A DNA stretch of 64,000 nucleotides from Candidatus Aminicenantales bacterium (lineage in GTDB: Bacteria > Acidobacteriota > Aminicenantia > Aminicenantales > Aminicenantaceae), in the NCBI GenBank assembly GCA_046760305.1, contig JBHIDX010000005.1, positions 12,150-76,149 of the forward strand. The letters are read 5' to 3'. The stretch's first letter is position 1. Every line of letters starts with the position of its first letter. Of the stretch, positions 1 through 64,000 are shown piece by piece. A program made the position numbers and the translations under genes. The notes under the pieces were generated by a model that saw nothing but the letters and a program-made list of their open reading frames with translations, was not told where the DNA came from and ran no database searches.

Positions 1-369
1 GCCAACATGAGCAGCTACTCTCACGTGGAGGAGTATGTGGCAGCCTCGGCCAGACCACTGGAGAGAGCTGACCTGGAGGTTATAGCAGCTTACAGGCATG
101 AGGCAGGGAAAAAGTACTGCCGCCTGAGCTGCAGCCAGTGTCTTTCCGCCTGTCCTTCTGGAGTTGCGGTCAATGAAGTCCTCCGCTTCAGAATGTATTT
201 TGAGGATTACAGAATGGAAAAAGAGGCTCTCCGCTATTATGCTGAGCTGGGAGAGGAGAAGAAACCTCTAAGCTGCAGCCGATGTCAGGCTCCATGTGAG
301 AGGGCATGTCCCTACGGACTCAGAGTGAGGGAAATGCTCATCACGGCTCATGAAATGCTGACTGCCTGA
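1..369 (+). CDS. C-terminal fragment of an Fe-S oxidoreductase with a 2x[4Fe-4S] ferredoxin-like domain, possibly aldo/keto-reductase-associated; truncated by the window start
   Basis: Frame is open from nt 1. Two Cys motifs, CRLSCSQCLSACP and CSRCQAPCERACP, fit CxxCxxCxxxCP-like dicluster ligands. No upstream stop inside the window. Confidence 0.5.
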   Translation, partial: ANMSSYSHVEEYVAASARPLERADLEVIAAYRHEAGKKYCRLSCSQCLSACPSGVAVNEVLRFRMYFEDYRMEKEALRYYAELGEEKKPLSCSRCQAPCERACPYGLRVREMLITAHEMLTA

Positions 370-416
370 GATAAAAAAATCTTTATCTACAATAAAGGCT
401 GAAAGGAGGTTCGGCC

Positions 417-1154
417 ATGACAAGATTACCGATAGCGGCAATGGCTGTTTTCCTCGCTGCTTTTCTTGCGCTGTACGGTCAGCAGAAGTTCGAAGAAGAT
501 GTCATTTCAACCTCTGGCGGTGAGTTAAAGATTGCTTTTATCGGTCATGCAACCCTGATTTTCGAGTTTGGAGGAAAGGTAATCCATGTTGACCCTGTAA
601 GCCGTTATGCTGATTATGGAAAGCTGCCTCGAGCAAACATCATCCTCGTCACTCATGAACACGGTGACCATTTTGACCCGCAAGCAATCTCCCTTATCCG
701 TACTGAAAAAACAGATATTATTCTAACCGAGAAATGTGCGGAGAAGATCAGAGGAGGAACCATAATCAGGAACGGAGAGAGAAGAGTCGTTCAGGGAATT
801 CCGATTGAGGCTGTTCCTGCCTACAACATCGTCCATAAGCGGAGAAGCGGCATTCCCTTTCATCCCAGGGGAGAAGGAAACGGCTACATCATCACTTTTG
901 CTGATAAAAGAGTCTATGTGGCCGGCGATACAGAAAACACCCCTGAAATGAAAAAGATAAAAGATATCGATATTGCCTTCCTGCCCATGAATCTTCCCTA
1001 TACCATGACTCCGGAAATGGTGGCCGATGCAGCTAAAGCCTTCAGGCCTAAAATCCTCTACCCCTATCACTACGGGAACACAGACACCTCCAGGCTTGTC
1101 CTCCTTCTTAAAGACGAAAGAGAGATCGAGGTTCGTATGCGGAAGATGAAATAG
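417..1154 (+). CDS. MBL-fold metallo-hydrolase with N-terminal signal/TM
   Basis: HEHGDHFD motif (HxHxDH metallo-beta-lactamase signature). Hydrophobic N-terminus. RBS-like aaaggagg upstream. Confidence 0.8.
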   Translation: MTRLPIAAMAVFLAAFLALYGQQKFEEDVISTSGGELKIAFIGHATLIFEFGGKVIHVDPVSRYADYGKLPRANIILVTHEHGDHFDPQAISLIRTEKTDIILTEKCAEKIRGGTIIRNGERRVVQGIPIEAVPAYNIVHKRRSGIPFHPRGEGNGYIITFADKRVYVAGDTENTPEMKKIKDIDIAFLPMNLPYTMTPEMVADAAKAFRPKILYPYHYGNTDTSRLVLLLKDEREIEVRMRKMK

Positions 1155-1156
1155 GC

Positions 1157-2710
1157 TCAATCGTTGAGGACTGAGGTCCACAGGTCTTCTCTTATGTAAA
1201 GAACGAGGAGTGTTTCTGGCCTGAGTCCGTAGTATTCAGGCTGATATCTTTTTCCAAGGACAAGATTCAGTTTTTCCGTAAAAGCGGTAGAGGAGATGAT
1301 GAGAGGTACGCCTCGCAGTTCTCCGGCCTCATTCACATCCTGCCAGTATCCCACCCGGCTGAATCCCCTCAGGTACCAGGGAAGAGGCCAGGCTTCATCA
1401 GGTGTGGTTATTATTTTTATCAGCATCCTTTTGCCCTCTGGGTGGTGAAGGGCGACATCATTGATTCTCCTTACCAGGTTCAGAAAATCACGGCTTGTCT
1501 GCGCATAGACATAGGGGTTGCGGGGATCGGATTCATATTTTAAGTTGGCGCGGTAACTCTGAAGGCCAAGGTGAAAAACACCCACACAGAGAGCGGAAAT
1601 AACAACGGTCTGAAAAAGGAGACTTTTTGCCGCTCTCAGAATAAAAGAAACTCCGCAGCCGGCGAGAAGGATGACCCCGAGATAGAAAGGAAGCATATTC
1701 CAGGGAGTTTTGTAAGGAATCAGAGAAAAAGAAACTGTTGTGAAGAGCGTGTAGAAGAAAAGAAACCTGGAGAGTGGGTGGCTGCTGTTTTCTTTACGAG
1801 GTCCAGTCGAGAAAGCAGCCACACATCCAGCAAGAGCCATGCCCAGGATAAGGGCTTCGCTCCACACAGGGCCTGAGCCGTATCGGGAGAGGCCGAGCAT
1901 TTTCAGGTAATAGTACCAGGGATGAGCATGAATTCCAGCCGCTGTCGTTTTCCTAAAATAGGAGAAAAATGCAAGAAAAGAATCCACGAAACCGCCCGGG
2001 TTCCGGAAAAATGATGAGTAAAAAAGAAAGGAGATAGAAAGAGCCACGGTCAAAAATACCGAGAGATGGAGAAAGGATGATTTCAGAGAAATTTTCCCCA
2101 GCGCCTCTTCTCGTGCGGAGGTAAGCCGGGTGAAAACAAGTGAGGCAATAAAGGCGGTGAAGATAATAACGCTCGTTTCTTTAGTGGCATACATCATCCC
2201 GAGGAAAAAGCCGGTGGCGGCTGCCCAACCCAGACTCCTGCTTCGGGCATAACGCCAGCCGCTGGCGATGGCGCCCAGGGCAAAGAAAAAAAGAAGCATC
2301 TCCTGGATGTAGAACCTGCTGTAAAAAACCAGAGCAGGTGAGAGGGCAGCGAAAAGTGCGGAGAAGAAAATCTCTTCTGAATTAAATCCTCCTTTAAAAA
2401 GAAGGAGGAGTAAGATTGCGCCTGTACCGAAGAAGCCTGTTACCAGACGCAGGGTTTTCTCGTTTAAAGCAGCAAATGAACTACCTGAGCTCAGCCAGGC
2501 AAAGGGAATGGTGAGGTAGTAGAGGGTAGGGCCATGGTGTTCATGCTTATCATAGCGGTATTCGCCTTTTTCCAGAAGGTTACCGAATTTGACAGCCTGG
2601 TTAGCTTCGTCGTGATGCATGGGCCGCAGGTCAAGCTTTACCAGCCTGAAAATCAGTGCGGCGCAGAGAACGAGGAGAAAAAAAAGGTAAAAAGTTGTTT
2701 TTTTCTTCAT
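1157..2710 (-). CDS. Polytopic membrane glycosyltransferase, family 39 / ArnT-like (phospholipid-carrier-dependent)
   Basis: About 12 predicted TM helices. The N-terminal loop with R..HHDEANQA..G..L and the YYLT segment is typical of GT39/PMT_2-type enzymes. ATGA start/stop overlap with the upstream discoidin gene. Confidence 0.65.
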   Translation of the reverse strand: MKKKTTFYLFFLLVLCAALIFRLVKLDLRPMHHDEANQAVKFGNLLEKGEYRYDKHEHHGPTLYYLTIPFAWLSSGSSFAALNEKTLRLVTGFFGTGAILLLLLFKGGFNSEEIFFSALFAALSPALVFYSRFYIQEMLLFFFALGAIASGWRYARSRSLGWAAATGFFLGMMYATKETSVIIFTAFIASLVFTRLTSAREEALGKISLKSSFLHLSVFLTVALSISFLFYSSFFRNPGGFVDSFLAFFSYFRKTTAAGIHAHPWYYYLKMLGLSRYGSGPVWSEALILGMALAGCVAAFSTGPRKENSSHPLSRFLFFYTLFTTVSFSLIPYKTPWNMLPFYLGVILLAGCGVSFILRAAKSLLFQTVVISALCVGVFHLGLQSYRANLKYESDPRNPYVYAQTSRDFLNLVRRINDVALHHPEGKRMLIKIITTPDEAWPLPWYLRGFSRVGYWQDVNEAGELRGVPLIISSTAFTEKLNLVLGKRYQPEYYGLRPETLLVLYIREDLWTSVLND

Positions 2711-3393
2711 CTGGCCGCTAAGCCGTAAACCTCCACTTCCACATAGTGGTTCATATCATTTGAAGTGTTTCCCCTGCTGTAGAGCCGCACATATCTTGCC
2801 TTCACTCCCCGGGCGTCGATGAGACGGCCCTCGTATGTTTCTATATATTCTTTGTCCTTTCCGATACCAAGGCCGGCAGAGTTGTCGTGGTCGTTGTTGA
2901 AGAGGGTTGTTACAGCGGTGATAAAGTCCGGATCATCAGAGACCTGGACAATTACATCCCGGTAGACACGGGCCTGGCTGTGGTAGTGCCAGACGAGAAT
3001 GACATGGAGGTTGAAAGATTGCCCGAGATCAATCTGCACCCACTGCACGCCCGGGCCGAGCTCGACGTAATATCCTTCTTCGCCCGATTTTTCCCCATCT
3101 GTCACGTATTCAAGCTCGCCGATAACGGGTTCGGTGTCGCTGGCTGTCACCCTTTTTCCCAGCGAAAGAAGCTCTGTGCCCTGGGGAACAAAGAAAGGCC
3201 CGCGGGGTTTTCCGGTTATTTTTTCAAGGTTCGGGCTTCGGATATTCCTCGGAGTGCCGACAAACATCGGCTTGGGAAGTTCCAGCTTGAGTTCTACTTT
3301 TTTCTTTTCTTCCTGGAGGCTTATTCCTCCTCCTAGAGAAAAAGAGATAAAGAAGACCACCGAAATGATAATAAACAGCATCTTTTTTCTCAT
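2707..3393 (-). CDS. Secreted discoidin (F5/8 type C) domain protein
   Basis: Signal peptide followed by a galactose-binding-like domain. The WVQIDLG...YVRLY...VEVEVYG pattern is characteristic of F5/8-C domains. Confidence 0.6.
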   Translation of the reverse strand: MRKKMLFIIISVVFFISFSLGGGISLQEEKKKVELKLELPKPMFVGTPRNIRSPNLEKITGKPRGPFFVPQGTELLSLGKRVTASDTEPVIGELEYVTDGEKSGEEGYYVELGPGVQWVQIDLGQSFNLHVILVWHYHSQARVYRDVIVQVSDDPDFITAVTTLFNNDHDNSAGLGIGKDKEYIETYEGRLIDARGVKARYVRLYSRGNTSNDMNHYVEVEVYGLAAR

Positions 3394-3403
3394 CCCTCAC
3401 TCC

Positions 3404-4315
3404 TTATTCAAAAACCTCAAACCTTTCAGGGTCGATGATAACCATGGCCCATACCTCTGGATGCTCACAGCAGAAAGCCCTAACCTCTTCGGTACTCATG
3501 GCCATGAAGGCTGTGCTCAGGGCGTCAGAGACTGCGGCCGAAGGGTGTGAGGCCCAGGCAGCAAGATGGCCTGAGGCTGTTTCTCCTTTTCTGGGATCGA
3601 AAATATGGCTTCCCTTGACCTCAGTACCTGAACCGCTCAGGGCCCTGTCCTTGAGCAGAAATTCTTTCTTCATCTTTTTAATTTTCCATTTCCCGCCCAC
3701 TCCTACCATCCATCCCTCTCTCTCAGAAGAATTATGGGCTGGAGAGCCTAGAGCAAGGGCTGTGCTCGTTCCTGCGTGGAGAAGAGCCCGCTCGAGGCCC
3801 CAGTCAGAAACTATTTCCGCTGCTCTATCGAGGGCAAACCCTTTTCCGATTCCGCCGAGGTCAATACAAGCTCCCTGGCCTTCTTCTTTTTTAAAACGAG
3901 GTGAGTACTTCAATCTGAATCCCCTCCAGGTGCGGCTGAGTTCTATTGACTGCAGACTACCAGCCTTATCAACGGGGAGGGCTTTATCTTTTTCCTCTTT
4001 GTATGTTAACAGAGAGGCGAAGGAGATATCAAAAGCTCCCCTGGTTTCAGACCAGATACTGAGTGCTGTTTTTAAACATTCGTATGTTTCGACTCCAATC
4101 ATCAGACTCTGTCCGGGTTTGAGGAGGTTTATCTGGCCTATTTCACTGCAGGGGTCAAACCTGTTGAAGAGTCTCTCGAGTCGGTCAACCTCAGCAAAGA
4201 CGGCCTGTGAAACCTGGCGTGCGTACTCCTCGTCACCGCCTGGGGTCAGGAGCTCAAATGTTGTTGCCATGGAAAAGTGGGAAAAGCGGAGAACTCTGAC
4301 CTCTTTTTTTCTCAT
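3404..4315 (-). CDS. apbE: FAD:protein FMN transferase (ApbE family)
   Basis: ApbE hallmarks MATTFEL, IDLGGIGKGFALD and SGSGTEVKGSHIFDPRKG. Length about 300 aa. Confidence 0.85.
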   Translation of the reverse strand: MRKKEVRVLRFSHFSMATTFELLTPGGDEEYARQVSQAVFAEVDRLERLFNRFDPCSEIGQINLLKPGQSLMIGVETYECLKTALSIWSETRGAFDISFASLLTYKEEKDKALPVDKAGSLQSIELSRTWRGFRLKYSPRFKKEEGQGACIDLGGIGKGFALDRAAEIVSDWGLERALLHAGTSTALALGSPAHNSSEREGWMVGVGGKWKIKKMKKEFLLKDRALSGSGTEVKGSHIFDPRKGETASGHLAAWASHPSAAVSDALSTAFMAMSTEEVRAFCCEHPEVWAMVIIDPERFEVFE

Positions 4316-4959
4316 CCGTGGTTTTCCTCAAAAAACGACAAATAGAAAAAGGCAATGGCTGAAAGCAAGGCAACAAGACCACTGTACTCGTGGGCTCTGA
4401 AAATATCAATCTCAACACTCAGAGCAAAGAGGGGAAGCATGAGGCTTAAGGCGGTTAGGATCTGGGTCAGTCCACACAGAGTAAAAATCCAGAAGGCTGC
4501 ACACAGCCTCAGGCCTGAGGTGCTGGTTTTATCGTCAGGAGACTTTTCATCGAACCTGTAGAAGCGGGCCCTGAGCACGACCACTGCCCCAAGGGAGAGA
4601 GCAAAAAGGCTGCCGAAAAAAACATGCAGCACCAGGAATATGCCTGAGAGCCTCAGACCTCCCACAGCCGGCACCATACCGCTCAGCACCAGGTAGGAGA
4701 AGCTTCCTGCCAGGGTGAAAAAAATCCATCTCTGCTCCCGAGGATAACTGAGCTTGAGCCAGTCTGAGAAGTGCCTCACCGCCTTTTTCCTGCCCTCATT
4801 TTTAAAGAGGTCCGCTGTTGTGCGCCAGAGCCAGGAGGGATAGGTGAGGAGAAAAGACCTTGAATTTCTGACAGCGGAAAATTGTCTTTTTCTGAAACGC
4901 AGGAAGGTGAGGATGAGAAGAAGTCCGAACAAAGAGGCTGCAGTGATAAGGCCGAACAT
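4312..4959 (-). CDS. Polytopic membrane protein with conserved His residues, possibly a b-type haem or quinone-interacting anchor
   Basis: Four to five TM helices with His residues in or near the membrane (LHVFFG, RAHEYSG). ATGA overlap with apbE. Lies immediately downstream of the multihaem cytochrome. Confidence 0.4.
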   Translation of the reverse strand: MFGLITAASLFGLLLILTFLRFRKRQFSAVRNSRSFLLTYPSWLWRTTADLFKNEGRKKAVRHFSDWLKLSYPREQRWIFFTLAGSFSYLVLSGMVPAVGGLRLSGIFLVLHVFFGSLFALSLGAVVVLRARFYRFDEKSPDDKTSTSGLRLCAAFWIFTLCGLTQILTALSLMLPLFALSVEIDIFRAHEYSGLVALLSAIAFFYLSFFEENHG

Positions 4960-4965
4960 GAGGGG

Positions 4966-7296
4966 CTATCTCCTTTTCTCGATGAGTCCTGATAATTTTC
5001 CGATTGACAGTAAGAAGAGGAGGAAAACAACAGTTCCGATCACAGTTGCCGAGATAAAAAGGGCTGTCTTCAGGAGAGGCCTCAGTCTGAAGGAGAGTCC
5101 GAATAATTTCTGGTAAGGTTTGCTGAGGCCCATCAGCGAATGGCCTGAGATCTTAACCGGATTCTGTATTTTAAGCGCTCCCACTGCTCTTACCTTATGA
5201 AAAAAAAACGATGAGTTTGCTGAGTGACAGTCCCTGCAGCCGCTGCTTCCCAGGGACTGCTGGGCTGGCCGCACGTGGTGAGCCAGAGGCCAGACAACAG
5301 GCCCTGCTGCCCTGTGTTTGAGTGAGATGAGATCTCCTTCAGGGCCCAGCCTGAACATCCTCCCTCCGGAGACATAGAAAAAGAAAGAGGAGGGGGAAGA
5401 AGCGCTGTTTTTTTTCTGCCGGGAAAGAGAATCGAGGATGAGTTTTACCTGTTCTTCAGTGAGCGTATATTCTGTGCCCACAGTAGAAACAACTGTCCTC
5501 ACCTGGAAATTTGAGACAAGGGGCATTGTCCCTTCTTTAACCACCCAGACCAACTCCGGGTAATCTTTTGCTTTCCTGGGCGCTGGCTTCTTTTCAAGAT
5601 AGCCATCCTTAATCACGTAGAGCACATCTCGGCACAGCAGGGCAGGAGGGCCAGGGACTTCCTCCATTTTTTCCAGAGCGTCGAGCACGCTGAGGATGAT
5701 TTCCTCCACCCCAGCCTCTGATTCCTCGCTTTTGGGGTCGAACTGAGGGATTAAAGGACTTATTTTTCCTTCTTTCTTTACTCCCCACCAGGTATCAGCT
5801 CTTAAAGGCTGCGGCACAAGAGAAGAGACGTCAAGCCTGCCATCCACATTCGGCTCGTAAGCTTTTCCCCTGGCGACAAAAACCGGGATTCCCTCAAGCT
5901 CAGCGTAGAGGGCAAGAGCAGTGAGGATACGCACCACTTGCTCCTCGGCATAAAGAATATCTCCACCAGCCTGGCGTATGTCTGAGGGTGGGAGGAGCGT
6001 AATTTTTTCCCCATCCGAGAGGCCCCAGAAAGCGGGCCACATTAATCGGTGGGGATGGATTTTACCTGAACTATCTTTTAGATAAACAGGCTCGAAGATG
6101 TAGGGCATTTCGGTCGACCAGCGGGCAATGCCGTAAATACCGAGACGATTAGCACGCGAGGTGCGCACTCTCACTGGACTCTTGGCCGGTCTGAAGCCAG
6201 CGTGGCACACAGTGCAGGATAGCCTCTCGAAATGCACAGCCGGAATTCCCCGATGACGCGGATAGGGTGCACCCAGCCGTCCGGTTTCGGAACGACTCTT
6301 CCTGGCCAAGTTCCTTCCCATGTGACATCCCTGGCAGGTGAATTCAGCCGCATCCTCCCTTCCGTAGCCAGCATATTCTGCCTCATAGCCGCGTATCATG
6401 TTATGACTTATGTCATTTCGGTGGCAGTCTACACATTCCTTTCCAGCGGCTGAATGAACATCTTCTACGGCTGTGAATTTTTTCGACCCTGCTCTTGAGA
6501 CTGAGTGACAGGTAAGGCATCGGCTGTCATCAGGTTCTCCGCTGATGTCAAAGAACACACGATGCTGGCTGTCAAAGTGCCAGGTTTTGTACCTTACATA
6601 GGGAACAACAGCCCATTCTGTATCATCAGGATTTGGCCCGTCGATTATATCCCATGTATCTGGAAGGCGGGAGGCCATGCCTCCTACCTCCCCCAGGCCT
6701 GAAGCAGCCGTTGCTGCCCAGCGGAAATTCTGGCGGAGCACCTGTTTGGCCCATTCACTGTGGCTCTGGATCCTGGAGGCGTTATGGCAGGCCATGCAGT
6801 TTATTTCAAGTTTTCCAGAAACATTCCAGCGGGATTCAGGGCTCACTTCCTCACTCGGCTCACCAACTCCACCGCCTGCCATGTGTCTTCCGAAAAGGAG
6901 AGTGAAATTCCAGGGACTCAGCCCTACATCCTCGGGATTCCATACTCCTGGCCAGTTATGGTAGGAGAGGGGAAGGATGGTTCCTGTTTTTGGCTCAACC
7001 CAGACCCATGGCTCTCCTGGCCGACCGTCCTCAGGAGAGGAAGAAGCATTGAAGTGAAGACCCTGGTTGATAAGCTCATAGTCATGACAGGGGGCACAGG
7101 TAAAGCGGGTTGAATAAGGCAGGGGGTAAGGAAGGGTGGGAACGATGAGCTGGTCAAACTCATCCCTGAGTTGAATGAGGTGAACCGGGGTGGTACGGCT
7201 TCCATCCCAAGCCTTGGTTTTCTGTTGACACAACAATGTGCTCCCATCCACAACAAGGGGAAAGAAAAGGATGAGATAAATAAATTTTTTTTTCAT
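4966..7296 (-). CDS. Multihaem c-type cytochrome (7 CxxCH) with N-terminal signal peptide and C-terminal TM anchor
   Basis: CxxCH motifs CAPCH, CMACH, CLTCH, CVDCH, CQGCH, CTVCH and CRDCH. Cleavable signal peptide. Hydrophobic C-terminal helix. Start overlaps (ATGA) the stop of the upstream Gfo/Idh/MocA gene. Confidence 0.85.
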   Translation of the reverse strand: MKKKFIYLILFFPLVVDGSTLLCQQKTKAWDGSRTTPVHLIQLRDEFDQLIVPTLPYPLPYSTRFTCAPCHDYELINQGLHFNASSSPEDGRPGEPWVWVEPKTGTILPLSYHNWPGVWNPEDVGLSPWNFTLLFGRHMAGGGVGEPSEEVSPESRWNVSGKLEINCMACHNASRIQSHSEWAKQVLRQNFRWAATAASGLGEVGGMASRLPDTWDIIDGPNPDDTEWAVVPYVRYKTWHFDSQHRVFFDISGEPDDSRCLTCHSVSRAGSKKFTAVEDVHSAAGKECVDCHRNDISHNMIRGYEAEYAGYGREDAAEFTCQGCHMGRNLARKSRSETGRLGAPYPRHRGIPAVHFERLSCTVCHAGFRPAKSPVRVRTSRANRLGIYGIARWSTEMPYIFEPVYLKDSSGKIHPHRLMWPAFWGLSDGEKITLLPPSDIRQAGGDILYAEEQVVRILTALALYAELEGIPVFVARGKAYEPNVDGRLDVSSLVPQPLRADTWWGVKKEGKISPLIPQFDPKSEESEAGVEEIILSVLDALEKMEEVPGPPALLCRDVLYVIKDGYLEKKPAPRKAKDYPELVWVVKEGTMPLVSNFQVRTVVSTVGTEYTLTEEQVKLILDSLSRQKKNSASSPSSFFFYVSGGRMFRLGPEGDLISLKHRAAGPVVWPLAHHVRPAQQSLGSSGCRDCHSANSSFFFHKVRAVGALKIQNPVKISGHSLMGLSKPYQKLFGLSFRLRPLLKTALFISATVIGTVVFLLFLLSIGKLSGLIEKRR

Positions 7297-8663
7297 GTTC
7301 GAAAATGCTCTGGCCGGAATTTAAACATGCGTCTGTTTTTAACCACCTCGTTAGCCTTAAGCACAGCTACGGCTGTTTCATACCCCACTTCAGCCGGGCA
7401 GTTCAGCGGTGTGCCGTGGATGATGGCGTTGAAGAAATTTTCAAGATGTGGCTGGTGAGGCGGCTTTGCCAGCTCCACGGGCAGAGGCCATCGTCCCGCC
7501 TCAGCCGTCACTCTCACATCGAGGAAAATGTTCTTTGTCTCCAGTTTCTGAAGAGGAGGTTTTTCGGATTTGAGAAGTCCGAGCCTCACCAGAGAATCCC
7601 ATTCAGGCGCATGTGCTTCCCGCATAGCCCAGTTTCCCCTTTGAGGCACTTCGGAAATGACGAGGGAACCGTTATCTCCCATGAAGGCTTCGTAAAAACC
7701 CCCATGCTTGGTCGTGGTCTGAACCTGGTAGAAGGCACGTACACACCGCTCACCTGTCTCAAACTCGTAGATGGTCATGACATTGTCATACCATTCCCTG
7801 TCCGGGTAGTAATCGCGTCCGCCGCTGGCTATTACTGCCGATGGGTTTTTTCTCATCACCCAGCTGAAGAGGTCTATCTGATGTGAACCGAGGTCAACCA
7901 GGGGACCTCCGCCGTATTTTTTAAACCAGCGCCAGTTTCTGAACTCAACCATGGAGCGGTAGCCGTATTTGGCGAGTTTTTCTGGGCTGATGGTGTATTT
8001 TTTCGGCCAGCCGAGCATGTCGCTCCTGGCTCGGCACCACTGGGCATAGAGGGATGTAATCTGTCCGAGAAGCTTATGTTCATGGATAAGGCGTTCGATG
8101 GCGTGGATGTAGCGGGGATTGCTGCGGCGCTGGTGCCCGATCTGGAGAAGTTTTCCTGTCCTACGAGCTGTCTCGACCATCGACCTCGCCTTTTCGAGGG
8201 AGTTGGACATCTCTTTCTCGCAGTAGACATGGAGCCCTGCTTCAAGACAGGCGTCAGTGTGTTCGGCATGCATCCAATCAGGGGTGGCGACGATGACAGC
8301 ATCGAGGTTCTTTTCGCTGGTAAGCATCTCCCTGTAGTCCTCGTAGACATTCACCTCGTAGCCGTATTTTTTGAGGTACTGACTTGCATACCTCTGGCTG
8401 TATTCCCAGATGTCGCATACAGCTACAATCTGCACCGTGGGGATGCGGAGGCATGAGTCGATTAAAACCCTGCCCTGTACCCCGGCGCCGATGATGGCCA
8501 CTGCCAGCTCGGCTGATTTCTTCTTCTGCGGAGCGCTTCCTCCCGGAGGACGGACAGCCGCCTTTCCAGCCAGGGCAACGCCAAGGCTGGCCGAGGCCGA
8601 GCTTTTGAGAAAATCCCTTCTTGTCAATTTTCTTATCTTACCCTTATTTTTTAAGCTGGACAT
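7293..8663 (-). CDS. Tat-exported Gfo/Idh/MocA family oxidoreductase (glycoside 3-dehydrogenase-like)
   Basis: Twin-arginine signal TRRDFLKSSASASLGVALA. Rossmann motif IGAGVQG. Gfo/Idh/MocA C-terminal domain. Confidence 0.85.
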   Translation of the reverse strand: MSSLKNKGKIRKLTRRDFLKSSASASLGVALAGKAAVRPPGGSAPQKKKSAELAVAIIGAGVQGRVLIDSCLRIPTVQIVAVCDIWEYSQRYASQYLKKYGYEVNVYEDYREMLTSEKNLDAVIVATPDWMHAEHTDACLEAGLHVYCEKEMSNSLEKARSMVETARRTGKLLQIGHQRRSNPRYIHAIERLIHEHKLLGQITSLYAQWCRARSDMLGWPKKYTISPEKLAKYGYRSMVEFRNWRWFKKYGGGPLVDLGSHQIDLFSWVMRKNPSAVIASGGRDYYPDREWYDNVMTIYEFETGERCVRAFYQVQTTTKHGGFYEAFMGDNGSLVISEVPQRGNWAMREAHAPEWDSLVRLGLLKSEKPPLQKLETKNIFLDVRVTAEAGRWPLPVELAKPPHQPHLENFFNAIIHGTPLNCPAEVGYETAVAVLKANEVVKNRRMFKFRPEHFRT

Positions 8664-8687
8664 TTTCCCCTTCTTTATATTTTGAGT

Positions 8688-9677
8688 TTATTTTTTCATT
8701 TCTTTATCGAAGGCAATCTCTGAAGGAGAAAAGTTTATGCTTCTTATGAATTCGAGCGATTCCTGGGCACCGAATTCACGCTCCATTCCGTTGTCTTCCC
8801 ACTCAACTGAGAGAGGGCCTTCGTATCCTATCTCATTCAGGGCCCGGATTATTTCCTCGAAGTTAACGTCACCATGTCCCAGGGAGCGGAAATTCCATCC
8901 CCGCCTTATGTCACCAAAGGGGAGATGGGAGCCGAGAATTCCAGCTTTTCCGTCCAGGTTGAGAGCCACATCCTTCATGTGGGTGTGGTAGATGCGCTCA
9001 GGGAATTCGAGGATGAAGAGATGAGGCTCCATTCCCTGCCAGAGAAGGTGGCTGGGGTCAAAGTTAAGTCCGAGTGTTGGTCTGTGGTCAAAGACCTCGA
9101 AGAGGCGCTTTGTTGTGTAGAGGTCAAAAGCAATTTCAGTCGGATGGACCTCGAGGCCGAATTTTACCCCGCAGCGCTCGAACTCATCAAGAATTGGCGT
9201 CCAGAGCTCGTGAATCTTCCTGAACCCTTCTTCGACCATTTCCTCGGTTGTGGGCGGGAAAGAATACCAGAACTTCCAGATCGGAGAGCCCATGAAACCG
9301 TTGACCACCGAACAGCCCATGTTTCTGGCAGCTCTGGCCGTATGCTTCATCTCCTCGATGGCCCATTCGCGGATCCGGTCGGGTTTACCCTTCACCTCCT
9401 CAGGCACAAACACATCCAGACGCTCGTCATACCTGTCGCCGACACACTGACCGGCAAGATGGGCGCCCAGGGCCCAGCATCTCAGATTGTTTTTTTCGAG
9501 CATCTTCTTTTTTCCCTTTACATAATCCCCGTCTTCAGATGCTTTGCGCACCTCCATGTGGTCTCCCCAGCAGGCGATTTCCAGGCCCTCATAGCCCCAG
9601 CTGCCGGCTTTCTTGCACATCTCAGTAAAAGGCAGATCCGCCCACTGGCCTGTAAATAAGGTCACAGGTCTTGCCAT
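8688..9677 (-). CDS. Sugar phosphate isomerase/epimerase (xylose-isomerase-like TIM barrel)
   Basis: AP-endonuclease-2 / xylose-isomerase-like fold signatures (GYEGLEI, HxKD, EWED). Start set at the internal ATG at 9677, which has aaggagg 7 nt upstream; the longer ORF would overlap the next gene by 46 bp. Confidence 0.8.
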   Translation of the reverse strand: MARPVTLFTGQWADLPFTEMCKKAGSWGYEGLEIACWGDHMEVRKASEDGDYVKGKKKMLEKNNLRCWALGAHLAGQCVGDRYDERLDVFVPEEVKGKPDRIREWAIEEMKHTARAARNMGCSVVNGFMGSPIWKFWYSFPPTTEEMVEEGFRKIHELWTPILDEFERCGVKFGLEVHPTEIAFDLYTTKRLFEVFDHRPTLGLNFDPSHLLWQGMEPHLFILEFPERIYHTHMKDVALNLDGKAGILGSHLPFGDIRRGWNFRSLGHGDVNFEEIIRALNEIGYEGPLSVEWEDNGMEREFGAQESLEFIRSINFSPSEIAFDKEMKK

Positions 9678-9700
9678 GGCTTCCTCCTTGGTATGAATGA

Positions 9701-10873
9701 TTAAAAATCTATCCAAACAGCGCCTTTTTTGGAACTCTCGACGCACTTTTCGATGAACTTCACACCGCGCACTCCCTCCTCGACGTGGGGATAATCCAGC
9801 TCTTCTTCGCTCAGCGATTCGCCTCTAAGCTTTTTGCTCAGAGCCTGACAGAAGGTGGAGTAAATGTTGGCGAAGGCTTCAAAATACCCCTCCGGGTGAC
9901 CGGCAGGGATGCGTGAGAAGCTCTGGGCCTGGGGGTAAAGAGTGTCGCGTCCGCGTGAAATTATTTCAGCAGGCCTTTCCAGGTAACAAATACGGGCATA
10001 ATTGGGATTTTCCTGGCACCATTCGAGCGAACCTCTGGTTCCGTAGATTCTGACTCTGAGTCCGTTGTCGTGGCCGACTGCGATCTGTGAACTCCAGTAA
10101 AGGCCTTTTGCTCCACCTTCATAGTTAACAAGAATTGAAGCGTTGTCATCCAGCACTCTACCCTCGACAAAAGTGTCAAGGCGGGCGCAGAGCGAGCTGA
10201 TCTTCAATCCGCTGAGATAAGAAACCATGTTCTCAATATGACTCCCGATGTCTCCGACACAGTTTGAGATACCCGAGCGGGAAGGGTCTGTTCTCCATTC
10301 AGCCTGCTTCTGACCTGTTTTCTCCAGCGCGGTGCTCAACCATTCCTGGGGATATTCAGCGTTAACGAACCTGATGTTTCCCAGCTCTCCCTTAGCAACC
10401 ATTTCTCTCAAATGCTTGACCAGTGGATAACCTGTGTAGGTGTAAGTGACGCAGAAAAGAAGTCCTTTTTCCCCCGAGAGACGCTCGAGCTCCTCTGCTT
10501 CCTTGCTGCTGGTAGTGAGTGGCTTATCGCATACAACGTGAAAATCATGCTCGAGAGCAAGTCTGGAGATAGAATAGTGTGAATCATTAGGGGTGACGAT
10601 GACCACGAAGTCAATCCCATCCTCCCGTCCTGCTTCTTTGCGGAACATTTCTTCAAAGGAAGAGTAAAGACGCTCCTCGTCCAGTCCAAGGCTTTTCCCG
10701 GTGGCGAGAGTGTTTTCATAATTCCTCGAAAAACAACCGGCAACCAGCTTTGCCTTGCCGTCCATGGCAATTGCCTTGCGGTGCACATCTCCGATGAAGG
10801 CACCCTGGCCGCCGCCGACCATGCCGTAGGTGAGCGTGGTCTTCCCCTTACCGCTTGCACTTGCCTCGATCAT
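9701..10873 (-). CDS. Gfo/Idh/MocA family oxidoreductase (cytoplasmic, no signal peptide)
   Basis: GMVGGGQGAFIG Rossmann motif and family-typical C-terminal domain. No Tat or Sec signal. Confidence 0.85.
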   Translation of the reverse strand: MIEASASGKGKTTLTYGMVGGGQGAFIGDVHRKAIAMDGKAKLVAGCFSRNYENTLATGKSLGLDEERLYSSFEEMFRKEAGREDGIDFVVIVTPNDSHYSISRLALEHDFHVVCDKPLTTSSKEAEELERLSGEKGLLFCVTYTYTGYPLVKHLREMVAKGELGNIRFVNAEYPQEWLSTALEKTGQKQAEWRTDPSRSGISNCVGDIGSHIENMVSYLSGLKISSLCARLDTFVEGRVLDDNASILVNYEGGAKGLYWSSQIAVGHDNGLRVRIYGTRGSLEWCQENPNYARICYLERPAEIISRGRDTLYPQAQSFSRIPAGHPEGYFEAFANIYSTFCQALSKKLRGESLSEEELDYPHVEEGVRGVKFIEKCVESSKKGAVWIDF

Positions 10874-10895
10874 GGACCACCTCCTTTTTATGTTC

Positions 10896-13721
10896 TCATT
10901 TTTTTAACTCTTTTTCTATCTTTTCCACAGCAGCTCTAGCCTCCTCCTCCACTCCTTCCTCTTCAACCAGGGAGCGGGCGAACTCAAGCGCCTCCTGGCA
11001 GGGAAAGATAGGTAGAATGCTGAGCACCAGCTTTTTTTCCTCCATCCGTGCCAATCCCATGGTGTTTTTAAGCTCCCTGACTGCATGTTGTGGCAAGCGG
11101 TAGGGCTCAAGGCCAATCATCCTGATGTAGGCTCTAAGGGCGAGGAACTTGAGGACTTTGTTTTTTAATTTCAGGCTCAACTCGAGCAGGTCTTCTTTTG
11201 GAGTGGTGGTAGGCCAGTCAGCCAGAGCACGTATGGCAGCCTCTCTTTCTTCAGGCGTCCCACTTGACACAGCCCTGCGGAGAGAGGGGAGAGAGCTCTC
11301 ATCTCCAATTCTGCCCAGAACTCTGAGCAGAGCGCAGCGGTCGCTTATGTCCGCTGTTGAATCAAGCGCTTCCACCACTGGCCGTGCGCGGCCAGGCCCT
11401 CCTTTTTGCTTTCCAGCCACAGCAGCAATTGTGTTGGCCATTTCTTCTCGTTCTTTTTCCTGAGTTGAAGCAAGCATTATATCTACCAGATGTGGAAGGT
11501 GGGCAGGAGTGGCAATGTTTTTAAGAGATTTTATGGCCTGAAGCCGGATTTCAGCCTCTGAGAAGCGAGCCCGGGAAAGAAGTAGGCTTATCCCCTCCTT
11601 AATCCGTCGTTCGCCGATGGAGCGGATAAGCTCCTGCCGAACACGTGGGTCAGGCAGTTTAATAAGGTTTAAGAGAATCGCTCTCTCAACTTCTTTCCCG
11701 GGCAGCCAGTCGAGGCTTTCCCGGGCCGCCTTCTTTTCTTCTCCAGAACTCAGCGCAGCGCCACGGGCAAGGAGTTCTACGGTGGAGTAGTCACCGAGAG
11801 TTTTAAGGGCTCTTAAGGCAGCTACCCTCACCTCCTTTTGCTTGCTCTGTGCCGCCTGGACAACGGATGAGAGCACTCCAGGTTTGCGGTAGCCGGAGAG
11901 AACTTCGAGCAGCATGACCTGGCTTGAAGGGGGGAGAGAGGGAAGCAGAGCGCTTACAGCCTCTATATTTTCGAGGTCAAAAAAATCCCTGATGAGGGTT
12001 ATAGCTGGTTGGTGCCATTCGATATTCTTTCCTTCCAGTGCTCTGATTATTATCTCCGAGGCGTTAGCGGCCGAAGATATTTTTCCTCTCATGGCAGCCT
12101 GACGAAGGTTGAGGGGAAGTTTCGAGGATATGAGTGCTTCATACATTCTTGAAGCTTCCTCGCTCTTCCCGGCTTCAAGGCGGTTCTCGGCACATTTAAG
12201 CACAGAAGAAGCAACGACTGCTTTTACTTCGCCTGAGGTTTTGTTCATATTTTTGAGGAGAAATTCTGCTGCCTGCGCAGTTCCCACCTGGCCCATCGCT
12301 CTGGCAGCAGCAGCGGCTGTCTCAGGCTGAGCGCCGCGGAGCAGCTTTGAAAGCTGAGGCAGCGAATTCTCAGACTTTCTGTTTCCCAGAGAAGAGATGA
12401 TACCCAGCCTCACTTTCCCTCTGCTTTTTGAAAGCGCCTTTATGAGTGCCTTGGCTGCATCCTGACCGGGAATTTTTTCTAGAGCATACCTTGCAATGTC
12501 AGACGTTTGGAGATGAAGCAGCATTTTCTCCAGCCAAGGAACAGAGAGCGAGGTGCCGATTTCTCTTAACTGCCGCGAGGCTGCCATTTTTGCTGCCAGG
12601 GTAGCATCTGACGCAAGAAAATGGGCAAGGCGTGTCTCACATTCTGCTCTGGATTGAGGTGAATTGCGGTGAGCTCTCACATAGTCCCTGAGCCGGGAGA
12701 GTATTTCTTCGTCCTGACCGTATTCGTAGCTGGCAAGCTCTTTTAGTATTTCCTCCAGCCTCTCAGGCCTGAAATTCTTCCATCGCCTGACATCATCAGG
12801 AGTGCCCGATTCGCGGTAGAGAGCTGGAAAATCTCCTGGTACTTTCTGGGTTACGCTGCCCGTGGCTGCCCATTCTGCACCGCGCTGGAAAGTGACGATA
12901 AAGCCCACGCATTCCATCGATGGGGGATGTTTTTCTCCCATGGCATGGCCAAGGACTGTATGGAAGATTCTCCCCTTACCATACCTGACCGTGAAAAGCA
13001 CTGGTTCATGCCTCCCTGTTCCCAGCTGAGCAGGGTCGCTGTAGGCTGTGGCCAGGACATGAACCTCTTCAGCCGGCCCGCGCAGGAGACTGTAGAGTTC
13101 GTCTCTGGCATGCATCCATCTCTCAGGCAGTCCCCTGGTGATAGGATGAGAGGAGTCACGGTTGACGACCACAAAAGCGTGCTGGTAGCCGTGGTAGCCG
13201 GCAATCCCGGGACTCTTATCCCTGACAATTCTCCCCTTTTCCCAGTAGAGATAGGGTCCGGTAGATTCATCGCGGTTTCCCCATCCCCCTAGCCCTATGA
13301 TTCTGTTGTATTCCTTCCACTGGGGGAAAGAATTGTCAGCCGCGTGGTAGACGACAACACCTCCACCCTGTCTGACATAGCGAACAAATGCCTCCTGGGT
13401 AGAAGAAGACCAGGCATCTCCGTTGTAATCGAGGACAACTACCTGGTAGGAGTCAAACTCGGGCCTGAAAAGGGACATGTCCTTTCCCCTGGGAGGGCTG
13501 GCCGCCACCTCCACCTCAAACATACCCGTCTCCTCTAATATCTTTTTAAGGATGGAGCTGCTTGTCTTCCAGTCGTGATTGTTCTGTCCCGTGACAATCA
13601 GTGCCTTAAGAGAAGAGGCTGAAAGTGGTGAAGAAAAGGATGCCCAAAAGAGAAGGGCCAGGATAATGGGGGTGAGAATGAATTTTGTTTTTTTTGCTTT
13701 TTTTATGCCCATTTTATTCAC
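10896..13721 (-). CDS. Secreted ThuA-like domain protein fused to a long HEAT/PBS-lyase repeat region
   Basis: Sec signal. N-terminal ThuA (trehalose-utilisation, GATase1-like) pattern ALIVTG..H.......VVVLDYNGD......GGGVVVYHAADNSF. C-terminal 600 aa of HEAT-like repeats (ARYALEKIPG, RVRQELIRSIG). No CxxCH. Confidence 0.75.
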   Translation of the reverse strand: MNKMGIKKAKKTKFILTPIILALLFWASFSSPLSASSLKALIVTGQNNHDWKTSSSILKKILEETGMFEVEVAASPPRGKDMSLFRPEFDSYQVVVLDYNGDAWSSSTQEAFVRYVRQGGGVVVYHAADNSFPQWKEYNRIIGLGGWGNRDESTGPYLYWEKGRIVRDKSPGIAGYHGYQHAFVVVNRDSSHPITRGLPERWMHARDELYSLLRGPAEEVHVLATAYSDPAQLGTGRHEPVLFTVRYGKGRIFHTVLGHAMGEKHPPSMECVGFIVTFQRGAEWAATGSVTQKVPGDFPALYRESGTPDDVRRWKNFRPERLEEILKELASYEYGQDEEILSRLRDYVRAHRNSPQSRAECETRLAHFLASDATLAAKMAASRQLREIGTSLSVPWLEKMLLHLQTSDIARYALEKIPGQDAAKALIKALSKSRGKVRLGIISSLGNRKSENSLPQLSKLLRGAQPETAAAAARAMGQVGTAQAAEFLLKNMNKTSGEVKAVVASSVLKCAENRLEAGKSEEASRMYEALISSKLPLNLRQAAMRGKISSAANASEIIIRALEGKNIEWHQPAITLIRDFFDLENIEAVSALLPSLPPSSQVMLLEVLSGYRKPGVLSSVVQAAQSKQKEVRVAALRALKTLGDYSTVELLARGAALSSGEEKKAARESLDWLPGKEVERAILLNLIKLPDPRVRQELIRSIGERRIKEGISLLLSRARFSEAEIRLQAIKSLKNIATPAHLPHLVDIMLASTQEKEREEMANTIAAVAGKQKGGPGRARPVVEALDSTADISDRCALLRVLGRIGDESSLPSLRRAVSSGTPEEREAAIRALADWPTTTPKEDLLELSLKLKNKVLKFLALRAYIRMIGLEPYRLPQHAVRELKNTMGLARMEEKKLVLSILPIFPCQEALEFARSLVEEEGVEEEARAAVEKIEKELKK

Positions 13722-13739
13722 CTTTTGACGCTCGTTTTC

Positions 13740-15044
13740 TCAGAGGCCGAGCTGCCAGGGACTCCTGTAGGAGCGTCCTAGCAGGCGCGCTGCCTCCGCA
13801 TCGCCGATAATTTCCTCCTTTTCCGGATTAAAACGAATCTTGCGCCCCAGTTCCATGGCTATCCCACCCAGATGACCGACACTTGCTGAGCGGTGGGCGA
13901 CTTCGATCGGAGTTATCGTCTGCCTCCTGCTTTTCACGCAGTCGAGAAAATTCTGGTAGTGGTCCCTGCTTCTGTAGAGACGAATCTCATTCGGTCCGAT
14001 TCGTTCATTGAGAATCTCCTGAGGATGAGCCTCAAGTCCTCCTCGGTTAACCCAGATCCACCCGTATTCTCCTATCCATTTTGTGCCAGGTCGAATCTCT
14101 TCGTGTCCGCCCGCAATATCCATCGGCGTGCCGTCTGCGTACCTGGCTTTAAGGTAGTAACGGGTGGGACTGTTCCACACGCCCCGCCTCGGGAATTCGC
14201 CCCAGCCCTCGATCTCAACAGGTCCGGTGAGGTCAAAACCCAGACCCCAGTGAGCAATGTCGACATGATGGCCGACCCAGTCCATGAGCTGGCCGCCGCC
14301 AAAATCCATGACCCAGCGCCAGTTCCTGTGCACCTTTGCCGGACAGTAAGGCGAATAGGGAGCAGGTCCCACCCAGAAATCATAATCGAGTTCTGAGGGA
14401 GGAGGCCCTATTTTCTCCTGCCCTTTTGTCCCGGCAAAGTCATAGTGACCTGATGGAAGTCCAACCTCGACTTTGAGAATCTTCCCCATGCGGCCGTTGC
14501 GGACGAGCTCGCAGGCGTGATGGAAGTTTTCCACTGAGCGCTGCCAGCTTCCTGTCTGCCAGATGCGGCTGTAGCGCTTTACTGCCTCACACATTGCTCG
14601 ACCCTCGAGGAGGCTGTGGGAGAGAGGCTTTTCGCCGTAAATATCAAATCCTGCGCGGGCACACTCGATAGCAGGAATGGCATGCCAGTGGTCTGGCAGA
14701 GCGATGGAGACAGCATCTATGTCAGTTCGCTGGCAGAGCTCCCTGAAATCCTTGTAGGTGGCACAGTCTCTGTTGCCGTACTTCTGGTTTACGATATCCC
14801 GGGCTTGGCGCAGGTGGTTTTCGTCCACGTCACACACTGCTACCCATTGAACCTCCTTTTTTTCCAGGAAGGCTTTCATGTTGGGAATGCCCATCATGCC
14901 AAAGCCGATGCCGGCCATGACGATGCGGTTGGAAGGAGGAACAGCCTTTCCCTTCCCCAGTACCGGAGAGGGAATGATGGCAGGAGCGGCAAAAGTTCCG
15001 GCCGCTGCCAGGGAAAGCTTTTTCAAAAAATCTCTTCTCTTCAT
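13740..15044 (-). CDS. Tat-exported Gfo/Idh/MocA family oxidoreductase
   Basis: Twin-arginine signal KRRDFLKKLSLAAAG. GIGFGMMG Rossmann motif. Gfo/Idh/MocA C-terminal domain. Confidence 0.85.
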   Translation of the reverse strand: MKRRDFLKKLSLAAAGTFAAPAIIPSPVLGKGKAVPPSNRIVMAGIGFGMMGIPNMKAFLEKKEVQWVAVCDVDENHLRQARDIVNQKYGNRDCATYKDFRELCQRTDIDAVSIALPDHWHAIPAIECARAGFDIYGEKPLSHSLLEGRAMCEAVKRYSRIWQTGSWQRSVENFHHACELVRNGRMGKILKVEVGLPSGHYDFAGTKGQEKIGPPPSELDYDFWVGPAPYSPYCPAKVHRNWRWVMDFGGGQLMDWVGHHVDIAHWGLGFDLTGPVEIEGWGEFPRRGVWNSPTRYYLKARYADGTPMDIAGGHEEIRPGTKWIGEYGWIWVNRGGLEAHPQEILNERIGPNEIRLYRSRDHYQNFLDCVKSRRQTITPIEVAHRSASVGHLGGIAMELGRKIRFNPEKEEIIGDAEAARLLGRSYRSPWQLGL

Positions 15045-15433
15045 CCCTTTCTCCTTATTCTTATTCTGCTTATTGTTGTTTGGCTAACACAACTGATTGA
15101 TAATAAATAAAATAAATCTATTTTGAGCCCTTTTTTAGCCCTTAGAATGCATTTTTTGGCCCTGAATCGGTGTTCTAACACATTTCTTCTTATCTAATGC
15201 TAATGTTTTTTCAGCTTAAGTGTCAATTCTCTTTGATGAGCATCCGCAATTCCATGACAATTATGCTCTGAAAAAGCCCCTTCCCCAGTTCATCTTTCGG
15301 TGTTTGTGCAGAGGACGGAGCCTCACCCCGCCCCATGCACTTATTTTATTCATTATAATGGATTTGAGATGTTTGGGTATCTTTGTTATATGCGGATCAG
15401 GCAGCGAAAAGGAACGGAATTATGAGAGAGCTT

Positions 15434-17866
15434 TTAGTGCCATTCTCTGGAGAGAGCTTTGAGTTCAACAGCTTCCACTTTCCTGTATACTTTGTTGAAA
15501 GGAAGCCTTTTCCCCCTGACACTGAGCAGGCGGTCAACAGATATTGAGAAAAGTCTTTGGTTCTCTTTAAGGTAAGGGAGGATGAGCTCCCAGTCTTTTT
15601 CCCCTAGCTCAGTAAATTTTCCTCCGTTGAGCTGCCCCTCTTCGACCACGCGGTGTGGGTCTCTGAAGTAGATGGCCCCGCCTGAGGCGAGTGAGAAAAG
15701 GTTTCCTCCCGGGTAAGGGGTCTCCAGGTCAACGATTTCGCCTCTTTCATTGAAGGTGAGACCATTGAGGATGATGAATCCGCCTCCGTTGAAGGGGTCT
15801 CCTGCCATGAATGATTCTGCCAGATAATCAAGGCATGTACCGTTGATGACAACCCTTGGATGTCCGACTGCATTAATGAGCGGCCTTCCAGCAGCATTGC
15901 CGAGGACATAGGCCTCTCCTCCTTTTGCGCCGTACATGAAAGTCTGCCCAACATCGCCGTAAATTACCAGCTTGCCGCTCTTCATTATCTGAGCTACCTG
16001 ATCCTGAGCATTCTCGTGGACGTAGATTTCAGCCCCGTCCATCCCTGAGGCGAGATAGTCACCCGAACTGCCGTAGACATCAATCCGCACCCCATCTGAA
16101 CCGGGCCCGAGTCCGCACCCGCAGAACCTCTGTCCTCTCCAATTGAGAGTAATGAAATTTTTCCATCCCATCTCATAAGCAGTAACGATGAATCTCGATA
16201 TTGAGTCCTCGCCTTCGCTTGGAAATTCCTGACTGTCAATGACCAGAACCTCTCCCTCTTTTCGAGGTGGCCTAAGCGAACCTCTCCTCTTCCACTCCAG
16301 AAGATGATAGAGAGATTCATCTCTTCCCCCCGCCAAAGATGAGAAAAGCTCATTCAGTGAATTTTCACAGTCGTGCATGAGACGCGCCCTGTCTTTTACT
16401 GGCAGCCGCCACCTGCGGTCAATTACTTCTGTGAGGCTGCGAATCCTGTCCGAGATTTTCTCATCTGAACGGTATTCTCCTCCAGGTAGGACACTCACCG
16501 GGCAGTCGTGTTCGCGGCTGGTTGAGATCTTTTTCCCGAATTTATCTTTCACAATCAGGTCATTGTCTCTCACGGTGAAGACAAAAGCTCCTCCATCAGT
16601 GTAGCTACCACCCCGGGCATTCCAGTAAATGTCAGCGTAGGGCATGAACCTTTTGTCCTCTCGGTGAAGGCTGCGCAGGGTGGCATCAATGGCCTGCTTT
16701 TCGCTGGCCACAAGACCCACTCTGACGCCGTTTTCATAAAGGGCAAACACCTGAGGCCTGAGCATAGAGGTATCCGTTATTCCGATGAGCTGAAATCCCT
16801 GGCTGCCAGCAAGAGTTCTCCCGATGATAAAAAACCAAGGCCCGTCAGGAGAGCTGTGAATGTGAGAAGCCTGCAGGAGGCGGTAGATTCTTCTTTTCTC
16901 TTCAGGAAGAAGAGTAAAATCTCTCTCTGTAGTGGGGGCCATGGCTTCGATAGTATATTCAAGCGGGTATTCGTATACTCTGTTGTAGAGGTCGAAAAGG
17001 AGTACAGAGACCTCGGTGTCGGTCAGGAAAAGGGGATGGATATTTCTCTGGCCGAGATATTCGGTTATCGAATGATAGTTGGCAAAGTCGCCGTTATGCA
17101 CCAGCGCCTCATCCATGCCCGCAAAAGGATGCGCTCCTCCAGGATGCCATACTTTTCCTTTGGTGGGATAGCGCTGATGGCCTATCCAGATATGAGCCTT
17201 AAGCTCCTCGAGAAGATAATAGTGGATGGCCTGTTCCGCATAGCCCACGATCTTGAGGATGAACATGTTTCTCCCATGGGAGAGAACAAAAGCTCTCTTT
17301 TCCCCGAGCGAGGTGTAAAATTTTCTGTTCAGCCTGTAGGAGTTCTGGTAGATAAACTCATCTTCCACTTTCTCCTTCGGCAGCCCATTCAGTCCGTTTT
17401 CTTTCCTGAATTTGCGAAGATTTGCTTCCTTTACCCGGGAGAAATACCTCCACACCTCAGGCGGTTTCATCTCCAGCCCGGGAATGCCTTTCCAGTCCTT
17501 TACTGTGGGAAGCCTGTGATAGGCATGGACTTCGAGCGAGTCAAATATAAACTCTTTCTCAACCTCTTTTCTCGAGGCAGGATCGAGATAAGCAACCTGG
17601 ATAAGGTAGTCGTTCTCGAGTATTTCTCTGCTCACTCCGAGCTGAGAAGGTTCGAGCCCGAAGGCAGCCATGCCCCCGCCCTTGCTGTTTCCCCGGTTAT
17701 GCATCTGGATGCAGGCCTGCAGGATGTGCCTGCCGGCAATCTTCTCGCTGCAGGCGAGGCCGACCACCCCGCAGCCCCCTTCGGTTGCTTCTTTACGGAG
17801 CTCACCGCCTGAAGGGAGGAGGTTCCGGCGCGAATCGATGAGCTTTATACTCAGTTCATTTTCCAT
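15434..17866 (-). CDS. Glutamate-synthase-like protein: class-II glutamine amidotransferase domain fused to a GXGXG (GltB C-terminal) domain
   Basis: N-terminal CGVVG...NRGNSKGGGMAAFG (Ntn-type GATase; catalytic Cys follows a roughly 31-aa propeptide). C-terminal WRGQRFCGCGLGPG...YGDVGQTFMYGAKGGEAYVLGNAAGRP GXGXG repeats. Confidence 0.8.
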   Translation of the reverse strand: MENELSIKLIDSRRNLLPSGGELRKEATEGGCGVVGLACSEKIAGRHILQACIQMHNRGNSKGGGMAAFGLEPSQLGVSREILENDYLIQVAYLDPASRKEVEKEFIFDSLEVHAYHRLPTVKDWKGIPGLEMKPPEVWRYFSRVKEANLRKFRKENGLNGLPKEKVEDEFIYQNSYRLNRKFYTSLGEKRAFVLSHGRNMFILKIVGYAEQAIHYYLLEELKAHIWIGHQRYPTKGKVWHPGGAHPFAGMDEALVHNGDFANYHSITEYLGQRNIHPLFLTDTEVSVLLFDLYNRVYEYPLEYTIEAMAPTTERDFTLLPEEKRRIYRLLQASHIHSSPDGPWFFIIGRTLAGSQGFQLIGITDTSMLRPQVFALYENGVRVGLVASEKQAIDATLRSLHREDKRFMPYADIYWNARGGSYTDGGAFVFTVRDNDLIVKDKFGKKISTSREHDCPVSVLPGGEYRSDEKISDRIRSLTEVIDRRWRLPVKDRARLMHDCENSLNELFSSLAGGRDESLYHLLEWKRRGSLRPPRKEGEVLVIDSQEFPSEGEDSISRFIVTAYEMGWKNFITLNWRGQRFCGCGLGPGSDGVRIDVYGSSGDYLASGMDGAEIYVHENAQDQVAQIMKSGKLVIYGDVGQTFMYGAKGGEAYVLGNAAGRPLINAVGHPRVVINGTCLDYLAESFMAGDPFNGGGFIILNGLTFNERGEIVDLETPYPGGNLFSLASGGAIYFRDPHRVVEEGQLNGGKFTELGEKDWELILPYLKENQRLFSISVDRLLSVRGKRLPFNKVYRKVEAVELKALSREWH

Positions 17867-19322
17867 CTTTATACCTCAAGAGGTCAGTCCTTCCCCTCAA
17901 CTCGCCGATATTTTTTAAACCGAGTCGGTAAAGTATAAGCTTTAGCTGCTTCTGCCAGGAAGCATAGAGATTGATGATGCGCTGTGCACCCCACGAGGGC
18001 TCTATCTGTGTTTCGAGTTCAGAGTCAGTGGTGGCAATTCCCCGCGGACATCCCTTGCCGCTCTCACAGTTTCCGCAGCGAACGCAGCCCAGGGCTACAA
18101 GTTCCGCTGTTCCGATTATCACCCCGTCTGCTCCGAGCGCGATTGATTTGGCGATATCGTAGGCATTCCGGATTCCTCCGCTGGCCATGAGAACCACCTC
18201 GTCGCGCACTCCCTCTTCGATGAGGAATCTGTGTACCTTGGTAATGGCGTATTCGATGGGCATGGCGATATTCTTTTTGGCAATCTCAGGTGCAGCTCCA
18301 GTTCCTCCGTATCCTCCGTCAAGGTTGATGATGTTTGCTCCAGCGTAGTAGCTTCCCACAGCCACCATGTCAACGTCGACTGGAGTTGAAACTTTGACCG
18401 AGATTATGGCATCGGGATTGATTGTTTTTACCCAGTCAAGATGCTTTTTGTGGTCTTCAACTGAGTAGACACTGTGAAAGGGAAAAGGAGAAAAAAGGGA
18501 GGTCCAGGCAACTGCCTCTCTCATCCCGGCGACAACAGGCGTATTTTTATCTCCGAGTAAATGGCCTCCCAACCCCGGCTTTGCTCCCTGTGCGTACTTG
18601 AACTCGATAATCCTTGCTCTTTTTATTGTCTCCTCCCGCACTCCGAACATACCGGTGGCTATCTGGGTGATGATATGGTTCTGGTAGGGAACCAATTCTT
18701 CAGGATAGCCGCCTTCACCCGTTGAGGTAAAAGTTCCCCAGCTCTTGGCAGCTTCTGCCCGTGAAAGCATGGTGGGCAGGCTTATCGAGCCAAAGGACAT
18801 GCCAGCACCATACCAGGGGATGGGGATAACAATTTTCGCTCCTTCTTCTCTTCTGTTTAGAGAGAGTGAAGTGTCAACCGCAGAAAGGTCTTCTTCAGCT
18901 TCTCGAGCGTTCCATTTAAAATCGAAAACATCAAATCCCCCTCCTGAGTCGCCGAAACGATGTTCGAAACAGTCAGGGGGCAGTTCCCCTCTTTCTGCTT
19001 CAAGCCAGGTACTGAGAATGAGATCCTGCGTCCAGCGGTAGTCTCCGAGCGACTTCCACTGGGGATCAGCTTCGATGGAAATGGCATCCACAGGGCATTT
19101 TCTCCTGCAGAAGTAGGCACCAGACGCACAGTCAGCTCCCCTGCAGAAAGAAGAGCGGAGGGGAAGGACAAAGTTTGTACCTTCTGTTCTTTCGAAAACA
19201 CGATGGGGACAGATGTCAACACAGAGCCCGCAGTGAAAGCATTCAGGACTGAGGGAGACTTTATATTTCCCGATTTGGTAAAGAAAACGGGAAGGACAGT
19301 AGCTTGCTCTGGCTTCCTTCAT
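17856..19322 (-). CDS. Glutamate-synthase FMN-binding (GltB central) domain protein with N-terminal 2x[4Fe-4S] ferredoxin domain (archaeal-type)
   Basis: CGLCVDICP and CRRKCP cluster motifs. LDGGYGGTGAAP FMN/substrate signature. C-terminal CVRCGNCESGKGCP. Confidence 0.8.
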   Translation of the reverse strand: MKEARASYCPSRFLYQIGKYKVSLSPECFHCGLCVDICPHRVFERTEGTNFVLPLRSSFCRGADCASGAYFCRRKCPVDAISIEADPQWKSLGDYRWTQDLILSTWLEAERGELPPDCFEHRFGDSGGGFDVFDFKWNAREAEEDLSAVDTSLSLNRREEGAKIVIPIPWYGAGMSFGSISLPTMLSRAEAAKSWGTFTSTGEGGYPEELVPYQNHIITQIATGMFGVREETIKRARIIEFKYAQGAKPGLGGHLLGDKNTPVVAGMREAVAWTSLFSPFPFHSVYSVEDHKKHLDWVKTINPDAIISVKVSTPVDVDMVAVGSYYAGANIINLDGGYGGTGAAPEIAKKNIAMPIEYAITKVHRFLIEEGVRDEVVLMASGGIRNAYDIAKSIALGADGVIIGTAELVALGCVRCGNCESGKGCPRGIATTDSELETQIEPSWGAQRIINLYASWQKQLKLILYRLGLKNIGELRGRTDLLRYKDGK

Positions 19323-20719
19323 CTTCTTTTTTCTCCGTTGTTGAATATAAATTCGAATGATTTTCTTTCTATCTCTTCGTAGAACATTGCCCTGCCAACT
19401 TCACCCCTAAGGCGCCTCACATCCTTTATCCCCATGGCGCTCAGAATCTCTAGAAGCTGGTCTCTCCAGGAGGAAATCATATTCACCATGCGCTGTGCGG
19501 CAAGGTTCTGGTCAAGAGTTTTTATACCAGCCGGGCAGGTATCGAAATCGCACTCACGACAGACCCTACATCCCAGAGCCACAAGAAGAGCGATATCCAG
19601 CACCACAGCATCCGCTCCGCAGATGATGAGCTTCGGCACATGCTCAGCTGCGGCGATGCCGCCTCCACCGATGAGAGTTATTTCGTCCCTTATCCTCTCT
19701 TTGACGAAGGCAAGGTGGAGAGAGCGTATGGACTCGGAGATGAAGTGACCGGTTTCAGCGTTTCGGCCGTGGCTGTCAGCGGTGCAAGTGAGTACATCTG
19801 CCTTTCCTGCTTTAAAGTGCTCTAAGAATTCGCCTGGAAGAGCTGGTGTTGAGGTTGTAAGAGAAATAACCGCGCCCGGATTTCCGACTCTAAGCGTCCG
19901 AAGTACCTCTTCAAGCCAGGAAGTTTCTGTTTTTTTAGCTACGATTATCTCCACAAAGCCTACTTTCCTCCAGGGAACTTTCTCAAGCTCTGATGTTTTC
20001 TCAAGCCTTAACCTGAGAGCGAGAAACGGAAGATAGGGAATAAGTTCATCCCGCCAATCCTCGATGTCGAGCAGGGCAAGCGTTCCTGTTATCTGGGCTG
20101 TCTTGATGACAGGCATGAGGATGCTCTCAGAGCGCAGGCCCAAGGGTCTTGTCTCGAGGAGCATCGGAATCTTTATTTCGGCCACAGGGAGTGAAGAGGG
20201 ATGTTCGAAATTGCTGATAAAGGGAAGTTTTCTTCCAATGTCCACAGCAGTGGCAATGTATTCTCTGCCGTGGATTCCATCCCTTGTCGGCCTCACAATT
20301 TCTGACATATCAGTCCATATGTCATCAAACCCCAATCCCCTGAACCGACCCCGGTAGCCAGCACCGTAGACAGGAATCATTCCCTCTTCTGCCTCATTCC
20401 AGATGGTCCAGATTTTATGGGGAGTCCAGTAGGAATCGCCCAGGTTTTCGTACTCCTCATTTTTGACCATTTTCAGAGCCTGCCGGGGGCAGTTCTGGAT
20501 GCAGGAGAAGCAGTTTTTACAGAGGTGGTTGAGAGGTTCCGCCATCAGGCGCGGGTCTCTGGAGTCGCGCCTGTGAACTCCGTAGATGCACCACTCGGCA
20601 CACTGACCGCAGTTAGCACACTCGTCGCTGCGGATGATAGTGAATTTGCCAATCCGCATCGATTCGAGCTCGGCTGTAGCTGTCTTAATCTGATATCTTT
20701 TATACATTTTTCTTTCCAT
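19319..20719 (-). CDS. Paralogous glutamate-synthase-domain-2-like Fe-S protein (degenerate FMN site)
   Basis: Same architecture as the upstream gene (CANCGQCAEWC, CKNCFSCIQNCP, IGGGGIAAAEHVP...CRVCRECDFDTCP), but the GGTGAAP signature is absent. 4-bp overlaps on both sides. Confidence 0.6.
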   Translation of the reverse strand: MERKMYKRYQIKTATAELESMRIGKFTIIRSDECANCGQCAEWCIYGVHRRDSRDPRLMAEPLNHLCKNCFSCIQNCPRQALKMVKNEEYENLGDSYWTPHKIWTIWNEAEEGMIPVYGAGYRGRFRGLGFDDIWTDMSEIVRPTRDGIHGREYIATAVDIGRKLPFISNFEHPSSLPVAEIKIPMLLETRPLGLRSESILMPVIKTAQITGTLALLDIEDWRDELIPYLPFLALRLRLEKTSELEKVPWRKVGFVEIIVAKKTETSWLEEVLRTLRVGNPGAVISLTTSTPALPGEFLEHFKAGKADVLTCTADSHGRNAETGHFISESIRSLHLAFVKERIRDEITLIGGGGIAAAEHVPKLIICGADAVVLDIALLVALGCRVCRECDFDTCPAGIKTLDQNLAAQRMVNMISSWRDQLLEILSAMGIKDVRRLRGEVGRAMFYEEIERKSFEFIFNNGEKRR

Positions 20720-22505
20720 TTGTGTTTTTAGGGATTGATAAAGAGAAGGCTGTGAAGAGCTCTTTACACCGAGGATTACTTTCGACTTCTTTCACAAAAG
20801 CTTCTATCTCTTCTTCTTTCGGCTTTCCGTATTTTTTCTCCACCCTTGATTCAAGTCTTTCCCAGAGGGACATTAAGCTGAGCTTACTCTGACAGACGAG
20901 CTCGCAGAGATGGCAGTGAAGGCAGAAGAAAATTTTCCTCGCTGTCTCCGGGGGAAGAAATGAGCCTTTTTTAAAATGCTTTATCAGGAAGAGTTTTCCT
21001 TTGGCAGTGATAATTTCATTCCTCTTCATGAGGTAGGCCGGGCAGGCGGCGGTGCAGGCACCGCAGCTTGAACAGGCCTCAGGTTCAGAGAGTGGACGGT
21101 GATTGTTCTTGCCGTTGGAAGAGGCAAAAATTCCGATTTTCCTGAAAAAAGAGCTTTTCTCGGGGAAAAGGCCGCTCATCCTGTAGGTGAACTTAAGCAG
21201 CCTCCCCGTGGGGTGAGTTGGAGAGAAAGATTTCGAGGTGTTCATCAGATTGTGTGGGTCAACGGATTTCTTGAATCGGGAATATTCTGCGAGCGCTGGG
21301 GGAGAGTATTTTTTCTCGAGCAGAGGCAGGTTCCACAACCCGATGTTGTAAGGCACCCCTCCTGACTTAACTGCGATTCGGGCCAGAGAGTAAGTCAGGA
21401 AGAGGTGGAGAAGATGCGTAAGCCCTCTGCTCGCTGAAGGGAAAAGAGTAAAAACAACAGCTTCTTTTCTGTTTATAAGACTTGCTTCAGAGGAAAGGCT
21501 AAGACCGTAGCTGGCAGCAAACTCTCTGGCACGCGCAATGTAGGAACTGAGTTTTTCAACAGGGAGTATTGTTTCGCAGCCGAGAAGCGAAGGATAGCGT
21601 TTTTTCACAGAGAAGGGGAAGTAGCGTTCGTTCCAGAGGAAAGAAGTGAGGTAGTCTTCAGCAGGAAACCCTCCTCTTTTTTCGGTCAGATTCAGGAGCT
21701 CTTTCTCGAGTGATTCAGATTTGTCGAAGACGACAAAAACACCTTCCATTTCAGGGAAAGAAAGGCCTCCTTTGAGGAGATAACCTTTTTCTTTGAGCCT
21801 GTACCTGTCCAGGAAAAGGGCAGTTAGAGGCGCAATTTTGAGGCGGACTAGCTCGCCGATGAAGTTCTCCGCCTCCCGGACAGAGTTAAAAAAGAGAAGA
21901 TATGGTTTTAAGGGTTTTTTTTCTCTAAGAGCGAGTTTAATCCTGGTGATTATGCCCATCTGGCCTTCAGAGCCCATGAAGTATTTAAAACCAGGATCAT
22001 GACGGAGGAGAAGTTTTTTTCCGGAAGGAGTCACGACTTCAATCGAGATAACCGAATTTGCCACATGACCGTACTTAAGGCTGTTAAGTCCGTAGCCGCC
22101 AGTTGCCAGCCATCCACCCACAGTAGAAAAGAGGCTTGTAGGGCAGGTATAAAGGTCGAGGCCGAAGTCGGCAAGTGTCTTTTTTAATTCCCACCAGCGC
22201 GTGCCTGCCTCGAGAAGCACTGTTCTTTTTTTGCTCTCGATATCGAGGATTCTGTTCAGAGATGTTGTGTCCACCATCAGAGATTTGCGGAGAGGAATGA
22301 GAGATCCTGTGCCTGATGTTGCCGCTCCTCTGGGGATTACCGAGAGATTGTTTTTTTTTGAGTAAGAAAAAATCTTCTCCACATCATCTTCATTTTCAGG
22401 CTGAATTACTTCTTTTACTCCGGGTAGAAAGCCGGTGATGAACTCCGGCACTTCAATTGTTTCCTTCATATAAAGTTTGACTTCAAGGGGTGAATCAATT
22501 ATCAT
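20700..22505 (-). CDS. FAD-linked oxidase (FAD_binding_4 / GlcD-like) fused to a C-terminal 2x[4Fe-4S] ferredoxin domain
   Basis: VIPRGAATSGTGS FAD-binding pattern. C-terminal CSSCGACTAACP and CLHCHLCELVCQ motifs. About 600 aa. Confidence 0.75.
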   Translation of the reverse strand: MIIDSPLEVKLYMKETIEVPEFITGFLPGVKEVIQPENEDDVEKIFSYSKKNNLSVIPRGAATSGTGSLIPLRKSLMVDTTSLNRILDIESKKRTVLLEAGTRWWELKKTLADFGLDLYTCPTSLFSTVGGWLATGGYGLNSLKYGHVANSVISIEVVTPSGKKLLLRHDPGFKYFMGSEGQMGIITRIKLALREKKPLKPYLLFFNSVREAENFIGELVRLKIAPLTALFLDRYRLKEKGYLLKGGLSFPEMEGVFVVFDKSESLEKELLNLTEKRGGFPAEDYLTSFLWNERYFPFSVKKRYPSLLGCETILPVEKLSSYIARAREFAASYGLSLSSEASLINRKEAVVFTLFPSASRGLTHLLHLFLTYSLARIAVKSGGVPYNIGLWNLPLLEKKYSPPALAEYSRFKKSVDPHNLMNTSKSFSPTHPTGRLLKFTYRMSGLFPEKSSFFRKIGIFASSNGKNNHRPLSEPEACSSCGACTAACPAYLMKRNEIITAKGKLFLIKHFKKGSFLPPETARKIFFCLHCHLCELVCQSKLSLMSLWERLESRVEKKYGKPKEEEIEAFVKEVESNPRCKELFTAFSLSIPKNTNGKKNV

Positions 22506-22645
22506 TTTTTTATCTCTTAAGGGAGTATATTTTCATAGGTAAATATTTTAGAGAAAAATATTTCCATTTGTCAAGATTTATATTATAATTAATTACAAAA
22601 ACATTTATTAAAGACTATTTTTATTACAGCTAGCAGGAGGCGAAA

Positions 22646-23089
22646 ATGGCTGAAGACATAGAACGGAAGATTATCAGAGCACTTAACCAGAATGCGCGCA
22701 AGAGTTTCAGGGAGATTGCCAAAGAGATTGGCTCCTCCACCCCGGCCGTGATAAACAACATAAAAAAACTGGAAAAGTCTGGAGCTATAAAGGGATACAT
22801 TCCTGTAGTTGACCCTGGATATTTCGGCTATGAACTGACTGCGGTCATTGCACTCAGGATTTCTCACGGGAAGCTGATCGAGACTCAGGAGAAAATTGCC
22901 GAAGACCCTCATGTGACTACCATCTATGATGTCACTGGAGATTGGGATTCACTGGTGATTGCTTATTTTAAAGGCAGAGAGGAACTCAACACCTTCATAA
23001 AGAATTTACTCTCTCAGAAATACGTGGACAGAACAATAACCCACATTGTGCTTAACACAGTTAAAGATGAACGGCGGATAAAGGTGTAG
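22646..23089 (+). CDS. Lrp/AsnC family transcriptional regulator
   Basis: N-terminal HTH (RKSFREIAKEIGSSTPAVINNIKKLEKSGAI) plus a RAM-like C-terminal domain. Divergent to the GOGAT-like operon. Confidence 0.85.
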   Translation: MAEDIERKIIRALNQNARKSFREIAKEIGSSTPAVINNIKKLEKSGAIKGYIPVVDPGYFGYELTAVIALRISHGKLIETQEKIAEDPHVTTIYDVTGDWDSLVIAYFKGREELNTFIKNLLSQKYVDRTITHIVLNTVKDERRIKV

Positions 23090-23151
23090 TAATTGTTTCT
23101 TTTCTTGACAAAGGATTCTGGCTGGTTACAATCGTGAGTCGGGAATGAAAA

Positions 23152-24966
23152 ATGTGCGGAATTTTTGGCATTGTTTTCAGAGACTACAGGAAAGACCTGG
23201 GACAGATTCTTCTTAAAGCGGGCAGGAAGCTTACCTACAGGGGCTATGATTCAGTGGGTATGGCAGCTTTCAACTCTGATGCCATTGAGCTGAGAAAGAA
23301 TGTTGGGGAGATTGAAGAGGTGAATGAGAAGCTCCGCTTTGATAGGCTCCAAGGAGTGAAGGGAATTGTCCAGCTCCGCTGGGCAACTTTCGGACCTCCT
23401 TCCCCGAAAAACTCACAGCCTCACCTTGACTGCAGCGGCAAAATGGCGGGAGCCCATAACGGTAATATCATTAACACCAAAGAACTGATTTACGAGCTCA
23501 GCCGCAAGGAGCATAATTTCCAGGGAGAAAATGACGGAGAAGTGGTTCTCCATGTGGTCGAACACTGTTTCAGGAAGACTCAGGACATGAACGCCGCCAT
23601 CCAGGAGGCGGATTCCATCCTCAAAGGAGATTATGCTTATGTCGTATCCAGAGCAGAGGAGGAGAGGATGTTCTGCGTAAAGAAGTACTCCTCCCTCTTT
23701 CTCGGCGTGGGAGACGGCTTTATCTGCTCTTCCTCAGACCTGCCTTCAATCATCCAGTTTACGAAGATGATTGTTCCTCTCTACGATGGAGAGTACGTTG
23801 AGTATACCTGGAAAGATTACAGGATAAGAAAGCTCTCCAGTGGAGAGGAGGTAGAGAGAGAGCCGTATGAGTGCAGTCTCGATATCGAGGAAGCGCGCAA
23901 AGGGGAGTTTCCCCACTTCATGCTCAAGGAAATCTATGAGCAGCCTGAGAAATCAAAAGCGTTGATTGAATTCCTGAAGGAATCTGGGCAGGCAGAGGAA
24001 TTCTGCCGCTCACTGAAGGATGAAAAAAGGATATATCTTGTCGGCTCAGGCTCTTCCTACAATGCCTGTGTCATAGGTTCCTACTACCTGAATAAAATAG
24101 CGGGCCGGGAAGCCGTGCCCGTCATAGCCGGCGCTTTTAAGGAGTTTATGGGCCGGGGTGAACTATCTCAGGGAGCCTACATTCTTGTTTCCCAGAGCGG
24201 TGAGACAAAGGATGTGATTAGCGCGCTCAATTATCTCGAGGAAAGAAAGGCAAGAAAAATATTTGCCGTGGTAAACGTGCTTGGTTCTTCACTTCAGCTC
24301 AGGGTGGAAAATTTCCTACCCCTTCTCTCAAACATTGAAATCAGCGTCCCAGCCACTAAAACTTTTACCAACCAGGTGATTATTTTTCTTTTTCTGGCGC
24401 TCAGTCTCGCCAGAAAGAGAGGTGGAGAATACAGGGCTCTGGAGGATGAATTCAACACCCTGCCTGATTTGATTGGAAAAACCCTCTCCACCACTTCTGA
24501 TAAATGCCGGGCAGTTTCGAGGGAGCTTTCTGCGAGGGATTATCTCTATTATCTCGGCTACGGAATATGTTATGGCGCCTGCCTTGAAGCGGCACTGAAA
24601 ATGAAAGAGATTACCTACATACCCTGTGAAGGCATGTATTCATCCGAGTTCAAACACGGGCCTCTGGCGATCATAAACAAGGGGGATTGGGTGCTTTTTC
24701 TTTCCACCCTCGAGGACTCTTCCATAACTCTCTCTCACATAAACGAAGTGAGCTGCCGCTGGGGAAAAATCTGCACCATTTCCCCGCCCGACGAATCGCT
24801 TTCTCTCAACTCTGACGAGCTAATCGCCCTTCCCAGTCGAAACTACTTTCTAACTCCCCTGCTCGAAGTTATTGTTGCCCAGCAGATTGCTTACTATGTG
24901 AGTCAGGAGAAAGGGATTAATCCTGATCAGCCCCGAAACATCAGCAAGACCCTGACCGTAGATTAG
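23152..24966 (+). CDS. glmS: Glutamine--fructose-6-phosphate aminotransferase (isomerising)
   Basis: MCGIFG N-terminal nucleophile. Two SIS domains. 604 aa. TTGACA-16-TACAAT promoter about 35 nt upstream. Confidence 0.8.
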   Translation: MCGIFGIVFRDYRKDLGQILLKAGRKLTYRGYDSVGMAAFNSDAIELRKNVGEIEEVNEKLRFDRLQGVKGIVQLRWATFGPPSPKNSQPHLDCSGKMAGAHNGNIINTKELIYELSRKEHNFQGENDGEVVLHVVEHCFRKTQDMNAAIQEADSILKGDYAYVVSRAEEERMFCVKKYSSLFLGVGDGFICSSSDLPSIIQFTKMIVPLYDGEYVEYTWKDYRIRKLSSGEEVEREPYECSLDIEEARKGEFPHFMLKEIYEQPEKSKALIEFLKESGQAEEFCRSLKDEKRIYLVGSGSSYNACVIGSYYLNKIAGREAVPVIAGAFKEFMGRGELSQGAYILVSQSGETKDVISALNYLEERKARKIFAVVNVLGSSLQLRVENFLPLLSNIEISVPATKTFTNQVIIFLFLALSLARKRGGEYRALEDEFNTLPDLIGKTLSTTSDKCRAVSRELSARDYLYYLGYGICYGACLEAALKMKEITYIPCEGMYSSEFKHGPLAIINKGDWVLFLSTLEDSSITLSHINEVSCRWGKICTISPPDESLSLNSDELIALPSRNYFLTPLLEVIVAQQIAYYVSQEKGINPDQPRNISKTLTVD

Positions 24967-25166
24967 TTTTTTTCTGCCTTCCTTTTTTTCTTCCAGAGCC
25001 AGGCAAGGATAACAGCCGGGAGCTGGTAGAAAGGGAACATAACTGGGGCCAGAATGTACATGTAGACATTGAAGTTGGAAAGGATGACAAAGATGAAGGC
25101 TGCAGTTCCGGCCAGAGAAGCGATGATGATTCCCGTTATCCAGAGCAGAGACTGTGCTTTATTCAT
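24963..25166 (-). CDS. Small two-TM membrane protein (hypothetical)
   Basis: 67 aa with two hydrophobic helices and a basic C-terminus. No recognisable domain. Confidence 0.3.
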   Translation of the reverse strand: MNKAQSLLWITGIIIASLAGTAAFIFVILSNFNVYMYILAPVMFPFYQLPAVILAWLWKKKRKAEKN

Positions 25167-25193
25167 CCAGTAAATTATACAGTTTTTTTTCGT

Positions 25194-25967
25194 TTATTCG
25201 AACCGGTAGACAAACCCATCAAACTCTGGTTTTTTATAGTGTTTGATTGCTCTCTCGACAACTGAAAAGAAGACATTCTTGCTTTTTTTTATGTTCTTCT
25301 CGAGTACTTCCAGCGGTGTCGGTACATCTTTTATGCCGTTACCATAGTCAACTCCGAAGCCCAGAAGCGCGTAGGGTATTTCCAGCTCACCCGCAAGTAC
25401 GATTTCAGGGCCAGCGGTCTGGCTGATGAAAGATGCGTGGGTACGGAGCATTGAAATCTCTGATTTTGAGTTGAAGCGGGGACCGTTGACGTGAGCGTAG
25501 ACTGCATCTGTTATCGCTTCTTTTGTAGCACCAATAATCAGGCTGCGGAGAGATTCTGAGAAAGGGGAGCTGAACATGTAGTGGCCTCTCCTTTTATCTC
25601 CTGCTCTCTCGTAAACAGTACACAGTTCGCCTCCGGGCAGTCTGTTCTCAGGGAAGTAGAGGTCGCTGAAGACGACCAGTTTCCCCAGCGGGATGTCAGG
25701 GTCGAGCACTCCGCAGACTGTGGTGCCGATTATGGCCTTGGTCTCGAGCGCTTTAAGAGCGAGGATGTTTGCTCTGTAATTAATCATGTTGGGCAGGATT
25801 TTGTGATGCTTTCCGTGACGGGCAAGGTGGATTATTTTTCTTCCCAATAGAGTACCTGTCTTTACACTTACTTTTCCAAACCGGGTTTTTATCTCTTTAA
25901 CTTCTCCTTTTTCCAGGCTGGGAAAATCGTAAAATCCTGTTCCCGAGATTACGGCAAGGTCTATCAT
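25194..25967 (-). CDS. Purine nucleoside phosphorylase family-2 / 5'-methylthioadenosine phosphorylase-like
   Basis: N-terminal LAVISGTGFYD resembles the IIGGSGLYD motif of MTAP. Length about 257 aa. PNP_UDP_1-like C-terminus. Confidence 0.6.
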   Translation of the reverse strand: MIDLAVISGTGFYDFPSLEKGEVKEIKTRFGKVSVKTGTLLGRKIIHLARHGKHHKILPNMINYRANILALKALETKAIIGTTVCGVLDPDIPLGKLVVFSDLYFPENRLPGGELCTVYERAGDKRRGHYMFSSPFSESLRSLIIGATKEAITDAVYAHVNGPRFNSKSEISMLRTHASFISQTAGPEIVLAGELEIPYALLGFGVDYGNGIKDVPTPLEVLEKNIKKSKNVFFSVVERAIKHYKKPEFDGFVYRFE

Positions 25968-26305
25968 CTCACCCTCCTTTTTTTCCTTGGCAGAAAGCAG
26001 AAGAGTAAATAGTCGAAGCCTGCCAGAAAAACTATTACCCCTATTTCGATGAGAAAGAGTTTTGTGTTAAGGCGATTAGTCTCCAGACGGGTTTCTGTAT
26101 ATGATGATTCAAATGGTTTTGATGAAAATAGCTTGGCTAAAAAGGCATAACCACTCTTGGTGGTGGTTGTTTTCGATTTGATGCCAGAATAAGGACCGTA
26201 TGTATTTTTAATCCGGGTATGGGTGGATTTATATGGAACGAATAAAAGAGCAATAATAAGAAGCATTCCGAAAAAGAGAAAGATTCTTTTGCCGCAGGAA
26301 TTCAT
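25964..26305 (-). CDS. Small membrane protein (hypothetical)
   Basis: Start trimmed to the ATG at 26305, which makes an ATGA overlap with the stop of the upstream glycosyltransferase. Contains an N-terminal TM helix and a C-terminal TM helix. Confidence 0.35.
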   Translation of the reverse strand: MNSCGKRIFLFFGMLLIIALLFVPYKSTHTRIKNTYGPYSGIKSKTTTTKSGYAFLAKLFSSKPFESSYTETRLETNRLNTKLFLIEIGVIVFLAGFDYLLFCFLPRKKRRVR

Positions 26306-27534
26306 GGTTTTTCTTTTAAAAGACAACAGCATTCGATTGCCCTGCGGGCGACCCTGGCTGAGCTGAAAAACTCCATAAGCTTCTCCCAGTCTTTCTGCAG
26401 TTGAATGAGATGGAGGAAAGGATTGAAGCTGGGTATGGCCTTTGTGCGGGCAAGATAGATATTGTTCATGCATTCAGAGGCGCCTTCAAACTCTCCCTTG
26501 AGAAGATAATCGAGAGCCAGCATCAGGTTGGAGCGAAAAATCTTCTGTTCGAGGTCATCCTTTAGGAATTCCCCAGGATAGGGATTGAGCTCTTCTGCTT
26601 TCACGACACTCATCTCCTCCCGGGGCTCCTGAGTTTTGAGTTTTTCCCTTTCATACACAAAGCGAAAGATGTCTTCCCGCACACGCTCCCAGGTGGGTGA
26701 GGTTTTTGGGGGGGCTTCATGCTCGATGGCAAGTTGATTATCGAGATAGATGTTGAATCCGAACATACGGGCATTGATCAGAAAATCAATATCCTCTCCC
26801 CTGGTAATCGAAGGGTCAAAGGGAATCCTTGTAAACAGATCCCGGTGAATCACCAAGTTTCCTCCAAAAGCAAAAGGCGTCACTTTGAGCCTTGGTTCCA
26901 GGCCGATAATCTCTTTAAATGCCCTGTTCATGCAGTCAATCTTATTCCAGTATGTCATCCAGGGCTGTGTTTCTCTTTTGAGGAGAAAATCGTTGTCAGG
27001 GTTGAGGTAAAAGCCGGCCACAGCCAGCACCTTCTGACCTTTCTTCCTGCCGGCTATGAATTCAAGAGCTTTGTCCATAAAACCCGGGTCCTCGAATATC
27101 TCGTCATCATCGACCAACACCGCCACCTCAGAGCCTAGAAGATGGGGTAGAAAAAGGCACAGATTGCGGACATTGGAGTAACCATCAAGGCTGAGAAGAG
27201 GAATGAAGTCTTTTTTTCCCTCTTTTTCCAGGTAGCGATAAATCTTCTCAAGGTGAGAATAGGAGAAGAGGAAGGTGGACACAACCCGAGGTGCTTTTTT
27301 AATTACAGCACGGAGTTTCTGTTCCACTTCCTGAATTATCTCTCTTGATGTTGCCGCTCCGATGATGACGAGGCTGAAATCTCTGTTCTCAAGGATGGCA
27401 AGGCTTCGTAGGAGGCGAAGGAGAGTTCCTTCCTCATCTAGGGGAGTGGGGTGGTCGTAGATTATATCTCCCTCTTTACGGCCTTCCTCTTTTCTACGGC
27501 CCCAGTAACTGGGAATGACCATCGTTACCTTCAT
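26302..27534 (-). CDS. Putative GT-A-fold glycosyltransferase-like protein
   Basis: MVIPSYW N-terminus, acidic DDDE and EDID motifs, about 410 aa. Co-transcribed with a GT4 gene. The family assignment is tentative. Confidence 0.45.
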   Translation of the reverse strand: MKVTMVIPSYWGRRKEEGRKEGDIIYDHPTPLDEEGTLLRLLRSLAILENRDFSLVIIGAATSREIIQEVEQKLRAVIKKAPRVVSTFLFSYSHLEKIYRYLEKEGKKDFIPLLSLDGYSNVRNLCLFLPHLLGSEVAVLVDDDEIFEDPGFMDKALEFIAGRKKGQKVLAVAGFYLNPDNDFLLKRETQPWMTYWNKIDCMNRAFKEIIGLEPRLKVTPFAFGGNLVIHRDLFTRIPFDPSITRGEDIDFLINARMFGFNIYLDNQLAIEHEAPPKTSPTWERVREDIFRFVYEREKLKTQEPREEMSVVKAEELNPYPGEFLKDDLEQKIFRSNLMLALDYLLKGEFEGASECMNNIYLARTKAIPSFNPFLHLIQLQKDWEKLMEFFSSARVARRAIECCCLLKEKP

Positions 27535-28763
27535 GGTTTCCTCCTTTTTCTTTTTCCTTCAGGAGGATGCTGCATCATCTCCTCCAGAATCTTTTCAAGA
27601 AGGGCTGCTCCTTTCTCCCAGGCGTATTTCTCCTCCATCAAGTGACGTGCATTCTTCTGGATTTTCAGGTAGAGTTCCTTATCGTTTATGAGTTCAGCCA
27701 CTCCCTGGGCAAAATCCCCGGGGGTGTCAGCAATGATGATGTTTTCTCTGGAAGAGGCTGGGATACCCTCTGCTCCCAGAGAGGTGGAGACCACCGGACG
27801 GCCAAGACTCATGGCTTCGAGTATTTTGCCCCTGAAACCCCCTCCAAGCCTCACCGGATTGACGAATATCTCTGCCTTTCTGAGATAGGGCACAACGTCC
27901 TCAACAGTTCCTGTCACAATAATGGATTTATCTCGAGCAAGTTTCCTAATCTCTTCAGGCGGAGATTGGCCAACGACATAAAATTTTATCTCTGGAACGT
28001 ATTTTTTTAAAAGGGGCCAGATTTGATGATGAAAATAAAGAACTGCATCAACATTCGGATAATGAAGGTAATTTCCGACAAAGACAACACATTTTTCTTC
28101 TTCAGCCCGGGGAGTGAAAGAAAAGGCATTAACATCAACGCCGTGAGGAACAACGGAGACATCAAGGTCAGGAGCAATGCTGAGCAGCTCTTCTTTACCT
28201 TGGGGAGTAAGGGTCAGTACTTTATCCGCATCCCGATAGATGCCAAATTCGTACTTTTTCAGGCCCATGAGGTTTAATGCTTCCTCCAGCTTTGCTTTTC
28301 CCGGTTTGTGAAGGCGAAAGCTTTTGAGGCGCGCCAGATAATAGCATTCATGAACAGAGATTACCTTTCGCACAGGAGGGAGCCAGGGGTTTTTGTACAC
28401 AAACTGACCCATGACCGAATATTCAGCAATCACGAAATCGTATTTTTCTCTTCTTACCATTTCCGCGAGCGTGCATCTCATCTCCTCTGAGCCGTGGTTT
28501 TTCAAAAAATAATGGGGAAGAGACGAAAAGACGATATCCCAGGCAGTTTTAAACACTGAGCGGGGGAGAGGAAAGGGAATCAGCTTCAGCTCGTGGCAGA
28601 AGGGGATGAGGGAGGAGGCGTATTTTTCTTCGCCCGGATGGTAGAAGGCAGCCAGCGAGACCGTATGTTTCCGGGAAAGGTATTTAATCCGGTTGTAGAC
28701 GATGATTGGCCCGCCGATTATTCGGGAATGAGGAAGTTCCTTGCAGGTAAAAAGAATTTTCAT
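27531..28763 (-). CDS. Glycosyltransferase family 4 (GT-B, 'glycosyl transferases group 1')
   Basis: C-terminal VNPVRLGGGFRGKILEAMSLGRPVVST with the EX7E-type motif. Confidence 0.85.
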   Translation of the reverse strand: MKILFTCKELPHSRIIGGPIIVYNRIKYLSRKHTVSLAAFYHPGEEKYASSLIPFCHELKLIPFPLPRSVFKTAWDIVFSSLPHYFLKNHGSEEMRCTLAEMVRREKYDFVIAEYSVMGQFVYKNPWLPPVRKVISVHECYYLARLKSFRLHKPGKAKLEEALNLMGLKKYEFGIYRDADKVLTLTPQGKEELLSIAPDLDVSVVPHGVDVNAFSFTPRAEEEKCVVFVGNYLHYPNVDAVLYFHHQIWPLLKKYVPEIKFYVVGQSPPEEIRKLARDKSIIVTGTVEDVVPYLRKAEIFVNPVRLGGGFRGKILEAMSLGRPVVSTSLGAEGIPASSRENIIIADTPGDFAQGVAELINDKELYLKIQKNARHLMEEKYAWEKGAALLEKILEEMMQHPPEGKRKRRKP

Positions 28764-29072
28764 CTTTCGGCCTTTGATTTTATCAGGAAAAGCCGCTGAA
28801 GAAAAATGTTTGTCTTTACCCTATTTGCATTTTTTAAAAATGTGTTATAATAAATGTAGCTCTCTTTAGCCGGCTGGGGAGAGCTCCCACCTTTCAGTTC
28901 CCATCATTAACCCCCCTTTTGCTAAAGACAGCCGGCGCCTTCTAGTCCAAACTGGATTATTCACAAATAATCCAGTCTGAATCTTGCTCTCTAAATTATC
29001 TTTTGAGTATTACACTCCTAGGGGAATTCTCATCACATGACCGGCTGCAGAAGAAGGTTTAAATTTTCTCCA

Positions 29073-29813
29073 CTAAAGGGCAAGAGAGATACCGAACCAT
29101 ACTTCGTTGTTCTCGTTTACAGATTCAAGAAAGACTATGGTGTAGTTGATAAAGGGCGAAATTGTAGTGCTGCCAAGCTTAATGGGTGAAGAAACTCCGA
29201 AGTTTAGGTCGCTGAATCCTGAAGTGTCAATCCACATCTTGGCATTGTAGCCGAGGGAGGCAGAAAAATTAAGAGTTATAAAATTCCGCATCTCAAGGGA
29301 ATACTCACCCTGGAGGAGGACGTATGTTCCCTTCCCGAGTTTAAAATCATGAAAAACAGTAATACTTGGTGCGAAGAGAAGCTTTGTTAATTTTGCCGAG
29401 ACAAACAGTTCCCACGTTGTTGAATCCTTGAAGCTAAAATTATCCTCCCAGTACCATCCATAATGAATGACTCCGGCTTCGATTGAAAACTCATCAGAGA
29501 GCTGAAAATTGGAGGAGAGGGTTACGTCGATCTCGTCAAGCGGCCTGAGCGAGTCCCTTTCCTCGAGGGCAAAACTTCCCCACACGTTGAGGTAAAGCCC
29601 AAAAAGGTCGAATGAGATAGAGGGCTGGAGGGCAGGTTTGTCATCGAGAACGTCAAATCCTCTCCAGATATACTTGGAGGTAAAATCAAGTTGCAGAGCT
29701 TCCTGACCGTTTATCCGAAGTGTCAAGGCATAAAAAATTAAGATGCAAAAGAGTGCGTATTTTTTCGTCCTGTGCCGATTCAAGTATATACCCCATGCTT
29801 TCTTCACTAACAC
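29073..29813 (-). CDS. Putative outer-membrane beta-barrel protein (Gcw_chp / TIGR02001-like)
   Basis: Signal peptide. Alternating hydrophobic beta-strand pattern. YIWRGFD motif near the N-terminus. C-terminal aromatic residue. Confidence 0.4.
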   Translation of the reverse strand: MLVKKAWGIYLNRHRTKKYALFCILIFYALTLRINGQEALQLDFTSKYIWRGFDVLDDKPALQPSISFDLFGLYLNVWGSFALEERDSLRPLDEIDVTLSSNFQLSDEFSIEAGVIHYGWYWEDNFSFKDSTTWELFVSAKLTKLLFAPSITVFHDFKLGKGTYVLLQGEYSLEMRNFITLNFSASLGYNAKMWIDTSGFSDLNFGVSSPIKLGSTTISPFINYTIVFLESVNENNEVWFGISLAL

Positions 29814-30003
29814 AGAGGACCTCCTCTCAGGAGAAGTTTTCGAAAATTTTATTCCACTGCATATATGAAATCAAGCAGAAGATGGTGCACTTAACCTTAA
29901 TAAAGGTAAGCATCACATCTTCGGTGATGATGAGTGTCGTTAAGGCTGGAGAAGACAAAATTGTGGATAATTATTATGGATGTAAAGGCTAGAACTTTTA
30001 TAA

Positions 30004-30075
30004 TGGGCGGTACTGGGTTCGAACCAGTGACCCCCGGTTTGTAAGACCGGTACTCTACCACTGAGCTAACCGCCC
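30004..30075 (-). tRNA. tRNA-Val (anticodon TAC)
   Basis: Minus-strand cloverleaf: acceptor GGGCGGT/ACCGCCC; D arm GCTCAGTGGTAGAGT; anticodon stem CCGGT/ACCGG with loop CTTACAA; T arm ACTGGTTCGAACCCAGT; discriminator A. Confidence 0.85.
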
Positions 30076-30196
30076 GATTTTCTTCCTCAGAGGCGATACC
30101 TAAATTAGAGAAAAGCTTGAGTTTTGTCAATCCCTGATTGACACAAATCATGCCCTATGTTAAATTTAGAATCCCTAACAGAGTGAGGTAAGAAAG

Positions 30197-30718
30197 ATGT
30201 TTGCGGTCATAAAGACAGGAGGAAAACAGTACAGAGTTCAAGCCGGAGATATTATTGAGGTGGAAAAATTAGACATTGAAGAGGGGAATAAAGTTACCTT
30301 TAGTCAGGTTCTCCTCGTGGATGAAGGCGGAAAGACAATGATCGGTACTCCCTATGTTAAGGATGCAAGAGTGAAAGCTGAAGTTATCGAGAATTTTAAG
30401 GGTGAGAAAGTAATCATTTTCAAGAAAAAAAGGAGAAAGCAGTACCGGAAAAAAATCGGCCACAGACAGGAACTTACCAGGGTAAGAATTGAGGAAATTG
30501 TAACCGGAGCGAGAGCAGTTTCAAAGAAGGCGGCAGCAAAGCCTGCTCCGGAAAAAAAGCCTGCCACAAAGCTCACCAAAGAAGCGGCAAAGAAAGAAAC
30601 CAAACCACAAACATCCAGGAAAAAGGTTTCTGGGGCTAAAAAGGAAAAAGCAGGAGCTCGAACCGCTTCCAAGGCCGTGAAATCAAAACAGGTGGGGGAA
30701 AGGAAAAATGGCTCATAA
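30197..30718 (+). CDS. rplU: 50S ribosomal protein L21 with a roughly 70-aa Lys/Ala-rich C-terminal extension
   Basis: [14 protein letters not shown] canonical N-terminus. TTGACA-17-TAAATT promoter upstream. Tail [13 protein letters not shown]... Confidence 0.9.
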
Positions 30719-30962
30719 GAAATCAGGAGGAAGTGCCCGTAACGGAAGAGACAGTCACTCGAAGAGGCTGGGAGTAAAAAGATTTGGAGGTCAATACGTT
30801 AATGCAGGCTCGATTATTATCAGGCAGAGAGGAACACCCTTCAAACCCGGACACAACGTAGGAAGAGGAAGAGACGATACCCTTTATGCCAAGACAAGCG
30901 GGTTTGTCCACTTTGTGACAAAAGGAAAAAAATCCAAGTATGTCTCCGTTATTCCTGCCTAG
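30708..30962 (+). CDS. rpmA: 50S ribosomal protein L27
   Basis: [16 protein letters not shown]... Confidence 0.9.
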
Positions 30963-30983
30963 GAGGTCTACGCTCTTCTGAGT

Positions 30984-32006
30984 ATGTTTGTTGACCAGGT
31001 TGAAGTATATCTCAAAGCGGGAAAGGGAGGGAATGGTTGTGTTAGTTTCAGGCGGGAAAAGGGTGTTCCCCGAGGAGGGCCGGATGGAGGCAGGGGAGGA
31101 GACGGAGGGAGCATTTACCTTGTCTCTGAAGAGGGATTGAACACACTCGCCTATTTCCGCTTTCATCCTCTAAATAAGAGCAAAAACGGTGCTCATGGAG
31201 AGGGGGGTAATCGTCAGGGCAAAAAGGGCGAGGACTTAATTCTCCGCGTTCCTGTGGGTACAGTTGTCAGAGAAAAGGGAAAGGATAAGATTCTTTTCGA
31301 TTTTGTCAAAGGGGGGCAGAAATTTCTGGCAGCGAGAGGCGGAAAGGGCGGAAGAGGTAATGCCTCGTTTGCCTCCTCCACCCATCAGGCACCCCGGGAG
31401 TTCGAGCCCGGCCAGGAGGGTGAAGAAAAAAAATTCGTGCTCGAACTCAAACTCATCGCGGATGTAGGACTGGTGGGATTTCCAAACGTAGGAAAATCCA
31501 CCTTGATTTCAAGAATTTCCGCTGCCAGACCGGTTATCGCTGATTATCCCTTCACAACCCTTATCCCCAATCTTGGTGTGGTTGATGTTGATGAGGTGCG
31601 AAGCTTTGTCGTGGCAGATATTCCGGGTTTGATCAAAGGAGCCCATCTGGGGCATGGCCTGGGAGTGAAATTTCTGAGGCACATCGAGCGGACAAAAATC
31701 CTTGTCCATATTCTTGATGTTTCTCCTCTCACAGGAAGAGACCCTGTTGAAGATTATTTAGCTGTCAGAGAAGAGCTGGATGCATTTGACTCAAGTCTTT
31801 TAATGAGGCCTCAGATACTGGTGGCGAATAAAATTGACCTGGTGAGTGAAGATGATACCAGGCTGATGAAAGCACGCCAACTGGCAGAAGAGGAAGGAGT
31901 GCCTTTTTTTGCCATCTCTGCCAGAGAAAAAAGGGGTCTTGCTCCCCTTGTTTTAGCCATGACCGAGGCGCTTGAAAGAGAGAAAGAAAAGGAGAGTGAA
32001 GATTAG
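30984..32006 (+). CDS. obg: GTPase Obg/CgtA
   Basis: Glycine-rich Obg fold N-terminus (GGDGG repeats). G1 motif GFPNVGKST. Confidence 0.9.
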   Translation: MFVDQVEVYLKAGKGGNGCVSFRREKGVPRGGPDGGRGGDGGSIYLVSEEGLNTLAYFRFHPLNKSKNGAHGEGGNRQGKKGEDLILRVPVGTVVREKGKDKILFDFVKGGQKFLAARGGKGGRGNASFASSTHQAPREFEPGQEGEEKKFVLELKLIADVGLVGFPNVGKSTLISRISAARPVIADYPFTTLIPNLGVVDVDEVRSFVVADIPGLIKGAHLGHGLGVKFLRHIERTKILVHILDVSPLTGRDPVEDYLAVREELDAFDSSLLMRPQILVANKIDLVSEDDTRLMKARQLAEEEGVPFFAISAREKRGLAPLVLAMTEALEREKEKESED

Positions 32007-32676
32007 AAAGCTCGTTAAGTCAAGAATAGGACTTTTCGGAGGGACTTTTAATCCTGTGCACTCCGGTCATCTAAAAGCAGCTTCTCAAGTCAGGGAAAGG
32101 TTTTTTCTTGGAAAAGTGTTCTTCATCCCTTCTTACATCCCTCCCCATAAGGAGTCGGGAGAGATTGCCTCTCCTGAGCATCGTTTGAAGATGGTAGAAC
32201 TTGCCTGTGCCCCTTATGAGAAATTCATTGTTTCTCAGATTGAGATTGAGGCCAGAGGAACATCCTATTCAGTCGACACCCTGAGGAAATTTGAAAGGCT
32301 GTATCCAGATGCGCTTGTCTTTTTCATTCTGGGGATAGATGCATTCCTGGAGATAGAAACATGGAAGGATTATCGTGAGCTCCTTGAAAGCTGTTTTTTT
32401 ATTGTTATGAGCAGGCCCGGATATTCTCTTGACGAAGCTGGGGGAGTTCTGGGGGGAAGCTACAGGGAGAAGATTGTTGAGGTAGCTGAACCTGAGCAGC
32501 TGGAGATGCTTTTTTCTGAGTACAGGGTATTTCTCTTCGAGATTGATGCTCTGGATGTTTCATCTTCTGAAATCCGGCAGAGAGTGAAACAGGGGCTGCC
32601 TATAAAGGGCCTTGTCCCTGAAAGCGTTGAGAAATATATTAAAGAACACAAGGTTTATCACAGTGAAAATGAGTGA
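31972..32676 (+). CDS. nadD: Nicotinate-nucleotide adenylyltransferase
   Basis: GLFGGTFNPVHSGH (HxGH) motif. The ORF opens on TTG inside the obg 3' end; the true start is probably a few codons downstream. Confidence 0.8.
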   Translation: MKERKKRRVKIRKLVKSRIGLFGGTFNPVHSGHLKAASQVRERFFLGKVFFIPSYIPPHKESGEIASPEHRLKMVELACAPYEKFIVSQIEIEARGTSYSVDTLRKFERLYPDALVFFILGIDAFLEIETWKDYRELLESCFFIVMSRPGYSLDEAGGVLGGSYREKIVEVAEPEQLEMLFSEYRVFLFEIDALDVSSSEIRQRVKQGLPIKGLVPESVEKYIKEHKVYHSENE

Positions 32677-33052
32677 GAAAAAAGTAAATAGATCCGAAAG
32701 CAAGCCTGACAAAAGACGTCTTCCCTCAGAGGTTAAGATTTCTATTAAAGCCGGACAGAATAAAAAGGGGGAAGACCTTATTGTTCTTGATTTGAAGGGT
32801 ATTGCCTCGTTCACAGACTACTTCATCATCATGCACGGCAATTCGCCCCGCCAGAATATTGCCCTTTACGAAAGCATTGAAGAAGAGTTGAAGAGGAAAA
32901 ATGTTTATCCGCTGAGTGTCGAAGGCAAGGAGAATGCTGAATGGATACTCATGGATTACGGCAGTTTCATCGTCCATATCTTCTCCAAAAGAGCAAGGGA
33001 ATATTATCTTCTGGAAAAGCTGTGGGGTGATGCTGTCAAGTACGCCTTCTGA
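32669..33052 (+). CDS. rsfS: Ribosomal silencing factor RsfS (Iojap)
   Basis: DYFIIMHGNSPRQ...WILMDYGSFIVHIF motif. Start placed at the ATG at 32669, giving an ATGAGTGA overlap with the nadD stop. Confidence 0.85.
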   Translation: MSEKKVNRSESKPDKRRLPSEVKISIKAGQNKKGEDLIVLDLKGIASFTDYFIIMHGNSPRQNIALYESIEEELKRKNVYPLSVEGKENAEWILMDYGSFIVHIFSKRAREYYLLEKLWGDAVKYAF

Positions 33053-33155
33053 TTTATTATTTATTTTCTTTTTATACCAAAAAAAATAAAAAAAGTATTG
33101 ACATTTTGGCCTTCAGTCATTATTTTTTTATGACAAATTTAAAATCCGCATTTGT

Positions 33156-33623
33156 ATGAAATATCGGATCCTCTGGCCAGGGAAGACAAAGAATCAGGAA
33201 ATAAAGAGACTCCAGGAGTTTTACCTGGAGAGGATAAATCATCTGGAGAGATGTGAGATTGTACAGACTAAAGAAGCCAGAGGAATTGATGAGAGGTTTG
33301 CTCGCAGGATTAAAGAAGTTGAAGCAGAAGCTATCAAGAGGCACTTAAAAGATGATTATCTCATCTGTCTTTCAGAAAGAGGAAAAGAAATGAGCTCTGT
33401 GGAGTTTGCGCGCTTTTTAGGCCAGCTTTCCTCAAGCTCAACGCGGGGTGTTACTTTTGTCCTTGGCGGCTTTCTCGGACTATCAGAGGAGATGTTGAAA
33501 AGAGCTGATTTTATTCTTTCTCTTTCCAGGATGACATTCTCGCACGAGATGAGCAGAATAGTACTCCTCGAGCAGATTTACAGGGCATTAACTCTTTTGA
33601 AAGGTAGGCAATACGCCAAGTAA
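33156..33623 (+). CDS. rlmH: 23S rRNA (pseudouridine1915-N3)-methyltransferase RlmH (SPOUT)
   Basis: 155 aa. YLER/VLGGFLG SPOUT-type motifs. Conserved obg-nadD-rsfS-rlmH order. TTGACA-17-TATTTT promoter upstream. Confidence 0.85.
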   Translation: MKYRILWPGKTKNQEIKRLQEFYLERINHLERCEIVQTKEARGIDERFARRIKEVEAEAIKRHLKDDYLICLSERGKEMSSVEFARFLGQLSSSSTRGVTFVLGGFLGLSEEMLKRADFILSLSRMTFSHEMSRIVLLEQIYRALTLLKGRQYAK

Positions 33624-33634
33624 GGGGGGCTTCA

Positions 33635-33988
33635 TTGGATAAAAAAGAAAAAGAAAGATATAGAAAAAAGCTTTTAAGAAAAAAGAAAGAAATAATAGAG
33701 AAATTAAGCGAGGCATACAACACCAGCAAGGAAGTAGAAACCGGGATTGCCCAGGACATTGTGGATAAGGCCGAAAGCTCATACACCAAGGAATTCCTGC
33801 TGAGTCTTTCAAATACAGAAAGAAAGCAGCTTTCCATGATCGATGGGGCCTTGAAAAGGATAGAGAGCTGTGAGTTTGGAACCTGTGAGATGTGCGGGGA
33901 GAAGATAAGCAAGAAGAGACTCGATGCCGTTCCCTGGACCCCTTTCTGTATAAATTGTCAGGAGAAGGCAGAGGAAGAGCCTTATTGA
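33635..33988 (+). CDS. DksA/TraR family C4-type zinc-finger protein
   Basis: C-terminal CEFGTCEMCGEKI...FCINC four-Cys finger. Coiled-coil N-terminus. Confidence 0.75.
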   Translation: MDKKEKERYRKKLLRKKKEIIEKLSEAYNTSKEVETGIAQDIVDKAESSYTKEFLLSLSNTERKQLSMIDGALKRIESCEFGTCEMCGEKISKKRLDAVPWTPFCINCQEKAEEEPY

Positions 33989-34728
33989 TTTCATCTCTTA
34001 AAAGGAGCATCCTGGCTTTCACTAGGCTGGGTGAGTTACTTTTTTTCCCCTCTTTCTGCAAGCTGTGTTCCGCGCTGCTTGAAGTGCCGGAAGAGAACGT
34101 TGTCTGCCGCACCTGTTTGGAGAGGATGAGAACACGCCTTCCCTCACATTGTGTCTGCTGCGGGAAGTTTTTCAGTGGAGTAGAGGAGTCTCACTTTTGT
34201 TCCCACTGTTTGAAGGTTCGACCTCCTTTTTCCATCCATCGCTCCTGCGGCAGATACGAAGGGGTATTGAAGGATGTTATTCTTCTTTTTAAATACGGCA
34301 GGTACAGCCTGCTGGGAAAAGAGCTGGCTAGATTCGCCCAGGCAGTGATGAAGGACGAGCTTGAACTGTGGTGGAAAGTTGAGGCCCTGGTGCCAGTGCC
34401 TCTTCATCCGAAACGAAGACGAGAACGGGGTTTTAACCAGGCTCAGGTTATCGCCCGTGAACTGGGCAGGTTGACGGGAATAAAGCTGGTTGATGATTTC
34501 CTGGTGAAAGTGAAACATGTCTTACCACAGACCTCTCTAGAGGCAGGAGAGAGAGCGAGAAACGTTAAAGGTGCTTTTGCGGTCAAGAAAGGCAGGCAGG
34601 CTGAGTGGGAGACGATGCTTCTCGTGGATGATGTATACACTACCGGAGCAACTGTCAGAGAGTGCAGCCACGTCTTGAAGAGAGCAGGAGTGAGTGAAGT
34701 GAGAGTTCTGACACTCGCTCGCGCCTGA
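33892..34728 (+). CDS. comF: ComF family protein (phosphoribosyltransferase-type, ComFC-like)
   Basis: N-terminal Cys-rich zinc ribbon. C-terminal PRTase motif LLVDDVYTTGAT. The listed start overlaps the dksA-family gene by 97 bp; the real start is probably near 34012 after the aaggag RBS. Confidence 0.7.
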   Translation: MRGEDKQEETRCRSLDPFLYKLSGEGRGRALLISSLKRSILAFTRLGELLFFPSFCKLCSALLEVPEENVVCRTCLERMRTRLPSHCVCCGKFFSGVEESHFCSHCLKVRPPFSIHRSCGRYEGVLKDVILLFKYGRYSLLGKELARFAQAVMKDELELWWKVEALVPVPLHPKRRRERGFNQAQVIARELGRLTGIKLVDDFLVKVKHVLPQTSLEAGERARNVKGAFAVKKGRQAEWETMLLVDDVYTTGATVRECSHVLKRAGVSEVRVLTLARA

Positions 34729-34908
34729 GCAATTTGATGTCCAAGAGGGAATAGAGCCAAATCAACCCTTTTTCATTAAGAAGCTGAATGGGTTTGTGTC
34801 ACCTAGCAAAGACATTTGTCCTTTTATATGCTCATTCGGTGATAAAAAAATAAAGCTGTTCTTCTGTATCAGCCTGGCATAAAATGTGCAGGGAAAGAAG
34901 GAGGATAT

Positions 34909-36141
34909 ATGTTAAAAACAAGGAAAATTATTTTTTTTATCTCCCTGGTGTTAATCACTACTTATCTTGTTGCTCAAGAGGAAGCGCATGAGGTCAGGGT
35001 TGTAAACATTGAAGTTCCTGTGCGGGTTTTTAAGGGACACACATTTGTGGACAACTTGACCCTAGATGATTTCGAGGTTTTTGAAGATGGCGAGCCCCAG
35101 AAAGTTGTAGCTGTTTATCTCATCAAAAAGGCAAGTGTAGAGAGGAAGCAGGAAAAGAAAAAATTCACGCCCAAAACCGAAAGGAATTTTTACCTTGTTT
35201 TTGAAATATCTGATTATACGCCTCGGATTGAAGAGGCTCTTCGTTTTTTCTTTGAGAATGTTTTGATTCCTGATGATAACCTGAGCGTTATCACGCCTTT
35301 GAAAACATACAAAATGAAGAATGAAGCCTTGAAGACTCTTCCCCCGGAAAAAATCGTGCACCAGCTTAAAGAGATTCTGAGAGAAGATGCACTCAAGGCC
35401 AATACCGGATACAGGAGCGCGTTAAAAGAGCTCGCAGGTCTCGCTAAAGCTCTCACAGGCGGAATGGGTGAGACAGGGGAGGTGGGAGCTATTAGTGGGA
35501 TTTCAGGAGCTGAGTTCGAGGGCCTGGGACTTGATGAGCTTCTTAATCTGTATCTAGTTACTCTGGAAAAGCTTGAGAATTTAAGAAAGATCGATGAGCA
35601 AGAACTTTTGAACTTCTCAAATTACCTCAAAGGTTTGAAAGGTCAAAAGTATGTCTTTCTTTTCTACCAGAGAGAATTTATTCCTCAGATAGAGCGAAGG
35701 ATAATAGACCAAAAGCTGGAAATGTATCAGGATCGTTTTGATATCATCCTCAAAGTTAATGAAATATTTAAATACTCTAAAAGAGAGATTTCTTTCAATG
35801 TTGAGCGCGTGAAACAGGCCTACGCAGACTCGTCCATATCTATTCATTTTTTATTCTTCACCAAACCGGCTGAATATATCAGAGGGGTACAGATGGAAGA
35901 ACGATCAGAAGATATTTTCAGTGCTTTCAGAGAGCTAGCTATCTCCACTGGAGGCTCTGTGGAAAGTTCTGCCAACCCGGAATTCTTATTTCAAAAAGCT
36001 TCTCATGCTTCCGAGAACTATTATCTTCTTTACTATTCTCCTTCAAATTACAGGCCAGATGGAAGGTTCAGAAAAATAGAAGTAAAAATTAAGGGAAAAA
36101 AATACCGTATCTTCCACCGTGCCGGTTACTTCGCCAACTAA
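34909..36141 (+). CDS. VWFA-related Acidobacterial domain protein (secreted)
   Basis: Signal peptide. N-terminal VRVVNIEVPVRVFKGHTFVDNLTLDDFEVFEDGEPQKVVAV matches the conserved N-terminal block of the TIGR03436-type family. Confidence 0.55.
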   Translation: MLKTRKIIFFISLVLITTYLVAQEEAHEVRVVNIEVPVRVFKGHTFVDNLTLDDFEVFEDGEPQKVVAVYLIKKASVERKQEKKKFTPKTERNFYLVFEISDYTPRIEEALRFFFENVLIPDDNLSVITPLKTYKMKNEALKTLPPEKIVHQLKEILREDALKANTGYRSALKELAGLAKALTGGMGETGEVGAISGISGAEFEGLGLDELLNLYLVTLEKLENLRKIDEQELLNFSNYLKGLKGQKYVFLFYQREFIPQIERRIIDQKLEMYQDRFDIILKVNEIFKYSKREISFNVERVKQAYADSSISIHFLFFTKPAEYIRGVQMEERSEDIFSAFRELAISTGGSVESSANPEFLFQKASHASENYYLLYYSPSNYRPDGRFRKIEVKIKGKKYRIFHRAGYFAN

Positions 36142-36143
36142 AA

Positions 36144-36178
36144 AAGACGGCTCTCTTTCAGTTTAAGAGAGCCGTCTT
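36144..36178. terminator. Bidirectional rho-independent terminator between convergent genes
   Basis: Perfect 13-bp stem AAGACGGCTCTCT / AGAGAGCCGTCTT with a 9-nt loop. Flanked by AAAAA on one side and TCGGCTTT on the other. Confidence 0.6.
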
Positions 36179-36196
36179 CGGCTTTATGAGGACAAC

Positions 36197-36661
36197 TTAT
36201 TTTTTAGACGCCTTTGAAGCCTTGAGGATTTTCACCTTGCGGGGCTTCAGCTCAGGCTTCTTGGGCATGGTGATCTTAAGGACGCCGTTCTCATGCTCTG
36301 CCTTGATTTTGTCGTGGTCAATGTAGTGAGGAAGAGTAAAGGACCTGCTGAAACTACCGTAGGCGCGCTCTATTCTATGGTAATTTTCTTCTTTCGTCTC
36401 TTTTTCGAATTTTCTTTCGCCGGAGAGCATGAGGGTGTTATCTTCGATCTTGATCTCGATATCGTTTTCATCAATTCCCGGCAATTCAGCGGTGAGAACA
36501 AGGTCGTTTTCGCTCTCGTAGATGTCTACAGATGGAGTCCAGCTTCCTGAAATCAGGTCTCTCTCTTCCCCTCTGGCAGTGAAGACGTCCTCAAAAAGCC
36601 TGTTCATTCTTTCTCTTAAAGTCATAAGGTCTCTGAAAGGATCCCATCTGATAACAGCCAT
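36197..36661 (-). CDS. Hsp20/alpha-crystallin family small heat-shock protein
   Basis: Alpha-crystallin domain. N-terminal MAVIRWDPFRDL. About 154 aa. Confidence 0.85.
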   Translation of the reverse strand: MAVIRWDPFRDLMTLRERMNRLFEDVFTARGEERDLISGSWTPSVDIYESENDLVLTAELPGIDENDIEIKIEDNTLMLSGERKFEKETKEENYHRIERAYGSFSRSFTLPHYIDHDKIKAEHENGVLKITMPKKPELKPRKVKILKASKASKK

Positions 36662-36741
36662 CTCTAACCTCCTTTAAATTTGAGTCCAATAATAATATAA
36701 TATCTGAGTCTATTTTTGTCAAGTATTTTTAAAAAATTTTT

Positions 36742-37464
36742 TTAGCTTCGGCCATTTCCAGGAAGATTCGTTTTTTTCTCCTTCTTTTTTCTACCACTCA
36801 GGAGAAGAGTAACCTCACCTTTGGGAACCCCTTCCTTTAAAATCTCAATCAAAGCCCCTGTCTCTCCTCTCAGGAATTCTTCGTGGATTTTGGTCATTTC
36901 TCTGGCAATGACTGCTTGTCTTGCACCCAGTGTGTCCTGAATTAGTTCGAGAAAAGCAAGCAATCTGTTGGCCGGCAAGAAAAAAACAAGAGTTGATTCT
37001 TCATCCTTGAGAACTTTTATCATTTTCTTTAATTTTTCTTTTTTCCGTGGTGGAAACCCGATGAACAGAAATCTGTCTGTAGGAAGACCCGAGGCGGTAA
37101 GTGCCGAGGTTATGGCCGACGCCCCAGGAACAGGAACGACTTCAATCCTCTCCTTAATGGCTTCTCTTATGAGCGGAAAACCAGGATCAGAGATACCCGG
37201 TGTTCCTGAATCTGAGACCAGTGCTACATCTTTTCCTTCTTTAAGGGAGCGGATTATGTACGGGATTCTCTCTTTTTCCCTTGGTTGGTAGTAGCTGATG
37301 AGTTTTTTCCTTATCTCAAACCTCGTAAGCAGCTTTCTCGTCTGGCGGGTATCTTCGCATGCTATGAGCTCCACTTCTTTAAGTATCCTGATTGCGCGGA
37401 GGGTAATATCTTCGAGATTACCAATGGGTGTGGCAACAATGTAGAGTGTTCCGCTTTTTTTCAT
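36742..37464 (-). CDS. rsmI: 16S rRNA (cytidine1402-2'-O)-methyltransferase RsmI
   Basis: LYIVATPIGNLEDIT...IACEDTR tetrapyrrole-methylase-fold signature. Confidence 0.85.
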   Translation of the reverse strand: MKKSGTLYIVATPIGNLEDITLRAIRILKEVELIACEDTRQTRKLLTRFEIRKKLISYYQPREKERIPYIIRSLKEGKDVALVSDSGTPGISDPGFPLIREAIKERIEVVPVPGASAITSALTASGLPTDRFLFIGFPPRKKEKLKKMIKVLKDEESTLVFFLPANRLLAFLELIQDTLGARQAVIAREMTKIHEEFLRGETGALIEILKEGVPKGEVTLLLSGRKKKEKKTNLPGNGRS

Positions 37465-37481
37465 TTTTATCAGGAAGAGAG

Positions 37482-38306
37482 CTATTTATCCCAGTCGTAG
37501 GGGTAAAGGAAATCGTGGCCAACTGTTCGCTGGGATATTTTCGGGATAGGAGGCAGCTTTCTTTTAAACTCGGAACTTTTTATGAGGCTGATGATTCTCT
37601 CTACTTTTTCCTTCTCATACCCCTGGGCAATTACTTCCAGGGCTGAAAGACGTTTGTCAACCAGCCTGAAGAGAATATTGTCTGCTTCTTCATAGGTAAA
37701 TCCCAGTTCGCCTTCATCAGTCTGTCCTTCCCAGAGGCCGGCAGTGGGAACTTTTTTCCGGATATTCTCTGGTATTCGGAGATAGTCTCCCATCTGCAGG
37801 ACCTGTGTTTTGTACAGGTCTCCCAGAGGCATTAAAGCACAGGCAAGGTCCCCATGAATGGTGCCGTAGCCCAGCAGAAGCTCTGTTTTGTTGCTTGTGC
37901 CGAGGATGAGTGCTTTCTCGCGCGCCGAAAAATCGTAGAGGATGGACATCCTCTCGCGTGCCATTTTGTTACCTCTTAGCACCCTGTCTTGTGTGGGAAA
38001 AAGAGAGAAATAGGCATCCACCATGGGCGAGATGTCGATAGTTTTCCCCTTGATTTTGAGAAGGCGCACAACTTTAACTGCATCCTCTACGTCCTGCTTG
38101 AAACTTTTACCGTAGGGCATGATAAGCCCCACAACATTTTTTGCCCCCAGTGCTCCGACTGCAAGGAAAGCACAGACAGTAGAATCCATTCCTCCCGAGA
38201 GGCCGACTATTCCCTTTTCAAACCCGAACTTAGATAGTTCTTCCCTTATAAAGGAAGTAATGACACGCTCGACGAAAGAGCAGTTAATCTTCACGTGCGC
38301 TGACAA
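37482..38306 (-). CDS. nadE: NH3-dependent NAD+ synthetase
   Basis: PP-loop GLSGGMDS. 274 aa. Confidence 0.85.
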   Translation of the reverse strand: MSAHVKINCSFVERVITSFIREELSKFGFEKGIVGLSGGMDSTVCAFLAVGALGAKNVVGLIMPYGKSFKQDVEDAVKVVRLLKIKGKTIDISPMVDAYFSLFPTQDRVLRGNKMARERMSILYDFSAREKALILGTSNKTELLLGYGTIHGDLACALMPLGDLYKTQVLQMGDYLRIPENIRKKVPTAGLWEGQTDEGELGFTYEEADNILFRLVDKRLSALEVIAQGYEKEKVERIISLIKSSEFKRKLPPIPKISQRTVGHDFLYPYDWDK

Positions 38307-39186
38307 CTCTTTTTAATGCTTCGAGGATGATTTCCGGTTTATCATCTCTTTTATAGGTCCACTTCCTCCGGACTTCCCTTATTTCGTTGAGGTCGATATC
38401 TTCAACGAGAAAGTCTTCTTCGATGTAGTTGGCTCTGGCCAAAAGCTTACCGCTGGGGTTGTAGATGAATGAGCCTCCGGCAAAAATTTTTCCATCCTCA
38501 CTGCCGATGCGATTGCAGTAGATAAGAAAAACAGTGGAAAACCTGGACATGGTCTCTCCCATCAACTCCCACATGTGGCTGGTCTCAAAGCGCTCAGCCT
38601 CAGAGGCTCCACGTCCGGGAGCTGCACTGATGACGATAATCATCTCCGCCCCACCGGCAAAGAGGAGATAGCTTGCTCCATAGTGAAGGAAATCTCTGCA
38701 TATCATCATTCCTGTGGGAGCAAAAGAGGTGGCGAATGTTCTGAAATATTTTCCCTGCGCATAGAATTTTCCTTCTTCGAACATTCCGAAAGTGGGAAGA
38801 AAAACTTTGCGGTGAATATGAAGTATTTTTTCCTTCGACATATACGCTGCCGAGTTGTAGAAAACACCTCTTTCCTTCTCTTCGATGAAACCGACGACAA
38901 GGGAGATTTCCCGGCTGATTTTTTTGAATTCTCTGAAGTATTTATTTTTTTCCGGAGAGAGGGCAACCTCTCCGACTAGATCTTTGAGAGTGTAACCGGT
39001 GAGGCTGAGCTCTGGGAAGACAAGTAGGTCGAGTTTCTCCTTTTTTGCCCTCTCTATCCATTCCAGATGGAGGTCGAAGTTTTTCTCCACATTTCCCAGA
39101 TGAGGGGAGATTTGAGCCAGCCCGATTTTCATGTGAGCAAAATTACCACAAATTCTCACTCTTTTCAACGATAGAGAAGCAAGCAA
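38284..39186 (-). CDS. Carbon-nitrogen hydrolase (nitrilase superfamily), likely glutaminase partner of NadE
   Basis: CN-hydrolase fold with catalytic E (FPEL), K and C (MICRD). Overlaps the nadE start by 23 bp. Confidence 0.8.
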   Translation of the reverse strand: MLASLSLKRVRICGNFAHMKIGLAQISPHLGNVEKNFDLHLEWIERAKKEKLDLLVFPELSLTGYTLKDLVGEVALSPEKNKYFREFKKISREISLVVGFIEEKERGVFYNSAAYMSKEKILHIHRKVFLPTFGMFEEGKFYAQGKYFRTFATSFAPTGMMICRDFLHYGASYLLFAGGAEMIIVISAAPGRGASEAERFETSHMWELMGETMSRFSTVFLIYCNRIGSEDGKIFAGGSFIYNPSGKLLARANYIEEDFLVEDIDLNEIREVRRKWTYKRDDKPEIILEALKRVVSARED

Positions 39187-39245
39187 AGGTTTCTAGAGAT
39201 TTGAAAAATTAGTGTTTTTCGGATATATTTTTTTAAGAGCAAGCA

Positions 39246-40685
39246 ATGAATCACATATCCTATCATCTCAGAGACATTCATTTTAACAGGAAGAGTGGAC
39301 TTCTTACCTTTAGAAGAAACGGCATCGAGAAGACCCTCTGTTTTCAGGAGGGTAATCTGATATTTGCCAAGACCAATCAGGCTGAAGAGAGGCTGGGAGC
39401 CATCCTCCATAAGCTGGGCAAGATTTCTGATGATGTATATTCAAGGATTGATGAGTACATTAAACCCGGCCAAAAAATTGGAGAAACCCTTGTCAAGAGC
39501 GGAGTTATCTCCAAAAAGGACCTCTACGACGGATGGATATCCCAGATGAGAGAGATTGCTCTCAGTATTTTTTCCTATTTTGACGGCGAATTCTCATTCG
39601 AGGAAATGGAGACTTTCCTTGACCAGGAGTTCGAGTCAAGAATAAGCATTCCCTTTCTCATCGAGGACGGAATCAGGCGCATGAAGTTCCACTCCTCTCT
39701 CCTTTCTTTCCTGGAAGGGAAGGTTCCTGTGAAGAAAGGGAAGGTCTATTTTTACCTTCTCACTGAAGTGGAAAAAGAAATCCTCGCTTTAATCGATGGT
39801 AAAACCCCGGCAGATAATATCCTGAGCACTACTGGCTACAGTCCTGAGCTTTTCTGGAAGAGCCTCTACCTCTTTTACTGCCTGGATCTTGTCGATTTAC
39901 TCCCCGGGCGAGAAGAAATTTCCTTTGAAGAAAAGCCAGCAGTTGCTGAGTCCGGGAAGGGAGTCTCAAACGACAGGCTGGCTGGACTGGAAAAAGTCTG
40001 GAGCAGGTTGAGCATCATGGACTATTACCAGCTGCTGAATGTATCACCCACCGCCTCCGAAGAAGAGATAAAGAGAAGTTATTTTGATCTTGCCCGCAAA
40101 TACCATCCTGACTCCTTCGGTCCGGAACTTACACCGGAGCTGAAGGTCAAGGTGGAGCAGGTCTTTGACCACATCACCAAGGCTTATCAGACTCTCACTG
40201 ACAGGAAGAAGAGGGAAGAGTATGAGGCCGCAGCCATGAGAGAACCTGAAGAAGAAGAGCAGGACCTTTCAAGGAAAGCAGATATTAAATTTCGTAAGGC
40301 AAAAACGCTCTATCAGCAGAGGAGATATGAAGATGCTCTTATTCTTCTTGAAGAGGCAGTAAGAATAATCAGAGATAAGGGAAGCTATTTCCTCCTTCTT
40401 GCTCTGGTTGAGTCGAAGCTTCCCAACATGCGCAAGAAAGCCGAGCAAGATTTTTTAAAAGCTATAGAGCTTGAGCCCTGGAATCCTGAGTGCTACGTTG
40501 GGCTTGGGCTTTTCTACAAGAAAGAAGGCCTTAAAGCAAGGTCAATGAAGCAGTTTAAGAAAGCACTCGAACTTGATCCGGAACACACTCTTGCTCTCAA
40601 AGAAATGGAAGAGGCTGGCATGATTAAAAAGAAGAAAGGAATAATGGACATTCTCACCACAGACCTTTTTTCCAGGAAAAAATAA
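39246..40685 (+). CDS. DnaJ (J-domain) protein with N-terminal DUF4388-like domain and C-terminal TPR repeats
   Basis: J domain DYYQLLNVSPTASEEEIKRSYFDLARKYHPD. TPR-like repeats at the C-terminus. No DnaJ zinc finger or C-terminal client domain. Confidence 0.65.
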   Translation: MNHISYHLRDIHFNRKSGLLTFRRNGIEKTLCFQEGNLIFAKTNQAEERLGAILHKLGKISDDVYSRIDEYIKPGQKIGETLVKSGVISKKDLYDGWISQMREIALSIFSYFDGEFSFEEMETFLDQEFESRISIPFLIEDGIRRMKFHSSLLSFLEGKVPVKKGKVYFYLLTEVEKEILALIDGKTPADNILSTTGYSPELFWKSLYLFYCLDLVDLLPGREEISFEEKPAVAESGKGVSNDRLAGLEKVWSRLSIMDYYQLLNVSPTASEEEIKRSYFDLARKYHPDSFGPELTPELKVKVEQVFDHITKAYQTLTDRKKREEYEAAAMREPEEEEQDLSRKADIKFRKAKTLYQQRRYEDALILLEEAVRIIRDKGSYFLLLALVESKLPNMRKKAEQDFLKAIELEPWNPECYVGLGLFYKKEGLKARSMKQFKKALELDPEHTLALKEMEEAGMIKKKKGIMDILTTDLFSRKK

Positions 40686-40692
40686 GGCCGGA

Positions 40693-42714
<2,022 letters not shown>

Positions 42715-42769
42715 CTAAAAATATTGACGCTTATGAATAATTCAGGTTGATATTTTTTCAGGAGGAAAT

Positions 42770-43960
42770 CTAGCTAATTCCCAGTCTGCTCTTTGCTTTT
42801 TCTAGAAGTCTGTTAAAAGCATCCACGTACTTCTGCTGTTTTTCCTTGAGTTTTTCTATTTCAGCCTGTGATTTCTCGATATCTGCCGCGAAATCATTGA
42901 GTATTTTTTGCTGTTTCTTGGTCAGCTCTTTTCCCTCGTTCTCCTCGACTTTCAAGTTGTAGATGTCGATGAGCTCTTCCAGCTTTTTGTTTTTATCAAC
43001 GATTTCTTTGGCCAGTTTGTTGTATTCTCTGTTTTCCGGCATGTTGAAGAATAAGCTTTCTGCATACTCCCTTGCTTTTTGGGAATGAGCTGGCGAGAGA
43101 AAGCTGGCTTCAAGCAGGTAGATGATAGCTTCTTCGGTCAGGGATGAGTCTGATTTTGCGTCTTGGGCAAGGATGATGCCGATGTTGTAGGCAATCTCTC
43201 CGCTTTTTTTCTTTTCGTAGGCTTTTTTGAAGTAAGTCAGCGCATCGTCTTTCTTACCGTTCTTGTAGAGGCTCTTGGCATAGAAGGCATAGCTGTCAAA
43301 GTCCCTGAGATACATGCTTGCGAACTGGAATGCTTCCTCAGCTTCCTTGTAAAACTTGAAATCATACAGTGCTTTCCCTGCTTTTTTCAGGTCTTTGAGT
43401 ATTTGAGGGTTCTTGAGTATCTCGTAGGATTTTTTGTAAGAGCTGACAGCACCTTTATGCTGCTTCGCCTTTTCCTGGGCTTGGGCATGCGTGTAGTAGG
43501 CAGCTCCCATGAGTTGTTTCCACTGGGTGGGGGGGGTTGTTGAGGATTCTTTACTCATATTGACACGCGCAATGTCGATAGCCTGCATAGCATAGTTTTT
43601 CGCTTTTTCCAGATTCTTTCCCATTTTGGTGTAGATGGAGGCAAGAGTGATGTAGAGCTGAATTCTGGTGGCATCATCCAAGCCTCCTACTGTTAGGGCT
43701 GTTTCTCCATAATCCACGGCTTCGCTGAGTTTATTCGTCTGGGAGCTGAAGAGACAGAGATAAGCATAGACGTAGTTTTCGTGTTCGGTTCCCTGTCCTT
43801 TGTATCGGGCGAGGTAGTCCTTGAGGAGCTGAATTTTTTGCTGAATCGAAGGAGCGGACATGGCCTTAATGTAGTCCTGGTAGGCTGAGTTTTCCTGGCC
43901 GAAGACGAAAATGCAGAGGAGAAGGAATAGAATTAGTGAAATTAACACGATTTTTTTCAT
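42770..43960 (-). CDS. Secreted TPR-repeat protein with C-terminal coiled coil
   Basis: Signal peptide. Multiple TPR-like repeats. KE-rich coiled-coil tail. Confidence 0.55.
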   Translation of the reverse strand: MKKIVLISLILFLLLCIFVFGQENSAYQDYIKAMSAPSIQQKIQLLKDYLARYKGQGTEHENYVYAYLCLFSSQTNKLSEAVDYGETALTVGGLDDATRIQLYITLASIYTKMGKNLEKAKNYAMQAIDIARVNMSKESSTTPPTQWKQLMGAAYYTHAQAQEKAKQHKGAVSSYKKSYEILKNPQILKDLKKAGKALYDFKFYKEAEEAFQFASMYLRDFDSYAFYAKSLYKNGKKDDALTYFKKAYEKKKSGEIAYNIGIILAQDAKSDSSLTEEAIIYLLEASFLSPAHSQKAREYAESLFFNMPENREYNKLAKEIVDKNKKLEELIDIYNLKVEENEGKELTKKQQKILNDFAADIEKSQAEIEKLKEKQQKYVDAFNRLLEKAKSRLGIS

Positions 43961-44100
43961 CTCTTACCTCTTTGAGAATTTTTTTTGCATCATAGCTTCC
44001 ATGAATTTTAATGTCAACATCTCTTCTTATTATATTATAAAATAAAATTTATAAGTAAACTATAATTCACCATTGTTGAGAGCAAAATTCATGCCAATTT

Positions 44101-44292
44101 AAGTGGGACATGATACCTATTTCCTAATTTTTTTCCTATCTTTTGAGAATTCCCGAAAACCATCTGCATCTCATCGCACTCGACTTCTCCTCCAACAAGA
44201 AAGATGCGGGCGGCCGATGATAAAAAGAAAACCTGGGAGACCGAGAAAGGAAACCACAGAGAAAAATAGGAAATAGGTATCATGTCCCACTT
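44101..44292. repeat. 192-bp element bounded by perfect 24-bp inverted repeats (MITE-like or large-hairpin element)
   Basis: AAGTGGGACATGATACCTATTTCC at 44101-44124 and its exact reverse complement at 44269-44292, separated by 144 bp. Lies in the divergent intergenic region upstream of murB. Confidence 0.5.
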
Positions 44293-44331
44293 TTTTTTAT
44301 TTGGGCTATCCGGTAGAATAAGAAAAACCAG

Positions 44332-45270
44332 ATGAACATAAGAGATTTTTGTTCCGACTTTGAGAAGAAGATCGGAAGGCCCGTGGAGAAGGGAGTTCTA
44401 CTCAGCCGATACTCGAATTTTCGTATTGGAGGGGAAGCGGATTTATTTTTTGAGGCTGGATCTCTTTTCCAGCTCAAAAAGTCAATCGAGCTTGCCCGCC
44501 AGCATTCTATTCCTTTTTACCTCATCGGAGGCGGGTATAATCTTCTTTTTGATGATCAAGGCTTTCGCGGCCTTATCATCAAGAACAGTGTGAAGGGAAT
44601 TAAGCTTCTCTCGAGCAATGAAGTGGAGGTTCTCGCAGGCACTTCTCTTGAGGGGTTTTTAACCTTCCTTGAAGAACACAGTTTTTCGGGCTTCGAGTTT
44701 TTGGCAGGGATTCCTGGTTCAGTCGGTGGTGCCCTCTTCGGCAATGCCGGTGCTTTTAACAGGAGTGTTGGAGAATTCATGCTCCGGGCTGTTGTTCTTG
44801 ATAGAGAAGGCAGGGAGAGGACTGTTGATAGAGACTCCTTCAGGTTTCAGTACAGGAAGAGTATTCTCCAGGAAAAACACGAGACACTCCTTGTAGCGGT
44901 TTTTTCTCTACACAAAGGAGAGCGGCAGAGAATAAGGGAAAGGATCGAGCGTAATTTAAAAAAAAGAGTGTCGAAGCACCCACCCCCTGGTACTGCCTGT
45001 GCTGGAAGCTATTTCAAAAATCCTGTGCTTCCTGATGGCAGAAAGCTGGCAGCTGGTGAACTTCTCGAGCGAGCAGGGGCAAAAGGGCTCAGGGTAGGGG
45101 GAGCCACAGTCTTCCCCGGCCATGCAAATTTTATCGTTAATCAGGGTGGAGCCACGGCCCGGGATGTCCTCGAGCTTGCTCGTCTCCTCAAGGAGAAGGT
45201 GAGGGAGGAATTCGGAATACAACTGGAGGAGGAAGTTATTTTCCTTCCAGCAACTTCCTCAATGCCTTAA
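44332..45270 (+). CDS. murB: UDP-N-acetylenolpyruvoylglucosamine reductase
   Basis: FAD-binding PCMH domain (RIGGEADLF, LIGGGYNLL). C-terminal MurB domain. Confidence 0.85.
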   Translation: MNIRDFCSDFEKKIGRPVEKGVLLSRYSNFRIGGEADLFFEAGSLFQLKKSIELARQHSIPFYLIGGGYNLLFDDQGFRGLIIKNSVKGIKLLSSNEVEVLAGTSLEGFLTFLEEHSFSGFEFLAGIPGSVGGALFGNAGAFNRSVGEFMLRAVVLDREGRERTVDRDSFRFQYRKSILQEKHETLLVAVFSLHKGERQRIRERIERNLKKRVSKHPPPGTACAGSYFKNPVLPDGRKLAAGELLERAGAKGLRVGGATVFPGHANFIVNQGGATARDVLELARLLKEKVREEFGIQLEEEVIFLPATSSMP

Positions 45271-46102
45271 TTTTTTTCGAGGGTATTTTCCTCTCTTCGG
45301 TGATATTAAGGGCATAGAGAGCAAGTCTACGGTAAAGTTCGGATAATTTAGGGAATTTTTTGAGTGCCTCGAGGTGGCTGCGGACAGATTCTGTGTCACC
45401 GCGGACAACAGGCCCTGTAAGGGCGCCGCGAATGTCAAAATCTTTTACATTCTGTAAAGTTCCTTCGACCAGGGGGGTGAGGAGGCTGGTTGCCTGGCCA
45501 GGTGCAATGCCCGCACTTTCCAGCAGGGAAGAGGCCATATCCAGAAGAACAACGAAGAAATTTGATGCCAGGCTGCAGGCAAGATGATAGAGTACTTTAT
45601 CCTCAGCTCTCAGGACGAGCGGACTCCCTCCCAGTTCACTGGCAATTTTACACGCTCTATCCACGGCTTTTTCATTTCCTTCGAGAGCAAAAAATATTCC
45701 TCTGAAAAGCTTATCATCGGCCTTCCTTGAGGAGAAAGATTGGGCGGGATGAAAAGTGCCGGTCAGGGCACCTTTCTCCTCCAGCTTGTCCAGGAGGGCT
45801 GCGGGAAGAAGGCCGCTGCAGTGGTAGACATATCTATCTTTCCACTCGAGCTCTGAGGAGGCAAGTTCAGCTCCCACGCTCGGGATTTCATTATCCGGCA
45901 CACAGATAAAAATGAGCTTGCCCCTGGAAGCGGCCAGGATATTGTCGGTAAGAGCTTCCCCTTGTCTGATTATCCGCCTGCTTTTCCTCACAGAGGAGAG
46001 GCTGCGGCAGGTCAGAGCTCTGATGGTGTATCCCTTCCTGGATAGAGCATATCCGAGAGATGTACCAAGATTACCGGCACCGATGATAACGACATTATTC
46101 AT
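45236..46102 (-). CDS. Rossmann-fold NAD(P)-binding protein with DUF2520-like C-terminal domain
   Basis: VVIIGAGNLG dinucleotide motif. ProC/F420-dependent-reductase-like N-terminus. 35-bp convergent overlap with murB. Confidence 0.6.
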   Translation of the reverse strand: MNNVVIIGAGNLGTSLGYALSRKGYTIRALTCRSLSSVRKSRRIIRQGEALTDNILAASRGKLIFICVPDNEIPSVGAELASSELEWKDRYVYHCSGLLPAALLDKLEEKGALTGTFHPAQSFSSRKADDKLFRGIFFALEGNEKAVDRACKIASELGGSPLVLRAEDKVLYHLACSLASNFFVVLLDMASSLLESAGIAPGQATSLLTPLVEGTLQNVKDFDIRGALTGPVVRGDTESVRSHLEALKKFPKLSELYRRLALYALNITEERKIPSKKIKALRKLLEGK

Positions 46103-46578
46103 CGTTTCTTTTTGAACACTTCCAGCCAGTGAGCTGTTTCCAGGCGCGTGGGAGAAGGGAAGTTCTTTTTCTCATCCAGCTTATTTCTGTAGACCTTCAG
46201 GGCTTTTCTCAGTTCGCGGTTAAATTCTTCACAGCGGAGTGATCTAGCTCCTTTTGATTGAGTGTAACTGCGGATAGCTCGGTCCGAGCTCACCACGTAA
46301 AACCTCCTCAGATCACTCTCTCTGGAGATTATCTCTTTTATCCTCTCGTCAGCATTTTCACCCGGATGAGGGAAGAGGAGGTTGAACCTCCTGGTTCTCA
46401 GTTTTTGGGATATCAGTTCAAGCTGAGGAGCACCATCAAAAACAAGGATAATTCTTGTGTTTTTTATCTCCTGAAACTTGAGGAGTTTGGCGATAAGATT
46501 CTGCCTTGTTCTGAGGCTGTTCCTGGTTGAAGGGGAAGTGTATCCCAGGAAATTATTGCCATCGATGAGATAAGCCAC
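46099..46578 (-). CDS. NYN-domain (YacP-like) predicted RNA-binding/ribonuclease protein
   Basis: N-terminal AYLIDGNNFLG and VVFDG motifs of the YacP/NYN family. GTG start. Confidence 0.6.
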   Translation of the reverse strand: MAYLIDGNNFLGYTSPSTRNSLRTRQNLIAKLLKFQEIKNTRIILVFDGAPQLELISQKLRTRRFNLLFPHPGENADERIKEIISRESDLRRFYVVSSDRAIRSYTQSKGARSLRCEEFNRELRKALKVYRNKLDEKKNFPSPTRLETAHWLEVFKKKR

Positions 46579-46766
46579 TAGCCTGAACTATTCATAAAAA
46601 ATGCCCCATGTCATTGCGAGCGACCGAAGGAAGCGCGGCAATCCCATCATATCCGCTATAAGGCAGATGATTGCCACCTCGCTTAATGCAGGGGATTGCC
46701 TCCTCTCTCTTTTCCCCGCATGACAACGTGGATGAAATTCGAAGTCCTGTCACTTTGGGACAAAGC

Positions 46767-47420
46767 CTAAAGATTGTAGGATTCTCCAGGCTTAAGGATT
46801 ACTACCTCTGCCTTGTCCCCCACTCTGTGCTTGAATTCCTGAGGGTCAGTGTTGATAATGGGAAATGTTCCAAAGTGAACTGGAATGACAACCTTTGAGT
46901 TAATGAGTTCAACGGCCTTTACAGCCGAGGGAATCCCCATTGTGTAGCGGTCTCCGATGGGTAAAAAACTCAGATCAGGTTTGAAAAATTCGCCGATGAG
47001 TTTCATGTCATAAGTAAGGCCGGTGTCTCCGGCGTGGTAGATTGTCTTGCCGTCGAGTTGGACAACAACACCCGCCGGATCTCCTTTCTCAGCAGAGTGG
47101 AGGGCAGTGACCATGTGAATTTTAATTCCTTTTACCTCAACAGTGCCTCCCACGTTCATCCCTTCGGCAGTGATGCCTTCTTGCTCGGCTTCGACTGCAA
47201 TCTCGTGTATTCCTACGAGTGTGGCTCCGGTTTTCTTGCAGATGGCAAATGCATCTCCGAGGTGATCGCTGTGATAATGGGTGACGATGACCACGTCAGC
47301 CTCCTCTATCTCATCGGGTGCTGTGGAGGCTGCAGGGTTTCCGGTGAGAAAGGGGTCGAGGAAGATTGTCTTTGTGCCCTTAATCTTTACGCCAGAATGT
47401 CCAAGCCAGGTAATCTCCAT
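46767..47420 (-). CDS. MBL-fold metallo-hydrolase
   Basis: VTHYHSDHLGD motif. 217 aa. Confidence 0.8.
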   Translation of the reverse strand: MEITWLGHSGVKIKGTKTIFLDPFLTGNPAASTAPDEIEEADVVIVTHYHSDHLGDAFAICKKTGATLVGIHEIAVEAEQEGITAEGMNVGGTVEVKGIKIHMVTALHSAEKGDPAGVVVQLDGKTIYHAGDTGLTYDMKLIGEFFKPDLSFLPIGDRYTMGIPSAVKAVELINSKVVIPVHFGTFPIINTDPQEFKHRVGDKAEVVILKPGESYNL

Positions 47421-47490
47421 TATCTTTCCTCCTTTGAATTTCTTCCTTGAGAATGAATGTTAAATGTATTAATTTTTTTCTTTTATCAGC

Positions 47491-47835
47491 TTATCCGGGA
47501 GGCCATTGCATCCTTCTTCCCCCAAGAAGGTGGAAATGTATGTGGAAGACTGCCTGTCCGGAGTCTTTTCCAGTGTTGAGCACTATTCTGAAACCATTTT
47601 CTGAAATGCCTTTCTCCTCGGCAATCTTTCTTGCCTGGAGGAGGATTTCTGCCAGAATATCCTTTTTCTCCTCAGGAATTTCCTTGAGTGAATCAAAGTG
47701 TCCTTTGGGAATGAGGAGGATGTGGACCGGGGCCTGAGGGTTGATGTCTTCAAAAGCAAGCAGTCTTTCATTCTCAAAGACAACTTTTGTCGGTATTTCT
47801 CTTTTCACCATTTTACAGAAAAGGCAGTTTTGCAT
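47491..47835 (-). CDS. HIT family protein (histidine triad nucleotide-binding)
   Basis: CLFCKM N-terminus. HIHFHLLGG histidine triad. Confidence 0.85.
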   Translation of the reverse strand: MQNCLFCKMVKREIPTKVVFENERLLAFEDINPQAPVHILLIPKGHFDSLKEIPEEKKDILAEILLQARKIAEEKGISENGFRIVLNTGKDSGQAVFHIHFHLLGGRRMQWPPG

Positions 47836-49108
47836 GTTGTGAATTCTCCTCTTTTATTCTTTCTATCTTGGCTCCTAGAGATTTAAGTTTCTTTTCCAGC
47901 TTCTCATAACCTCTGTCCAGATGTTCAGCCTCATTGATTACTGTTTCTCCGCTAGCAATAAGACCGGCCAGCACGAGTGAGGCAGAGGCTCGCAGGTCTG
48001 TGGCCATTATTTCCGCCCCTGAGAGCGGTGTTTTACCTTTGACCACAGCTTTATCTCCCCTGACTTCGATATCCGCGCCCAGGCGCAGTAATTCATTCAC
48101 GTGGGAAAATCTTCGGTCAAAAATTGTTTCGGTTATGATTGAGCGTCCATAGGCCTGGGTCATGAGGACCATGAACTGAGCCTGCATATCAGTGGGGAAA
48201 CCAGGGTAGGAGGAGGTGGTAATATCCTGGGGCCTGATTTCCTGAGTCCCTGTTACTCGGAGGGAGTTATTTCCTGTTTGGGTAATTTTTGCTCCAGAGT
48301 AGCGGAGCTTTTCTATGATTGTCTCGAGATGAGCTGGTTCGACCTGTTTCAGTTCGATTTCACCGCAGGTCAGGGCTCCTCCGACAAGGAAAGTGCCGGC
48401 CTCTATCCGATCAGGAATAATATCGTGGCTGGCTCCCCCCAGTTCCTTCACTCCTTTGATGCGAATTGTTTCCTGCCCGATTCCCTCGATTTTCGCTCCC
48501 ATTTTCACCAGGAGTGAACAGAGGTTGGGAATCTCGGGTTCCAGGGCACAGTTTTTTAGGACTGTCTCTCCCTTGGCAAGAGCGGCAGCCATGATAAGGT
48601 TTTCTGTTCCTCCGACTGTCCTTTTCTCGAATGTTATTTCCTTTCCGCAGAGGCTTGATGCCTCAGCCTTAATGTAGCCGTGTTCGAGTCTTATTCGAGC
48701 CCCGAGTTTTTCCAGTCCATGTATGTGGAGGTCAATCGGCCGCGAGCCGATAGCACACCCTCCAGGAAGGGCAACCACTGCTTTACCGTAGCGGGCAAGA
48801 AGGGGTCCCAGGACGAGGATAGAAGCCCTCATCGCTCTTACCAGGCCGTACGAGGCTTCATAAGAGGAGATTCTTTTCGTCTGGATGGTCAAGGAATTGC
48901 CGCTGATTTTGTATTCAGACCCGAGTTCTTTCATCAGGGTAAGCATGGTGTAAACATCTTTAACCAGAGGGATGTTTTTAAGGTAGATTTTTTCGCTCGT
49001 GAGCAATGAGGCAGCTATGGTGGGCAGGACTGCATTCTTAGCCCCGCTGATCCTCACTTTTCCTCGGAGAGGGTCGTGGTTATCTCTTACAATACGGATT
49101 TTTTCCAT
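47813..49108 (-). CDS. murA: UDP-N-acetylglucosamine 1-carboxyvinyltransferase
   Basis: GAKNAVLP motif near the N-terminus. EPSP-synthase-like fold length (431 aa). Catalytic Cys region ALPGGCAIG. Confidence 0.9.
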   Translation of the reverse strand: MEKIRIVRDNHDPLRGKVRISGAKNAVLPTIAASLLTSEKIYLKNIPLVKDVYTMLTLMKELGSEYKISGNSLTIQTKRISSYEASYGLVRAMRASILVLGPLLARYGKAVVALPGGCAIGSRPIDLHIHGLEKLGARIRLEHGYIKAEASSLCGKEITFEKRTVGGTENLIMAAALAKGETVLKNCALEPEIPNLCSLLVKMGAKIEGIGQETIRIKGVKELGGASHDIIPDRIEAGTFLVGGALTCGEIELKQVEPAHLETIIEKLRYSGAKITQTGNNSLRVTGTQEIRPQDITTSSYPGFPTDMQAQFMVLMTQAYGRSIITETIFDRRFSHVNELLRLGADIEVRGDKAVVKGKTPLSGAEIMATDLRASASLVLAGLIASGETVINEAEHLDRGYEKLEKKLKSLGAKIERIKEENSQHAKLPFL

Positions 49109-49277
49109 TGCTCACATTCTAGAATAATAGCCGTAAAAATTCAACCAAACGCTGGGACAAAAAGGTGAGCTTGACTTAGTTCGGCACTTCCTTTATACAT
49201 CTGAAAAGGAAATCGACCAGGGGCATTTTTCGTGATTTCCGGCTGATGCTAAACAAATTTTTCAGGGAGGGAAGAAA

Positions 49278-50690
49278 ATGAAAATGTTAATAGGCGAAAA
49301 GTGGGTGGATAAAGATGAAAAGATAGAAGTAAGAAACCCCTTTGATAACTCTTTCATCGATACTGTGCCCTCAGCTCAGAAGGAGGACGTGGAAGCTGCC
49401 TTTGAGGCGGCTGAAGAAGGATTTAGAATCTGCCGCGACTTGCCTGTGCACAGGAGGATATCCATTCTTTACACAACAGCTGAAATAATCAGGGATAACC
49501 TCGAAGAATTTGCGCGGACAATAGCCACCGAGGGCAGCAAAACCATCCGCGAGGCACGAAAGGAAGTAAGCCGCTGTGTTGATACCGTCACCATCTCTGC
49601 CGAGGAAGCCAGGCGACTCGTAGGTGAGACAATCCCTTTTGACTCCCGGGAAGGTTCTGAAAACAGAATGGGACACTACTACCGGGTTCCGATTGGAACC
49701 ATCGTCGCCATCACGCCTTTTAATGATCCGCTCAATTTGGTAGCCCATAAGGTCGGGCCAGCCATCGCTGGCGGAAATTCAGTTGTCCTCAAGCCTGCCA
49801 CTGTTACCCCCCTCTCAGCCCTGAAACTCGGGGAAGCCTTCACTGAAGCAGGTCTTCCCTGGAAAGTCCTCAACATCGTCACCGGCAGGGCCTCAGATAT
49901 AGGTGATGCTCTGGTTGAAGACCCGAGAGCGAGGATGATTTCTTTTACGGGTGGAACAGAGGCAGGGCTGGAAATTACCAGAAAAGCAGGGCTGAAGAAA
50001 ATAGGGATGGAGCTGGGTTCAAACTCTCCGGTTATTGTCATGGATGATGCTGACCTCGAACAGGCTGTTGAGCTTTCTGTTTCAGGCGCTTTCTGGGCTG
50101 TTGGCCAGAACTGCATCGGGGTGCAGCGCATTTACATCCACCATAACATCTACGATGAATTCGAGAAGAGATTCGTGGAGAGAACAAAGAAGATTAGGGT
50201 CGGTTACCAGCTTGATGAGGAAACAGATATGGGGCCGATGATTACCGAAGGAGAAGCGGCCAGGGTGGAGGCCTGGGTCAAGGAGGCGGTTGAACTCGGT
50301 GCTGAACTCCTCACTGGGGGGAGCAGGAAGGGAACCCTTTTCGAACCGACTGTCTTCAGAAACATGCCCCAGGCAGCAAAACTTAACTGTGAGGAGGTTT
50401 TCGGACCGGTTGTCAATCTCTACAGGGTAAGCTCACTCGAAGAGGCTATAGCTTGCGCCAACAGCGTAAAATACGGACTTCACGGCGCCATCTTTACCCG
50501 CTCCCTGGCTCACGCTTTTAAGGCTCTGAAAGAGCTTGAAGTGGGAGGACTTATGGTCAATGACTCGACAGATTACAGGATAGATATGATGCCTTTTGGC
50601 GGAGTGAAATGGAGCGGACTTGGCCGGGAAGGAATAAAGTTTGCCCTTCAGGAAATGACAGAGCCCAAGCTGGTCTGCTTTAACCTCTAG
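49278..50690 (+). CDS. Aldehyde dehydrogenase family protein
   Basis: ALDH signatures ELGSNSP (Glu active site) and GQNCIGVQR (Cys active site). TTGACT-17-TATACA promoter upstream. Confidence 0.85.
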   Translation: MKMLIGEKWVDKDEKIEVRNPFDNSFIDTVPSAQKEDVEAAFEAAEEGFRICRDLPVHRRISILYTTAEIIRDNLEEFARTIATEGSKTIREARKEVSRCVDTVTISAEEARRLVGETIPFDSREGSENRMGHYYRVPIGTIVAITPFNDPLNLVAHKVGPAIAGGNSVVLKPATVTPLSALKLGEAFTEAGLPWKVLNIVTGRASDIGDALVEDPRARMISFTGGTEAGLEITRKAGLKKIGMELGSNSPVIVMDDADLEQAVELSVSGAFWAVGQNCIGVQRIYIHHNIYDEFEKRFVERTKKIRVGYQLDEETDMGPMITEGEAARVEAWVKEAVELGAELLTGGSRKGTLFEPTVFRNMPQAAKLNCEEVFGPVVNLYRVSSLEEAIACANSVKYGLHGAIFTRSLAHAFKALKELEVGGLMVNDSTDYRIDMMPFGGVKWSGLGREGIKFALQEMTEPKLVCFNL

Positions 50691-50758
50691 GGAGAACTTC
50701 AGAGCATGAGGGTAATCTTTCCCTGGATGAAATTTCTATCTTCACCGCTTTTTGCCTT

Positions 50759-52165
50759 TCAGAGCGAGTTGAGAGCAGTGTCGAGGTCCTCGATGATATC
50801 ATCCGGGTCTTCTCCACCCACACAGAGGCGTATCATATGGGGAGGAATGTCAGCTTTTTCGCGTGCTTCTTCTCCCTGCTGGAGATGAGTGGAGATGGCC
50901 GGAATGGTGGCCATACTCTTGATGCGACCTAGGTCTCCGGCTCTGAATATTATCCTGAAGCTGTCAAAGACCCTGCGTGCATTCTCAGGTGGACCCTCGA
51001 CGCGAAAGCTGAGGAGATGACCGTAACGGTTAACTTCATTTCCCTCGCCGTCATCAGAATCGACAAGCTTCATGTATTTTCTCGCCACATTGTGGAAATG
51101 GAAGCCTGGGAGGCCAAGATAATCAACCTGATAGACACGGGGATGCTTTTCCAGGAACTCAGCCACCTTATGGCAGTTCTGGCTCAGGAGGTCCATTTTA
51201 ATACGGAGAGTCCTCAGGTCATTAAGGGTAAAGAGGGCGTTTAGAGGGGAAGCTGCCGGACCATTATCTCTATAAGGAAGGAATTTTATGTATTCAGCAA
51301 AGCTTTCCTTAAAAAGAGGGTTTTCGTTTTTCAACTTGGAGACAATCGGCTTGCGGCTTATCAGCGCTCCTCCCACTGCCAGACCGCCTGCTGTCATCGA
51401 CTTGGTGAGAGAGTGGATAACTATGTCTGCTCCGTAAGCTATGGGCCTCATCAGGGCAGGTGTGGCACAGGTGGAGTCAAAGAGAAGCGGAATTTCCCAG
51501 GAATGTGCCACTTCTGCCAGTTGTCTGACATCGCAGAATGCCTGCTGGGGATTGCTCGGAGCTTCCATGTAGAGGAAGCGGGTATGCTCGTCAATATTCC
51601 TTTTCCATTCCTCAATATCATCTGGATGATGAACCCAACGAACTTCGATGCCCCTTTCCTTCATCTTCCTCACAGAAAAATGCTGGTAGGTGCCGCCATA
51701 AACCTGGATTGAGGAGACAAAGTTTATCCTCTCCTCATCCTTTTTCTGTTTGGCCAGAAGGGCATCCACGGCCAGCATGATGGCTGACATTCCAGAGGAG
51801 GTAACCACGCACGAAGTGTCTGCCCCCGTCTGGTAGCCTTCGAGCAGGGCAAGAACCCATTCTAGATAATAGGTGGTGGGGTTGGCGAAGCGGGTGTAGC
51901 ACCAGGTGGGTATGAGATAGGAGAGAGCTGCTTCCATCTCGTCTGCATCCCTGTAGGCCTGGGCTGTGGAAAGGTAGAGGGGTTCAATGGTCGCCCCCTG
52001 GTTCTGGTCAAGGGCCTCTTCCATAGTGTAGAGGCCGTGGACAGCGATGGTGTCGAATTTGAGCCTTTTTACTCTTCTGAGCTCTACTTCTCTTTCAGCC
52101 AGGTATTTCTTCGCCCTCTCAATGTATCTTTTGATGCCTTTTCCATGGTCTTTATGGTCACTCAT
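50759..52165 (-). CDS. Cys/Met-metabolism PLP-dependent enzyme (O-acetylhomoserine sulfhydrylase / cystathionine synthase family)
   Basis: Trans-sulfuration fold with HSLTKSMTAGG containing the PLP-lysine. About 30-aa N-terminal extension. Confidence 0.75.
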   Translation of the reverse strand: MSDHKDHGKGIKRYIERAKKYLAEREVELRRVKRLKFDTIAVHGLYTMEEALDQNQGATIEPLYLSTAQAYRDADEMEAALSYLIPTWCYTRFANPTTYYLEWVLALLEGYQTGADTSCVVTSSGMSAIMLAVDALLAKQKKDEERINFVSSIQVYGGTYQHFSVRKMKERGIEVRWVHHPDDIEEWKRNIDEHTRFLYMEAPSNPQQAFCDVRQLAEVAHSWEIPLLFDSTCATPALMRPIAYGADIVIHSLTKSMTAGGLAVGGALISRKPIVSKLKNENPLFKESFAEYIKFLPYRDNGPAASPLNALFTLNDLRTLRIKMDLLSQNCHKVAEFLEKHPRVYQVDYLGLPGFHFHNVARKYMKLVDSDDGEGNEVNRYGHLLSFRVEGPPENARRVFDSFRIIFRAGDLGRIKSMATIPAISTHLQQGEEAREKADIPPHMIRLCVGGEDPDDIIEDLDTALNSL

Positions 52166-52212
52166 GGCTTCTCCTAAATGTGGTCTTTATCTTTAATTTT
52201 GGGGGAAAACTC

Positions 52213-53433
52213 TTACTGCTTTTTTCCTGACATGTATTTTCTTATGGCTGCGCCCAGCCTTTTCACGCCTTCGAGAATCTGGTCCTTGGTGGGAAAAGAA
52301 AAGTTTATCCTCATCGTGTTGTAGCGGCGGTAGCCTTGAGGATAAAAAACTTCTCCGGGAACAAAGGCCACTTTCTCTTCGATAGCCTTGTGGAAGAGGT
52401 CAAGAGTGTTTATCTCCGTGGGGGTAGTGATCCAGAGGAAGAGGCCGCCTTCTGGTTTTGTCCAGCTTACTCCAAGGTCATGAGGAAAATATGTGTCCAT
52501 GGCCTCAAGAAAGAAATTCAGTTTTTCAGAATAGTATTTTACCGCTCTCCTGAAATGGGCTTCAAGGTTGTATTCCCGGAGAAAAGCGGTGCAGATATCT
52601 TGGTTGAGCTTGGGGGTGTTGAGGATATTCGCTCCTTTGATGAACGAGAATTTCTGTATTACCTGAGGAGGACCGATGTTGAAGCCGACACGCAATCCCG
52701 GGCAGAGAATCTTAGAAAAAGTGTAAACACCAATCACATTTCCCTGGTTTTTGTCTAGGGAATAAATGGAAGGAATTGCCTCGCCCCTGTATCGTAGCTC
52801 CCTGTAAGGGCTGTCCTCAACGATTGGGATACGGTAGCGGATACTCAGCTCGAGGAGAGCCTTTCTTTTCTCGAGCGACATGGTGATACCCGAAGGATTC
52901 TGGAAATCGGGCACGATGTAGAAAAACTTCGGTTTTTTTCCCTTTTCCAGGGCCTTTTTTATTCCCTCTTCCATGCCTTTGACGTCGCTGCCGTCTTCTT
53001 CGATATCGAGGGCAATGTAACGGGCGCCTTCCATCTCAAAAGAAGCCAGGGCCCCGCCAAAAGTGGGAAGGTCAGCTACGATCAGGTCTCCGGGTTCGAG
53101 AAAAAGCCTGCCCACAAGGTCAAGCCCGTGCTGCCCTGAAGTTGTAATCATGATGTTTTCCGGACCGATGTAGATGTTGTCGTGCTTAAGGTAGTCTATG
53201 ATGGCTTCCATCAGATCTTTCTCCCCTCTGATGGGAGAGTACTGGAGCACATGTTCAGCGTCTTTCTTCAGAGCTCTCTCAGCTGACTTCAAGATAAATT
53301 CGCGGGGGAAAAGGTCGGTGCTCGGCAGACCACCGGCAAAAGAGATGATTTCAGGGTCAGTAATGTACTGGAGGGTTTTGCCTATGGCATAACCATCGAA
53401 ATCTTTCATGATTTCGCTGAAGAGTGACTTCAT
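52213..53433 (-). CDS. PLP-dependent aminotransferase (class I/II, AAT/2-aminoadipate-type)
   Basis: ISFAGGLP and YTFSKILCPGLRVG motifs. Confidence 0.75.
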   Translation of the reverse strand: MKSLFSEIMKDFDGYAIGKTLQYITDPEIISFAGGLPSTDLFPREFILKSAERALKKDAEHVLQYSPIRGEKDLMEAIIDYLKHDNIYIGPENIMITTSGQHGLDLVGRLFLEPGDLIVADLPTFGGALASFEMEGARYIALDIEEDGSDVKGMEEGIKKALEKGKKPKFFYIVPDFQNPSGITMSLEKRKALLELSIRYRIPIVEDSPYRELRYRGEAIPSIYSLDKNQGNVIGVYTFSKILCPGLRVGFNIGPPQVIQKFSFIKGANILNTPKLNQDICTAFLREYNLEAHFRRAVKYYSEKLNFFLEAMDTYFPHDLGVSWTKPEGGLFLWITTPTEINTLDLFHKAIEEKVAFVPGEVFYPQGYRRYNTMRINFSFPTKDQILEGVKRLGAAIRKYMSGKKQ

Positions 53434-53793
53434 TTAGGATTTCACCTTGTAGCGATCTGGGGCGTCGAAGACATCTATGGCGTTGACCCTTGTCAGGAAA
53501 AAGGCCGAATGTTCTATTCCCTCTGGTATGTAATACCAGTCCCCTTTCTCAAAGACCTTTGTTTCCTCTCCGATGGTAAGCGACATCCTTCCCTCGAGCA
53601 CTATTCCCCATTGAGCGCAGTGCGTGTGGGGAGGGACTTTGCCGATGGGCTCGATATCGAAGAAGACTACCTGATGGCTTCCTCCCTGGATGAGCCAGCC
53701 TCTGAGTCCCTTAAAGGGAACATTAATCTCGGGTAGTTTCCTTATCATTTCTGGATACGGTGTTCCTTCCCAGCCTTTCATTAATTCTTTCAT
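53434..53793 (-). CDS. Cupin domain protein
   Basis: Two cupin motifs (PPHTHCAQWGIVLEG and GDWYYIPEGIEH). 119 aa. Confidence 0.6.
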   Translation of the reverse strand: MKELMKGWEGTPYPEMIRKLPEINVPFKGLRGWLIQGGSHQVVFFDIEPIGKVPPHTHCAQWGIVLEGRMSLTIGEETKVFEKGDWYYIPEGIEHSAFFLTRVNAIDVFDAPDRYKVKS

Positions 53794-53852
53794 CTTCTCC
53801 TTCCTTTAAAGCAGCTAACCTGACTTATTCATAAAGAATGCCGGCAATCAGG

Positions 53853-54644
53853 TTAGTAAAGAGCTTTAATATAGCCTCCGTCTACCTGGAGGGCAACGCC
53901 TGTGATGTAAGCCGCACCTTCTGAGGCGAGGAAGGCCACGGCACTGGCAATCTCTTCCGGTTTGCCGAGTCGTCCGAGCGGAATATCTTTTTCTATCTTG
54001 CGGTAAAAATCGTCGATTGTTCCCCTGCCTTTTTCCTCGAAGTCCTGTGCCAGCTCCTCCACTCTTTCTGTTTTTGTGTAGCCGGGGCAGACAGAATTTA
54101 CAGTTATACCAAAACGTCCGAGCTGGTTGGAGAGAGATTTTGAAAATCCGAGTACACCGGCGCGGGCTGTGTTGGAAAGGATGAGATTATCTATGGGTTG
54201 CTTGGCAGAGATGGAGGTCATGATGATTATCCTTCCCCATCGCCTTTCTTTCATGATGGAGATTACTTCATAGCAGAGGTTAATGGTACTCATCAGGTTG
54301 AGCTCAAGCGCCTGGCGGTAGTCCTGGGGAGAGAAATCTTCTATCAGTCCTGCTGGCGGTCCTCCTGCATTGGTGACCAGAATGTCGATAGCTCCGTACT
54401 CTCTTACTGTTTCCTCGACCATACTTTTAACCTGATCTCTGTCCCTGACATCGACTGCGAACGCTTTTACCTCCTTTCCGGTTTCGGCCGAGATTTCTTC
54501 CTTCGTCTTCATCAGTTTTTCTTTCCCTCTGGCGCAGATGACGGCATTCGCTCCTTCGCTGGAAAGCTTATAAGCTATGGCTTTGCCCAGACCCCTGCTC
54601 GAGGCTGCCACAAGGGCGGTTTTTTCATCTAGGCCTAAGTCCAT
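53853..54644 (-). CDS. SDR family oxidoreductase (3-oxoacyl-ACP-reductase-like)
   Basis: TALVAASSRGLGKAIA Rossmann motif and YxxxK catalytic motif region. 263 aa. Confidence 0.85.
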   Translation of the reverse strand: MDLGLDEKTALVAASSRGLGKAIAYKLSSEGANAVICARGKEKLMKTKEEISAETGKEVKAFAVDVRDRDQVKSMVEETVREYGAIDILVTNAGGPPAGLIEDFSPQDYRQALELNLMSTINLCYEVISIMKERRWGRIIIMTSISAKQPIDNLILSNTARAGVLGFSKSLSNQLGRFGITVNSVCPGYTKTERVEELAQDFEEKGRGTIDDFYRKIEKDIPLGRLGKPEEIASAVAFLASEGAAYITGVALQVDGGYIKALY

Positions 54645-54705
54645 TTTCCTCTCCTCTTTTTGGTCCCTGAAATCTAAGTTTCTTTACTGCTTGAGGCTGA
54701 TTGTT

Positions 54706-55947
54706 TTAGACATTCTCTTTGTAGCTTATCCTGGCAAATCTTGCTTCGTGGCCTCTTTTCATAATCTCCTTGGCGTCTTTATCGCACCGGACACATTTAT
54801 GGTAGATGACATCTCCAATAATTTCTCCTTTTTCGTTTCTCTCTTCGTCTGAAAGGAAGTAGGCTTCCATGGTATCGTAGGCACGGGAGGTTCCGTCACT
54901 TTCGTACTTAATGGTCAGGTCTGTGCCTGAATCAAGGACTTTAAAAGCGCTTTCTGTCCAGTTAAAGTCAGCCATGCCCAGGTCAGGGTTTATCCTCAGG
55001 TGGGCGGCAAGATAGATTCGTGGAAGAGCTGAGGCCTTCAGCTCCTCCGAGCACTGGATGAATGTTTCGGCAGTGGCCGCATTTCCGATGTTGATTTCAT
55101 AGATGGGTGAAGTGCAGTCCTCACGCAGATATTCTTTTATTATGTTCATCAGCATGCGGAGCATGATAACATTCTGGGTGGAGAGCAGCATCGAGATTTT
55201 GAAGGAAAGGTTGGGAATTTCCCTGGCATAATAGCAGGCAGCAACGATGGTTGACCAGCTCGGGTTGAGAAAAAAATTGTTTCCGGTGGCAAGAGCTGTT
55301 CTTGTCACTCCATCCAGGTAGACGAGGTGATTGTTGTTGCCGACTTCAACCCCACCCAGATTTCCGTAAGGAGTACCCATGTTTTTAAGGATTATCTGAC
55401 TCAGTCCCCCACCCAGATCTTTTCTCTCGAATTTTTCCCCTGTTACTTTCTCCACCCTGGCAAATCTTTCTTCAGGTAGGGGCGTGGTAAGCAGGTTGGT
55501 GGAGCAGAATTTACTCGCTCCCAGTATATTTTCGGCCATGGCAAGAGTGGCCAGGAGCTCACCCTCGTAGACATAGCGGTCAGTGAGTCCGACGACAGAA
55601 ATCATTTCTGCCGGGAAAAGCAGATCACCGTTTTCAGCTATTTTTTCGATACAGTAAAAGGTCGGCCGGGCTCCCTGGAATCCTGAGACCTGGGTGGTGC
55701 AGGTTCCTTTTTTTATGAATTTTATGTTGTTTCTCTCGATGAAATCTTCAACTTTGGAGAATCTTTTGCTGAGCTCTTCTGCCTTTTCCAGCATCTCGCT
55801 GTAACCTTTTTCTCCTGCCTTTTTCTTCCTCGTCTGGTAATCTCTCATTTTCTCTATCTGTTTTGAAATTTCTTTGGCTCCTCCATAAGAATCGAGGAGG
55901 GCGTCCATGGCCTTGAGGTCGTTTTTACTCAGAAGCTTAAAGTGCAT
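54706..55947 (-). CDS. Conserved hypothetical protein (413 aa, no confident family assignment)
   Basis: Soluble. No Rossmann or Fe-S motif apart from a single C-terminal CVRC pair. Lies inside a hom / metY-like / aminotransferase cluster. Confidence 0.4.
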   Translation of the reverse strand: MHFKLLSKNDLKAMDALLDSYGGAKEISKQIEKMRDYQTRKKKAGEKGYSEMLEKAEELSKRFSKVEDFIERNNIKFIKKGTCTTQVSGFQGARPTFYCIEKIAENGDLLFPAEMISVVGLTDRYVYEGELLATLAMAENILGASKFCSTNLLTTPLPEERFARVEKVTGEKFERKDLGGGLSQIILKNMGTPYGNLGGVEVGNNNHLVYLDGVTRTALATGNNFFLNPSWSTIVAACYYAREIPNLSFKISMLLSTQNVIMLRMLMNIIKEYLREDCTSPIYEINIGNAATAETFIQCSEELKASALPRIYLAAHLRINPDLGMADFNWTESAFKVLDSGTDLTIKYESDGTSRAYDTMEAYFLSDEERNEKGEIIGDVIYHKCVRCDKDAKEIMKRGHEARFARISYKENV

Positions 55948-56000
55948 ATTTTACCTCCTCTAAAAATGGTGACAGTACTAAGTATATTAAAAATTACTCC

Positions 56001-57050
56001 TTAATGTCTGAGGCTGCGGTGGATGGCGAGGATATCAGCCAGGAGAGAATATCCTGTCTCTAATTTCCCCGCACCAGGCCCCTGAATGGTAACTCTGCCT
56101 ATTAAGTCGAGGTCAAAGGTAAGCGCATTTTCAGCTCCCATCACCCCTGCTAGAGGGTTTGAGAGAGGGAGCTTTTGAGGAGCGACAGAGGCCTTGACAC
56201 CCCCGGCCTTTTTTTTTGTCGAAGCAATGAGCTTGTAGCGCATTCCCTCAGCCTTTGCCTCTTTTACCATTTCCTTAGAAATCCAGCTTATGCCCTGGCA
56301 AGGAACCTCTGTGGGCGTTATGTCCCCGTCGAGCAGCACGTTAGAAAGGATCAAAACCTTGGCCAGGGCATCGTGACCCTCGACATCAGCCGTGGGGTCA
56401 GCCTCAGCATAACCCAGCTTTTGAGCGAGCGTAAGTGCCTCATCATATTCCATGTTTTCCTCTTCCATTTTGGAGAGGATGAAGTTTGTTGTTCCGTTCA
56501 GGATGCCTGTTATCTCTTTTATCTCGTTTCCTGCCAGGGAAGTCTCGAAAAGGTTAAAAACAGGCGTTCCGCTCATCACTGTGCCCTCAAACCTGAAAAA
56601 AACATCGTTTTCCTCTGCCAGGTTCTTAAGCTCCTTGTAGAAAAGGGCAGCAGGTCCTTTGTTAGAGGATACAACGTGTTTTCCGCTCTGGAGAGCTCGC
56701 CGGATATGGCTTGTGGCAGGTTCCCCAGTCTTGATATCCGTGTAAGTTAATTCGGCCACGATTGAGGCTTCGCAGGCCTCGATTATCTCCAGAGCATCCA
56801 TTCCCTCAGCCGCGTTTTTTGCGCCTTCGAGATATTTCTCGATTCTTTTTTCCTCGTTGAGGAGGCTGAGGAGTTTCTCAATCTTAATTCCTTCAGGAAC
56901 GAGAATTGAACCTTTAAGTCTGTCACTGATAGCCACCACCCTGGCTTCGAAATCGTAATTCTTCTTGAGAAAGTCTTTTTTACGGACAAGGATCTCGAGC
57001 AGGCCCTGACCCACAGTTCCACATCCGATAAGGGCCAGCTTGTGTTCCAT
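56001..57050 (-). CDS. hom: Homoserine dehydrogenase
   Basis: LIGCGTVGQG NAD-binding motif. Homoserine dehydrogenase catalytic domain. 349 aa (no ACT domain). Confidence 0.85.
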   Translation of the reverse strand: MEHKLALIGCGTVGQGLLEILVRKKDFLKKNYDFEARVVAISDRLKGSILVPEGIKIEKLLSLLNEEKRIEKYLEGAKNAAEGMDALEIIEACEASIVAELTYTDIKTGEPATSHIRRALQSGKHVVSSNKGPAALFYKELKNLAEENDVFFRFEGTVMSGTPVFNLFETSLAGNEIKEITGILNGTTNFILSKMEEENMEYDEALTLAQKLGYAEADPTADVEGHDALAKVLILSNVLLDGDITPTEVPCQGISWISKEMVKEAKAEGMRYKLIASTKKKAGGVKASVAPQKLPLSNPLAGVMGAENALTFDLDLIGRVTIQGPGAGKLETGYSLLADILAIHRSLRH

Positions 57051-57192
57051 TCCACCCTCCTCAGGTGATTGTAGTTTTTCTGCCTGGCTGGCAGGCGATT
57101 CAATTTACCATATATTCAGCTAAAAGTGAAATATCAATTGAATCCGGGAAGGGGAAATCGCTCGCTTCGGGTATTTAACGCCATTGCCGGAT

Positions 57193-58308
57193 TCATTCTA
57201 AGTATTTTCTGAAGCGAAGGGAGCTGAAGGTGCTGGCAGCGAAACCGAAGATAAAAAGCACCACGATTTCAGGCCAAAGCTGGGAGAAACCATTGCCTTT
57301 AAGCAGAATCCCTCTCACAGCATAAACATAGTAGCGCAGCGGATTGAGGTAGGTAAGATACTGGATAATCCTGGGCATGCTTTCGAGAGGTGAGAATATG
57401 CCAGAAAGGAGCATGGCGGGCATGATAAAGAAAAAAGTAGTCATCATCGCCTGCTGCTGGGTGCGGGAGATGGTGGAGATGTATGTTCCTGTGCTCAGGG
57501 TGGTGAGGATGAAGATGAAAGAAACGAAAAGCAGAAAGACAATGCTTCCTTTTATGGGCAGGTTGAAGATGAGCTTTCCTGCGATGAGGATGAGGATGAC
57601 ATCAATGAAACCGATGATGATAAAAGGTACAGTCTTACCAATGATAAGCTCCATGGGCTTTATGGGCGAAACGATAAGCTGTTCCAGAGTGCCCATTTCC
57701 CTTTCCTTGGTGATGGCCATCGAGGTGAGAATCAATGTCGACATGAGAAGGATAAGGCAGATTACGCCCGGAACCATAAAGTGAGAACTCTTGAGGGCTG
57801 GGTTGTACCAGACTCTCGGCTGAGGGGTAATGGTGGCCAGAGGGTAGGTTTTTCTGACTTCAGCTTTTATATTGCTGAGATACTCTGCCGTCAGCTTTTG
57901 AATGTAGCTCTGAATAATGGTGGCCGTGTTAGCATCAGTTCCATCGAGGATAACCTGGAGAGAGGTTTGCTTCATTTTCTTTATATTTCTGGAAAAATTT
58001 GCTGGAACAACGACTGCTGCCTTCACCCGGCCTGTCTGGACCAGCCTGTCTATCTCATCGGGAGCGGTGAGAGTGTAGTCCACACTAAAATATTCAGAGC
58101 TTTCAAAGAGGGATATTAGAGTCCTGCTCTCCTGAGTTCTGTCAAGGTCAAGGACTGCCAGATGAATGTTTTTGATGTCAGTTGTAACCGCGTAGCCAAA
58201 GAGGATAAGCTGAAGGACCGGAACAATGAAAAGGGGAAAGAGCATTCTCCTGTCCCTGAAGGTCTGTATAAATTCTTTCTTTACGATATGTGTTATTGTT
58301 TGAAACAT
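57193..58308 (-). CDS. ABC-2 type transporter permease
   Basis: N-terminal cytoplasmic segment, large periplasmic loop, then five TM helices, which is the YbhR/YbhS-like topology. Confidence 0.8.
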   Translation of the reverse strand: MFQTITHIVKKEFIQTFRDRRMLFPLFIVPVLQLILFGYAVTTDIKNIHLAVLDLDRTQESRTLISLFESSEYFSVDYTLTAPDEIDRLVQTGRVKAAVVVPANFSRNIKKMKQTSLQVILDGTDANTATIIQSYIQKLTAEYLSNIKAEVRKTYPLATITPQPRVWYNPALKSSHFMVPGVICLILLMSTLILTSMAITKEREMGTLEQLIVSPIKPMELIIGKTVPFIIIGFIDVILILIAGKLIFNLPIKGSIVFLLFVSFIFILTTLSTGTYISTISRTQQQAMMTTFFFIMPAMLLSGIFSPLESMPRIIQYLTYLNPLRYYVYAVRGILLKGNGFSQLWPEIVVLFIFGFAASTFSSLRFRKYLE

Positions 58309-58309
58309 T

Positions 58310-59446
58310 TTACTCCAGGCTGAGTTTGAGTCTTATTGAACAGGCAAGGAAGATAACTGTTCCGATGATGAGGAGGGGAATAAGTTCGAAAAAATGATAG
58401 TGAAAAGTGTTTCCTTTGAGGAATATACCTCTGAGGATTACAAGGAAATATTTTGCCGGCACGAGAAAGGTGAAGAGCTGAATGATACGGGGCATACTGG
58501 CCACAGGAAAGATAAATCCGGAGAGGATGAATGACGGCAGCAGGCTTGAGAGGACAGAAAACATGAAAGCGAGCTGCTGAGATTTGGCTATGGTAGAGAT
58601 GAGAAGTCCAATGCCCAGGCCGCAGATAAGAAATATGAAGGTGGCAGTGATTAAAAGAAGGAGGCTTCCTTTGATGTGAATTTTGAAAAGGAGCATTCCA
58701 GTGGCAACGACGAGTATCATCTGGATTATGCCCAGAAAAAAATAAGGAAGAAGTTTTCCGATTATGATTTCAAAGGGTTTCACTGGAGTCGAGATTAGCT
58801 GCTCCATTGTTCCCACTTCCCATTCGCGGGCTATAGTGAGGGAGGTGAGCATTGAAGCGAGAATCATCATTACCACGGCAATCAGCCCGGGCACGATGAA
58901 AAACGTGCTGTTCAGGGCAGGGTTAAACCAGGCTCTTGTCCTTAGCTCGACAGGTGGGAGTTGAGCTGCAGCCTGCATGTTTCTGCCCCCAGGTGTTTTT
59001 ATGCTAATGATTGATGAGAAATTATAGATAATCCTCGATAGATAGCCAAGTGCTATAAGGGCTGTGTTATTGTCTGTGCCGTCTAAAAGGAGCTGAAGAG
59101 AGACATCTTTTCCCCTTGAGATATCACGGGAAAAGTGAGCAGGGATAACGACAACAATCCTTGCTTTTCCCCTCTCCAGAATCCTCTCCACACCTGAGTA
59201 GTTGTTTGAATGATGAACAATGTCAAAGTACTCATTCGAGCCCAGGATTGAGATGAGTTCCCGGCTGAGGCTTGTTGAGTCAAGGTCGATTACGCTGATT
59301 GGGATATGCTTTATGTTAAAGGTGATGGCATAGCCAAAGAGGATAATGAGAAGAATTGGAATTCCGACTGCAATGTAAAGGCTCCTGGGGTCTCTCAGGA
59401 TGTGTATCATTTCCTTCCTCATGAGGGGGAAAATTCTGCTTCTCAC
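58310..59446 (-). CDS. ABC-2 type transporter permease (second subunit)
   Basis: Paralogous to the adjacent permease with the same topology. Confidence 0.8.
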   Translation of the reverse strand: MRSRIFPLMRKEMIHILRDPRSLYIAVGIPILLIILFGYAITFNIKHIPISVIDLDSTSLSRELISILGSNEYFDIVHHSNNYSGVERILERGKARIVVVIPAHFSRDISRGKDVSLQLLLDGTDNNTALIALGYLSRIIYNFSSIISIKTPGGRNMQAAAQLPPVELRTRAWFNPALNSTFFIVPGLIAVVMMILASMLTSLTIAREWEVGTMEQLISTPVKPFEIIIGKLLPYFFLGIIQMILVVATGMLLFKIHIKGSLLLLITATFIFLICGLGIGLLISTIAKSQQLAFMFSVLSSLLPSFILSGFIFPVASMPRIIQLFTFLVPAKYFLVILRGIFLKGNTFHYHFFELIPLLIIGTVIFLACSIRLKLSLE

Positions 59447-59448
59447 TC

Positions 59449-60183
59449 TTATTCTCCTCTTCTGACTGCAGAGATAAAAACATCCTCAAGAGAAGAGTCA
59501 TCCTTTCCAGTCAGTTCTGTTTTGAGTTCTTTGGGAGAACCGATAGCCATTATCCTCCCTTTGTGGATTATTCCTATCCTATGGCAGCGTTCAACTTCGT
59601 CCATGTAATGGGAGGTGACAAAGACCGTTGTCCCTTGCCCGGCTAGACTGTAGATTAAATCCCAGAAGTCTCTCCTGGATACTGGGTCAACACTTGCTGT
59701 CGGCTCGTCAAGAAAAAGAATTTCCGGCCGGTGGAGTATGGCGCATCCGAGCGAGAGACGCTGCTTCCATCCACCAGAAAGGTCTTTGGCCATTTGATTT
59801 TCTCTTCCCTTAAGGTCAGCCATCTCCAGCACCCACCTTTTCCTCTCTGTCAGCATTCTCCTGGGAAGCTGATGTATTCCTGCATGAAAATCGATGTTTT
59901 CCTCCACAGTGAGGTCCGGGTAGAGCGTAAATTTCTGGGACATGTAGCCGATGATTCTTTTTATCTTTTCAGGCTCGGTGTCAATCCTGTGTCCTCCGAC
60001 AAAAGCCTCACCTGATGTCTGTCTGATTATGCCGCACAGCATCCTGATGGTGGTTGATTTTCCTGCTCCATTCGGGCCCAGGAAACCGAATATCTCTCCT
60101 TTTCTTACCGAAAACGAGATGCTATCTACAGCCGTAAATTTCCCGAATGTTTTGCTCAGTTCTCTGGTAACAATCGCCTCCAC
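59449..60183 (-). CDS. ABC transporter ATP-binding protein
   Basis: Walker A GPNGAGKST. Signature LSGGWKQR. Walker B LFLDEPT. Confidence 0.9.
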   Translation of the reverse strand: MEAIVTRELSKTFGKFTAVDSISFSVRKGEIFGFLGPNGAGKSTTIRMLCGIIRQTSGEAFVGGHRIDTEPEKIKRIIGYMSQKFTLYPDLTVEENIDFHAGIHQLPRRMLTERKRWVLEMADLKGRENQMAKDLSGGWKQRLSLGCAILHRPEILFLDEPTASVDPVSRRDFWDLIYSLAGQGTTVFVTSHYMDEVERCHRIGIIHKGRIMAIGSPKELKTELTGKDDSSLEDVFISAVRRGE

Positions 60184-60185
60184 AG

Positions 60186-61139
60186 CTATTTTCCTTTCTG
60201 ATTGCTTTTCTCGTCGTAAAGGATGGCCAGAAAAACATCTTCAAAAGAAGGAGAAATCTTCCTTGCACTCTTCATCGCTATTCCCTTCTGACTCAAAACC
60301 TCTTTTATGTCTGACAGGGCTAGACTTTCTTTTTCTACCAGGAGGTGAAGTGCCTCGCCAAAAGGGTAAATGCTTTTTACCTCTTTGAGTTCCTGGAGTG
60401 CGCTCCTGGCTTTCTCCTGCTCAGTGATAATTTCTATGACTTCATCTTCCATCCCTTCGATGAGAGCCCTGGGTGTTTCACAGGCAATGATCCGGCCCCT
60501 GTGGATAAGGCCCACCTTGTGGCACTTCTGAGCTTCGTCCATGTAGGGAGTGGTGAAGATAATCGTTACTCCCTGCTGGTTGAGGTTTGAGAGAATCTGC
60601 CACAGTTCTTTTCGCGAGATGGGGTCTACCCCTGTGGTCGGCTCATCAAGGAGTAGAATCTCAGGGGTGTGAAAGAGGTTGCAGGCCAAGGCGAGCTTTT
60701 TCTGCATTCCGCCAGAAAGGTTTCGGGCAAGCCTTTTTTCAAAAGGTGCCAGCTGGCTGAAGTGGAGAAGTTCTCTTTTCCTCTCTTCGAGCTGTGCTTC
60801 TGGAACAAGGTATATGTCAGCGAAAAACTTAAGATTCTCTCCCACTGTAAGGTCTCCGTAAAGGCTGAAATGCTGAGGCATGTACCCGATTTTTGTTTTA
60901 ATTCTTTGGGGCTCTTTGACGACATCAATTCCAGCCACAAGAAGGGAGCCTTTTTCAGGGCGTAGCAGTCCGGCTATCAGGCGGAGAAGGGTGGTTTTGC
61001 CCGCTCCATCAGGCCCAATAAGGCCGAACACTTTTCCCTTCTCAACCTCAAGACTCACATTGTTCACAGCTTTTACGGTCTCAAATGTTTTTGTCAGGTT
61101 TTTGATGATGAGTGCTTGTTCGTCCATAACTCCCCACAC
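60186..61139 (-). CDS. ABC transporter ATP-binding protein (with C-terminal extension)
   Basis: Walker A GPDGAGKTT. Signature LSGGMQKK. Walker B LLLDEPT. Confidence 0.9.
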   Translation of the reverse strand: MWGVMDEQALIIKNLTKTFETVKAVNNVSLEVEKGKVFGLIGPDGAGKTTLLRLIAGLLRPEKGSLLVAGIDVVKEPQRIKTKIGYMPQHFSLYGDLTVGENLKFFADIYLVPEAQLEERKRELLHFSQLAPFEKRLARNLSGGMQKKLALACNLFHTPEILLLDEPTTGVDPISRKELWQILSNLNQQGVTIIFTTPYMDEAQKCHKVGLIHRGRIIACETPRALIEGMEDEVIEIITEQEKARSALQELKEVKSIYPFGEALHLLVEKESLALSDIKEVLSQKGIAMKSARKISPSFEDVFLAILYDEKSNQKGK

Positions 61140-61142
61140 AGT

Positions 61143-62156
61143 TTACTTCGAGGAGAGATCGAGTTTTATTTCCACATCTACCGGCATCCCTGGTTTCAGC
61201 TCTCTCAGGGGGTTATCAAGGTAGGACTTGACCATGAAGACCAGCTTCAGCCTCTCTTCTCTGGTCTGGATGTCTTTGGGGGCAAATTCTGCTTTGTCTG
61301 AGATAAAATCAATTTTTCCCCTGAACACTTTCTCGGGGAAAGAGTCTGTGAGAACTCTCACTTCATCCCCTGTTTTCAATTTTCCGATATATTTTTCAGG
61401 CACATAAGCCTTGACGTAGGTTCGGGTGGGGTCAATCAGGCTGAAGAGGAGAGTCCCGGGCAGGGCCAACTCGCCGAGTTCAATGTGGCGAATCTCAACA
61501 TAACCTGAAGAAGGAGCCCTGACTTCAGTATCCTTAATCTGACGGAGAAGAATGTTTTCTTTTGCCACCAGATTGCTGATTTCTGCCTTCACCATTTCAA
61601 CCTCTTCCTTTTCGCTTCCTCTTTTTGCCAGCTCATAGTTTTCCCTTGCACTCTCATACTGTTCCACTGCCAGCTTGAGCTTAAGGTCTGCCTCTTCTTT
61701 TTGAGTTTTTGATATTGCTCCCTCTTTGAACAGTCTTTCCATCCTTTCCTGGTTTTTGCTGGCTATTTCCATCTGTTTTTCGGCACTTTCAAGCTGATTT
61801 TTGGCCACAGCAATCAGTTCTTTTTTGGTTCCTTTTTCTACCAGCCTGAGCTTTGCTCTAGCGCCCTGGAGGGCTGCTCTCACCTGGTTGAGCTGGAGAT
61901 GAAGTTTTTCGCTCTCAAGAAGACAGAGCATCTGTCCCTGATTCACATCCTGGCCTTCCTCGACAAAAATACGCTTCACTTCTCCCTGACTCTGAGCCCT
62001 GATTTCTGTCTCCACAGCTTCGATAATACCCGAAACCTCGATTATTCCTTCTCCTTCCGCCTGTTTTTTTAATCCAGGCAGGATCCTGAGGATGAGGAGA
62101 GTAGAGGCAGAGATGAGGATAATGACCACAGAGAAAATAATTATGAATTTCTTCAT
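61143..62156 (-). CDS. HlyD-family membrane fusion protein (efflux periplasmic adaptor)
   Basis: N-terminal TM helix. Long coiled-coil. Beta-barrel / lipoyl-like C-terminal domain. Confidence 0.8.
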   Translation of the reverse strand: MKKFIIIFSVVIILISASTLLILRILPGLKKQAEGEGIIEVSGIIEAVETEIRAQSQGEVKRIFVEEGQDVNQGQMLCLLESEKLHLQLNQVRAALQGARAKLRLVEKGTKKELIAVAKNQLESAEKQMEIASKNQERMERLFKEGAISKTQKEEADLKLKLAVEQYESARENYELAKRGSEKEEVEMVKAEISNLVAKENILLRQIKDTEVRAPSSGYVEIRHIELGELALPGTLLFSLIDPTRTYVKAYVPEKYIGKLKTGDEVRVLTDSFPEKVFRGKIDFISDKAEFAPKDIQTREERLKLVFMVKSYLDNPLRELKPGMPVDVEIKLDLSSK

Positions 62157-62776
62157 TATTTCTCCTCTTTTGACCTCGATTGTTTTTCGTCCTTGACCAG
62201 TCCCTGCTCGAGGAGCTTTATGAGCTCCTTTTTTTTCTTGGCGATTTTTTCCTCCGAGAGTGGGTCTTCGTCCCAGATGAGCGAGAACAGGGGGCTGGCC
62301 ACAAAATAGAAAACGATTCCACCTACCACCGTGGTGCTGACGTTTTTAAAATCGAGGTCGTTGAAATATCCGTTTTCTTTTCCCTCCTGGAAAAGAGAGA
62401 ATGCCTTCTGGTAAAGGGGAACAACTATTTCCTTGAGAGCGTTCAAAACCTGTTTTTTACCTGAAAGAAAGCAGTGGAGGATGAAGGGAGGCATGTCTCT
62501 GTTTTTTGAAATAATATCTATGTATTCGGAGATGAATATTTTAAATTTTTCGGGTGGGTTGAGTTCGAGAGAGGAGACGTCAGAGAAACTGGAGGAAATT
62601 TTCCCAAAAAAATTCTTCAGGACTTCAAGGTAGAGTTCTTCTTTATTCTTAAAATAGTAATAAATCATTGCTTTGTTAATCTTTGCCTTCTCTGCAATTT
62701 CCTTCGTCGTTGCAGCCTTGAATCCTTTCTTGGCAAAAATTTTTTGGGCTGTGTGTAAGATTTTTTCGCGGCTCAT
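62156..62776 (-). CDS. TetR/AcrR family transcriptional regulator
   Basis: N-terminal HTH AKKGFKAATTKEIAEKAKINKAMIYYYF. First gene of the efflux operon. Confidence 0.85.
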   Translation of the reverse strand: MSREKILHTAQKIFAKKGFKAATTKEIAEKAKINKAMIYYYFKNKEELYLEVLKNFFGKISSSFSDVSSLELNPPEKFKIFISEYIDIISKNRDMPPFILHCFLSGKKQVLNALKEIVVPLYQKAFSLFQEGKENGYFNDLDFKNVSTTVVGGIVFYFVASPLFSLIWDEDPLSEEKIAKKKKELIKLLEQGLVKDEKQSRSKEEK

Positions 62777-62946
62777 TCGTCACCTTCCTTTAACCTGAAT
62801 CGTTATTTCGAAAATACATGATTAATCAAAATTAACTAAATGGTTAGTTAATTATTGTTTATTTTATTCTCTATGTCAAGTTTGCCCTTTTGTGGGCTGT
62901 CGAAATTTGATATATAGAGAAGAAACTATATCCAGAAGGAGGTCAG

Positions 62947-63831
62947 ATGGGCAGAAAAGTTTTAACTCTTTTCTTGGGATTTATGTTTCTCGGGTTTTCG
63001 GTCCTCTTGCGCGCGGATGAAGCTCAGAAAGAGCTCAAGGTTTTTATTTCAGTTGACATGGAAGGAGTTTGCGGAGTGGTTAACTGGGAAGATGTGAGCC
63101 GCAACGGGAAGGATTACGGACTCTTCCGCAGGCTGATGACTGAGGAAGCAAACGCGGCTGTTCTCGGAGCGCTTGATGCAGGGGCGACTGAGATTGTTGT
63201 CCGCGACTCTCACGGCAGCGCACGTAACATCCTTCCCGGCCTCCTCCACGAGAATGCACAGCTTATCCGCGATTGGTCCGGTGGCCCGCTGAGCATGATG
63301 GAGGGCATTGACCGCACCTTTGACGCTGTAATCTTCATCGGCTACCATGCCCGAGCACAAACACCCGATGCTGTGCTCAAACACACCATGACAGGTTCGA
63401 TTTTTAATGTTGCGCTCAACGGGCTGAGGATGCCCGAATGTGGGATTAATGCTTTTATTGCCGGGAATTATAATGTTCCCCTTGTCTTGGTTGCCGGCGA
63501 CCTGGCAGTCTGCAAACAGGCAAAAGAGCTCTTTGGAGATGTTGAGACTGTGGCCGTGAAAGAAGGTATTGGCAAGGCAGCAAAAATGCTCCATCCGAAA
63601 AAAGCTCAGGAACTGATCAGGGAAAAGACTGCAAAAGCTCTCAGGCGGCTTGATGACTTTAAGCCCTTCAAGCTTAAACCTCCCTATACGATGGAAGTCA
63701 CTTTCAAGGACGAGGAGAATGCCGAGAGTGCCTCCTGGATTCCCGGGGCAAAGAGGACAGGAGAGTGTTCTGTTTCGTTTACAAGTTCGGATTTTATGGA
63801 AGTACTCAAATTTTTCAGGCTGGCTCGCTAG
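62947..63831 (+). CDS. D-aminopeptidase DppA-like (peptidase M55 family), with signal peptide
   Basis: KVFISVDMEGVCGV N-terminal block typical of M55/DppA. About 290 aa. Confidence 0.65.
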   Translation: MGRKVLTLFLGFMFLGFSVLLRADEAQKELKVFISVDMEGVCGVVNWEDVSRNGKDYGLFRRLMTEEANAAVLGALDAGATEIVVRDSHGSARNILPGLLHENAQLIRDWSGGPLSMMEGIDRTFDAVIFIGYHARAQTPDAVLKHTMTGSIFNVALNGLRMPECGINAFIAGNYNVPLVLVAGDLAVCKQAKELFGDVETVAVKEGIGKAAKMLHPKKAQELIREKTAKALRRLDDFKPFKLKPPYTMEVTFKDEENAESASWIPGAKRTGECSVSFTSSDFMEVLKFFRLAR

Positions 63832-63905
63832 CTGGAAAAGAGTGCCAAGGGGGAGCGAATCTTATCTCACTCCCCCTTATCCTTTGTGCTGGTTAGAGTT
63901 ATTAC

Positions 63906-64000
63906 TTACTTCTTTACGTATTCTTCAATCCACTCGGTGGTCACACTCTTGGGTCTCTCTATTGCCAGTCCCAGAGCCCTGTCCCAGATGAGAGAAGAGA
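63906..64000 (-). CDS. 3' end of an unidentified gene running off the window edge
   Basis: Open minus-strand frame ending ...[11 protein letters not shown]-stop at 63906-63908. Only 30 codons are visible. Confidence 0.2.

Follow-up and report, generated by a model that had tools for sequence, protein, structure and literature searches.

The central domain of glutamate synthase (GOGAT, GltS) is described as a truncated barrel lining the ammonia tunnel (PMC8097209). A split operon with a redox partner other than GltD, Geobacter GSU1235-1239, is accepted as GOGAT; it is RpoN-controlled, and its nitrogen control is documented (PMC2725144). The HdrL protein of D. autotrophicum is an Hdr/GltD fusion (PMC2702500). 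Here we describe an Aminicenantes operon that probably encodes a four-subunit, GltD-independent GOGAT, judging from its gene content, motifs and synteny. If so, a dedicated flavin/iron-sulfur protein stands where the enzyme normally has its NADPH-binding subunit.

Organization of the locus

The ORF calls on the window, the whole 64 kb stretch of DNA analysed, place four overlapping genes on the minus strand in the order A-B-C-D (Table 1). A and B overlap by 20 nt (8 nt with the NCBI start of B), B and C by 4 nt, and C and D by 11 nt. Searches of the whole window by tblastn did not detect GltD-like, NfnA, MetF, Hdr or GlnA genes. Pfam matches and motifs show that B, C and D together hold the complete domain set of the GltS alpha subunit in split form, to which A is added. 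Cysteines in conserved cluster motifs number 28-32 (8 in A, 12 in B, 12 in C), which leaves room for about eight Fe-S clusters. The first-pass annotation of this DNA had described four genes with overlaps of 4 to 20 nt, forming one unit that lacks an NAD(P)H-binding small subunit; this description is borne out in the window and holds in the Aminicenantes lineage, and the internal Fe-S wire that it proposed is plausible from the cysteine count. We did not find a close solved structure for any family member.

The locus further includes two elements missing from that description: a promoter-like site and, on the opposite strand, an Lrp/AsnC gene transcribed divergently. The candidate promoter is located ~40 nt 5' of the A start codon in an AT-rich divergent intergenic region of 140 nt. 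The regulator is 73% identical to the same-position regulator in the Aminicenantes genome CP070825, and the divergent arrangement recurs in other Aminicenantes, Fischerbacteria and Bathyarchaeia loci. The Lrp/AsnC protein would probably tune the operon to amino-acid or nitrogen status.

Table 1. Features of the A-B-C-D locus in window coordinates.
Feature	Position	Strand	Description
Gene A	20700-22505	-	601 aa; FAD_binding_4 + 2x[4Fe-4S]; proposed electron-entry subunit
A FAD_binding_4 (PCMH) domain, aa 33-163	22017..22409	-	RGxGxxxxG and PSSxxSTVGGW invariant
A C-terminal dicluster domain, aa 470-545	20871..21098	-	Invariant Cys 478, 481, 484, 488, 528, 531, 534, 538
Gene B	19319-20719	-	466 aa (NCBI: 462 aa); ferredoxin domain + truncated FMN-type barrel
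B near-invariant loop, aa 113-155	20255..20383	-	GxxPVxGAGYRGxFxGxGFDxxWTDMSEIVRPTRDGIHGREYI
Gene C	17856-19322	-	488 aa; ferredoxin domain + GltS FMN/synthase domain
C barrel Fe-S motif, C413-x2-C416-x2-C419-x5-C425-P	18048..18086	-	Four Cys in 100% of 67 family members
Gene D	15434-17866	-	810 aa; predicted class-II Ntn-glutaminase fused to GXGXG
Cys32 codon of D	17771..17773	-	Presumed N-terminal nucleophile after removal of 31-aa propeptide
D GXGXG domain, aa 590-741	15644..16099	-	PF01493; hhalign to E. coli GltB residues 1231-1359
Lrp/AsnC-family regulator	22646..23089	+	147 aa; divergent from A; Pfam AsnC_trans_reg, HTH_24, HTH_AsnC-type
Sigma-70-like promoter candidate, TTGACA-18-TAAAAT	22545..22574	-	11/12 matches; consensus match only

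Domains of the B-C-D core

C is the subunit closest to a known synthase. Its Pfam matches are Fer4 and PF01645 (296 bits), and it aligns with the synthase domain of the A. brasilense GltS alpha subunit at E = 2e-52. GGYGGTGAAP is present, and QGAKPG and GGTGAAP are conserved throughout the C family. Both the Lys and the Arg of QGAKPG...R are conserved. The substrate loop of the family reads GLGGHLL compared to GEGGQLP in canonical GltS (E to L, Q to H, P to L). Given this change, C may act on another 2-oxo acid.

B and C are paralogs that share 28% identity. At its N-terminus B has a 2x[4Fe-4S] ferredoxin domain, followed by a barrel with a 4-Cys cluster motif of its own. Pfam matched Fer4, and PF01645 over the C-terminal third only (64 bits). 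The barrel has a deletion of ~38 residues and lacks both QGAKPG and GGTGAAP. B itself did not match the Pfam central-domain model; only 13 of 40 homologues match it, weakly, and the B parts of two B-C fusions (L012 and L059) match Glu_syn_central above the gathering score. B probably corresponds to the GltS central domain as a separate protein. In the model of B alone, its near-invariant loop is predicted to be disordered (pLDDT <50 at residues 117-127 and 136-151), which makes the loop a candidate for an interface or ammonia-tunnel element.

Across bacteria and archaea D retains 54-76% identity; it matches GXGXG (45 bits; cut-off 32.5) and GATase_6 (28.6 bits; cut-off 27). The R/T, N-G and D motifs accompany the invariant Cys, and the glutaminase is classed by sequence as PurF/GlmS-like, not as the GltS GATase_2 type. 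Cys32, within EGGCGVVGLA, does not vary among 12 homologues from bacteria and archaea, therefore the 31-residue N-terminal extension is real. In one protein that fuses C to D (L107) the EGGCGVVGLA-type motif is internal, at residue ~537, an arrangement that implies autoprocessing.

The initial reading of these three genes stands in part. It had placed GGTGAAP in an Fe-S+FMN protein (C) and a ~31-residue extension before the catalytic Cys of D, and both are confirmed, with propeptide cleavage the presumed fate of the extension. The GATase-GXGXG fusion is also present, but its glutaminase is not of the GltS type. B had been called a second Fe-S+FMN-like paralog; the paralogy holds, but B is better read as the central-domain equivalent.

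Distribution and neighbors of the core

The highly conserved B-C-D core is present in at least 592 species genomes and is common among anaerobes, bacterial and archaeal alike. It was kept as a unit across the 82 loci surveyed. A true type I glnA (above the TIGR00653 cut-off) is located directly 5' of A or of MvhD-B in relatives; other neighbors are GS type III, carA and guaA, and a GS gene is present in 15 of 58 classifiable loci. GOGAT function is likely because the core often adjoins true glnA, carA or guaA.

The slot 5' of B can be filled by different modules. In 34 of 58 classifiable relatives it holds MvhD (± MetV and MetF) in place of A, HdrC-HdrB-HdrL follow D in 14 loci, and loci with B-C-D only exist in Bathyarchaeia and Heimdallarchaeota. 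A is one of several modules, MvhD/MetV/MetF being commoner. Most lineages have B-C-D without A, so A is dispensable for the core chemistry. GltD-like domains adjoin the locus in some relatives, as HdrL, an NfnAB-like pair (Thermoplasmatota) or a canonical gltB-gltD (L077); none was seen in Aminicenantes loci. The gltB-gltD of L077 lies beside A-B-C-D itself, so the two systems are not simply redundant.

A is a flavin/iron-sulfur protein tied to the core

The Pfam matches of A are FAD_binding_4 (101 bits), FAD-oxidase_C (32 bits) and Fer4_8 with eight Cys (residues 476-541), in agreement with the FAD-oxidase family and C-terminal 2x[4Fe-4S] domain of the first-pass annotation. Pfam did not detect CCG domains after the dicluster domain. 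The AF2 model (pLDDT 86) was compared with known structures using Foldseek, and the TMt values were 0.80 for mouse D-LDH, 0.81 for isopod D-LDH (9qit) and 0.64 for AGPS; LctD (7qh2_C) was also among the structural-database matches. Pfam, NCBIfam and the model together identify A as a FAD protein of the D-LDH/AGPS fold fused to an HdrC/GlcF-like Fer4_8 domain. Sequence similarity between the cap domain alone and any PDB chain was not detected.

The FAD-binding motifs are all kept. HxGDGNxH and GEHG, which we take to be the metal-ligand and catalytic-His motifs of D-2-hydroxyacid dehydrogenases, are lost in all members of the A family, fused forms included, whereas GlcD, YdiJ and two FAD proteins outside the family (L127 and L130) retain them. 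The family has P-Y-x-x-G-x-W-N in place of G-E-H-G-x-G, a deletion of 3-4 residues; the second His of HxGDGNxH is gone family-wide, and A of the window also lacks the first. The pocket that is kept consists of W-x-E-R-x-F-P, E311 and P-Y-x-x-G-x-W-N. It includes the W-x-x-R Arg, the residue that binds the substrate carboxylate in D2HGDH and LDHD structures. Because it lacks the catalytic motifs of its nearest enzyme family, A might oxidize no substrate.

The family is narrow (homologues 28-60% identical) and was not seen outside the B-C-D context. Wherever the sequence downstream of an A homologue could be read, B came next, in most cases together with C and D, so the linkage of the FAD gene to the GltB-like genes is strict across genomes. 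A-B-C-D form a single stop-free metagenomic ORF of 2557 aa behind glnA in L118, and A-B-C are fused in one ORF in L114. The strict synteny and these fusions identify A as part of the enzyme.

Proposed mechanism and alternatives

In the proposed mechanism, D would be cleaved at Gly31|Cys32 and then hydrolyze glutamine. The ammonia would reach the FMN site of C through a tunnel that D forms with C and with B, the latter acting as the central-domain equivalent. At this site 2-oxoglutarate would become 2-iminoglutarate, whose reduction would give glutamate. The GXGXG beta-helix of D would have the structural role that it has in GltS. A would act as a dedicated GltD substitute whose FAD splits a two-electron donor into single electrons, and these would reach the FMN one at a time via ~8 Fe-S clusters, of which A would hold two and B and C three each. 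We tentatively suggest a small anionic organic compound, oxidized by non-canonical chemistry, as the donor to A, although this is doubtful. NAD(P)H or another cofactor is a slightly less likely donor, and operation of A without an external hydride donor is about as likely as that.

The first-pass annotation had proposed a 2-hydroxy-acid donor. A glutamate synthase driven by D-lactate, glycolate or D-2-hydroxyglutarate, oxidized at A by GlcD/D-LDH/D2HGDH chemistry, would fit the D-LDH/GlcD fold of A, the LctD match, the W-x-x-R Arg and the resemblance of the FAD + 2x[4Fe-4S] fusion to YdiJ and GlcDF. With a potential of about -190 mV, the couple of lactate and pyruvate could serve to reduce 2-iminoglutarate. 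However, the family-wide loss of two motifs that GlcD, YdiJ and the non-family proteins keep weakens the case for this chemistry. The unmatched cap domain, the lack of CCG domains and the filling of the A slot by MvhD/MetV/MetF, or by nothing, in other lineages also argue against it, and we consider a 2-hydroxy-acid donor oxidized in this way improbable.

It is quite improbable that the complex is instead a glutamine- or amine-dependent FMN enzyme for a different 2-oxo acid or imine, in the way that the N-methylglutamate synthase MgsABC re-uses GltS domains. The altered substrate loop of C, the non-GltS glutaminase of D and the coexisting gltB-gltD in L077 are consistent with such an enzyme, as are the metF/metV and hdr genes that flank the core in many phyla, hinting at C1 or energy metabolism. 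However, the neighboring GS is bona fide type I, not gmaS-like, C keeps the Lys and Arg of QGAKPG...R, and mgd or sarcosine-oxidase-like genes were not seen at the surveyed loci. MgsABC is redox-neutral and has no Fe-S domains, whereas A-B-C-D has ~8 clusters plus FAD. The remaining alternative makes A an electron exit or regulatory subunit: ferredoxin would feed the ferredoxin domains of B and C, and the FAD of A would discharge surplus electrons or join a bifurcation or confurcation. Loci with B-C-D only indicate that the core can be supplied without A, the MvhD, HdrC, HdrB and HdrL that flank the core in other phyla are typical bifurcation components, and the energy released by the GOGAT reaction is sufficient to drive an endergonic reduction coupled to it. 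This role for A is nevertheless very improbable. HdrA, Etf and NfnB-type bifurcating flavoproteins are absent from the A-type operon and the window, and PCMH-type flavoproteins are not known to bifurcate. The L118 fusion places A N-terminal, adjoining the ferredoxin domain of B, which fits a linear chain.

Comparison with known systems

GltBD of A. brasilense and E. coli and the cyanobacterial/plant Fd-GltS share four functional domains with the Aminicenantes proteins: an Ntn glutaminase in which a propeptide precedes the N-terminal Cys, a central barrel that is truncated, an FMN synthase barrel with an Fe-S cluster, and a GXGXG beta-helix. The Aminicenantes domains are instead split over B, C and D with glutaminase and GXGXG fused, the glutaminase is of the PurF/GlmS type, and both B and C have an extra 2x[4Fe-4S] ferredoxin domain. 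The barrel cluster motif has four Cys in B and C compared to three ([3Fe-4S]) in canonical GltS. GltD of GltBD is replaced by the PCMH-type A.

The archaeal-type split GltS and the Thermotoga/Geobacter split GOGAT (GSU1235-1239) are similar in their separate ORFs, ferredoxin domain on the FMN subunit and non-GltD partner (PMC2725144; PMC8097209). They differ in that glutaminase and GXGXG are one protein here, and in the second, truncated barrel subunit B. The partner is a FAD_binding_4 protein here and a pyridine-nucleotide-disulfide oxidoreductase plus Fe-S protein there. Methylene-THF reductase clusters of the MetFV-HdrABC-MvhD type, and HdrL, resemble the MvhD/MetV/MetF and HdrC-HdrB-HdrL genes that flank B-C-D in relatives; none of these is in the window or the Aminicenantes operons. 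A shares the FAD_binding_4 + FAD-oxidase_C fold with GlcDEF, YdiJ and D-LDH/LctD, and the Fer4_8 dicluster fusion is as in YdiJ and GlcF. It differs from them in lacking HxGDGNxH, GEHG and CCG domains and in being tied to B-C-D. GlcE, a non-catalytic paralog, also lacks both motifs, like A.

Gene organization

Four minus-strand genes, A to D in order of transcription, overlap by 20 nt (A/B; 8 nt with the NCBI start of B), 4 nt (B/C), and 11 nt (C/D). Pfam and NCBIfam searches bore out the domains that a first-pass annotation had listed for the four proteins. An AT-rich spacer of 140 nt that carries a TTGACA-18-TAAAAT match lies between A and a divergent Lrp/AsnC regulator gene. The next gene encodes GlmS, another glutamine consumer like carA and guaA beside the loci of relatives. 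A sugar-type cluster (window 8688–15044, minus strand) lies downstream of the operon, and a terminator-like site was not found in the 389-nt gap between D and this cluster. The best matches place the host organism in the Aminicenantes. Tblastn queries for GltD-like, NfnA, MetF, MetV, MvhD, HdrB, HdrC, HdrL, and GlnA proteins gave no further match across the 64 kb window.

Features of the operon, its surroundings, and related loci
Feature	Sequence	Position	Strand	Size and remarks
A	window	20700–22505	minus	601 aa
B	window	19319–20719	minus	466 aa; NCBI start four codons later
C	window	17856–19322	minus	488 aa
D	window	15434–17866	minus	810 aa
Lrp/AsnC regulator	window	22646–23089		divergent from A
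GlmS (glutamine-fructose-6-phosphate transaminase)	window	23152–24966	plus	above NCBIfam cut-off
Gfo/Idh/MocA oxidoreductase	window	13740–15044	minus	twin-arginine-like N-terminus
ThuA + HEAT-repeat protein	window	10896–13721	minus	941 aa; signal peptide
Second Gfo/Idh/MocA	window	9701–10873	minus	
Xylose-isomerase-like TIM barrel	window	8688–9746	minus	
ORF overlapping the Lrp/AsnC gene	window	22589–22912	minus	107 aa; no Pfam match; probably spurious
ORF antisense within D	window	16664–17812	plus	382 aa; probably spurious
A-B-C-D single ORF	L118	6770–14443		2557 aa
A-B-C fusion	L114	2138–7297		ends at contig end
C-D fusion	L107	7369–11493		1374 aa
B-C fusion	L108	8845–11778		ferredoxin domain retained
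Stand-alone D	L087	10001–12430		809 aa; genome CP070825
D of ANME-1 Methanophagaceae	L052	9989–12583		
Supercluster	L048	5704–18622		MvhD-MetF-B-C-D-HdrC-HdrB-HdrL(~1500 aa)-MvhD-MetV
NfnA + NfnB/GltD-like pair	L083	15747–17995		about 230 nt past D
NfnA + NfnB/GltD-like pair	L084	15524–17776		about 230 nt past D

Predicted synthase and glutaminase subunits

C has a ferredoxin domain and, in addition, the features of an FMN-containing (beta/alpha)8 synthase domain. It matches the full PF01645 model with 296 bits (cut-off 20.4), contains GGTGAAP, and aligns over 311 residues with residues 856–1169 of Azospirillum brasilense glutamate synthase (GltS; E = 2e-52), an alignment in which the Lys of QGAKPG and a downstream Arg are kept. 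Across 67 family members, conservation of the QGAKPG and GGTGA(S/A)P motifs is 90% or higher, and the substrate loop reads GLGGHLL throughout, compared to GEGGQLP in canonical GltS. The barrel contains four fully conserved Cys (CxxCxxCx5CP), whereas Escherichia coli GltB has the three-Cys motif Cx5Cx4C. The cluster in the C barrel is likely a [4Fe-4S] cluster rather than the canonical three-Cys [3Fe-4S] cluster.

D is 70–76% identical within the Aminicenantes and 54–63% identical in Desulfobacterota, Chloroflexota, Verrucomicrobiota, Planctomycetota, Bathyarchaeia, Heimdallarchaeota, and ANME-1-related and other archaea. An alignment of 12 diverse sequences showed that Cys32 (EGGCGVVGLA) is invariant and that the PurF/GlmS-type motifs HQRYPTKG, HNGDFANY, and TDTEV are invariant or nearly so. 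On these motifs, D is predicted to be a class-II (Ntn) glutaminase with a catalytic N-terminal Cys. The glutaminase half matches GATase_6 (weakly) and PurF/GlmS models, not GATase_2, and it did not align with the GATase_2 domain of E. coli GltB. The C-terminal half corresponds to the GXGXG domain at E. coli GltB residues 1231–1359 (hhalign), and its GXGXG beta-helix scores 45 bits against PF01493 (cut-off 32.5). The first-pass annotation had proposed a propeptide of about 31 residues ahead of the catalytic Cys, and this proposal is supported by the C-D fusion protein L107, in which EEGGCGVVG is internal. This internal position implies that the residues ahead of Cys32 would be lost autocatalytically, whatever their length.

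D also occurs outside the operon. The complete Aminicenantes genome CP070825 (1.47 Mb) encodes a second, stand-alone D that is 71% identical to window D and is not adjacent to A, B, or C; its neighbors are BcrAD/BadFG-type ATPase genes and a PadR/MacB cluster. An ANME-1 Methanophagaceae contig (L052) has D with no recognizable B or C upstream; the upstream genes encode a tRNA-intron endonuclease, a multihaem cytochrome, and MptE-like proteins. FrhB10 has been described adjoining GltS subunits in ANME genomes (Chadwick et al. 2022; PMC9012536).

B as a candidate central domain

B is paralogous to C along its full length (28% identity). It has a ferredoxin domain and matches the PF01645 synthase model only over the last third of the model. 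Its AF2 model is an FMN-type TIM barrel (pLDDT 82), and Foldseek returned generic FMN TIM barrels only, with a TM of about 0.5. A deletion of ~38 residues removes the substrate loop and QGAKPG, and GGTGAAP is also absent. The eight ferredoxin Cys, the four-Cys barrel motif, and a GGIAAAEHVPKxIICGAD motif are kept, and residues 113–155 form a near-invariant loop, for which disorder is predicted in the isolated protein.

Several phyla have B-C fusions, in which the ferredoxin domain is retained (L108). The B part of two B-C fusions (L012 and L059) matches Glu_syn_central (PF04898) above the gathering score, with 34.8 and 42.8 bits. Among free B homologues, 13 of 40 match PF04898 weakly; window B gave no match to this model, and in an hhalign profile comparison with E. 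coli GltB it matched the FMN domain only, not the central domain. The GltS central domain has been described as a truncated barrel that lines the ammonia tunnel and may derive from a copy of the FMN barrel (PMC8097209). Because of this architecture and the Glu_syn_central matches of the fusions, we read B as a stand-alone equivalent of the central domain, window B itself having matched the FMN domain only. If so, D, B, and C together would form a complete GltS alpha subunit.

A as a probable redox partner

The A family is small, with 188 matches at E ≤ 1e-5 compared to more than 7700 for B and for D. The A homologues inspected were those of the Aminicenantes loci, four distant ones (31–44% identity; Thermoplasmatota, Fischerbacteria, and others), and all metagenomic ones with downstream sequence (28–59% identity). 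All of them precede B, usually with C and D; two remoter FAD proteins (21% identity to A) have no B behind them. Fusions were also found. A single uninterrupted ORF directly behind glnA (L118) encodes A-B-C-D with FAD_binding_4, FAD-oxidase_C, Fer4_8, Fer4, Glu_synthase, GATase_6, and GXGXG domains, and L114 encodes an A-B-C fusion. The FAD-oxidase gene is therefore conserved with the GltB-like genes across genomes, as the reading in the first-pass annotation requires. The consistent A-B synteny and the single-chain fusions are strong genomic evidence that A would act in one complex with B-C-D.

A has a FAD_binding_4 domain (101 bits) with a cap (FAD-oxidase_C, weak at 32 bits) and a Fer4_8 dicluster. 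Its AF2 model (pLDDT 86, pTM 0.88) has the D-LDH/AGPS fold, and Foldseek aligned it with mouse LDHD (TMt 0.80) and an isopod D-LDH (TMt 0.81). The cap domain alone gave only a chance match against PDB sequences. No CCG domains (PF02754) follow the dicluster domain, where only Fer4_8-type Pfam matches were obtained, and YdiJ runs about 400 residues past the end of A in the alignment.

The FAD-binding motifs of A are all invariant. A canonical GlcD/D2HGDH-type identity was nevertheless rejected because the active-site motifs are missing. Family members were aligned with E. coli GlcD and YdiJ and with two FAD proteins from outside the family (L127 and L130). HxGDGNxH and GEHGxG, which we take to provide the metal-binding His/His/Glu and the catalytic His of D-2-hydroxyacid dehydrogenases (D-LDH, D2HGDH structures), are intact in these four proteins and absent from window A and all 12 A-family members aligned. 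G-E-H-G-x-G is replaced by P-Y-x-x-G-x-W-N in each member, the second His of HxGDGNxH is gone in each, and window A lacks both His. With this loss throughout the aligned family, the earlier proposal of a 2-hydroxy acid as electron donor is not supported in the form of canonical dehydrogenation at A. The Arg of W-x-x-R, an invariant Glu311, Tyr386, Trp391, and Asn392 are kept, and a substrate pocket may therefore persist in A.

Distribution and modularity of the core

A D-based scan with one genome per species found the B-C-D core in at least 592 species genomes. Species labels in the scan include Desulfonema limicola and Desulfobacca acetoxidans. The core is spread over many bacterial and archaeal phyla of anaerobes, among them Aminicenantes, Desulfobacterota, Dehalococcoidia, Verrucomicrobiota, Planctomycetota, Bathyarchaeia, Heimdallarchaeota, ANME-1-related archaea, and Thermoplasmatota. 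The modules 5' of B were classified at the 58 loci whose sequence extends 2 kb or more upstream of B. In 34 of them this position is taken by MvhD (± MetV and MetF), and in 15 by A; five loci have neither A nor MvhD/MetV/MetF, and four have B-C fusions with no partner. The slot 5' of B is modular. A-type loci are scattered over at least three positions in the D tree and are not monophyletic in this rough, midpoint-rooted neighbor-joining tree from BLOSUM distances.

Behind D, 14 loci have HdrC-HdrB-HdrL. HdrL, a protein of about 1500 aa with a GltD-like Fer4_20 + Pyr_redox_2 segment, has been described as an Hdr/GltD fusion (PMC2702500). Thermoplasmatota A-B-C-D loci have a pair of NfnA (PyrK-like) and NfnB/GltD-like genes behind D (L083 and L084; also L105 and L111); this pair may serve as a separate Nfn transhydrogenase or as an additional route of electron input. 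One locus (L077) has a canonical gltB-gltD about 2.5 kb downstream. The proposed lack of GltD thus has a mixed outcome: a GltD/NfnB-like gene is absent from the 64 kb window (tblastn) and from the Aminicenantes loci, but other lineages place GltD-like modules (HdrL, the Nfn pair, or the L077 gltBD) beside the core.

In Verrucomicrobiota, Planctomycetota, Chloroflexota, and others, the core lies inside an apparent Hdr-linked methylene-THF reductase cluster. The L048 arrangement recurs in L049, L058, L065, L067, L070, L074, L076, L081, L030, L050, and L062, and no published explanation of B-C-D inside this MvhD/MetF/Hdr supercluster was found in the literature. In an alignment of only about 20% identity, the MetF beside B in Desulfobacterota and Dehalococcoidia keeps E28, D120, and Q183 (numbered as in E. 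coli). In Verrucomicrobiota and Planctomycetota (L048, L049, L058, L065, L067, and L070), D120 is tentatively replaced by Tyr and Q183 by His or Ser at the same ~20% identity. Because of these replacements, the latter copies may not be true methylene-THF reductases.

A putative GltD-independent glutamate synthase

The genomic context of the core points to nitrogen assimilation. In relatives, A or MvhD-B can be immediately preceded by a glnA that scores above the type I glutamine synthetase (GS) equivalog cut-off; GS type III, carA/carB, and guaA are frequent neighbors; and divergent Lrp/AsnC regulators occur at loci of Aminicenantes, Fischerbacteria, and Bathyarchaeia. On balance, A-B-C-D is probably a GltD-independent glutamate synthase (GOGAT). 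Electrons would enter at the FAD and two clusters of A and travel to the FMN of C along a chain of about eight Fe-S clusters, and the predicted reaction is Gln + 2-oxoglutarate + 2e- to 2 Glu, with the glnA, carA, guaA, and Lrp/AsnC neighbors as support. A split GOGAT operon with non-GltD partners has been accepted as GOGAT in Geobacter (PMC2725144).

No close PDB entry was found for the A cap, B, or D. A characterized member of the B-C-D class was not found in the literature, nor was a description of A-B-C-D or MetFV-B-C-D; the nearest reports are PMC9012536, PMC2702500, and PMC2725144, and a 2021 review goes no further than noting that Archaea have ORFs for single GltS domains (PMC8097209).

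The system is of interest for how widespread and conserved the core is, for its re-tooled flavoprotein partner, and for the puzzling occurrence of this core within MvhD/MetF/Hdr clusters. Nitrogen enters biomass mainly through GOGAT, and the source of its electrons is regarded as settled, being either NAD(P)H by way of GltD or ferredoxin. The present data point to a third, modular way of supplying electrons. We regard as rather unlikely, when taken as a whole, the joint reading that B-C-D is the core of a large, unstudied glutamate synthase class of anaerobes with interchangeable redox modules, in which a re-tooled D-LDH-fold flavoprotein here couples metabolite oxidation directly to nitrogen assimilation and which in Wood-Ljungdahl organisms is wired into MvhD/MetFV/HdrCB-HdrL. 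If it is true, B-C-D in Wood-Ljungdahl organisms would couple glutamate synthesis to flavin-based electron bifurcation or be the missing partner of the Hdr-linked methylene-THF reductase. Confirmation of the third, modular electron supply would change the nitrogen-assimilation annotation of subsurface and sediment metagenomes and provide a testable link of GOGAT to the Hdr/MvhD/MetF electron-transfer machinery. It would also give a new function to a D-LDH-fold flavoprotein that lacks its presumed catalytic-site motifs, and a stand-alone homologue of the GltS central domain that carries Fe-S would bear on the old question of an origin of this domain by FMN-barrel duplication.

GltS-like domains are presumably also found in N-methylglutamate synthase, MgsABC, which we take to lack Fe-S electron-transfer domains and to be encoded with gmaS and mgdABCD. 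The surveyed loci contained no mgd-like genes. An MgsABC-like system was rejected on the Fe-S content and the true glnA neighbors: A-B-C-D has about eight Fe-S motifs and a FAD subunit, and the GS genes beside the core pass the type I GlnA equivalog cut-off.
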